In this document: piece after piece, positions 1-46,489 of the stretch | Position numbering within the stretch: the stretch's first letter is position 1 | Layout: every line of letters begins with the position of its first letter | NCBI RefSeq assembly: GCF_964194025.1 | Contig: NC_134472.1 | Coordinates: 70,866,001-70,912,489 of the forward strand | Length of the DNA stretch: 46,489 bases | Origin: Convolutriloba macropyga | Taxonomy: Eukaryota | Direction of reading: 5' to 3' | The notes under the pieces: model-generated | Told to the model about the DNA's origin: nothing | Seen by the model: the letters and a program-made list of their open reading frames with translations, nothing else | Databases searched by the model: none | Position numbers and translations under genes: made by a program

Positions 1-3000
1 CTGTATGATCTTCTCAAGTTTTCCAATCCTGCAGTTGACAGCTGTAAGTTCTAGGGAATCATTGGACAAGGCAGCAATTTTGCTAATTCGTTTGGGGACG
101 TGAATCCCGAGTCCGGTGTTGGGGCCGGCGGGTCGGTGAAATTGTCTTTGGACAGGGGCAAAAGTGCGTGGACGAGCGATACGAGCTGATTTTTGTGCCT
201 GTGGTGCCCTGAGGATTGCAGTGTCCTTACTGAGGGAGGTCCGTTAGGTGATGCTCACAACAGAGGCGTTTATGCTGAAGGGGATGGTTTTTGTGACAAC
301 ATTGTCGAAGAAGTTATAGATTTGTGTTTCGATAGTTATCTGTGGAGGTCGTTAGTGTCACTTCTCGAGGAATAATGGGATAGGGCGATCGCAAACGGGT
401 GCGTCGTGATATTCCAAGCTTGAAAATTACAGTCTCAGCAATTTATTGCTTGAAAAATTGGTGTGCCAGGAAAGAGTATTAGCCAGGCAATTTTGTAGGG
501 AGAATAAGGATATCCGCACTAGTTCACTCGTTTTAGGATGACTGTGGGAGGCCGGTGAAGGTGAGGTATTTATTGACCCGGGATTGGATAACCGTGGTTA
601 CAGTCTATGACTGTACTGAAGAGTGTGCTGTGCTGAAGAACGCTGGGATTTGCATTTGACAGCTATTTAGCTCTATTGGTTAGGGTAAGATGCACTGGGT
701 AAGATGCACTGGACCAACAACAAAAAGTCGACGGGTGTTGGCTTGGTTTTGGGCTAAGAGGTGGGTGAGTTTTTTTGCTTATTTTTGAGTCGGGTTTGGT
801 AAAAAAACGGGCATTGCTAAACAGTAAAAAAAAATTAAATTTGGTTACTAGAAAAATTTAAGATTTCTCCAGGAATGTCCTCTAAGTATTGGCCAGTTTA
901 ATCAAGACAGTACAATAAAAAGGAGATAAGCATGTGATGGCTTTTGTTTGTGTGGTTTGAAAGATTCCAATTGAAGAGATTCTAATCTGATTTAAATCTA
1001 GTGTGCATTGGAAATGCCTAGTGGTCATAGATCATTGTAGGTAATGTAGTTGTACGTGTTTGTAAGTTTGAGTTATTCTATGCTGTAGGTGAGAAAAGAA
1101 TAGAGAAAATCTGAAGTTTCTGTAAAAATCATTTCATTTTGGGAGTTTTTGAATGAATAGTAGAGGAGCAATGTCTACGTGTTTTTTCTTTGGGGTAGGT
1201 GGTTCCTTACTACCAGTTGCAGTTTGCCTGAGAGAGAATGTTACAGAAACCAGAAGTAATTACTCTAGCCATAGTGACAGTAGATCCAAAACGTTTTCAT
1301 ATTGTAAGTGTTAAAATTAATGCGAGGGAAGCCAAAGAGAGTTTGTAGGAAATTAAACAGTATTCGTTCAAAAGGTACTTTTTAAGCGGGTACCAAGGAT
1401 ATCAAAAGATTTCAATAAAGGAGTTTTTTAAGTAAATTCCACGTTAGTTAGGGTGCGTCAGTGGAGGCGACGTAAAGTAAATTGTTTGCAACTGATGAAT
1501 ATTTTTACGAAAATAGTGCACTGTTTTTGTGTTTGAGACTATTTTGAGTCTAACTGTGATTGTCTCGCAAATTCTACAAAACTTATGACTCGTGTTTAAA
1601 GTTTTTCTGCTGTGTCATCAATTCAATGAAAAATTGTTTTTTACTTGTTGAGGTAAAGTTTTTTGTGGCAGTCGATGCAAATTTGTTGAGCGTTAAAATT
1701 AATTTGTGTGAGGCTGTATGAAATCGAGTGTGATTACGTTTGTAATGTTTTGCGACTTAATTGGCTTAGACGTTGGACGATATGAGTCATCGTTGTCTGC
1801 ATCTAGTGTTTTTAATGGATCAATGTTATCAACTTGACATTGTGCTTTACGCGACCAGGAGAATGTTCTAGGTATTAATTGATAAAAAAAGTTCACTGTT
1901 TTGGTAGTAAATTAGAATGCGTTCGTAGCATTGATTTTCAATAATAGAGAGTGTGCTATCCTGATGAACTTAAACGCAGAAGGTGCTTGTTTGAGTACTT
2001 ATCTTCGATTTAACATCCACTGAGCAATTCAACTTCGGATTCCAGTTGGTTTTGGTTTTCATTCTAATGAAAACTTTTTATTCTGAAGGAGAGCGGATTC
2101 TGTTTACAAATTTTATATTCCATTAACACTACTAATTGATCATGTGAGCGTTATATAGAGTCAAGTTCAGATTTCCTTTGGAAAAGACTTTCTATCACAA
2201 TGTTGTCTTTTTTTTCTCTTGCATTTGTAATTTTAGAATTGGATCGCATAGAGGCGATGCTTTTATGTTATGCCTTCAATGTTTTTAGGAACGAGTGAAG
2301 ACTGACTGTCTCCGATTGACTGTGTCACCGACTTTTTTTCAAAGCATATGAGAGGCAACACGGCTAGTCTTTGACACTAATAAAGTATCTGTTCTGATCA
2401 TAAGTATAAATGCAATTATCACTCTCCCACAAAAAAATTTCCAAAATATTTTCCTTCTTCTTGAGAACTACACCAAAAAAATTTTTTTGGCGAAACTAGA
2501 TGTTATAGCATATTGGATGGTAAGGATTGGCCATAAAACACAATTGAGTGACTAGCGACATAGCGTAACTTGCACGAATTGTTCTCAGTTGTACTGCGGT
2601 GATGGGAAGTGAAAGACAGTTTTTCTTTGAATTGTTCCATGCTGGCAGCAATATGTATAATGTATCCATTGTTCAAGTTTTTTTTTAAAAAATCTTTAGA
2701 ATTGTTCTCGTCAAGCCTTTGCAGACCTTTCGCTTTCTAGTAGTATTTAAGAGGAAAATTCGTTATCTCGGTTATGAAATAAGCAATCAACATCGACTGG
2801 GACCAATAATTGAGCTCTCAAAAACTTGACGTACTTTTCTTTAAAAAGACGATACTTGAAAACAGATTGCTTTAATTTCATAATGTTCTCTCTTGCTGAT
2901 AAAAATTGTAAGACTTTCAGTGTTCAATAGCCGCTCGCGACATCTATACAAGCAACCATTGTGGCCAGTTTCCATAATAGGTTTTCCAATTGAGTTTGAC

Positions 3001-3639
3001 TTTGTTGGTGTTTTTTTGAATGTTTGTACATACCTTTTTCCGAAGTTCAATGTGTTTGACAAAAGCAATTTGAAATAGTAAAAAAAATGATGCTGTACAA
3101 AGGATCAGCAAAAATCAAGCGGCTGTTCTGGGCGCGAAAATAAATTCAGTTATCTAATTTTAACATAGTGCAAGAAGTGAGAGTAGGGCAGAATTTTCAA
3201 TTTTTATTAGATATTCTTTCACATTAATTTTTGACTTTTTTTCACTTTTTTTATTTGTTAAAGCTCAGAAAAAACTATAACATGTTTACTCTCAAGATTA
3301 GTCTAAAAACAATCCCTAAATAATCAACTCTTAGTCTGTTTGACTTCAACACAACAAGTTTATCAACTATGTTGTCGAATTTTGAGTTCTGGTGTTTTAT
3401 TTTATTTACCTTTTTTCTTGCCACATATAGTCAGTAAAAACAAGTCCCAACAAGTTTCGAATGGTGTGTTATTGGATCTGTTTAATCGATCAACTGATAG
3501 GTTACTTCGAAAAGATTGGCATTAATTGCTCTGAAAAATTGGGAGTGACTTCTTGAGTTTTAACCGCATTTGCTCTTCTGTTAGAAGACTATTCACTTAG
3601 TTTCAGTAATAATAGGTGTCAAATGATCCCTTCTGAGGT

Positions 3640-4230
3640 TTCAGTGACTATATTTACGGCTCCCAAATTGTCATTGTAGGAAAAAAAAACTAGCTCCCGG
3701 TTTTAGAGATTATAGCTCTACTTGTCTTAGAAGATGAGTGATTTCTGTGTTTTGTCTAAAATTGTTGTTATGGGTGCCTTAGTTTTTCTTAAGACAGTTT
3801 TCATACATCTTACAGAAAAGTATTAAATATATTACTTTTTAGTTTGAAGATATTAATAACTTTTTCATTCACTTTAAAACTATTTGTGTTAATGAAAATT
3901 TGGAGATTTATTGTATTTCTGTGGTGTTTTTTCAGTGGAGACTTCAGTGACTATATTCACGGCTCCCAAATATCCATCTTAGGCAAAAAAAACTAGCTCT
4001 TGGTTTTAGAGATTATAGCTCTACTTGATTTAGAAGAATATGAGTGAGTTTTGTGTTTTGTCTAAAATTGTTGTTATGGGTCATTTATTTTTAATTATGA
4101 CAGGTCACATTTTACGGAAATGTATTGGTTATATTGCTTGTTAGTTTAAGGATATTGATAACTTTCTCATTCACTTTGATACCAATTGTGTTAGTGAAAA
4201 CTTGGGGATTTTTGCATTTCTGGGGTGTTT
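3640..4230. repeat. Diverged tandem duplication, 2 copies, period 303 bp
   Basis: TTCAGTGACTATATT(T/C)ACGGCTCCCAAA starts at 3640 and 3943; downstream blocks GGTTTTAGAGATTATAGCTCTACTTG and TGTGTTTTGTCTAAAATTGTTGTTATGGG recur in the same order. Confidence 0.9.
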
Positions 4231-5661
4231 CTTGTTCTTTTTAAAGTTCTTTTTAAAGTAAATGGTTTTCGAGTTCTAAAAAACATCCTTTTTATACTTT
4301 CAGTGAAACACACAGGAGTGAATTGAAAGTTTTCATTCGATGCTTCATGAAGACAACAATCTCTTGGAACGAGTTTTCACAAAATGTTTGATATGTTGAG
4401 GTCCGCTGTGTTGGTTATTTTCGGCTTCGATTTATAGTTGAGTTTTACTTACGACAAGATCATGAAGCAAATCTATGTTTAAGATTTATAAGAAACCTAA
4501 TTTAATTTTTGTGTGAAGTTTTCAATTGGTAGTTATTAGTTATGCGAATTTAACACAATATCTTCAAAAACAAACCTGACCGGTTTTCTCTTGCAATCAA
4601 TTACATCATTTGTTTTAATCAACAAAGTGAACGGTCAGTTTAGTGAGTGATACTAACTTCTTTTTCAATTGTTTTGCCACTCTTGACCCTTTATGGAATC
4701 ATTTTATAAAAAAAAGATGGTTCAAATGTATTTGAAAGGTCCTAATGAAAAATTATGTGTTTAATTATTTTTTGGGTATCCAGAAAAAAACAATTCGCAT
4801 GACATTCGTTTATTGTCCCAATTCTCAGTTAATATGCATTAATCATGCAATGCACAAGTTTTGTGAAGAATCTTATAACAAATTCTTGAAAGGTTGGATA
4901 GTACTGACCTCACAATTTGAGGAAACAAGAAAAGAGCGTTTATAGACTCTTTCTTGATACTTTTTCTTTATTTTTTCATACTTGGATCATAGGCGCTGTT
5001 GGTAAAAAACCATCTAACCAATTATTAGATGCGCGCTTTTTTTAACATCTTTTTTTTCATTTAACAGGTCGAATGACTGTTGTCCGAAGCTTCCCATAGA
5101 AATGTTCTATCCTATATCGTCTTAGTTGTTTGGTTATCAAGAACACGTGTCTATCGATTGTCAAATTGCGTGGTCTGATGAAATCTCCCACCAAAAGACT
5201 CAAAAAATTTTATGTTGTTAGATTGTCCACTAGCATGTGAGGATTTTTGCAGTGGAAGATTTGTCACCCTTCCACCCAATGCACAAATAGAGTAGAAAAA
5301 CTGCTTTTCTGTGCGCGAGATTCTTGTTGGTCTCCAAAAAACCAATTTTCACATCGGTTATACATTGACATTTTGCTTATTCATCTTTTGGATTCATTTG
5401 GATTCATCTTTTGCTGCGCTTGTCTCACAATTTTTTCGTTCTGATAGTGCCAATGTTACGGTTATTATCTCTTCAGAAAGGGTCTCTAGTGGTAGTTCTA
5501 AACTTTTGGTTTTGAGGCAATCATTATATCTATCATAAAACTTTCTTTTGCTAGAATAGCAAGTTTAACTTTTAAGCTTGAAATTAACCAATTTTATGAG
5601 TAAACAATGTTTTGAAAAGTTTCGGCAACAAAATTAGGCGATAAAAGAAATGAACTAAGTA

Positions 5662-5746
5662 ATACAATTATAAAACTTGTACAATTATAAAACAATACAA
5701 TTATAATACAATTATACAGTAATACAATTATACAATTATAAAACAA
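5662..5746. repeat. Imperfect ACAATTATA simple repeat
   Basis: Several ACAATTATA/TACAAT units in tandem. Confidence 0.85.
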
Positions 5747-8700
5747 TAAATGAACAGAATGTGAGACAATAAAAGTAACGTATATATTGAAAGTTATTAA
5801 GCTGGTGATAAGTAGTATTTTGAAGTGTATTGAGTAGCAGTTTAATTATTGGCAAGATCCATCTCTTCTCCCACTGAAAGCGTGAACAGATCTTCTGGGT
5901 TTGTGTTGTGATGATCTATTATATATCTGACATGGGGTAAGTTTGTGATACCTCGCCAATGGGCCAATGATTAGAGAGATATTGGTCTTTGGAGAAATCC
6001 ACTAGCGGTGTCTTGAATTGTTCCTACAAGTGAAGTAGCTGGAGCAGATGGAGGTCGGAAATTTTCAACGGCGCCATCGCGCTTTTGTTTTTGCCGTGTC
6101 CAGTGTGTAGTTGGTAAAGTTGTTGGGTTTTCGAAGTTATCGTAGTAATATAAAATTGATTATGGCTTCTTGATCTCTTCAGTTGGAGGATTCAGTTTCA
6201 GAAGGACATAACTTGCAGTTTGATGCTGCTTTTTTAGGTTTTGCGAAGCATGTTGCCAAGTGAATTCTGAGGCAAGATTTCGGATGGCGGGGTTATCCGG
6301 TTTTTCTTAGGTATACATGGTACGCAAGGTTTGCATGGCGGTATAGATGTTGCTTTTTTTCGAAGTTACTCCACTACCGGGGTCACGCTTTCTGTGTTTC
6401 GCCTTTTTCATTGGCCTTCTGTACTCTTTTGAACTCGTTATTGTGGGAAAAAGTCTTTTCTTCAGTGATTGTTTTTGTTTCGGGGCCCAGTTTTTGGCTC
6501 CTTAGAAATACTGACACTAAATTTAGAAACATCCCTCAGGGAAGTTCTTTTGTTAAGGTTTGTTTTTGAAAAAGCACGTCCAGGTTCACATAAAGGCAGA
6601 AATGTTCCGATTCATTTTTGTTTGAGTTCAATTTTATAGATCTACAATGTTAAGAGAAAAACATATTACGTGAAATTGAAAAAAAAATCAAGTGAAATTT
6701 TTTTCTGCGCTTTGTTGTAAGCTCTTTTTTTGTAAAAAAAAACAATCTATTATAGACTTCTCAAAACCGCATATAGTTTTTAATAGAAGAATAATTTTAG
6801 GGCAACCGGCTCTGGTAAATGAAAACATCGAAAACTAAACCTTTTACTGGTGCTTCCTGTTTACAATGAATTTAAAGGGTAATTTCGCGTCAATAGTACA
6901 ACATTGGCCCAGGAATAAACTTAGTTGTTTTTCGGTGAAGTTTTTAGTAGATCAGCTATATCTTTTAGTTATATCACTTTTTTTGTAATTGAATTTAAGA
7001 GTGCTGCTCAAAATCCATTTTGATTTCGTAAATTAGTGTTGCTTCCGGATTAAAATTTTCGAGGAAAAAACAAGAAATGAAACACTTTATAATCAAACAA
7101 TCATAACAATGAGTACTAAAAGGAGAATTTCCAGCACGTTTGAGCTCGCTTACTTGAAACTGTTTAATTGGGTACTACTTTTTAGGTTTTTCGCAGTAGT
7201 TTTTCAATTGCTTTAATTTGTCAAAAATATTGAATTATTTTTATATGGAGGGCTTGAAGTTTAATTATTTAATTATACCAAAAAAGGGAAAACAGCCTCT
7301 TTCGAAAAATCAATTTGACTACTCTGTTTGGGCTAATTTTCTTGTCTACGGAGTGCATATTGAATTCAAAGCGCTATTTCTGATTTCTTGATTTCTAAAC
7401 CGGTATTTTTAGAATCATTCAGTTCATGGCGCAGTACTAGGTACACGTCAATTCTCATTATTAGCTTGTTTGATTTTCAGAAATCATATATTTGGGGCAG
7501 TTATTAATTATCCGGTCTTTTCAACAAACAAGGAGGCTCGGTAATGTGCGTTCACTCATATTTTTTGACGTAATTTGCTACCAACTGAGAAAGAAAAACA
7601 AATTTTTTTTAAAAAAAAAACACATACTATACAAAAATAATTGTTTAATGAGTGATTTGTTTGATTTAATCTTTAATGAGTGCTAACCGATGAAAGATTT
7701 ATTTACTGCCGAATAACCTCTCGTAAAAATCTACTTAAAAAATTACCAACAAATTCAAAATACATCAGTAAAAACCTAAGCTAAAATCAGATTATTCTCT
7801 AACTCAAAGCAGATGTGACCTTTCCGTAATAGTACATTGTACTAAGTCAAAATGAACAAGAATGAAAAGAGGCAAAGTCTATCATCAGCTGTCAACTAAA
7901 AATAATTGATAGAGTCTTATATAACTCCATTGGAGCCGTTGGGAGCATTCGTTAGCGGCGAGAAAAAGATATAAACAACGAAACCACGGAGAACCAATGA
8001 TACTTGCCATTGATGAGAATAGAATGCAAGTTGAGCAACAAAACTATGGAACAAAATTACCTATTAATTGCGACCGAAATTCAATGTTTTTTTTCAAACG
8101 CTGATAAAAGTCGAAATTCCAACCGTTAACATCAGACGGAAAACAAAATGATATCAATTAACATTAAACGGCATCGGCAAAAACTTAAAAACTTTTAATC
8201 TTCTCGAAAAGATGTCGGCCTGGTTTTTTTGAGACTAGGTAACAACTAGACAAAAAACGCAAAAAAAGAAAAGTTTAAAATACGGTTTTTATTGTAGAGA
8301 ATAGTTTCAGAGCAAAAAACCATTAGCTCTTAACTGGAAAAACTGGTTAGGCTTTTCTATACGACCATAAAGGGAACCATTGAGATCTCTCCTTATCCAG
8401 ACATTGTCATAACACTGCAATAGAGAGTGACAGATACATCTCAGTAGCAGGTATTCAGTTAAACTTTGGGGGAAACTGCTGTGCTGTCGAAGCCAATGAA
8501 ACCGTGTGCCATTCATTACAGCCATTAAGTATGATTAACTGCTCTCATCGTCAAAGCAAGTGGAAACCGCAATTAAATTTGTGGTATGACACGAAACACA
8601 AAATTGTTCATTTTTTTTTAAAAAAAATACTAATTAATGAAATTACAAAATTTTTTATAAAAACTCAAATTAATGGAGCCAAAGCACGCTTAATAAACAG

Positions 8701-10431
8701 AAACTAGTAATAACATAAAATTTTTCTTCAGAATGCAGATGCCGGCTCTGTTTATATTATATGATTTGTTGCAAATTGTCAGAAATGAGTTTTTAAAAAA
8801 ATGACGAAAATAAAAATCCTAAATCTTTTTTTAAACCGTGTATAATCAAAAATCGTAAAATCCAATTTTTTCAATTAAAGGAAATCAATAAAAACTATAA
8901 ACTCATAGGAGGTCAAATTTACATTATATTGGTGGAGAAGAAAATTGGTTTAGAAAACAAATTAAGAACGCGTAAGATCAAATTTCCTCAAACTACATTA
9001 TAAAAACACCTTGTTGAGGCCTTCAAACCATAAGTAATCAAATGCACAGATATAAAACGTTTAATGGATTTTTTTTTGAACATCAATGAGAACTCGTTCC
9101 AGGTGGACTATGCGAACAAAACAACAAAGATGACCACATGCAATGACCAGTATCAAAGTTTTTTTGAATTGTTTTTGAAACCACACAGCCAGAAGAAACA
9201 ATCAGCTGCAACATAAAAAAGAGAAATTTTTTTTGCGCTGCCGAAATTGGATGGGAGACGTCATTATAAGAACTAAAATATAATGTATCAGAAAGAAAAA
9301 CAGAAAGGGGCAGAGTTCAAAAGGGCGACCAAATAATGCCATTAGCAATCAACTGAAATTATTAAATTTGTTGTTAATGTTTTCAGAAGAAGCTACTGGG
9401 ACCCGCCATTATCCAAAACGAGTGATAGCTCTGGGAAAAAAAGAGTTTGCGAGAAAACTGTTTTGTAGCCGTTAATATCATATCATACTCTATTTACTAA
9501 CTAAAGTTCTTTTTATACACATGCATATTTTCATCAAATTTTATCAATACGATGATGGGACAAGGTAGCAAATGATTGCAAAATTGGTAAATGTCCAAAA
9601 TTTTTTTGGGGTTTCCACTGAATAAATTACCTGAGGTATTGAAGCAATTATGACAACAATGGAAAAGAGTAGCTTCTAGAAACACTTTAATTGCACGCTC
9701 TAAGAATAGGATATGGTTTGTCTTCTCTAAGACTAAGCAACAGGTTGACAGATGTTCAAAATAAAAAGCGAGACTCAAAAGTAAACAGGCATTTTCTTAA
9801 AATAAGTATTTTTGAATACCAAAGAGATGATAGGTGTCAACTGAATGCATTATATAGTTTCAAGTATACCATTTAGTCAAGCCAAGTGGACCTTTATTTA
9901 TTGATACTAAGTCATGAGACCGCAGAAATGAACAAATGCGGGCGGCAAAACACAAGAAATTCTTTCCAATTTAGGAAAACACATTGTTTAAATTATAGAA
10001 GCCATGAAACTCTCTCTGAAGACACAGTATCTGATACTGGGGGCCTCATTTAGACGAAAAGCGCGGATGATTAATATATAAATTTTAATGCAATTTTTAT
10101 TGCAAAATTAGTTCTTGAAGAAGACGTAGCCTCAATGGATTTATAATTTTTTATTGTCAAAAACCATACCACGTAGAGACAAAAACTTGCCTGCATTAAC
10201 CGACTCGTTCAATTGTAACAGCTAATTTTTCCTTTAGTAACCGAAATAGGTTATGATAGGCAACGAAAGGTCATGATTCAAACGTCTGATAGCAGTTTTA
10301 GGTTATATTTCAGGCAAATTAGAAAAAAGTGGGTCGAAACGGAAAGGATCCCAATAATAATTTGTTTTGAAAACGAATCTCTTTGTCTCGCTGCACGAGC
10401 ATATGAATTTTACGCCCCCTATTCCACGCAG

Positions 10432-10474
10432 GGACCCCTAATACACGTTTGGATGACAGACAACAAAGGAGAGG
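10432..10474 (+). CDS. Possible 43-nt micro-exon of the host gene (TPNTRLDDRQQRR)
   Basis: Pyrimidine-rich CCCCCTATTCCACGCAG acceptor, open frame, GG|GTTGTA donor in phase 2, which matches the phase-2 start of the exon at 16405. Short, so it could be chance. Confidence 0.3.
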
Positions 10475-11210
10475 GTTGTATTTAAGTCAAAAGTTGGTCG
10501 TATTTCTGCCCCTCCCCCGAGGGTACAATAATAGTAATAATAAAGTAAAGTTTGGAGGGTATAAATATGCAGCTTCAATAATTTCAATCTGCATATTTAC
10601 CCCCAGATTTTTACCGTGTTATTGAAGTAGGTTTTCCGAGTTTTATGCAACAAATAGTTCTTCTTTATAAAGTGCTATTTGTTGTAGTTGTATAAACTTG
10701 CAGAACTCAGCAAATCATCTTAGAAATTCTTATTTTAAATTTGACATTGAGAGAGTTACTTTTAGTTCGGTTAATTGTCTCATGTTAGAACGTGCCTTTT
10801 TAGAGCGAGTCATTATTTCTGACAATATCCTAATTATTGTTATTGACTGTGGAGTAACACCACCACTACAGCTGTTGTCAATCTTCAACACACCCAAGCA
10901 CAGTTAACCTTTTCCCATGATGCCAACCCCCCCCCCCCCCCCCCCAACCAAACAAACTCGAGGAGGACAATCTCTGGGTCTTTTCATAAAGAGAACACCC
11001 CTGTCATTTGTAATCTATACTCCATTGCTCCCCCACTCCCCCATCTTCGTGATCATATCTTTGTATACCCCCATTACGGTAATTACGTACACCATAATGG
11101 GTCTTCCCATTTGCTCCCCTGATGGGGATTATAGCACACAATGACGGGGGGGGGGGGGGGTATATCTGTATCCCACCATGAGGAGAGGAGGGGGGTATAT
11201 TTATAGCGTT

Positions 11211-11306
11211 ATGTCAACGTTATATAGCTACTAAGATGTCAACGTTATATAGCTCTGCATGTCAACGTTATATACCTCTGCATGTCAACGTTATATAGCT
11301 ACTAAG
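11211..11306. repeat. Minisatellite, 4 copies of 23-25 bp
   Basis: ATGTCAACGTTATATA(G/C)CT followed by ACTAAG or CTGC, in an A-B-B-A order. Confidence 0.95.
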
Positions 11307-12180
11307 ATGGGGGGGCTATAATTGCAAGCACACCCCTTACTTTCGTTGAAGGTGACTATAATGGGAAGAGACCTCCTCTCCGAAAAGGTCTTAGCGTTTC
11401 CTAAGTGGTTACTAAAATTGGGCGAGGGGTGGGTGAATTTGGTGACCGTACAATGGGAAAGAGTTGTGCAATAGCAAACCATTTGTCGAGTACTCCTAAA
11501 GAACCAAGCAGAGGCTTCGCAAATATTGATCGTCCAGGGACGTTTCCTTCCGCTGAAATCTGAACGATGGAACAACCCACAGAATAAACGCTCACTCAGT
11601 TATAAAGGTGTCATTGGAATATTATCAACCTGTCATCCATTCTGCGGAAGTGAGAAAATTGAATGGTTTATCATTTTAAAGGTAAACACTCATTTTCTAC
11701 CCCCCCCCCCCCCCCACACACACACACACACACACCTACACTTAGAGACTTAGAGACTATAATTATTTTATGGACTCCACGTACACGTATCCCCTTTCCA
11801 ACGTGCCATTCTGGATCTTATTTCGAGTCTTCTCATTATACCCCCCCCCCCCCCCCCCCCCCACGAAAATATAGCCCCCCATTAATAGAAATGAGCTATA
11901 TAACAACATATAATTTGTAACTGGGGGCGTAAAAATCACGGGGGAAACAGAATAGATCCTGGATCTCTTATAACCCGTTCTCGGGTTCTTTCTTGTTCCT
12001 CAAGGCTTCATTTCTGTAGCCCTGCATATGTTGAACAAGTAGAGCTTCTTGTCAAGCTATGTCAAGATTATCTTATGCACAATTTACATTAAGTTGTTCT
12101 CTCTCAGCCTAACAAAAATCATCAATTTAATAAAGATTAGAGACAAGGGTGCAACTTAGAGACACAAGGGGTTCAAAGCC

Positions 12181-12240
12181 CATTTTAGCCCATTTTAGCC
12201 CATTTTAGCCCATTTTAGCCCATTTTAGCCCATTTTAGCC
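12181..12240. repeat. Perfect 10-bp tandem repeat (CATTTTAGCC)x6
   Basis: Read directly from the sequence. Confidence 0.98.
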
Positions 12241-14130
12241 CCCCTCTCCCGTAAAATTATAGCCCCTCCTCCATGAAATTATACCCCCCCACATTATCGT
12301 ATTATCGTATATTTATCATGATTGGGACTGTTTGTTATGTGACCGTTAAAACGGGGGGGGGGGGGAGATCTATAGTGGTAAAGACCCAAAGTTTAATTAG
12401 CTGACTTCAATCTAACGAGAGCGACTAAAGGGCATCGTGTTCACATTTCACCAACCAAAAGATGAAGTCTCTTAGGAATGAAATCCAATCTGAAAAACAA
12501 TTGAATAACTTCAAGTCGAACGTCTAGAAAACGCCAATAAGCGGAAAATTGTCCAAGCGGAAAATTTACAGAAAACTGGAACCAGCAATTGTTGGCAAAG
12601 AACCAGCAGGCTTGTAAAATTTATTTTCAGACATGCTCATTGCAGATACAGACTTTGAGGAAGGTCCGGGATTGGACTCAACTCATGCGAAGTTTTCGCC
12701 AGTAGAATTTAACAAGGATGCTCGTTAATGTGCGTTCGCAAATGATGTTCCGACCCGAGCTTATTTACACTTTTGACTTAATTGTCAACCAAGTGAAGAG
12801 ATAACAAAAATAGATGTTTGAGTTTAAAAAATTGTTTATCAACCTAACTACTTATTGAATTAAATAATGCCATGCCTCATTCCAGCGCTGACGAGATTTG
12901 TCAATGAAAGAACTACGAAAAAAAACAACAACATAAGCAAAAACAAAAACTTCGCGGCAAAAACTAAATATCTAAATTTGAACATACCTAGTTTGAAAAC
13001 TTAACTACACAAACCTACTTTTTTCCTAACTATGAAACAGATGGAAGTTTTCCCTAATGAGACTAGGTAACAGGTCGACAAAGTGAAGATACAATGAGGC
13101 GAAATTCAAAAATCAATCAACATTTTTTAAACCGAAAAATTTCAAAAATCTTAAAAATACTTAGCTTTTAATGAAATCAATCTTAATAAATATAATAAAC
13201 ATTCATTATGAAACTAATAAGACCTGTCGTTTGTTAGACTAAGCCATGCAAACTGACTACAGAAACAGAAAAACTCGAAAAATTAAACAGTTTGCGAAAA
13301 CACAATCTATTGAAGGCATTATATTATCATTAGCTATTATCTGAATACCATTTATTCTTCCTTCTATTTTGAATCAAACTAAAACAACTAAAATTATACT
13401 GAAAGATTAAATAAGTTCATTTCGGCCACATTTGAAAATCATTGGGATCTGTCATTACGCGAATGTGCTAAAGGACGAGAAGAAGATACAAAAAACACCA
13501 CCCTCATAATTTTTATAAAAACGCATGCTATACAACAAACAAAACATCAGTTACGTCATAATTTCAGTAAAAATGTTTCTTTTTAGAATACAAGGAATTG
13601 TATGGCACCTCTCAATGATGAAAATAAGTTACAAGTTGACGAAAAGAACAACAAAAACTGAAAAGTAAAAAAAAATCATTGAAAATGTATGATATCATAA
13701 ACTTTAAGACTATTCGCTATAATATGGCTGCCTCGAGTAACATCAATCCTTGAATCCTGAATTACTAGCTTCTGAGACTGGTCAGAATTTTGCACCAACC
13801 TAAAGATTAATAAAAATAGGCAAAAACCGCAAATTCAAAAACAAGTGAGCAAGAAAAGCGTCAAGGCATTAAAAATAACTTTATGGTAAATACTTTTCTA
13901 TTATTATTTCATTTTTTACAACATGAGATTCTTAAATCAACAAATATGAGCAAATACAATAAAACCACGAAACTTCTGAGAAAACCCGTACTATCAACGC
14001 CATTAAATTCAATTGCATTCAACGTTAATAAAAGGGCTCCATGGGAGCTTAAAAGTTAAACCACAATAAGACAGAAAAAATGGTTCTCATTGACCAGTCA
14101 TTGATACTAAAAGACATTACAAAAGGTTAT

Positions 14131-15620
14131 TGACTATGAAAACAACAACAAATACAGGCAAAAACCAAAAATTCAGTAGAGAAGTACGAAAAGAAAGTGT
14201 CGAAACCATTTAAACCATTAATTTTTTTAAAAAAACTTAAGCTTTGATCCATTTAACGTTTTATCTAAGCCAATGGGAACTAACAATATTAGGATAATGT
14301 GCAGAGATTTCAGAAGAGCCAAAAACATATCCAAAATTTTTCCAACTATCCAAAAAATTTAAGAAAACTCGTGCATTCAACTCATCAAACCAATAGTTTG
14401 AAGATAAAGTCGCAAAATAGAAATTTGTGTTGAAGTAGAAAAAAGTTCCGTTTATTACTGAGACGTTCGTACAGTTCACGACGATAAATTTAAGATTGGT
14501 TAATCTTCAAAAATTTTTTTCGAAAAATTAATTTTGAAGTTTTTAAAGTCAATAAATTAAATAGCTTATAACAGAAGTCAATAGATATGCTCAGTTATGA
14601 CTTGATAGAAGGATAAGGACGTTTGTCATGCATGGGTTATCGTTAAGATATCACAATAAAACTTATGACCATGAAAACAAAAACAAAAACAGAAAACAAA
14701 AATTCATTGGAAAAGTGCGAGAAGAAAGTGTCGATTTAAAACATAACCCTTATCTGAAAATTTTGTCTAAGCTCAATTGAACGCCTTCTCACAACCAATG
14801 GGAGCTATCAAAAATAGGATAATGTGCTAAGATTTCAACAGGAACCAAAAATACAAAAATATCCAAAAATTTAAATTCTTTTTTGAACTCATGTTGCATG
14901 GAAGTCATAAAACTAAGAGCTATAAAAGAAAACGTAACCAGAACAATTTTGGTTGCAGTAGAAAAAAGTGTGGGGCTCTAATCATTACTGCGAATCTCTT
15001 ACGGTTCACAGTTTACTTGTTTCTAAGGACTTAACAGACATTAAGTTCAATAGCTTTCAACAGAAGTCAATATTTACGCTCAGTCATGACACGATTGTAG
15101 AACGAAGATGTTTTTCATGCATACGGTATCAATGAGATATCACAATAAGTCTTATGACTATGAAAACAACAACAAATACATGCAAAAACCAAAAATTCAG
15201 TAGAAAAATGCGTGAAGAAAGTGCCAAAGCCATTTAAACCATAAGCTTTTCTCTGAAAACTTTATCAGTGATCAACTGAACTCATTTTCTAAGCTATTGG
15301 GAGCTATCAATATTTGGATAATGTGGTATGAGTTCAAAAGTAACCAATAATACAAAAATAACCACAAGAATTTTTTTAAAAAATTGAGATCTTGAGTCAT
15401 TGAAGTCATATATCCCAAAAATAAGGAGATAAAACCGCTCAACAGAAGAAATTTGGTTGCAGTAGGAAGGCGGAGGGTCCTGTCATTACTGAGACTGACT
15501 TACGGTTCACGAAAATAAGTTTGTGGTTGGTTATTTTTCCAAAGTTTTTTTCGAAAAATTATTCTTAAAGTCTTAACAGCCAATAGCTGTCCACTCAAAG
15601 CACTAGATATGTTCACTTAA
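14131..15620. repeat. Diverged tandem triplication, ~490-535 bp unit
   Basis: TGAC(T/C)ATGAAAACAA starts at 14131, 14666 and 15155; each unit carries AGAAAGTG, GGATAATGTG and GTTCAC blocks in the same order. Confidence 0.85.
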
Positions 15621-16404
15621 TGCTCATTATGGAACATATGGCACCTTTAGTCAATGATTTCTTTCCATAGGACTTCAAAAAATAGTTAATCCTCAAAAAG
15701 AAAATCAAATTTTCATTTAAAATTACGAAAACTCAGTGTCGAAGCCAAAAAAACATGAGCAGTTCCTTGAAACCAAATTTTTTTCTTCATTGGGCTTCAT
15801 TTGACTGTAAATAAAGTTTGTCTTTAACGTAACCTAGATATGAAAAGTGACTAGTCTCTAGGTGACTTTAAAAAAATGATAAGTTTTCTAAAAAAGAGCT
15901 GTCAAACAGAATTCGATTTTGTTTGATAGTGAACTTCCCTATGAGACAAGAACTAGTCTTTTTTATCGCCTTCAGTCTATTAGGAACACACAATTGGTTC
16001 AGTTTGTGGCATGAAATGTTAATTTGAAATATAATTTTTTTAGACAGTATCTTAATTTGAAGAAAAATTACACTAGAAATGAACAAGATCATGCCAAATA
16101 TCCCGTGTTCACACAAAACTTCAATTGTCGATAACTCCTCGAAAAAAAAAACGAAATTCAAAAAAATCTTTTTAGTTTTGAATTCTACGCTGGAACAGCT
16201 TTTCAATGATACCACTCACATTTCTCTACGATGAATATATCGATCGGCCAAAATTGAGTGAACAAAAAAAAACCATTTGAGTATATAGTTCCAAATAGAA
16301 CCTAATACAAACGGAGTGTGAACCGTCGGTCCGTGCCCAAAACTTGTATGAAAAGACAATATTTTTGAGATATCTATAAATGGAATGAGGTAATGTTTTT
16401 ACAG

Positions 16405-16523
16405 GAGATTGTTCACGAGAAGCATGAACATGAACAGGCTGGGTCCGAGGGAGACCAGAGCTACCATGAGCAGATCTGCCAGTCTACCTCCGGGAGGTTA
16501 CTCAATCCCCAGCGGAAACCCAG
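16405..16523 (+). CDS. Exon of an unidentified host gene (RLFTRSMNMNRLGPRETRATMSRSASLPPG[GYSIPSGNP])
   Basis: TTTTTACAG acceptor, GC-rich island, open frame. It ends in phase 1 either at 16496 (G|GTTACT) or at 16523 (CAG|GCAACT); both match the exon at 34110. Confidence 0.6.
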
Positions 16524-17737
16524 GCAACTGTTTCCTATACTATTTTATATAAGTATCCCAGGCTGAATTCTAGTTCAATCCCATGAATGAAAATATCTAT
16601 CCAGAGCACTTTTTCTCATAAAACAAGCAAACAGCAGACCAAAATCAGCTATGATCTAGACTTCGCATCTATCCACATTTTGTTGTGGTGTTTATTTGGT
16701 CCATCGAAAAACTGTATGAAAGTAATATCACAGACATTATAAACTATATCTGATTATGAATTTGGCGCCTTTCTAGTTATTATAGAGCCATATAGCTGCA
16801 ATCAGAGATATCTTTATCAAAATAATGAGCCGCAGATTGCAGTTTTTATTTATGACAGCTATTTTTGACTACTTGGGCTGCGTGAATAAATTAAGAGATT
16901 TTAAATCATACGGGGCCGCTACAAGAAGACAAGGTTTTATTTAGGTCATATAAATGCTGAACCGCTGATGCTTTTGGTAGAAATATTAATTTCGAAACGC
17001 ACTTTCACCAATTGAAATTACGTTCTAAGAAATATGGAATAAAATTTTATTAAATTTATATATCAACTGTTCAATAAAAAACTTGAATGGAATGCATTTA
17101 AATAGAAACGCCTGGCGCTCAGTGTATTAGATATTGAACAAGTTTCATTCACTTTGGAAAATTTTGCTGCTTTTGTTGCTCTAAAAAACACTTGAATTCC
17201 GAGGGTACATAAATAGTAGCTTTAAGTATCGACTCGGAAATGTATTTTACGTATTACTTGACATCAGTTTCTTACAAAATAATTCTTTTGAATTTATCAT
17301 GTCAAGCAAAAAACACGTCATCTAACATAATGAAGGAGTAAAGAAGTAAGCCCAGCAAATCCAACGATCTTGAACTTAAAATCAAACAAGGGCGAATTAG
17401 TACCTAATGAATAATATTCTGGATTTGCTTTAATTTTTTCCAATTGAAAATTGACTAGAGAGATTTGAAATTTTTCTCATTTGCGTTTCGGTTTATGAAA
17501 TGCGTGAGGTCATTCCACCTTTTTTATTGCAGAACGAACAAACCAATGTCGCAACTTATTTTTTTAAAGCTATCGTTTCGGAAAAGTCTATTTTGTTCTA
17601 TTGGATTCTAAAATTTTCCATGTAGGGAGTGGTTTACCGAGTGTATTATCAAAAGAGGGTAGAAGTTTTTGTTCAATTTTCCAGAGAAAAGAATTTTTTT
17701 CTAAAAACAAACTAATCGCGAAAACACTGTACTCGAT

Positions 17738-18450
17738 TTATTCTAGAATTTCATCAGTTTGCAGAATTAACGTATCACCTGCATATTGCCAGAGTTGTGT
17801 ACTGCTATCAGCGTAAGTATACATATCAATTATATAAATATTGAAAATGAGTGGACAGAGCACCGTACCTCGAGGAACTCCCCTGTCAATTCTAAGTTCA
17901 TCATATGCAATATTCTTTAAATCTACCGCTTGCATTCGCTCGAATAAAAAAGTTTTAATTAATTGCATTGCAGAGGTCTCAAAACCTAGTCTAAGCGGTT
18001 GTTTTGAGTATTGAATGGTTTATTGAATCAACAGCCTTAGAGATCTATCAATACTGCTGAAAAAATGTGTTGATCTGTTTCTTTCCTAATTAATTCAGTA
18101 ATATACCTTATGGCGTCTATGGTAGATCGTTTCTTTCCAAAACTGTATTGATTTTTACTGAAAAGTTTGTTTTTGTTCAGGTAACCATTGATTTGTTCCC
18201 GCAAAAAAATTTCTATGATTTTGGAGAGGAACGATGTGATTGACATCGGACGGTAATTGTTTGGTTCTTAAGGATCATCAATTCTAAAAAGTGGTATTAT
18301 ATGCACTTTTTCAAGTTTTTTTTGGGAATAGGAAAACCGGATGCAGTTGTTTATCAAACGTTGGATATGTGGCACAACGCTAGGACAAGAGTCCTTAATG
18401 GCCCATGAAGGAATTGATGACGGTACCAGTGGCTTGTTTCTTCCCAAAAT
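17738..18450 (-). pseudogene. LINE reverse transcriptase fragment, copy A
   Basis: NYRPMSITSFLSKIIE, QYSFGKKRST, LIDL, RGVPRGTVLCPLIFNIYIID (GVPQG motif), QYAGDT (YADD motif). Confidence 0.9.
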
Positions 18451-18479
18451 GTAATTCAGTGAATCGTTTTAATACCTTG

Positions 18480-19445
18480 AACCATCTTCCCAAGTAAAAA
18501 TTTAACCTCAGTTTGAAGTCTCAATTGATTTTCAATTCGTACACCTAAGTATTTTACCTCGGCTTTTTCAATAATATGAGAGTTGTTAACTATCAAAGTT
18601 TCATTCTGATGTTTTCAGACATTTTTGCTATATTCAGTGAACTCATTTTTTTAGTTTGTTTTTATTTCAATTTCTTTGCAATATTTGACAAGATTATTGG
18701 CGCTGGTAGCTAGTTTTGATCTACTTTCTTCTAGATTTTAATCAGACGTCAAAAATAACGTATCATCTGCATATTGTCTGAGTTGTGTATTGTTATCTTT
18801 GAAAATATAAATATCATAGATATAAAATTTTAAAATGAGTGGACCCCGCACCGTACCCTGAGACACTCCCCTATCAATTCTCAGTTCATCAGATGTAATG
18901 TTCCGTAACACTACCGCTCAGATTCGCTCGAATAAATAATTTTTGGTTAGCTGGATTTATGCGGTCTCCAAACCTAGTCTAACCAGTTCAGTTATGAGTT
19001 TTGTCCGGTTTACTGAATTGAAAGCCTTTGAGAGACCTATCAACACTGCTGAAACAAAGTTGTTTTCATTTGTTTTTTCCCTAATGATTTCAGTAATTTT
19101 CATTATTGCGTCTATGGTGAATCGTTTCTTTCAAAATGTATTTTGATTTTAACTGAAAAATTATTTTTGTTCAGGTAATTCTTGATTTGATCTCGCTAAA
19201 CAATTTCTATAACTTTAGCGAGGCACGGTGTGCTTGACATCGGACGGTATTTGTTAGGTTCTTCAGGGTCACCAGTGTTAAAAATTGGGATTATATGCGC
19301 TTTTTGAAGTTGTTTTGCAAAATTGCAACACCTGATGCAAATGTTTATCAAACGTTGATCATATGGCACAACGACACGACAGAAGAACCTAATGGCCCAT
19401 GAAGGAAATGATGACGTTTCCAGTGGCTCGTTTTACCCAAATATT
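18480..19445 (-). pseudogene. LINE reverse transcriptase, copy B
   Basis: KAHIIPIF, KYRPMS, LIGLSKAFNSV, RGVSQGTVRGP, QYADDT, VKYLGV; contains in-frame stops. Confidence 0.9.
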
Positions 19446-20119
19446 TAATTTGCATCTTTGTGATCTTTAAGACAAATGAACCGAAAATTAAATTATTATG
19501 GGTTATTATTGAAAATTGAGGGAATTTTGTATTTTGACAAGTGTATTTGCCAAGATCGAAAAATCTGTAATTAAGCAGATTTGCAATTTTCCTGGGTTCG
19601 GGAACAAACTCATTGAAAACGTTTCTTATACATTATATGTTTGGCTTTACTTTGTTGGAATTATGAATTTCAATAACAAACAAATAATTTTTTCTGTTCT
19701 GTCGTTTTTAGCAGCACCAATAAGGTTTTTATGAAATCTCCTAAAATTATTATTGTACAACTGACTTTTCAAGTTCTTGAGTTTAAAAATTGTTCCTAAG
19801 TTTTATCATTTAAATATATGTTTTTTTGTTCTCTTCTGCTTAGTCTGCTTCAATTCTCATTTCTTATATAGCGAAAGGGCTTTCTGGTTATTAAGAATGA
19901 AACTTCTTGAAGGGAGTATGAAGTTGAAGAGCTATTACAAATGTGTGCGTAAAAACTATCCAATAAAAGATTCGGATGGGAAATTTGATAGAAGCCGCGC
20001 CAATCTGTTGACTCAAGGTTTTTCAAAAATCTGCAATGTTATAACTGTATTCGTTGTAGAACAAATTGATAAATGGTTTTTTTTCTGGTGTTCAAATTAA
20101 AATTCAAAAAAACTTAATT

Positions 20120-20900
20120 TCTAGAAATGGTCACACATATTGGGAATATCACAAACAAACATTTTCTCTGAAACAGAAATTTAAGCAATTGCATAATCTA
20201 TCAAACTGTGACCATACGAGGACTAGTTGATGCAGGTTGGTACTTTTATGTTTGAAGGTTTAGATCATACTGAATTAAGATTGTTTCTAAGTTTTCTTTT
20301 TCATTATCTTTTAGATAATTTTTTTATTATAACCAATCAGAACGAGTTTTTCGTTCTCGGTTATTACCTTATCAATTTTAATAGCTAATTGTTCGAGAAT
20401 AGGAAAATTCAATTGTTTGTTGGGTGAGTAGGTTATATTTAAAATTAGTTTTTGTTTCTGATGTTTTCTCAAGCTTTTCCATAAGCTTTCAAAATCTAAT
20501 GAAAACAAATTAAAATCGTACCTTTTTTCGGTAATAACTTTTTTATCAAATCTCCTCCTCCTTTTCTCACCTTTTTTTTTCACTGTCATTTTTCTATCGT
20601 ATCTAAAGCAGCAGAAGGTTTCCTTTTCGGGATTGAAAAAGTTCCGTTGTCAGAGTCTGTCAAACGAGTTTCTGTGAAACATTATTAATACAGTTTTCTC
20701 TAATATTGTTTATCAAAGGTTTCAATTGTATTCTTTTGTTTACAAGGCTTTGGCTGTTTAATTGGAAAACTTTAAACCATCTTTTGAAAATCCAAAAAGT
20801 TTAATCATTGATGAATTCGTTTTAATTGGTCCCAGATTGCTTTCAATAGCGCCATAAGATGAAATTGTCACTATTATGAAATATAGACTGCATAAAATGA
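20120..20900 (-). pseudogene. LINE APE-type endonuclease remnant
   Basis: FTET, a GGG-like block, TYSPN, LVLIGYN (GDFN), VPT...SLIDY and CDHF (SDH) motifs in the correct order. Confidence 0.75.
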
Positions 20901-21217
20901 TTATAAGTAGGAATACAGGATTATTGACGCTGGGAAATTTAAGACCACTAGCGGTATAATGTAAGTATTAAGTAAGAATTTTTGTTTGCTAGACTTGGCA
21001 ATTATATTTACTATTTCTTATCATTATGTTTGGAAATGAACAACTCGAAACATTTACATTGCATATAATACTACTTACATTTAGAAATAATCATAAAACT
21101 TTGAGCAGCACTAGTAAATCGAAAATTCGATTGATCAGGTTGCTGATGGTGGTTATTGCCAAAACTATTTTGAGGTCTGCGATTACGAGTTTTTAAGGCC
21201 TGGTTTATGAAATGAAT

Positions 21218-22400
21218 TTAGTTACAACAGGAAGAAGCTGGGACGGGATTGAAGCAACGGCCAGTTTGTTGGCGTACTTTTGGGTGTTTTGTGATGAGAT
21301 TGTTGTTTTGATAAAGACCTTGTGGACAAATACTGTAACTGGATGTTATTAATAGATGAGATAATGGAAGGTTTTTTAAAAGAGGAACGGAATGTTGAAA
21401 ATTGAGATGCGCCCTATTAAAGAACAAATGTTTTTAGCTCACATCTGAACTCTACCCTTCAGAAACTTTAGTGGCAGTGGCTTTAATGTTCGCATTGAGA
21501 CAAGATAATGCGCAATGGCTGATCAAAATAGAATGCATGAAAAAGTTTAGTGGTTTAATAAATTTTACTGTCTTTGTCTTTGTTTTGCTCCATGTCTTTC
21601 AAGAGTGGAATTTCACAGATCGCATATACTTCAAGTTCGAACTGTTCAAGGAATAGACTGACCAGTTTTTGAGCTCCTCAAAACTTTCCACGGCAGATTT
21701 CCATGATTCAAGATGTTGTTAGTGCCGTGTTGAATCATTTTCCCCGTATTGCCTGATAATCTCGATTTATTCATTGTCGTAGAACCAATGTATGCATGTA
21801 TAGCGTAATCTTTTGAAATTGATCCATCCATTTCAGCTTTCCGATTATAGTGCTGCCAATTACAAGATTCTGGTATTCGTTGGTCAAAGCTTTTTTGGAG
21901 AGTCTCTTACCGGTTCGTAGACATCAGTTTGAGTGGCCATATCGGAAAGTTGTCTGGTTTGCCTAGCCTGGTTCATACCCTCCTGTTGGTTGCCATTGAA
22001 CAGACCATCTTCCATTAGGGATATAAATTTGCTAACCGTGCTTTCAATAATATTTTCTTCTTCAATTGTTTTTCGGAAGCATAGCATAAATCTGGTAGGT
22101 GTCAGGTTCGCTCAGGTCAATATATTCTTTTTAATTAAGCTTTTTTTCATCTTTTATGATAGAGTACTGCTAACAATAAGCTACAGTTAGTACAAATTGC
22201 TTAGAGAACCAAGTATTCCATATAATTTTTCAGGTCAAAGAGTATTGACGTAAGCAGTGTTATTTTGCTGTGTTAAAAAAAGAGAGGTCAACTGATTTGT
22301 TTGAATTTATCAGCTTTGTCTGATTGAACTAAGAGTTTCTTGTAACAAACATAACAAAGAAGTTTTGCATCCGCTCTGCTTCAGACAGGAAGTTTTGTAT
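21218..22400 (-). pseudogene. LINE ORF1 remnant with CxxC and an SGNH/GDSL esterase-like domain
   Basis: LCYVCY, then LVIGSTII (block I), HAYIGST (II), QHGTNNI (III) and LFFNRAHLN (V), spread across frameshifts. Confidence 0.65.
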
Positions 22401-24975
22401 CCTATCAAATATCCAGATAGTTTTTATGCTGGATGAGATTGAAAACGTTTAAGTGGTTAAAAAAACACAAAAAGTAGTTATTATTTAATAAATCAGAGAG
22501 TCAATTTGAAAAAAAATATCTAAATTCTTAATGACCGTTTGAACTATGTTCGTCCTTGGTTTTCTCAAACAAGAAAAATGCCCAAAGCGCATGGATTCTT
22601 AAATGGGAAGAAGTTTTAGGTAACACTTGATTATTTAAAACTTTTGAAAATTTTTCCAAACGTATGAGTTTATGAGCCCGCAAATTAACGCAATAAACAC
22701 TATGTCATAACAGAGATATTGATGTTAACTAATTTCTCCTTTGAAAATCAAACTTCGATATTCATTTCAAAACAAACAATTTTTGTTTCCATATGCAAAA
22801 CGGTTTTAAAAAAAAGAGCACATGTCGAAAATTTTTTTACTCTAAGAAGAATTTAGCCAGGAAATCTGTTCAAATTTAGCTACGATCGATTCTAATTACC
22901 ACGAAGGGGCTGAACAAAGGAAAAGAGAATAAAATGAAACTGATTCTTCTAGAGTAACCAAAAATTAGGTGTAATTTCAGTTATTTTTTTCGGACAGGGA
23001 GTTTCTAACCTATCAAAAACCCATATTGTTTTTATGAGGGGTATTAAGTAAGACGTATGGGTGAAGAAAAAACCAGGAAAATGGTTACTATTCGATAAAC
23101 TAGATGGTCGATTTGAGAAAATTTATCTACATTCACTGTTTGAAACGTCGTTTGTAGGTTTTCTCAACAAACACATACATTGCATTTCTCTTCATACAAT
23201 GCCCAAAACGGGTGAATTCCAAACATAGTGAACAATTTTATGGAATCTAAGAATGAAAAAAATTCAAAATGAACAAAATAATTTTTTGGGGCAGTAAATT
23301 ATAAGTTAAAGGAACCGTTTTTCAAAAACAGAATTGTTAGTGTTATCCTATTTCTGCTTTCATTGTCAAAACTTGATGACATTTATTTCACAGTCTTTTA
23401 CAATAATTATTTTGTCGTTTTGTTTCCTTGTATAAAACGGTTTCAAAAAACGGAGTTAATATCGACGAAAAAATTGTTTTAAGTCTAAAGAGAAACAAGC
23501 CAGGAGAGCTGCTCAAGATCATCTGCAATTAAACCTCACAACACCAATGGGACCGAAGGATTATAAAGAGGACAGGACTAAACAAATAGACAGATATTCT
23601 TCTAGAATTATCCAAAATAGGTGTTATTTCAATTATATATTTTTTAAAATTAGACACACTTTTGCTTCTATTTGAAAAGATAAACGAACTATTGCTAAAA
23701 GATACTGTCATTAGACCTAGTAAACATGACTAACTAAAACAACGTTTAAGTAACAACCCCCTGAAAAACCTCAGTGGTCTATTTTGTTGCCCTTTTTGAA
23801 GACTGATTGGGCTCATTTCGGATTTTTAAAACCAAGAACTGCTTTTTATTGCGACAAAGTAAGTTAAACAAAGAGTGAAACAATTGGGCTTCTGAAGCGA
23901 CTAGTTTTAAAACAACCACTAAACTTCTAAAAGGCAACAAAGAAGCAAAAATGGCAAAAACGGAATTTCAATTTATTTTAGCTAAAATGACTGATTACAA
24001 CTTTTGTTGCTGACACTAATTAAGTGAAAGAACCATAAAAACAGCGGACACAGTCAATTATCAAAAGCTGTTAAAGTTTTACAGAGAACGATCAATGTCA
24101 AAATTCGCCTTAGAAATTGCCAACTCTAAACTGAATCAGTAAAGCATTTGATTTTAACGTGATCAGATAGCTTTATGAAACGAGTTTGCTGTACAAAAGG
24201 CTGAGCGAGAATGAAGTAAAACAACAAAAACAAAAAAATTGCAATTTGTTAAGATCAAGTAAGTTGAAAGTGAGAAAACGCATTGAATATAAATATAACT
24301 CAAGTCCTGAAGAACCCAAATAATTCAAAGTTATACTAAAAGTTTTTGGAAACTGCCAGTCATAAACAAGGTCTTAGTAATCAACAGTAGTCATCATCAA
24401 CAGTCATAATTAAGGTTAGTCAACATCAAACTAATAACAAAATCTTTAGGCCACGACTTACATTGGCTGTCAACTGAAACACTTAAGGACATTCATTTAT
24501 ATTTTAGATAACATTGGATTCATTTATGGAATTAGATAACTTCGTACTTGGTGAACCCGAGGCAAAAAAAGAATCAATAACAACAAAAAATTACGGGGAA
24601 AGGGCATAAGTTGTTAATTGTTGTTTGAGAGGAAATATAATCAAATTTAAATTGGTAGATAATAATTATTTTCTTTTTTAGCGTTCTCGACAAACATAAT
24701 CAGCCAGCGTCAAAGTGTCAGTTCCATGAAAAACTGGCATTCTTCTTTTTTCAACAATTTAAATTAAAGAAATTTGTCTACTTTTGAGAAATTTGTTTCT
24801 CAAAAACAAACTTAAAAGGGGAGCCATAGTTTAGCCCACAGTTACTAGTGTTTTAGAACAAGAGATTTTTTTAGGTCTGCCGCAACAATTTAAGATTACA
24901 GAATGGTGCTAATTTCATAGGAAGACTGTTGAGCTGTACCTATCAGAAAAAAGCAGATTTTTTCCAATTGTTTTC

Positions 24976-25970
24976 TGTTGCGGCTGCTCAATAATCTCAG
25001 CGGAACCGATATATCACAGCCTGGTTCTTGAGTTTTACGCCGGCCTGGTTCTTCACAGGGTTCGATTGACTAACAAAATCGCAGAAATAATTAGTCGCTC
25101 GTACGTATTAAAGGACTGTAACTTTTATTTTGTTGATTGAAGTTAAGAAAATCCTTAGTGATAATCTATGTTCAATCTCGCCCTAAAGTTTGTAAGGCTT
25201 CAACCAGTGTTAGTAATTTTGCTAATTTCTCGTTAATTAAGCTCAATTAACTTAAAACTGGCAAAATCTTAAGATCTAGCAAAACTTATCAACAAAGACT
25301 AAAGTTGTTAAAGAATCAAATTTTAGTCAATTTGAGAGCCAACTGCTCTGTATAACAGTTTCTAGTTTCTAATGGCTTTAAATACAATTCGGTTTTACTA
25401 ATCAAACAATTCGGTAATATTAAATAAGGAAATATTTATCATTTATAACATCATTGTTACTTGTTTCTGATTGGTTAATCAAGAAAATGATTTAGGTCAT
25501 TGTTTACATAGTAAATGTCAAATTACTGCATTATCTACTTTTGTTGACATAAGCACTGATGGTTGTTACGTAACTCTAAATGCCTCAAATATACGATATT
25601 TGACCTTTAAAGATCACCTAAAGTATCATAAAATAAACAACTTAAGAAATTTAACAATAAATGACAAAATATTGAAAAATGCCAATTTTGCACTATATAA
25701 GTGCTAATAGCCACACTTGTGGGTCTAATGCTATAACGTTCGTTGGCTCCGTGAGTAGCTTAGAGGTAGCAAAAACCGTGTGCCATGACTTCGTGTTTCT
25801 CAGGTTTTCCTTCCAAAAATCGGGGGAGTGTACAAAATTTCGGTCGCAACTTGTAAAAATTTTCAGTTTTCACCATTTTTGAGTTTTAATTAATTCTAAG
25901 TTTTTTCAGTTTCAAAGGTTAATTCTTGCTGTCTGATGACTTTTGTAGCTGATTTGAAGTGGCGCTAACA
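24976..25970 (-). repeat. BEL/Pao 3' LTR (995 bp)
   Basis: TGTTG...TAACA termini; direct repeat of 31976-32968 with 9 mismatches in the first 100 nt. Confidence 0.95.
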
Positions 25971-25984
25971 TCGCCAGCCCTGTT

Positions 25985-27200
25985 TTAGATCTCGGAAACA
26001 CCATCGTAAGATACTGGCTCTAACTTTACGACTGGCCGGTTCAGTTCTCCAAGTGCCATTTTAACTCTCGCTGATCTCAGAACACCGTCGTTTTCAGTGA
26101 AGATCTCAATGATTTGTCCAAGTTTGTACTCAAATCGTTTCACAGAGTCATCTACTAGCCACACTAACTCACCTTCTTTCAGGTTTCGCACATGTTCTTT
26201 TGACCACTTCGGTCTTTGGTTCCTTTGTGGAAGGTATTCGCGAGTCCATCTTTTCCAGATCATGTCGGCACATGCTTCAGCCGCTTTGAAAGATTTTCTC
26301 AGGTTCACTGGATGGCATGAATGGTGCACTCGCCTTCTCTCGTCCTAGCAAGAACTGATTTGGCGTGAGTGCTGTCAAATCTTCAGGGTCGTCACTTACT
26401 GCTGTCAGCGGTCTTGCGTTGAGTGTTTGTTCCACAAGACACATTGTGGTGCTGAGTGTCTCGTCGGTGAGGCTTCGGTTGTCCAAGATTGCAATCATGA
26501 CCTTCTTGCATTTTTGAACAAGTCTTTCCCTGATTCCACCAAAGTGAGGAGCTCCGGGAGGATTGAATTTCCAAACAATCTTTTTCTGTGCTAAGTCACT
26601 TTCTATCTTAGCTTTGTACCACTCGTTCATGAATGCCTTCAGCAAGTTGGTTGCTCCAACAAAATTTGTTCCGTGGTCGCCGATGGTGGTACTTGGTTAG
26701 CCACGTACTGCAATAAATCTTGTCAGAGCAGCTAGGCATGACTCGGTGTCCAATGATTGTGCGACTTCGATGTGTACTGCTGTCGTTGTCAGGCAAGTAA
26801 AGAGGTAGCACCACTTTTTCAAGTTACGTCGCAGGAACTTCACTTTAAGGGTTTCGATGTAGTCAACACCGGTATGAGTGAATGGGAACACATGTTCATC
26901 AAGTCGTTCTCGAGGTAGATCCACCATCGGAGGGTGAATCGAGTTGGCGTTTTTGTGTCTGCATTTGATACATCTCGACTTGATTTTCCTTAATGCATTT
27001 CTTATTCTGATGATCCAGTGCTTTTGTTAAAGCATATTTCTCACATATTCTGTGCCATCATGTAGGTTGTCACGATGTGCTTTCTCTAACAGAATTTGTA
27101 CGACTGGATGTTTCGCGGTTAACAATATTGGGTTGTTTTGCATTGTAATCAAGGTTTGAATGCTTCAGTCGGCCTTTCACTCTAATTGTTCCACCTTACT
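25985..27200 (-). pseudogene. BEL/Pao integrase (frameshifted)
   Basis: HHCC remnant (RCIKC), DLPRERL, PFTHTGVDY, FTCLTTTAVHIE, FNPPGAPHFGG, LNARPLT, WKRWTREYLP, RPVVKL. Confidence 0.92.
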
Positions 27201-28860
27201 CTATGAAGGGTGACAGTTTGGTGATGTTCAATAGTTTGGAGATTTCTTTACTCCTTGCTATCGACATTGAAACATTCGGGAAGCTTTCGGTTTGAACAAA
27301 TCAAAACAGTATTTGTGCTGCTTTATGGATTTCGTCTGCTTTGAGGGGTCCTCTCTGCTTGACCGTAAACCTCATTTAGTAGGCAATGAAGTTTCTAATT
27401 CTGTTGACGGTACTGTATCGTCTCCAGTCAATTAGTTGGTCTAGTTCAGTTTCTGTGGCTACACTACTAGTAACTTGCTCAGCTTCAGCTTCGTTCACTT
27501 GGCACCACAGCTTTCGCCACTTTTATTCATCTGTCTGGAGCCATGCCGGCCCGTTTAACCACCTGAACTCCTTGAGACCTTCGATGGACATCACTTTTGA
27601 GCCAATATCTGCTGGGTTTTCGATGCCTTTGAAATGTCTCCATTGATTCATGGAAGAGTTTTCCAGTTTTTCTGCTGCCCTGTTGGCAACAAACACTTGC
27701 TGTTTCTTTTGAGCTGACTGTAACTACTGTAAGAGTGTTGATGAATCGGTCCAGTGATAAATTTTGTTAATACTGACATCATGTTCCCTCAAAATCTGCC
27801 TCCTGAGACGAACTCCGTAGACTGTGGCTTGAAGTTCTAACTTCGGAATCGTCGTGTGTCTGATAGGTGCTACACGGCATTTTCCTATTACGTAGGTGAA
27901 TTTCAACGTTGCTTCGTCCTGCAGATATGCCACGATGCACATCGCTTGTTCTGAAGCGTCTGTGGAAATGTGTAGTCTCAAATTTGTACAACCATTTTCA
28001 AAACAAAGTCGATTCATCGACATCATCCTTATTTCTCTCAACTCAGAGCACCAATCACTGAATAGTTTAGGTGTTCTGCTGACAAGTCTTTGTCCTATGC
28101 TTGTCCCATTGTTGCCCAAATGCTTTTGAGTAGAAACCGCAATTTTACCGTGAAGGGTGAGCATATCCCAATTGGGTCGAACATTGCTGAGACAAAAGAT
28201 AGGACAAATCTCTGAGTTACTTTTTCTGGAACTTCTTGCTCATTTCCACGACAGACTATGAGACCATCTGTGTCTATATTCCAGTTCAGTCCAAGTATTG
28301 AGGATGAGTGTGGCTCAGCCTTGAACGTTTTTACAACTTTCGTTGATCTGTCTGGGATTTGTGACTTGACTTCTTCGTCAGTCGTTATCCATTTTGTCAA
28401 ATTGAATCCACCTTTGCTGAGGATCTCTCTGATTTTCTGGTGTGTTGCAAACTCTTCTAAGTTTCTTGAGTTTGTGAGGGTTGATGACAGGATGATGTGG
28501 CAACTACCATTGAAGCTTGTCTCTGGTTTCGTTCAGTTCAACTTGTTGGACTTTGCAGACATAACCAGCTTTGACGTCAGTGTCAATGGTTTCCTGGGAA
28601 CGTTTTCGCAATATATCATCTTTCTCTAGGCGTCAGTCTAAGGGCATGGGTTGCCCCAGAGCAGAGTAGAAGTTATTTGGTAACTTCACTTCCTCTTCTC
28701 GCCATAGAAGTCCAACTTCGTATCTTTCACCTGTGAATCGAGTTGTTTGCTCCAATGTCTTGATCGCTCGTTGCTCGTCTTTTGAAAGTCCGGTGACATC
28801 ACAGTTTGAGACATAGAACTCGATATCCCAGTACTTACTCAACTGGTTGGCTACTTTATC
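27200..28860 (-). pseudogene. BEL/Pao RT flanks and RNase H (RT core deleted)
   Basis: RYEVGLLW, LPHHPV, RRVCN joined directly to GGFNLTKW; then ILGLNW, FDPIG, TDASEQA, GKCRVAP, TIPKLELQA, WTDS. Confidence 0.9.
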
Positions 28861-31800
28861 ATCTGCAATGGATTTTGCTGTTGTGGCAAGAGCTGCTGCC
28901 TGTTTCGCTGGTAGCAGACCACGTAAGGCCCATTCTATTTACGATTTCACTGCCCATGGTGCAGTTTTGTCGTTTGACTTCTTGAATTCTAATGGGTGAT
29001 GGATGTTGTAGCAGTCTGGTGCAAGAATTTCTTGAACTTCGTTTAGATTGTAGCTCTTATTTGGCAAGTTCTTCAGATGGAAGTCTGATTTGGAAGTCTG
29101 GTCACCCAACTTCAGTTTCTCGAGAACATAGAATTGCACTGTTGTCAATGGTTGAGACTTCTTGTGCGTTGAAACCACTATCGACACTATTTCCGTCTTG
29201 ACATCTTGTGATTCTTGGATTCCTGCTACTCACAAAGATGCTTTTCGGCCTTGCAGCTGCAGTGTAGATACAATTGACCTGTCCACGAATGAGATTGAGG
29301 ATCTCGTATTACACATTGCCAGCACGCTCAGGCTGTGGTTTCCAATCATCAGTTTTACACGCACTACAGGGATTCCTACTTGTGCGATCATTGTTGCTAC
29401 TGCTGTCGTAGCATCTGAGGCACTTGTTGTAGCCTCCTTCTTTGAGAAGTCAGTGTGCTAAAGTTTGTTGCGCAAAATTTTGTTGTCGTTCACATTTGAG
29501 CACGCTGCAAGTTCTGTTTTTGCAATCCTTTGTTTGAACGATGACCACGTCTCAGGAAAATGAAACACAGTCTGAACTTCTGCACATGTTCTCGTCGTTC
29601 ATTCAGCTTCCTTGATTTGAATTTCTGGCAACTCCAGATTGCGTGCTGTCTATTTTGAACGTACATAGAATCATCAACATTGGATGCAAAAGTATTAGTT
29701 TGCTGTTTCTCACCGTTTTGAAGCTTAGGGTTTGTTTGGGCTAACAAGTCTTCAAGTATGGAAGCAGTTGATTCTAACCATTCTTTGAAAACAATCGAGA
29801 TTGCTGCTAGTGGTCGATGATCCTGTAGATGTCGTACCCACTGCTCTTTAAACTGAGAGGAAAGTTTACTGGTTGCTGAACTCAAAACTCTCCCCAACTC
29901 CAAATCATGCTGAAATCCGAATCGAGTCAAAACGTTAACTCTGTATGTGACTATGTTTGAAAATCGAAAAATGCTACTGGAATCATCGTGTCTAACTGGA
30001 GTATGTGTGTATGTCTTCTTGAGTTGAGATTCAGCAATGACTCTCGGTCTGCCGAAATTTTTGCAGAGAATGTTGCAGGCTTGATAGTATGACTTTGAGT
30101 TGAAACCCAGTCCAGAAATTGCAGCTTTCGCCCGACCAGTGAAGCTAATCATCAGATACTGCATCTTCTCAGTATCGCTCCGCCGCTTTTGATGCACAAT
30201 GACATCTAAAAGATCTGCCCATTCGGGCCACTCCAATGGGTCTCTTGAGAATTCCGTTAGCTTTGTTCCGATTTCTCGCAATCCTCTTGGGTCACCACTC
30301 GGTTGGTAAATTACTTGTGGGATAGCTTGGCTCACTGTTGATTGCTTTTGGCTTTCCATCGATCTGCTGCGAGAATTGTGCTTGGGACTCTGGCTTGTCT
30401 GCCTGTTTTGGAACGCTGACGGTCCTTGTTGCTGGAAGGTCGTCTTGGGCAAAAACGTATGTGGTTCTGTCACCGTAATTGATTTAGGGATTTCTGGTTT
30501 CTTGAGAATACTCGAATCTTGCAGTTGTGCTGAGAAAAGTCCTGCACCTGGTTGGAACAACGGTGTAGTATTCGGGTAGGAGCTGAAACGTTTGTCACCC
30601 CTGTCCTGTGTGACATTCTCAGGAGGTTCGATCACAACATTGGGAGATAGTGGTCGACTAGGGACAGAATGTTGGGCCACTCAGTTTGCCCAGCCTGCAG
30701 TTCTTTCAAGATTGCGTCTTGATCCAACACTTTCTAAGTCGTCTACCTGTGAGCCAGATACTCTTGAACTTCCTTTTGTCAGTTCAATTTCCATGCGCCT
30801 TTGCTCTTCGTCGTCTTCAGCTTTATTTCTTTCGTTTTCGAGCTCTCGTTCATGTTGTCGCAAACGTAGCTCGTCTTCTTGTTGTTGTAACTTCAGACGT
30901 AATTCCTGTTCTTGTGGTTCCTTTCGTCGACGTAGTTTGATTTCTTCACGCTTCTGTTCTAACTATATTTGCCGCTCTTGCAGTTGTTGCTCTGTCTCTT
31001 TCTTAGCTCTTAGGTTTTCTAGCTCCATTTCTTCAATCTGTCGTCTTCTCGATGATCGCGAGTTGGCGATACTGGGTTTTTTTTCTGCTTCCTTGTGTAG
31101 CAGAATGCCTTAAAGAGACCTCGATGTTCTCTTCAGTGTTCTCTGCTGCTCCATTTCCTGTATCAATTATGGTCTCGTTTGGGTCTTTATCACCAGCCGA
31201 TAAGGATGACACTAATGATGTTTGGTTTCCACAATCCTTGCTCTGCCCGTACTGCTCGATCAGGTCTCGATAGTGACTCCTAAAATTGCTGAAATCCACA
31301 AGTTCTCGGGAGCGATATTCTTGCTTTATCGTTTGAATTGATTCTGCGTAGATTTCATCTAGTTTTTCGACTAACCGTTCCACCTGATTACACAATGTCT
31401 TTTTGGAGTCCCTTAAGTTTTCAGTTTTTAACTTCTGCTCCAAACTTGATAGTTCACTCTCAATTTAGTGAGCAGCTTTCACTGTTTTGTATGCTCGAAA
31501 TGTGTCTTCACAATAATCGACGAATTCTGTGCAAAACCTCTCATTGTCTCGGAGAAATGGTATTTCGTCAACTACCTATCTCAAATCTTTGCTCTTTTCT
31601 TCTAACATACGCTTGGTGTCATTGTCGAACGAACGCTTCTGAATACTTTTGTTTTAATAGTGATCTTTGCTGTTTTTTGTTGGCGGCTAACTTGTCGTAC
31701 GTCTCGAGGAAGACTTGATATGCACTGTTGGCTGTCATTGTTTTGTTTTGTGTCAAGTAGGCTTCTTGCTCGGTGAGGCGTCTGGAGAATTTGAATAGGT

Positions 31801-31890
31801 CAGCTTCCTCCTTCTCTAACGTCTTGAGTTGACCACCCGTCTTCTAATCAATTGTTTTCAATTGTCTACTGGGACTTTTGCTGGCCATCG
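28860..31890 (-). pseudogene. BEL/Pao gag and aspartic protease (disrupted)
   Basis: Coiled-coil N-terminus; FSRDPLEWPEW...EKMQYL...GRAKAAI gag core; decayed Cys/His knuckles (HAIWSC, CF..LRRGH); protease site decayed to LAMCNTRSS near 29300. Confidence 0.85.
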
Positions 31891-31955
31891 TAGAGATTTT
31901 GTTCTGGTCCAACACAATGAATCGAAGATTCGTTGCTGATCGCGTTGTTGTTGAT

Positions 31956-31973
31956 GTCCGGGTCGGCGTGCCA
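31956..31973 (-). promoter_or_regulatory. Primer binding site of the BEL/Pao element
   Basis: TGGCACGCCGACCCGGAC begins 2 nt after the LTR-terminal CAACA on the - strand; tRNA identity unresolved. Confidence 0.8.
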
Positions 31974-31975
31974 AA

Positions 31976-32968
31976 TGTTGCAGCTGCTCCAAAGTCCCAG
32001 CAGAACCGATATATCACAGCCTGGTTCTCGAGTTTTACGCCGGCTTGGTTTTTCACAGGGTTCGATTGACTAACAACCTCGCAGAAATAATTAGTAGCTC
32101 GGACGTAATAAAGGACTGTAACTTTAATTTTGTTGATTGAAGTTAAGAAAATCCTTAATGATAATCTATGTTCAATCTCGTGAAGTTTGTAAGCCTTCAA
32201 CCAGTATTAGTAATGTTGCCAGCTTCTCGTTAAGTAGGCTCAACTAACTTAAAACTCGCAAGGTTTTAAGATCTAGCAAAATTTAGCAAAAAAGACTAAA
32301 GTTGCTAAAGAATCAAATTTTAGTCAATTTGAGAGCCAACTGCTCTGTATAACAGTTTCTAGTTTCTAATGGCTCTAAATACAATTCGGTTTCAGTAAAC
32401 AAACAATTCTTTTAAATTAAATAAGCAAATTTTTATCATTTATAACATCATTGCTACTTGTTTCTGATTGGTTAATCAAGAAAATGATTAAGGTCATTAT
32501 TTACATAGTAATTGTCAAATTACTGCAATGCTTGCTTTTGTTGACAAAAGCACTGATGGTTATTACGTAGCTCTAAATGCCTCGAATATACGATATTTGA
32601 CCTTTGATGATCACCTAAAGTATCATAAAGTAAACAACTTAAGAAATTTAACAATAAATGACAAAATATTGAAAAATGCCAATTTTGCACAATATAAGTG
32701 GTAATAATCGCACTTGTGGGTCTGATTTGATAACGTTTGTCGGGTACGTGAGTAGCTTAGAGGTAACCCTAACCGTAAGCCATATCCTCGGATTTTTGGG
32801 TTTCCCTTCCAAAAATTCGGGGGTGTGTACAAAATTTCTGTCTCAACTTGTAAAATATTTCAATTTTGACCGTTTTTGAGTTTTGACGAATTCTAAGTTT
32901 TTTTCAGTTTCGAAGGTTATTTCTCGCTGTCTGATGGCTTTTCTAGCTGAATTGAAATGGCGCCAACA
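31976..32968 (-). repeat. BEL/Pao LTR (993 bp): 5' LTR of the main copy and 3' LTR of a truncated tandem copy
   Basis: TGTTG...CAACA termini; PBS on one side, integrase end on the other. Confidence 0.95.
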
Positions 32969-33380
32969 TCACCGGGCCTGTTTTCGATCTCGGAAACACC
33001 ATCGTAAAATACTGGCGCTAACTTCACGACTGGCCGGTTTAGCTCTCCATGTGCCATTTTGGCTCTCGCTGATCTCACAACACCATCGTTTCCAATGAAG
33101 ATCTCAATGAGTTGTCCCCGTTTGTACTCACAACGTTTCACAGAGTCATCTACTAGCCACACTAACTCGCCTTCTTTCAGGTTTCGCACACGTTCTTTTT
33201 ACCACTTCGATCTTTGGTTCCATTGTGGAAGGTTTTCGCGAGTCCATCTTTTCCAGATCATTTCAGCATATGCTTGAGCCGTTTGGAATATTTTTTGAGG
33301 TCATGGTAGCGTTCACTGGCATGAATGGTGCACTCGCGTTCTCTCGTCCTAGCAAGAACTGATTTGGCGTGAGTGCTGTC
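32969..33380 (-). mobile_element. 3' end (integrase C-terminus) of a second BEL/Pao copy
   Basis: Paralogous to ~25971-26376; encodes LKEGELVWLVDDSVKRCEYKRG...RPVVKLAPV. Confidence 0.93.
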
Positions 33381-33382
33381 TA

Positions 33383-33613
33383 GTGACATTTATGGCATTG
33401 ATAATGAGCATTGAGGATAATTACATTGGGTATACTGGCATTGGGTATAATGACATTGGGTATGCTGGCATTGGGTATAGTGACATTGGGTATGCTGGCA
33501 TTGGGTATAATAACATTGGATATAATGAAATTGGGTATAATAAGATTGGGTATGCTGGCATTGGGTATAATAACATTGGGCATAATGGAGTTGGGTAAAA
33601 TGCCCTGACACCG
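33383..33613. repeat. 15-bp minisatellite (core CATTGGGTAT), partly 30-bp dimeric; probable end of a non-autonomous DNA transposon
   Basis: About a dozen units alternating GGCATTGGGTATAAT and GACATTGGGTATGCT, closing with GCCCTGACACCG. Confidence 0.85.
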
Positions 33614-34109
33614 ATTTACCAAATATTACTAGGTTTATGGATGTCATTTGACAAAACAGCCATTTGGTGACTTGGACGACGAATTAGAAGACACCATTTC
33701 CAAAAAAGAGGCTCCCAAATAAACACCAGAACAAACTGTCGATTAACTTTTTGGTAGGAGGCGCTGGATTGACATGATACATAATACTACGTTTTAGACT
33801 TTTTCCCTGGTCAACTGCATCTTTATTAACCTGCCGCGAAATGCCCAACTTTTTCTTTCTATGAGAGCGGCCCCTTGATAAAAGTGTGCTTTAAAACGCA
33901 ATTGAAGCCCGTGTTCACCGAAATGTTTGTCAAAACAAATGCTTGTGCCTGGTTCTTCAAATAGGGATCCCAGGCCGTTTGTTCGAAGTAAGAGCTGCTC
34001 AAGGGTTGAACTTCCGACGCAACCTTTTAGTGATATAATAATTCCAAAATTTCAATATGAACATTTATTTTTCTTGCATAAATGTGAAGGAAAAAGTTTG
34101 TACATCAAG

Positions 34110-34248
34110 GAATGGGTGCTATGCCTCGACATCCTGCCATGATGAATGGAGGAGGAGGTGGGGGTGTTGCCAACATGAGTATGATGCCTATGCAGAGTGC
34201 TAACTTCAGGGCGGGAGATACTTCCATGGTCAACAGATTCCCAACAAG
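34110..34248 (+). CDS. Exon of the host gene (GMGAMPRHPAMMNGGGGGGVANMSMMPMQSANFRAGDTSMVNRFPT)
   Basis: GC-rich open frame, Gly/Met-rich like the 46086 exon; weak CATCAAG acceptor (phase 1) and AAG|GTTACT donor (phase 2). Confidence 0.72.
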
Positions 34249-35136
34249 GTTACTTATTCACGCCTGAATGCATACATTCGATGTCTGAGTGGTATGTGTA
34301 TATTTAAACAGGTTCAGAAAATTGTCTTGTGTTTGTTAATGATACCAGCCAATGGAAGCATCGACAATTGATTTTGGTGTTGTCCTAATGTTAAGAAATG
34401 AATGATTAACGTTAACCTTATAACAGTGCTCTAGTAAGTTGGTAATCTCAGCTTACTTCTGTTTGAAAGCATCATTACGGAGTCAAAGTTTTTGTAATAC
34501 AGCGATTTCTTTAGGAGCTAGGAGCTGTTGCTCAATGGCATCTATAAGATTGCAAAAAATGATAACATTTCATGGCAACGGATAGATGTTCGTTGCGCTT
34601 TTAATCAAAAGTTGATTTAAAAATGCTGAAAAAATGCGTTTTACAGAATTTAAAGAAGACAGATAACAGAGCGAGACTTATTCGGCCTTATTTTTCATTT
34701 TTTAAATTCTGCTAGCCCGAGTTGAAATTTCTTTCATACAAGGATCATATATGGTTTCATACTGTCCATATTTGTTTTCTTAATACGATCTTAGTATCAA
34801 TACCAAGAATCATTCATTATTTTTATTGATAAAACATCACTTATATGATTCCCCGGCATCACTTAGTGATCCGCCAAAAACACTGCTGTGCATAACGTAT
34901 TGCAAAATTGGTTGTTAGAGACCAAGTCATTTTATAAGACTAAAGTTTTCGTATTCCTTTGTATACCTATAAAAGCCAATTTATTCCTATAAATGATTAT
35001 TTTTAGAAAAATGCTATTTGTTTTGGATCTAAGTTTTATTTTCATTTCTAAATACGTATTAAATCTGAAGTTACTTTTAGTACAGCCAAATAGTAAAATG
35101 TGGGCTGCATAAACCATATAATAAATTTAATTGCCC

Positions 35137-35679
35137 TGTAGAAATTGAAACTTATAGGAAAACGAAAGTTAAAGAAATTTGAACTAACCTTTAAATTTTC
35201 TCGATGAACCGTATGAACGGAAATCGAAATTAGACCAAAGAGAAACGTAGTTATTTGTACAGATCAAGATTAGAGTTGTGATTTGATTCTCTGAAACTAA
35301 GTTGGTACCAAATTTGAGAGAAAGATATTATTCGGACCTGATAATCTTACTAGACGAAACACCTTGAAGGTATACTAAAATTATTATTCAAAGATTTAGG
35401 CATGAACACTTGAACTGGAACGCATTTTTCGGACCTTTCATAATACGTACGGATATACAAAACCCTTAGAAATCAGGCCACAGTTGGGGCCCGTAAAGAG
35501 TATTTCCCCAAACGATTAGGCTAAATTAAGACCGCAAGACTCAATTATCTCAAGTTATGAAAAGATAAGCTAGAACAAACACGGCTAATTTTTGAGTCTT
35601 TTTCTTAACTCAATTTCCTGATTCTAAATTCAAAAATTTTCTACAAATTGTTGGGATTTGATTAGGGAAATTCCCGACA
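35137..35679 (+). repeat. Putative 5' LTR of the Gypsy element
   Basis: Starts TGTAGAA and ends CCCGACA one base before the PBS; 35640-35669 is identical to 44931-44960. Confidence 0.65.
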
Positions 35680-35680
35680 T

Positions 35681-35698
35681 TGGCGACCACAGATGGAT
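35681..35698 (+). promoter_or_regulatory. Primer binding site of the Gypsy element
   Basis: TGGCGACCACAGATGGAT follows the terminal CA; complementary to a tRNA ending GUGGUCGCCA, compatible with an Arg tRNA (not verified). Confidence 0.85.
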
Positions 35699-36133
35699 TT
35701 ATTGTTAGAAAAAGTCACAGGCATTACTGTAAAAACTAGCGGAAAAAGGGGAATACTTAGATAGAAAACAAAGAACGCGAGCAGGGCTCATGTACCGTCA
35801 GTGAAACTTCAAAAAAAACTTTGAACAAAAAAGAAGAGATTTTTTACGAAACAATAGAGAAGAAAGACCGATCATTATCAAAGTAGCTTACAGCAGGACC
35901 GTATAAATCAAAACTGATTGCTAATTGGAACAAAATTTAAAAGAAAGTACTTAGAAGTACTGCTAATCCAAATTGTTATTTTATAGTTTTTAGATTCTGT
36001 TTCTTTGTCTTTTTTGTAAAATCAAAAAATCAATGACAGGGGGGTTCTTGAGACAAAAAAATCAAAAGCCTTAAAGTAAAATACTTTTTTTAGGAAGAAA
36101 CCAAATAACGTTTCTTACGTGAACACAATACAA

Positions 36134-37050
36134 ATGGCAAACGCAAACAACAACGCCCAGCAGCAAATCGTAGTGGCTGCTCCACCTTTAACTCCCTTAC
36201 GTTATCCGAGCAGAGATTTCGACTGCTTCAAGCGATAGACACGCCATTTCTAAGCAATGTCTCAGGCATGACGCGAGGCGGCGAGCGGTCCTCCCCATTT
36301 GCTTGAACAACTACGCACTTGACGAGTACTACAACCTCCCGAATCAGTACTTCAATCAAGTACAAGGACAACCAGCCCCATTGATCGAGCGTGTGCTCAA
36401 TGCCCTCAACAACCGAATTAGAGATTTTCCTAATGCGAGGAGTGCCAGAACTGAGTTCAAGAACCTCCAGCAAAATGAAGGGGAGAACATACAAGAGTTC
36501 TCACGAAGAGTCCGAAAACTGGGCGAAGCAGCAAACGCCCATTTGAATGCATCCGGAAGGCAAGAAGCAAATAATGACGCTTTTTTGAAAGATCATTGGA
36601 CAGTGAGATACGATAAAATCTCCTCAAAGAAGATCTGGATACTTTCAATGTATCCGCGCAAAGAACCATAGAACTCGAAGCAATTTCGAAAAATGAGAAC
36701 GCCCGATACCGACCAAGACGGACAGGACACGTGATTTGGACGCAAGGCTGCGACAAAGAAAATGGGAGTAAAACCGAAATCCGAGATATATCGACGAATG
36801 TGGGCATGGGACTCAGGGACTTGATGGAAAATCAGATCAGGAGTTTCAACAAATTGTTGGAACAGCAGAATCCTCACACGAAAATCATGGAAAAGATTCT
36901 AGATACACAGAGCCTGTTTTTAACAGAAATTGCTCCAGCCCCTAGAGCGTCGCGCAGACCTGCCAGAGTTGATCGGAACAGAAACGTACCATGATATCTT
37001 GGTCAGGACTGGGGGCACTTTGCGAGTCGATGCCCGAAACGAAGCACTAC
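36134..37050 (+). pseudogene. Gypsy gag (disrupted)
   Basis: ATG at 36134 (MANANNNAQQQ); capsid-like FKNLQQNEGENIQEFSRRVRKL; decayed knuckle GHFASRCPK. Confidence 0.85.
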
Positions 37051-37099
37051 CCCAAAAAGACAACAAGATAGAAACGTCGAAACACAGCCAGTTGTTAAG

Positions 37100-39065
37100 A
37101 TGATCATGCAGAGAACAAAACGACATGAGATCTTTAACAGTGCAAGTATCGAGAATTCTAGTGGTATTTTTGGATCTACTGTTTATGTTGATGCAAAACT
37201 GAACGGAAAGATGCACAGGGCACTGCTCGACACAGGCAGTATTGTGAATATTATACTGAACAAACATACAAACTTTATTCAACACCAATGTTACTGTCTG
37301 ACTTCCACGATACAGTCTTATCTGCAACAAACGACCCGTTACGTATTCTAGGAAAGTTCGCCGGAATTCTTGCATTCGGTCCGGGAACGGTTGTTCAGAC
37401 GGAATTTCTTGTCACCCCGGACACAGACGTACCGTTGATCTTAGGGACACCTATATTGCAAGAAAATCAAATGTCGATTGACTTTCAGTCACCGCAACAA
37501 ATGATGGGCACAGAAAGCAGTACAGTCAATTTGAAAGTTCTCTGGAAAACAGAAAATCCGGACAAGTCAAGGCGTGCGGCGCGGAGATTGCGTTTCAATA
37601 CCACAGACCTGGAGAAATAGAAACAAACAATTGTCCCATGCCAGCATCAGAGGACGAGGTGGAACAAATTTGCAACCAGGTGAAATCAGACTCGACAGAC
37701 AACGAAACTGGAATTAAGATAATGAGTACCGTTGCCACTTTTTGGGATGTTTTTGCCCTAAACGATGCAGAGTTGGGTCAGACACGTTTAGTGGAGCACG
37801 AAATTGATACTGTAGACGCTGGCCCAATTAAACTTTCTCCCTATCGATTAGCACCCGGGAAGATGGCAGTTGTGAAACAGGAATTAGACGATATGCTCTC
37901 CAGGAATATCATCCGGCCATTTAAAAGCCCGTACAGTGCGCCAATTGTACTTGTAACAAAGAAAGACGGCAGCAATATATTGTGTGTAGACTTTACGAAA
38001 CTCAACGAGGTAGCTAGAAAAGATGCTTTCCATTACCCAGAATCGATCAAGTCCTTGATCATCTTCACGGAGCTAAAGTTTTCTCGAGCCCTGATTTAGC
38101 CTCCGGATACTGGCAGGTCCCACTAGCAGAGTCAGCGATACCAAAAACTGCATTCGTTACCCCTGACGTTGGTCATTACGAGTTCCTGCGACTACCATTT
38201 GGACTGTGCAATGCCCCAGGCACAATTCAACTGTTTGATGACAGCAATCTTTAACGAGTACTTAGTCAGTTTTGTTCTCATATTTCTGGACGATTTTCTA
38301 GTCTTCAGCAAGTCAGAGGAAGAACACGAAAAACATCACCGAATTGTGTTTGAAGCCCTTTGGAAAGCAAACTTGAAACTTAAGCCAAAGAAGTGCAAAT
38401 TATACCAAAACTCAATTTTGTACTTGGGGTACAAACTCACTGCCGAAGAAATTTCACCCGATGAGGGAATAATCAGAGCCCTGAAAGAGTGGAAAAGACC
38501 GGAAAAATTACAGAAGTGAAATCGTTCATTGGATTCTGCAGTTACTATCGTCGATTCGTAATGGACTTTGCCGGCATAGAAAAACCACTACATGAGATCA
38601 CGAAGAAGAACCGGAGATTCACCTGGACACCAGATTCTCAAGCTGCTTTCGAGATTCTGAAAAGAGCAATGATCGAGAGCACGGTTTTGTCGAATCCAGA
38701 CTGCAGCTCAGCTTTCGTGCTAAATACAGACGAAAGTGACAACAGTTTGGGAGCAGTACTCTCGAATGTCATAGATGGGGTTGAGTATCCAGTGGCGTTT
38801 GCAAGCAGATTGCTACAACAATCAGAATGTAAATATTCAACAACGAAGCGGGAGGCACTAGCTGTAATTCAGGCAATGAAGTGGTACAAAACATTCCTAT
38901 GGGGTACAAACTTTGTGTTCAGAACAGACCATGCTTCACTTAAATGGCTGTTCAGGCAAAATAACGATAGAATGATTTCGAATGTTACAACGGCTTCAAG
39001 AATTTGACTTCCAGGTAATTCAACGTCCTGGTGAGAAACATGGAAACGCAGATGGATTTTCACGA
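37100..39065 (+). pseudogene. Gypsy protease, reverse transcriptase and RNase H (frameshifted)
   Basis: ALLDTGS; [45 protein letters not shown]; TDESD..LGAVL, ASRLL, REALAV, TDHASL, NADGFSR. Confidence 0.95.
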
Positions 39066-39992
39066 CAGTGTAGCCAGTCTCCCGATTTGACTGAGAAGGA
39101 GAAGAAAGAGATATTCGGCCAAAGCCCCCCAGCTGAAAAATTAGGCGACGCACTGGGGCATATCTAAATGGTGACTTCACCGGAATCCTACCCAGATTCA
39201 TCAACAGATATAGAACTAATCCACGCACCAGCCCCCAAAATTCAAATGGCAAAAACTCTAACGTTCATCAGGCATGAGTACGAAGATGAGACTACAGAAT
39301 GGATTGAAACGGAGACGGATTCAGATTTCGGACCTCAGAACACAGAGTGGGACTCCGAATTACCCCATCAAAATAAAACACTACCGCAGGACAGCGACAA
39401 TGAGGACGAATATGAAATTCCTTACAGTATGAGCTTCCGGAAGCTCTATGAAGCTGTGTCCAAAGAACGGGCATCCGGAGAAAAATTTAGACTTGACTGG
39501 TCGAACGACAAGGAGAGTGATTAATCCGGCCAAACCGAGGTTGGTGAGACCCAGATGACCACAGAATCTGTCGATTTCAACCAAACCGAGATAGAAGTTC
39601 CTGAAACTGACGATGGAAGTAACTACTGCAGCCATAACAATTTTCGAAGAGTTCAAATGACACCAAATCTAGGTCAATCCAGCAAACATGAAGCAAACCT
39701 TCCCAACAACAACGCGAAATCAATGGAAATTGTTCTAGAGGAGGGCAGAGAAGCGGCAAAAGAACATCTGGCGCAAGACCCTGCAATTAAACTTGTTTTT
39801 CAAAGCGCCAATGCTGACAAAACCGGCAAGCAAACGTCCCTTGGCAAACTTAACTTGAAGAAAACAGCAGCTATTGCAGCCGGAGAGGATGCGCGGGCAC
39901 TCTGGTGTGTGTGGAAACAACTAGAATTGGCAGAGTGAGTTCTCTACCGAAAGTGGCTTATTGAGGGAACAGATTCTAATGTCAGACAGTTT

Positions 39993-41255
39993 GTGGTGCC
40001 CAAAAGTGTACGGAAAAAAGTGCTGGAACAACAACACGAGTCTAAGATATCAGGGGGACACTTCGCTTTTCAGAAGACACTCGACAGATCTAGGCAACGT
40101 CTCTGGTGGCCAAATATGAGCAAAGACATCGAGAGGAAATGTGAAAACTCTTTGACGTCTCAGTCGCAATCTACAGCTCGGAAAAAACTTAAAGCACCAT
40201 TGCAGAAAATCAACGTAGGAATCCGTTTCAACAAAATTGCCGCAGACATCCTGGGGCCAGTGACCAAAAAAAAAATAGGAGGGTACAAATATATAATCGT
40301 ACTCACTGACTACTTCACAAAAATTGTAGTCAGTACACCCTTGCAAAACACAACTGTTGAAGCCGTGGCAAGAGCAATCTTGGAAAAATGGATTCTTCTG
40401 TTTGGGGCCCCAGATTCAATTCACACTGACTGGGGCTCAAACTTTTGCAGTGAACTTATCTTGGAACTCTGCAAGCTTTTCGGAATAGAAAAAACAAAGA
40501 CCTCGCCTTACCACCCTCAAGGCAACGGCATGGTTGAGCGACACAACCAGGTCATTGCTGATGCAATTTCGAAATACCGTGCGGGAAATCCCAACACTTG
40601 GGACGAGATGCTCCCATATCTGAGCTTCGTCTACAACACAACAGTGCACAAAAAAACAGTGCATACACTCTTCTCATTAGTTTACGGACAAGAGTGCAAA
40701 TACCCAATCGATTTACTCCTACCTAGGACGCCAGGTCACGAAATTCAAAGTTATGAATTCACTCGATGGCTGGAGGAACAATTTCTTGAAGCACACATGA
40801 ACGCCAGAGAAACCTTGGGATGCAATCAAGAGAGGCAAAAAGACCGATACCACAAAGAAGTCTTTGGAGAAAGCTACCGCAAAGGTGATCAAATTTGGCT
40901 CTTCGCTCCCCACAAAGCCAATTCGAGAAAGCTCTTTTTGCCGTGGGATGGCCCCTACGTTGTGTTAGAGAAAATTTCGGATGTTCTTTACAAGATATCT
41001 AAAACGGGGAGTTCTAACAAATGGCAGATTGTACACTACAGTAGGCTGAAACCCGTGAAAGAGGAGCCTAATCAACGCAGGATATTTAGTCGACCTTCAA
41101 CAGGAAGACGACAGCCAACTGGAGAAGCAGTAGAAGACTTGGAAGAAACAGCAGGTCTTGGACTTTTCACAGAAAAAACTACAAGAAGACTTTCGTCGAA
41201 ACACGGAAAATCCTCGAAAGACCTCGAGATACAAATGGATGGAGGAAGAAGATGA
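39993..41255 (+). pseudogene. Gypsy integrase (420-aa open stretch; C-terminal tail frameshifted, continuing to ~41595)
   Basis: H..GGH zinc-finger remnant, ADILGP, TDYFTK, HTDWGSNF, YHPQGNGMVER, GPY/F motif (WDGPY), VHYSRLKP; no chromodomain seen. Confidence 0.95.
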
Positions 41256-42099
41256 TCTCTTCCACACTCTGTTTGTGGAACAGCAGAAAACTTCTGCGAT
41301 TAGACGAGAAGCAAACCACGAGATGCCGGACATCGAGGAATTACAGGCAACTGAACTGACGGGACTTGATGAGAGAGAGAGCATGACAGAAGCCAACCTG
41401 GAACCCTCTCCCCCAAGTATCGAGAAAACGGACCCACCAGAGACAACGCATCAACACAGCACTACCCAGGATAAGACTTTCAATACAGAGTTCAAAAACA
41501 TCCTTAGACCTCATAAGGCGAAAGGGTTGAAACCGACAACAATGACACTCAATATAGAAACACCGAGCCCAAGCCTACTCTCTAACATGGAATGACGCCC
41601 CAAGCGGGCAAAGCGATTCCCCAAAAGATAAGGAATGGACTACGAATGAAAACAATTTTCATAGCGCACATGACGAACCTACTAACAAACTCGACTCAAA
41701 ACTTTGAAACGTTACCAAAATGTACCGTGAACACTTAGATAGAGTGAATTACTGTGGACTAATATAATTTTCTTCTTCCAAGCCACTCGCTAAACACTCA
41801 AAAAAAGCGATGAAAAGGTTCGAAATGTCTTGATAAAGACTTTAAATAGCACTTTAAGCATAGTAACATTCGACTATATACGATAATCATATAGATTTTT
41901 CTTAGTTTAATTAAGGTCTCCAGAGCATTAAAAAAAATTTCTGAACAAAGCAAATGAGTCATGCAAAAAAACATAAAGTTTGAGCACCAGAACCAATTTG
42001 AATACAAAACCTAGTTCCAAAAAATAATTGCACAGTTTATTTAAACAAAACTGAAAACTCGCCGCAAGTGCAGTTTACCCTAACTTTGGCAATATTTAG

Positions 42100-44065
42100 A
42101 TGAAGTGGTGCTATCTATTTCTTGTTATCCGTTTGACTCTAGCAGATGAAGTGACAACTCGAGCAAACATTGTGTTCGTCTCACGGATTCCGATGGCTCT
42201 AGCTGATTCAATTGAACTGATAGAGGTTTCAGTGCACTTTCCTAAACCCTTGGACATTGACTGGAGCGCTTTTAAAAAATTTTTGAAAATCCTCAAAGAC
42301 ATGGAAATTCACGCGTGGAGAGAGACGCAGTGGGTATACTGCAATAACCAAAAATTAAACGGCATCCCGGAAAACAGTCAGAACACCCTGACCACATCGC
42401 TACAAAAAGACATTTCGGAGATCGAAGAAGAAAGGACTCAACTGATTCAAGATATGAAGATTTTTGCAAATTCAACGGAGCTCTTGAACAAGAAGAGAAC
42501 GTCAATAACTTTGCTTGCAGCGGGAGCTACCATCGCACTTCTTTTGGAGCCCATACTGGAAAAACAGCTTGCAAAGTGCTCTCCATCTTTCATCTTTGTC
42601 AGGACTCAGAAGAAAAAATGCGACAAATTACAAGGCACTCGGACCGCACGGACTTCGAGCTGCACCATTTATCGAGCAACACAGATGACGCAGTACACAT
42701 CTTGAGCAACAAAAATTAAAAAACAGCAGGAACACATGAAAACTTTTTGAACTATACAGATGGGAACTTCGGAACCGTAGAGCAAGCCATTAACAACCTT
42801 GAACACGATATGAAACAAGTACAGCGGGCCCGAATCTGCGACCACAAGTGGAGCGACGTGTTCACCTTTTTTCTCAAAACGCAAAGCGTGGTCAATGACC
42901 TTTCCTTCGCAATAGTGTCTCTTCATTCAGAAGTGCAATCCTTTAAGTATGAACTCAAGCAATTCAATAACAAACTTCGGCAGGCTTTCCAGGAGATGTC
43001 AAACGAAAGAATACTCTCAAGACATGTTGAACCAGACAAACTGCTAGGAATCCTACAACATCCTCCTTTCCATCACAAAACGATGTCAATACCACTCCCT
43101 TATGTTAGTCTCTACTATGAACTTGAGCTACTTCGTAATGATTTTATTGGGGACAATGGGCTCCTCTTAAAAAACGAACTCCCGACGTCAAGTCAAAGCC
43201 CCATCCACAAAGTATTTAAAGGAATATCCCTTCCGCAACCTATTGCAAATTCAACTACAGCGTCAGTGCTTGTACCCGAGCGTGACTTGTCGTCTCGGAA
43301 GCTACGACTAACTTTGCTGAAGTTGACGAAGCACAGATTCTTTTTTGTCAAGGTTCGAAACGACTAAAACAACACTGTTAACAACCCTTCTCAATAACTA
43401 GAAATCAACAAGCCGGTTGTCTGGTTAGTGTATTTTTTGGTCACGAAGCAGCTGTTTTAAAGATCTGTAAATTTGATATCATCCACCTTCCAATAATGCC
43501 TACTGCAACCTATTTAGCAAATTCAAAATTTCTTATTTCGTCAGCAACCACAAAATACTGGATAAATGAAATCACTGATAAATCCTTAAAGAGCAGTAGA
43601 TTGAACGGATGTCGAAGTTGCATCATACAACCTCCTTATAACGGGAGAACTGAGATATCTAATGGAGGCTTGGTTTTGCGCCCCTCAACGGACAACTGTC
43701 AGAACGAAACTGGGCTGGTTATGACCGTAGGGCTCAACCCTCTACTTGGGGAAGCGTTCAAACTGCCGATACCAGAAAACCACGAGCTGAATTCCTCAAG
43801 TACCACAATGGACTACCAAAGAAATGTAATAGAACATGTCAAAGTCGAACTACAAGCAAAACCACCACTTGAAATAGACACCACAACGTTCAAAAATTTG
43901 GTACGAGATTTTCATCGCTGCAATCAAGAGCGACAAAGACAAAACACAGCGGAAGGAACTGCTAATAATGAGGTAGACTTTTTAGTACTGTTTTTATGGG
44001 TTATCACTTTTTTCTCAACCCAAATAATTTTACTCTGGAAATGGAAAAAACTATGCATCAAATAG
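42100..44065 (+). pseudogene. env: Envelope-like class I fusion glycoprotein (frameshifted, ~650 codons)
   Basis: Signal peptide MKWCYLFLVIRLTLA; basic site NKKR followed by hydrophobic TSITLLAAGATIALLL; heptad-like helices; Cys-rich region; N-glycosylation sequons; TM FLVLFLWVITFFSTQIILLW plus a basic tail. Confidence 0.85.
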
Positions 44066-44113
44066 AGATAGACTAAAGAGAATAAAGAAACATAAAATAG
44101 TTAGGAGACTTTT

Positions 44114-44968
44114 TGTAGAATAGACTTAGTTCGATTCTAGCTTTGATTTAGTTAGGAATAAGGTCTGTGGTAACTTTGCAATCTTTAATTTATAAGTCTA
44201 GTATTTTCATAAGTTAGAGTTTGGCTTTAATTAAAAACATAACATAGCTACTTAGGAACATAGGTGGTTTTACAGAGATCAATGACTATTAGGTTAAGTT
44301 AAGATCTCTCAGGACTTTGACATCAAGAGAGTGACTGCAGACACCTTCAACACGAGAAATTCTAAGCGTATCAATCGCCGCGCTTCTTTGGAGACTGAAT
44401 AAAGAAGCCACTCTGAGGGTAGGGTTGCCTGCTCGTGGAAGACTTGGCGAGTAAGACTAACCCACGTAGTATGGATGGGCGAACCAAGTAGACACTTAAC
44501 ACGGTCTGCAGTAACCCTGAAGTGCCTGAGGAGCAATAGATCTTGCGTTCTTTTTTCAAGTGGTTGATACTCGTCTGGCCGGGTTGTGGAGTGAACTACG
44601 ACGAACGACGCTTCCTCTTCAACTTTAGTAGTCTTTAGGGTCACAGATTGATCTCTTAGTATAAGTTAGTTGCATTGAGAACTTGGTATACTTCTCAATC
44701 ACAGTACCACCTATTTTGATAATTGTTTTCTTTTTTCCATACACTTAGCTTATAGTTGAGGCTAGAGAACTCTGAATCCAACTTTATCATTACTATTTTT
44801 AAATAGTGCTGCCTGCAATCTGAATCTTAGGAGTAATGGAAGGGCCTGGTATAACCCTCTCTGTTATATAGGATAATAGGCTTGCGAAGTTACCACTACT
44901 CTAGTTCTCTTTTTTTTGAATATTCAAGTATCTACAAATTGTTGGGATTTGATTAGGGAATCTCCCCA
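44114..44968 (+). repeat. Putative 3' LTR region of the Gypsy element
   Basis: TGTAGAA at 44114, AATAAA near 44398, terminal block shared with the 5' LTR. The start is uncertain and there is no clear PPT. Confidence 0.5.
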
Positions 44969-45336
44969 CCCCAGTTTTTCAAATTCGGCTTGCCCTCTGA
45001 TTACATTATACTGGAATTTTTGGCATCAGTCAATGTTTTATGTACCATACGTGACCTTGTATCCTTTCCTAGAAGTTTCACCAGAATGAGAACTATACAG
45101 TTTTCGGCTATCAATTTTTTAAATGATTTTCGTATGATTTCCAAGAAATCATATATGATCTTTGTATGACTACTAAGCAATCATGCAAGTCATATATGAC
45201 CTAGTTTGACTACTAATATTCATATATGACCTGCAATGAAATCAAAAACATTTGTATGATCGGTGACCCGGTAAACGGCCATTTGGTTAGATTGGCGTCC
45301 TCTGTTGCTTTAAGAGTGCTTTTTTTTTACTAAGAG

Positions 45337-45963
45337 CCCGGGTCACTCATCATAAAAAATTGCATGATTTCATACAATGTCATAGGTCATTCTTAGTGAT
45401 CGTACTAGGTCATATATGATGTGTATGATGCTTTCCTGCAAATTATACAGGGATCAGACAAAACCTCTAAAAGCCAAAAAATTTTATCTCTTTTATTTTC
45501 GGAAGAAGCTGAAAAATTTCTTGGAAATTAAACGAAGTCATATATGACATAAAAACTTTGACTGGTGCCACAAATTCCCGTATCACAAATACTGATAACA
45601 GTATTGTGTACGATTCCTAGTAATCATCCGGGCCAAAGTGAGCAAAAGAGTGCAGAGAGTGTAAAAGATTACAGACAGGAGTGTAAATGCATAATAATTT
45701 CTTAAAATTACACTCGTAAAATACTTTTTTCTACTAAAAAGGAGTGGAATACGCATCAGACCCTAATCCCCACTAATTAGGGGTGGATTAAGGTTGAAAC
45801 CTCGGCCCGGGCACACTAATATCATATATAGGTTCCTGCTGATCATACAGGGTTTATATTTAATTTATTTGGTCTCATAATAGGATCGTACTTAGAAATT
45901 GAGTATGGACAGAATGAAATCATATATGACCCTTGTCTGAAATCAGAGAAACTTCAACCCGTG
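45337..45963 (-). mobile_element. Non-autonomous DNA element copy B, inverted relative to copy A
   Basis: CCCGGGTCAC end mirrors 45190-45271; 45866-45963 is the reverse complement of 34716-34805; ~180 bp extra segment between CCGGGC repeats at ~45628 and ~45807. Confidence 0.72.
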
Positions 45964-46085
45964 AGTACCTAGATCTATAACACAACGTAATTTGAGTCTT
46001 GACACTATCAATTCAGGTTTCCATTGAAAACCGATTTTTTTTATCAAATGAGGAACAGTAGTCATTATTTTCTATTTGCTTTCAG

Positions 46086-46262
46086 TATGCGCCCACCGGG
46101 AGGATTCAACATGTCCGGAGGTGGAATCACGAGCAGACCAGGAATGGGAGGAACAAGTGGGATGTTTGGGGGAGGGGGAGGGGGAGGAGGAATGAGTAAT
46201 TCAATGGCAATGATGGGCAGACCCCAATCGGCCCAAATGATGGCACCCTCCTTCTCTAGTAG
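46086..46262 (+). CDS. Exon of the host gene, Gly/Met-rich low-complexity segment (SMRPPGGFNMSGGG...MMAPSFSS)
   Basis: Strong TTTCTATTTGCTTTCAG acceptor and AG|GTACGT donor; its phase-2 start completes the AG left by the 34248 donor (AGT, Ser). Confidence 0.85.
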
Positions 46263-46371
46263 GTACGTCCAGAAGCAATTACCTCAGTTGATAATTTGTT
46301 CATACTGAACTAATTTTCATCATAAGTTTTCATCATGGAAAGATGACGGGTTTTTCCGCATTACAGCCCAC

Positions 46372-46489
46372 TCCCCCCCCCCCCCCCGGAAAATATAGAA
46401 TCACCCCACATTATAGTACATTAAAGCAATAAAAAGGAGCGGTTTTATAAGTTATAAGACCTCTAAGCGCAGGGAGTACAACAGCAACA
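46372..46489. repeat. Poly-C + GAAAATATAG...CCCCACATTAT motif, same family as 11841-11880 and 12250-12297
   Basis: Motif match by eye; truncated by the window end. Confidence 0.5.

Follow-up and report, generated by a model that had tools for sequence, protein, structure and literature searches.

Canonical reverse transcription yields two identical LTRs (excerpts of PMC6894440), as the initial annotation of this DNA had also stated. How then can a single Ty3/gypsy copy end in two LTRs that share a block of about 40 nt and have unalignable bodies? We examined this question in the window, i.e. the whole stretch of 46,489 nucleotides. The copy is probably an old provirus, recombinant in origin, that belongs to a Ty3/gypsy clade carrying env and has ends from two LTR families sharing a short U5-terminal block. 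The most likely origin is one-off recombination of two related families, ahead of a new kind of element.

A broken Gypsy interior with an env-like gene

The interior was shown to be of Gypsy type, with a broken gag-pol of Ty3/gypsy, a primer site of tRNA-Arg type and an env-like gene that is a candidate for the F type.

35681..35698, + strand: primer-binding site of tRNA-Arg type, starting 1 nt past the CA at 35679
36134..36994, + strand: gag-like region, split over several frames
36995..41255, + strand: pol, with a protease-like motif, RT, RNase H and integrase with a GPY motif
42100..44065, + strand: env-like gene, in pieces, from ESM Atlas features a candidate third ORF of paramyxo/baculovirus F type
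44074..44109, + strand: purine-rich tract, candidate PPT, 28/36 purines, with TTTT before the right body; atypical (a Ty3/gypsy PPT abuts the 3′ LTR)

Pfam matches in pol were RVT_1 (4e-15), RT_RNaseH_2 (2e-27), Integrase_H2C2 (1e-15), rve (3e-11) and Integrase_p58_C (2e-12), and the order protease-RT-RNase H-integrase is that of Ty3/gypsy (Metaviridae). The protease was recognized by its DTG motif and tblastn, without a Pfam match; the integrase is of DDE type with a zinc finger, and GPY was seen in the translation. Several frame changes and in-frame stops, visible as breaks against relatives, interrupt pol, and the copy is dead. The gag-like region gave a weak Retrotrans_gag match (E 0.008, under the cut-off). 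In the ESM Atlas, the env pieces reached 0.94 to Baculo_F-bearing clusters and 0.90 to Fusion_gly clusters, with low recognition values, and had no match in Pfam or in a PDB sequence search. Rfam gave 0 matches over 34700–46100 and ARAGORN 0 tRNA. By eye, the first 12 nt of the primer site agreed at 10/12 with the Arg UCG/UCU end given in supplementary file 1 of PMC13524379; two polychaete F-env rows of that study carry a tRNA-Arg-type primer site.

According to excerpts of that paper, the F-env Ty3/gypsy errantiviruses of invertebrates (Chary and Hayashi, PMC13524379) have the same LTR-gag-pol-env and PR-RT-RH-IN order, and a tRNA-Arg-type primer site is also common to both; their F-type env would be matched here by the candidate env-like gene. 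Their set was chosen as intact, with LTRs >99% identical, whereas the present copy is broken and its ends are unlike. Acoel terms were absent from the main text and 7 supplements searched. The closest named relatives are from an acoel. The element also suggests that a probable acoel host harbours a clade of F-env Gypsy elements, acoels being unnamed in the searched parts of this 2026 survey. Of 163 relatives that span the integrase core, 1 had 80–89% identity, 10 had 70–79%, 20 had 60–69% and 39 had 50–59%; the tree was built from database relatives.

Two unlike bodies and one shared block

The ends of the element are composed as follows.

35137..35645, + strand: left LTR body, 509 bp, TGTAGAAA...TTTCTACA, with an 8-bp terminal inverted repeat
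35640..35679, + strand: left shared block, in which TCTACA and AAT are followed by a TG...CA hairpin unit of 31 nt (35649–35679)
44114..44936, + strand: right LTR body, 823 bp, TGTAGA...TCTACA, with TATAAG at 44191 and AATAAA at 44398
44931..44970, + strand: right shared block, identity up to 44960, ending at 44968 or 44970

The 30-nt identity between 35640–35669 and 44931–44960, noticed in the initial annotation, was confirmed (30/30, 0 mismatches) and was matched in 0/100 shuffled controls. With up to 3 mismatches allowed, the window held no third copy of the 30-mer (2 matches in total). TGTTGGGA occurs in the window at 35649 and 44940 only, and TGTAGAA four times, including 35137 and 44114, where the two bodies start. 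The layout TGTAGAA...TCTACA proposed for both ends was found in the left and right bodies alike. Outside the block the bodies had been described as dissimilar, and this held: 12 aligner settings (local and global, both strands, 200 shuffles each) remained at shuffle level (z -0.33 to 1.37), and between 92 and 715 of 1000 shuffles scored as high as the 20–100 nt before TCTACA or after TGTAGAA compared left to right. The end-against-end comparison suggested there was carried out by BLASTN (34700–36200 against 43600–46489), which returned the block as the only colinear LTR match and no end-to-end homology. At the level of sequence, the two LTR bodies were shown to be unrelated. In place of the two long direct terminal repeats of Ty3/gypsy there are 40 shared nt, a statement about this copy and not about its source family. 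A possible closer likeness of a body start to its own end than to the other's was rejected, as there was no difference (17 vs 17, 13 vs 13).

Could a family normally carry different 5′ and 3′ bodies with a terminal repeat of ~40 nt only, rebuilt in each cycle by an early jump via the block and use of a second RNA? The start and end motifs common to both bodies would suit such a design, and the near-identity of the block is compatible with decay. However, canonical reverse transcription makes LTRs identical (excerpts of PMC6894440), so that a new mechanism would be required. The left body would also need its own plus-strand primer, and 9/19 of the preceding nucleotides are purines, a weak point only since these belong to the host flank. 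Moreover, self-comparison revealed neither a split-direct-repeat layout nor any further internal repeat, and the right body already has the signals of a whole LTR (TATA-like, AATAAA). We regard this design as unlikely. Similarly low is the probability of an acoel env-Gypsy lineage whose LTR has nested integrase-type ends, an inner TCTACA and a 34-nt hairpin extension beside the primer site, and in which the short block alone is the terminal repeat, with unrelated 5′ and 3′ bodies passed on or exchanged as modules. Were this lineage real, it would represent LTR retroelements whose two LTRs are not kept identical. If many copies shared the layout, the rule that reverse transcription makes LTRs identical would be contradicted, and the 40-nt block would constitute a compact, testable signal.

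Complementary deletions from a ~1.3-kb LTR that once held both bodies would also give unlike ends. LTRs of that size are ordinary (~990 bp in a BEL neighbour), and TGTAGAA and TCTACA are possible microhomologies. Nevertheless, two separate events would be needed, each losing a whole body without leaving overlap above chance and each stopping at most 7 nt from an edge, while both units retain the same start and end motifs. This history is very improbable.

The preferred single recombinant is supported by bodies that are unalignable and yet carry LTR-type ends on each side. The block also bears on it. Identity begins abruptly at TCTACA for a tract of 30 nt, and in the ungapped extension (36/40, 35640–35679 vs 44931–44970) all 4 mismatches fall within the final 10 nt, in the manner of a conversion tract. 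By our own arithmetic, with a chosen end and post hoc, the chance of 4/4 differences in the last 10/40 nt is ~0.002. Against this, simple decay of an initially identical pair would also fit 36/40 (P 0.55–0.98 for at most 4 differences at 4–11% divergence). A hairpin forms between the left block and its own end (-11.4 kcal/mol, z -2.46, 3/200 shuffles equally good) but not in the right block (fold z +1.10), and AATAAA, of which no exact occurrence is present in the left body, is retained in the right body alone, with a TATA-like box ~200 nt upstream; both contrasts argue for a recombinant.

In self-BLAST, a long hairpin between the block and the left body end was striking, as was pairing between the leader and the left body, but neither exceeded shuffled sequence (z -0.76 to -1.2), and both were dropped. 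An ATTG repeat flanks the left block (35647–35650 and 35678–35681); insertion of the block as an independent unit was discarded, the framing repeat being largely a consequence of the two TG starts and unused as evidence. The nesting of TCTACA and TG...CA ends is odd for a recombinant and a standing design alike.

Candidate target-site duplications were the following.

35133..35136, + strand: left candidate GCCC, weak
44969..44972, + strand: right candidate CCCC, conditional on an element end at 44968; weak

A right end at the CA of 44968 gives CCC/CCC or GCCC/CCCC (3/4), and ends at 44964 and 44969 likewise yield CCC/CCC, while the end in register with the left CA, 44970, leaves CC and no duplication. 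GCCC is matched at 3/4 by 2.2% of window positions. For Ty3/gypsy a duplication of 4–6 bp is expected. Ambiguity of the right end within a C-rich run makes the duplication weak; GCCC/CCCC may be one decayed duplication, as proposed, but this is softer than originally stated, since several right ends fit.

The host locus and the origin of the copy

The element lies between the following features.

34090..34248, + strand: probable upstream host exon, Gly/Met-rich, phase-2 donor, splice sites by eye
34718..34806, + strand: left arm of an inverted repeat enclosing the element
45869..45961, - strand: right arm, 72/94 (77%) to the left arm, E 3e-15
46086..46262, + strand: probable downstream host exon, phase-compatible with 34090..34248

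Among 503 open stretches, the downstream exon has the highest Gly+Met content and the upstream one is in the top 2. Neither had a Pfam match, and 103 plus-strand stretches examined for host gene identity gave one sub-threshold Pfam match. With in-phase Gly/Met-rich exons and enclosing inverted arms, the flanks look like one intron, i.e. one locus, which favours the recombinant. It also disfavours a mosaic made in assembly, in which the 5′ half of one copy would be joined to the 3′ half of another via near-identical inner sequence, as joining two loci should not produce matching flanks. The region is rich in repeats and the source contig is short, at 62,624 bp for the protein of the window itself, which would suit a mosaic, but two LTR types sharing the block would still be required; we consider it improbable. 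A BEL element lies 2 kb off, and an integrase tail precedes its 5′ LTR. Such an arrangement marks a tandem or recombinant joined at an LTR and supplies a local precedent.

The initial annotation had left recombination, complementary deletions and an undescribed architecture unranked. Recombination fits best, sharpened by the 30-nt tract and the single-intron flanks, and the other two are disfavoured. The recombinant is probably single because ordinary reverse transcription would equalize both ends in one cycle; had the copy been active, its progeny would bear one body at both ends. In the preferred route, which we infer and give roughly half the weight, the left body would be an older LTR resident in the host intron. 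An incoming, extrachromosomal copy from the right-body family would anneal to it via the shared block and integrate through a single exchange. The crowding of all four mismatches into the final 10 bases and the AATAAA confined to the right body speak for this route. The product would read left body, block, primer site, inside, right body, block, then the resident's own last bases and flank. Alternatively, plus-strand transfer between two co-packaged genomes would require the primer site alone, or a deletion could have joined two same-direction elements within the host intron.

Many diverged sister lineages were available as partners, albeit as database relatives not tied to the same genome. 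Neither body is known at both ends of any element, as no sibling copy was seen. In a scan of genome contigs, one of 69 pattern matches was confirmed (L001, 5.3 kb, pol only, without LTR). Chance ORFs spanning LTR ends, used as a proxy for copies, gave 1 candidate and none scoring; 2 further matches were long repeat-rich proteins unrelated to the LTR. Comparison of 242 proteins with both ends gave one marginal match, in the leader (E 0.047). These blank searches are uninformative on copy number. Also against a recombinant, 30 bases are short for homologous exchange, the sharing of a block by two unalignable families lacks explanation, the duplication is weak, and no inner breakpoint is visible, the nearest multi-domain relative (61–70% across RT, RNase H and integrase) being too distant to reveal one.

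Ngaro and VIPER elements use a tyrosine recombinase and have unlike 5′ and 3′ ends in an A1...B1-A2-B2 split-direct-repeat layout. Membership in DIRS/Ngaro was rejected, the element having a DDE integrase and one short repeat, with no second repeat pair in self-comparison. In soybean, parts of LTRs are reportedly exchanged between related families by LTR swapping. Ty1/Ty2 hybrids similarly exchange LTR parts via shared sequence (excerpts of PMC3511429), and recombinants of an intermolecular first jump end with two identical mosaic LTRs (excerpts of PMC6894440). In these cases the partners are closely alike, whereas here the bodies are unalignable and unlike within one copy. Troyka and Kuafuorterviruses, LTR elements of marine animals, have a 3-bp duplication also readable here as CCC; excerpts of PMC12440569 and PMC11673190 give Troyka CG...CG ends and neither env nor GPY/F, and it was rejected for an element with TG...CA ends, an env-like gene and GPY. 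No comparable element with unlike LTR bodies was found in the literature searched, whose partial coverage does not prove absence.

Support comes from Tf1, whose cDNA joins resident Tf2 LTRs independently of integrase, by annealing short homology, and forms composite elements (excerpts of PMC11042837). As in the proposed route, a cDNA thus joins an existing LTR; the fission yeast events involve PBS/PPT or LTR homology and tandems, while here the product would be a single element with unlike bodies and a 30-nt join. As a one-off recombinant, the copy would be a clean fossil record of LTR families that exchanged sequence while sharing only 30–40 bases. Such copies escape LTR finders and LTR-age dating because both methods assume two alike repeats.

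Two unlike LTR units and a shared terminal block

The ends of this decayed Gypsy copy, which carries gag, pol and env, comprise the following:

35137-35645, left LTR body, 509 bp
44114-44936, right LTR body, 823 bp
35640-35679 and 44931-44970, shared block (TCTACA, AAT, then a 31-nt unit)
35133-35136 (GCCC) and 44969-44972 (CCCC), candidate TSDs

The short end module that the initial annotation assigned to both LTRs was recovered: TCTACAAATTGTTGGGATTTGATTAGGGAA occurs twice in the window, at 35640-35669 and at 44931-44960, and allowing up to 3 mismatches added no further copy (0/100 shuffles gave such a match). Extended, identity covers 36/40 bases, all 4 differences lying within the final ten. 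Upstream of the block the bodies were indeed without similarity, BLASTN returning none and 12 pairwise settings giving z values of -0.33 to 1.37; left and right stretches adjoining the shared motifs were alike only at shuffle level. The proposed common layout also held, since each unit opens with TGTAGAA (4 occurrences in the window, 2 being these starts) and reaches TCTACA, with a perfect terminal inverted repeat of 8 bp in the left body and 6 bp in the right. The right unit starts 48 bases past the env stop, the expected place of a 3′ LTR. Together, the matching ends, the unalignable bodies and this position indicate that the mismatched-end layout is real.

Most simply, TCTACA would be an older LTR end and the next 34 bases a U5 extension now present on both LTR types. 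After AAT, the left 31 nt form a hairpin (z -2.46, 3/200 shuffles) and the right 31 nt do not (z +1.10). The left block is followed, after 1 base, by an 18-nt primer site; a hairpin directly before the primer site resembles the U5 inverted-repeat stem of retroelements. TGTAG...CTACA ends, a short spacer and a primer site of this type are reminiscent of the 412/mdg1 lineage, and distant matches carry the name 'transposon 412'. The short inverted repeats that terminate LTRs serve as integrase signals, and conservation is higher in R-U5 than in U3 (PMC3601003). Thirty identical bases between otherwise unalignable LTRs exceed what conserved integrase signals or R-U5 alone predict. Larger structures around the block, suspected early, were no better than shuffles.

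Coding interior and relatives

The first 12 nt of the primer site agree at 10/12 positions with a tRNA-Arg end that supplementary file 1 of PMC13524379 gives for F-env elements. A broken gag-like region follows, with RT, RNase H and integrase downstream in Gypsy order, and several frame changes and stops interrupt the coding region. The env-like gene is in pieces; of two parts compared with clusters of F-type fusion proteins, one scored 0.94 and the other 0.90, recognition values being low. The element is an unusual fossil and probably extends F-env Gypsy elements to a new host group. An acidic spacer of ~180 codons (39168-39938), partly missing in the nearest relatives, separates RNase H and integrase, and a long, poorly conserved tail lies past integrase (41134-42100).

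With the integrase as query, 135 of 2162 candidates proved to be relatives. The closest named ones come from the acoel Convolutriloba macropyga (60 and 70%), which makes an acoel the probable host. A quick tree of 91/164 integrase cores, rows below 45% identity being left out except a few outgroups, placed the copy in a clade that comprises many lineages; its nearest row shares 85% identity, and its end branch measures 0.077. Troyka membership was rejected. Among genome contigs of bacteria and archaea, the scan picked up one relative, L001, pol-only and without LTR. It fills a 5.3-kb contig (1-5295) of a bacterial MAG, with a best segment at 54%, and is probably eukaryote contamination; a GDSL-lipase-type Pfam domain (PF13472/PF00657) lies on its protein and on P0128. 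Chance ORFs over the LTR ends, used as proxy queries, came back blank; anything said of the family's normal LTR we infer.

Flanks and candidate target site duplication

34090-34248 and 46086-46262, Gly/Met-rich stretches, the top two by that measure among 503 open stretches
34718-34806 and 45869-45961, inverted arms around the element, 77% identity
45008-45583, foldback, MITE-like element related to the inverted arms, carrying TCATATATGA motifs and 61% self-complementary over ~600 bp

The Gly/Met-rich stretches have AG/GT borders with matching phases; neither putative exon had a family match. Because these phase-matched stretches and the inverted arms enclose the element, we suggest that it lies in one intron. 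Mosaic assembly, which would place the two ends at separate loci, is considered improbable. The decayed TSD first proposed stands if the unit ends in CA at 44968, which gives GCCC/CCCC, but it is weaker than implied: the in-register end at 44970 leaves no duplication, and alternative right ends in the C-rich run likewise give CCC.

Origin of the unlike ends

According to PMC6894440, reverse transcription leaves two identical LTRs, intermolecular first jump included. In an RNA copy, the shared sequence would lie at the start of the 5′ unit and at the end of the 3′ unit, rather than at the end of each unit. Thus the unlike ends were most likely joined once, and the copy is most likely a one-off recombinant belonging to a known type of element. 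A standing two-body design of the family seems unlikely. The literature searched contained no report of heterologous LTRs in a retrotransposon and no comparable case.

In the favoured route, an older left-body LTR would already have been resident in the intron, and a member of the right-body family arriving there would have joined it via the shared block. Such a join would explain the sharp identity tract, the restriction of the differences to the right copy's final ten bases, the loss of the hairpin there, AATAAA retained in the right body only, the imperfect duplication and the single intron. Plus-strand transfer between co-packaged genomes, or deletion between two neighbours, would give the same picture and is indistinguishable here. 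Published precedents are annealing-driven insertion of Tf1 at resident LTRs (PMC11042837), interfamily Ty1/Ty2 hybrids (PMC3511429) and interelement Cassandra recombinants with and without TSD (PMC4079214). The neighbouring BEL element has a recombined layout as well. Against this reading stand the shortness of a 30-base tract, a 36/40 match that decay could produce as well, and the lack of a visible inner breakpoint in comparison with relatives at 61-70%. Paired deletions in one longer LTR also seem unlikely.

The BEL/Pao element (24976-33380, minus strand; DUF1759, Peptidase_A17) has ~990-bp LTRs at 88.7% identity. In front of its 5′ LTR lie ~410 bp of integrase tail, 88.2% identical to the tail before the 3′ LTR. 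The element is accordingly a tandem remnant or a recombinant, whose LTR divergence may not reflect its age. Other repeats in the window are:

33401-33602, 15-bp tandem repeat, 13.4 copies, abutting the BEL tail
14131-15585, 17737-19446 and 3635-4211, degenerate tandem duplications, periods ~500, 990 and 300 bp, 77-87% identity
12177-12241, perfect 10-bp array, 6.5 copies
11211-11300, 23-bp array, 3.8 copies

Follow-up and report, generated by a model that had tools for sequence, protein, structure and literature searches.

A decayed F-type env gene of a Ty3/gypsy element in an acoel genome and its intact relatives, predicted class I fusogens

In the accessible text of Chary and Hayashi (eLife 2026; PMC13524379), 1512 Ty3/gypsy elements with an env gene are described across most animal phyla, F-type and gB-type ENV being about equally common, and echinoderms and sponges are reported to be without such elements. 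Outside the insects, Ty3/gypsy elements bearing an F-type env are already known across most animal phyla (PMC13524379), and hence the combination of gag, pol, and an F-type env is no surprise. The same text describes the bridge of the ancient errantiviruses as RNase H and a 'mini' domain (a helix and three small strands), whereas that of the insect errantiviruses is a duplicated pseudo-RNase H. In Oikopleura, the Env of Tor3b/4b is described in the available text of Henriet et al. (2015; PMC4402516) as a furin-cut membrane glycoprotein having an N-[L/V]-G motif with aromatic residues on either side, an F-x-G tripeptide, and seven cysteines; env is expressed there from an internal promoter without splicing, and an acceptor site next to the env ATG is reported for Tor3a. 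LTR retrotransposons predominate in acoel genomes and make up half of the Symsagittifera roscoffensis genome according to the available text of PMC9911081. Six acoel-related terms did not occur in the seven supplementary files of PMC13524379, nor did three of them in its main text, and Xenacoelomorpha were not among the host groups given there. Furthermore, our literature search (subscription papers lay outside its coverage) found no report of env-bearing elements in acoels, and the term 'env' did not occur in the texts, supplements excluded, of PMC9911081 and PMC6451197.

We analysed a stretch of 46,489 nucleotides from Convolutriloba macropyga (hereafter, the window, to which all coordinates refer) and found in it a decayed copy of a Ty3/gypsy element on the plus strand at approximately 35.6–45.0 kb. 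Its features are given below; P0333 is the nearest intact gag-pol relative (1691 aa in one frame).

35608–35679, plus strand: terminal remnant of the 5' LTR, ending in CA; the only part in common with the 3' LTR.
35681–35692, plus strand: tRNA-Arg-like primer binding site (PBS); 11 of 12 nt complementary to the 3' end of tRNA-Arg(UCG/UCU), as given in supplement 1 of PMC13524379.
36134–37140, plus strand: broken gag in which a degenerate CCHC zinc knuckle lies near 36990–37035; weak Retrotrans_gag match (E 0.008) and 37% identity to P0333.
37180–39179, plus strand: 5' part of pol with protease, reverse transcriptase, and a single RNase H, containing several frame changes and stops; 48–66% identity to P0333.
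39180–39668, plus strand: acidic insertion of about 160 codons in the bridge between RNase H and integrase, which P0333 lacks.
39669–41595, plus strand: 3' part of pol with the bridge 'mini' domain, H2C2 zinc finger, integrase core, p58 C-terminal domain, and an acidic tail; 63% identity to P0333.
41596–42099, plus strand: AT-rich spacer between pol and env; GC 0.27–0.35 over 41700–42149 versus 0.41–0.53 on either side.
42100–44065, plus strand: F-type env pseudogene, by translation and comparison with intact relatives.
44114–44989, plus strand: 3' LTR with approximate bounds, behind a purine-rich tract; from the sequence and from contig joints (44986 to 35677).

The gene order is therefore LTR end, tRNA-Arg-like PBS, gag with knuckle, protease-reverse transcriptase-single RNase H-integrase, AT-rich spacer, env, and LTR. 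This domain order of pol together with a tRNA-type PBS is that of Ty3/gypsy elements (Metaviridae). Indeed, Pfam analysis bore out the preliminary description, in which the locus had been called a Gypsy element, with matches to RVT_1 (E 4e-15), RT_RNaseH_2 (E 2e-27), and the integrase domains Integrase_H2C2 (E 1e-15), Integrase_p58_C (E 2e-12), and rve (E 3e-11). No tRNA gene was found in the window. In tblastn with P0333, the matching pieces broke off at 39179 and restarted at 39669, and the insertion between these positions was covered by contigs of other copies.

The env region had been described preliminarily, by joining three frames, as an envelope gene with the layout of an F-type fusion protein. 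Three-frame translation and comparison with the intact relative P0012 (695 aa) confirmed this layout, except that the window copy has extra stops, a degenerate cleavage motif, and a shortened tail. Three env segments of the window were 78%, 72%, and 66% identical to residues 1–152, 154–396, and 399–654 of P0012, respectively, with E values of 1e-79 to 1e-122, a similarity far above chance. The ATG at 42100 is followed by a hydrophobic N-terminal stretch corresponding to a signal peptide, and a basic motif appears about 133 residues in, after an F2-like subunit. Downstream are a hydrophobic fusion peptide from 42502 (Kyte-Doolittle 1.88), a two-cysteine loop at 42570–42599, and a transmembrane segment at about 43979–44035 (Kyte-Doolittle 2.39). 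Long helices with heptad character, the sequence blocks named in the preliminary description, and beta-rich domains with a Cys cluster were also recognised. The frame changes near 42560 and near 43290, and in-frame stops are additionally located at 42717–42719 and 43379–43381; this env copy cannot make a full-length protein any more. As to the proposed cleavage site, the basic motif is present, but it deviates from the R-x-[K/R]-R pattern, which five of the six close relatives covering the site fit. The frame stops about 40 residues short of that of the relatives, and the C-terminal tail of the relative had no significant match in the window. In the Pfam search, none of the four env fragments of the window gave a significant match, and hence the assignment of the env to a family rests on its intact relatives.

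When one env fragment was used as the query, two proteins were retrieved among 760 candidates, and their clusters had 25 and 6 members. In the 25-member cluster of P0012, five of the 15 members listed were 628–695 aa long and 92–98% identical to P0012. The second intact Env family is represented by P0018 (702 aa), which is 48% identical to P0012, and both families keep full-length frames and all ectodomain cysteines. Natural intact relatives span 680–702 aa, the nearest being 66–78% identical to the window segments; given the identities of the three segments to P0012, the window copy belongs, by sequence comparison, to a sister family of an intact, multi-copy env family. A search of 1.84 billion representatives yielded 425 proteins at E ≤ 0.001, including 132 at E ≤ 1e-10. 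Hydropathy peaks were observed at 134 and 623 in both P0012 and P0018, with corresponding peaks in the window, and the intact relatives have 6–7 N-glycosylation sequons. Accordingly, the signal peptide, the hydrophobic peptide after a basic site, and the C-terminal transmembrane segment of the class I F-type layout were all found.

The proposal that the env is of the F-type class I was upheld by the intact relatives, which match Baculo_F, paramyxovirus F, and chuvirus/baculovirus F-type proteins. P0018 passed the Pfam cut-off for Baculo_F (PF12259) with 32.7 bits versus 24.1 (E 4e-8); P0012 did not reach it and had no significant Pfam match, and Baculo_F matches at E ≤ 0.1 were obtained with four of the 20 aligned family members. 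The profile of these 20 members matched the PDB 'fusion protein' chains 9w4d/9w4c (E 2e-12), which we take to be baculovirus F, the virus being unnamed in the match. The AlphaFold2 model of P0012, predicted from a 90-row alignment (pLDDT 82.5, pTM 0.74), has long helices at 167–300 and 566–651 and beta-rich domains in between. When this single-chain model was searched with Foldseek, 219 PDB matches at E ≤ 0.001 were obtained (best E 1.4e-9), and among the matches listed all were F proteins of paramyxo- and pneumoviruses, with low TM-scores of 0.20–0.31 to the solved structures. In BFVD, the best matches were glycoproteins of chu-like viruses and baculovirus F (E 1e-20 to 1e-16), led by the glycoprotein of Hubei myriapoda virus 8 (E 1e-20, TM 0.47) and including a granulovirus F (E 1.4e-17). 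The sequence identity between the model and the viral matches in PDB and BFVD was only 8–15%. The VIA search gave F proteins at Z 8–9.7 over 208–414 residues; it adds little because helical bundles of no relation to them scored equally well (Z up to 10.5 across about 150 residues). The first ESM Atlas match was Fusion_gly (0.96), with a recognition value of 1678 that is below the tool's mark of 2300. In terms of homology, we regard the assignment to the F-type class I proteins as secure. The F fold of the intact relatives is predicted from the models, and by analogy with known class I proteins we infer that these Envs would form trimers and fuse membranes.

We also examined the lineage of pol. 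A quick 75-row tree was built from RT/RNase H (the window and the 74 of 83 candidate proteins that were long enough, with no published env-bearing reference among them). In it, the window and P0333 were joined (99) within a 16-row clade (100) of nameless or mislabelled sequences, which stood apart from the named proteins of spider, fish, amphibian, tick, nematode, and sea cucumber. The model of P0209 (pLDDT 82.7), which belongs to the same cluster as P0333, has one RNase H. After it come helices at 321–374 and strands at 379–382, 385–391, and 398–403, and then the integrase zinc finger; the window aligns at 62%. Judged against the accessible text of PMC13524379 without superposition, this corresponds to RNase H and a 'mini' domain, and a bridge of the 'ancient errantivirus' grade is thus predicted by the model. 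The duplicated 'pseudo' RNase H of five strands, characteristic of insect errantiviruses, was not found in the P0209 bridge, which has only three short strands. Likewise, the tether and second RNase H of lokiretroviruses and Retroviridae were not found in the window and P0333, each of which has a single RT_RNaseH.

Some members of the pol clade carry other domains. In P0216, P0221, and others, a different bridge insert was seen, which by eye resembles a macro-type domain, with no Pfam match at E ≤ 0.01. A GDSL/SGNH hydrolase domain follows the integrase in P0215 (Pfam E 5e-12) and P0218, and was also found in the genome contig L001 (minus strand, about 450–830). Two of the clade proteins with this domain are under bacterial MAG labels and are probably contaminating animal DNA.

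Being an env-containing Ty3/gypsy element with an F-type ENV, the element falls within the operational definition of 'ancient errantiviruses'. It shares with them, as far as described in the accessible text of PMC13524379, the gag-pol-env order, a Ty3/gypsy pol, the F-type fold, a furin site, a hydrophobic fusion peptide, and the RNase H and mini-domain bridge, and supplement 1 of that paper gives a tRNA-Arg PBS for several annelid and rotifer elements. It differs from the elements surveyed there in its Xenacoelomorpha host, its non-intact copy, and the extra acidic insertion in the bridge. In common with Tor4b, as described in PMC4402516, there is a non-coding space between pol and env; unlike Tor3b/4b, an acceptor-like site adjoins the env ATG here, as in Tor3a. 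In 25 of 68 wider relatives, the last Cys cluster is preceded by an N-[L/V/I]-G motif like the one in the published description of Tor3b/4b; the subfamily of the window (the window env, P0012, and P0018) lacks it. With insect errantiviruses (Drosophila gypsy, ZAM, and Idefix) and baculovirus F, the element shares a homologous Env (Baculo_F in P0018), the precursor layout, and a likely spliced env; it differs from the insect elements in its longer fusion peptide with a Cys loop, in having no duplicated 'pseudo' RNase H, and in a gag with a CCHC knuckle. The Env of lokiretroviruses, according to the available text of Wang and Han (PMC7947760), is also similar to paramyxo- and pneumovirus F and has an RxKR site. 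Those elements are, however, from vertebrates, are sister to retroviruses, and have a tether and a second RNase H, whereas the element here has a single Ty3/gypsy RNase H.

Other copies were examined using contigs of three runs from one study with one species label, one of which may be the source of the window itself. Many copies, differing from one another, were represented in these contigs across gag, pol, and env; contig depth is not a copy number, and the genes were not ranked by it. In the three runs, contigs joined 44986 to 35677, and hence the 3' LTR type precedes the PBS in other copies. The element family has LTRs, and the 5' end of this copy is altered. Indeed, only 35608–35678 and 44898–44969 were alike in a local alignment of the LTR ends, and the upstream LTR parts were at the level of shuffled sequences (score 29 versus a mean of 30). 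The upstream approximately 450 nt of the 5' end are a different multi-copy sequence, either another LTR type or a repeat (35160–35679 compared with 44114–44989). Either replacement or truncation of the 5' end followed the insertion, or this end was misassembled, and no target-site duplication was definable at this copy. A joint of 41081 to 43539, found in one contig per run and with only 25 nt on its short side, hints at an env-deleted copy. No contig bridging pol and env was present among those listed. Loci with env relatives were confirmed for none of the 90 candidates in viral contigs and none of the 557 in metagenome contigs. The RNase H motif specific to the clade was found at one locus in genome contigs, namely L001 (5.3 kb, the end of gag and pol), a contig that ends before any env could appear, and at none in two other contig collections. 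An intact pol and an intact env were not found together at any locus, and the linkage of pol and env is seen in this window only.

The surroundings of the element contain further repeats. A decayed BEL/Pao element lies on the minus strand at 24976–33380. It has 111 relatives at E ≤ 1e-20, including, as the only named one, a Convolutriloba macropyga protein that is 70–75% identical over three pieces; this protein is 89–91% identical to a 150-member cluster, which matches the BEL/Pao element of the window at 74–87%. A direct repeat of 1.4 kb in this element (88.6% identical) takes in the integrase C-terminus and the LTR, which suggests a tandem remnant sharing an LTR. Two tandem decayed fragments of about 1 kb, 78% identical and non-LTR reverse transcriptase-like, lie on the minus strand at 17737–19450, and three diverged tandem copies of about 500 nt lie at 14111–15585. 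Tandem arrays of 15-nt and 10-nt units were seen at 33378–33617 and 12167–12246, respectively. The Ty3/gypsy element is adjoined by a MITE-like high-copy repeat at 45175–45433 with inverted arms of about 95 nt (74% complementary), and related pieces are located at 34718–34797 and 45876–45960. No clear host gene or exon was recognised in the window; a possible host exon at 46086–46260 is Gly/Met-rich, with GT-AG-like borders and low-copy sequence.

The preliminary description had taken both the fusion peptide and the knuckle remnant in gag as signs that the env may have been acquired independently. We defined the Cys loop as two cysteines 5–11 residues apart after the hydrophobic peptide and found it in 44 of 50 aligned relatives covering the region. 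Among the six without the loop, four have a short fusion peptide, which is the insect and baculovirus pattern, and two are apparently frameshifted or misaligned. In a quick Env tree of 38 rows, the loop-bearing proteins formed a 33-row group (SH-aLRT 97), within which P0012 and P0018 were nested in a 4-row subclade (SH-aLRT 98). The fusion peptide therefore does not point to a separate acquisition. The knuckle remnant itself is real, with 36995–37150 aligning with the CCHC knuckle of P0333 (PF00098, E 5e-8), but the argument drawn from it is not supported, the knuckle being complete in this nearest gag-pol relative. The Cys loop is not mentioned in the accessible text of PMC13524379, whose figure supplements may show it. 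An independent capture would mean that this RT lineage obtained its F gene from an exogenous chuvirus-, baculovirus-, or paramyxovirus-like virus, apart from the described env-bearing Ty3/gypsy clades. The 16-row clade of the quick 75-row tree (SH-aLRT 100, stem 0.6) agrees with such an event in containing no named animal element, as do the viral glycoproteins among the best predicted-structure matches and the conclusion in the text of PMC13524379 that several Ty3/gypsy lineages contributed. Capture fits poorly, however, with the nesting of the Env among 33 diverse Cys-loop proteins, with the presence of the loop in 44 of 50 relatives and, in 25 of 68, of the N-[L/V/I]-G motif resembling that of Tor3b/4b (PMC4402516), and with the low identity to viral proteins. 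The nesting only weakens this explanation because the 33 proteins are known from their sequences alone, and we consider the capture unlikely.

It seems similarly improbable that the env came by exchange from a different retroelement family, in this host or in a related one, with differing histories of pol and env and a possibly recombinant copy. Only about 70 nt are common to the two LTRs, which is not expected from reverse transcription alone, the contig cover of the internal region is thinnest at the spacer before env, and exchange of env within a host is discussed in the available text of PMC13524379. Nevertheless, the divergence from the nearest intact relatives is about the same for env (66–78% identity) as for pol (48–66%), and in contigs of other copies gag, pol, and env are covered alike and this PBS is joined to the 3' LTR type. 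A third explanation, that the intact Env relatives are syncytin-like fusogens domesticated by the host and the window copy is a dead source element, draws on the two families, 48% apart, that both retain full-length frames and all ectodomain cysteines. Acoels also have syncytial tissues. On the other hand, many copies of 92–98% identity, mixed with fragments on different contigs, indicate a mobile family, not a single-copy host gene, and thus domestication appears extremely unlikely.

Taken together, the window very probably contains the decayed env of an acoel gag-pol-env Ty3/gypsy element, the intact relatives of which are predicted F-type class I fusogens that likely aid the entry of particles into neighbouring cells. 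With regard to expression, a branch-point-like motif at 42079–42085 is followed by YAG directly before the env ATG. In the internal region, 29 of 263 YAG sites were preceded by such a motif, and only one of the 29 was directly followed by ATG; the test was post hoc, and this acceptor-like site is a weak hint only. A second acceptor-like site, with a branch-point-like motif, a long pyrimidine run, and AAG, was seen in the spacer at 41755–41783. By analogy with described elements, it is slightly more probable than not that the env mRNA is formed as proposed for Tor3a, by cis-splicing from the leader; an internal promoter of the Tor3b/4b kind, lying in the spacer, is less likely, and spliced-leader trans-splicing would be improbable. 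The last route is considered because 30.2% of the genes of the acoel Symsagittifera roscoffensis are trans-spliced to a spliced leader according to the available text of PMC9911081, and a partial precedent is the subgenomic RNA of Cer1 in C. elegans, which has an SL1 cap according to the available text of PMC3315495.

From what is established about class I fusogens and about the Tor and gypsy Envs, we infer the following steps for an intact element of this kind. A separate env mRNA would be produced, most likely spliced at the acceptor adjoining the ATG, and the signal peptide would direct Env into the ER, where it would be N-glycosylated and then form a trimer. A furin-type protease would cut after about residue 133, and the hydrophobic peptide released in this way would insert into a membrane, with the conserved Cys loop as a brace. 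Refolding of the two heptad regions would then merge the membranes, and the element would probably be carried from the soma to the germline.

The acoel host, the 16-row RT clade without named members, and the splice-acceptor-like site at the env ATG may be new, and the element probably extends the env-bearing Ty3/gypsy kind to acoels. The combined proposal of a first Xenacoelomorpha lineage of F-env Ty3/gypsy elements, with an RT clade separate from the published env-bearing clades and an env mRNA formed by spliced-leader trans-splicing at the ATG acceptor, is very unlikely to hold as a whole. The Cys-braced fusion peptide marks a large and mostly unannotated F-type subfamily that is usually missed by Pfam. 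A gap in the host tree would be closed by an acoel example; as Xenacoelomorpha are unsurveyed, such an example would therefore allow a test of the claim that the joint inheritance of env and pol dates back to before the bilaterian split. Furthermore, an enveloped family with recently intact copies may represent a possible route of spread from the soma to the germline.
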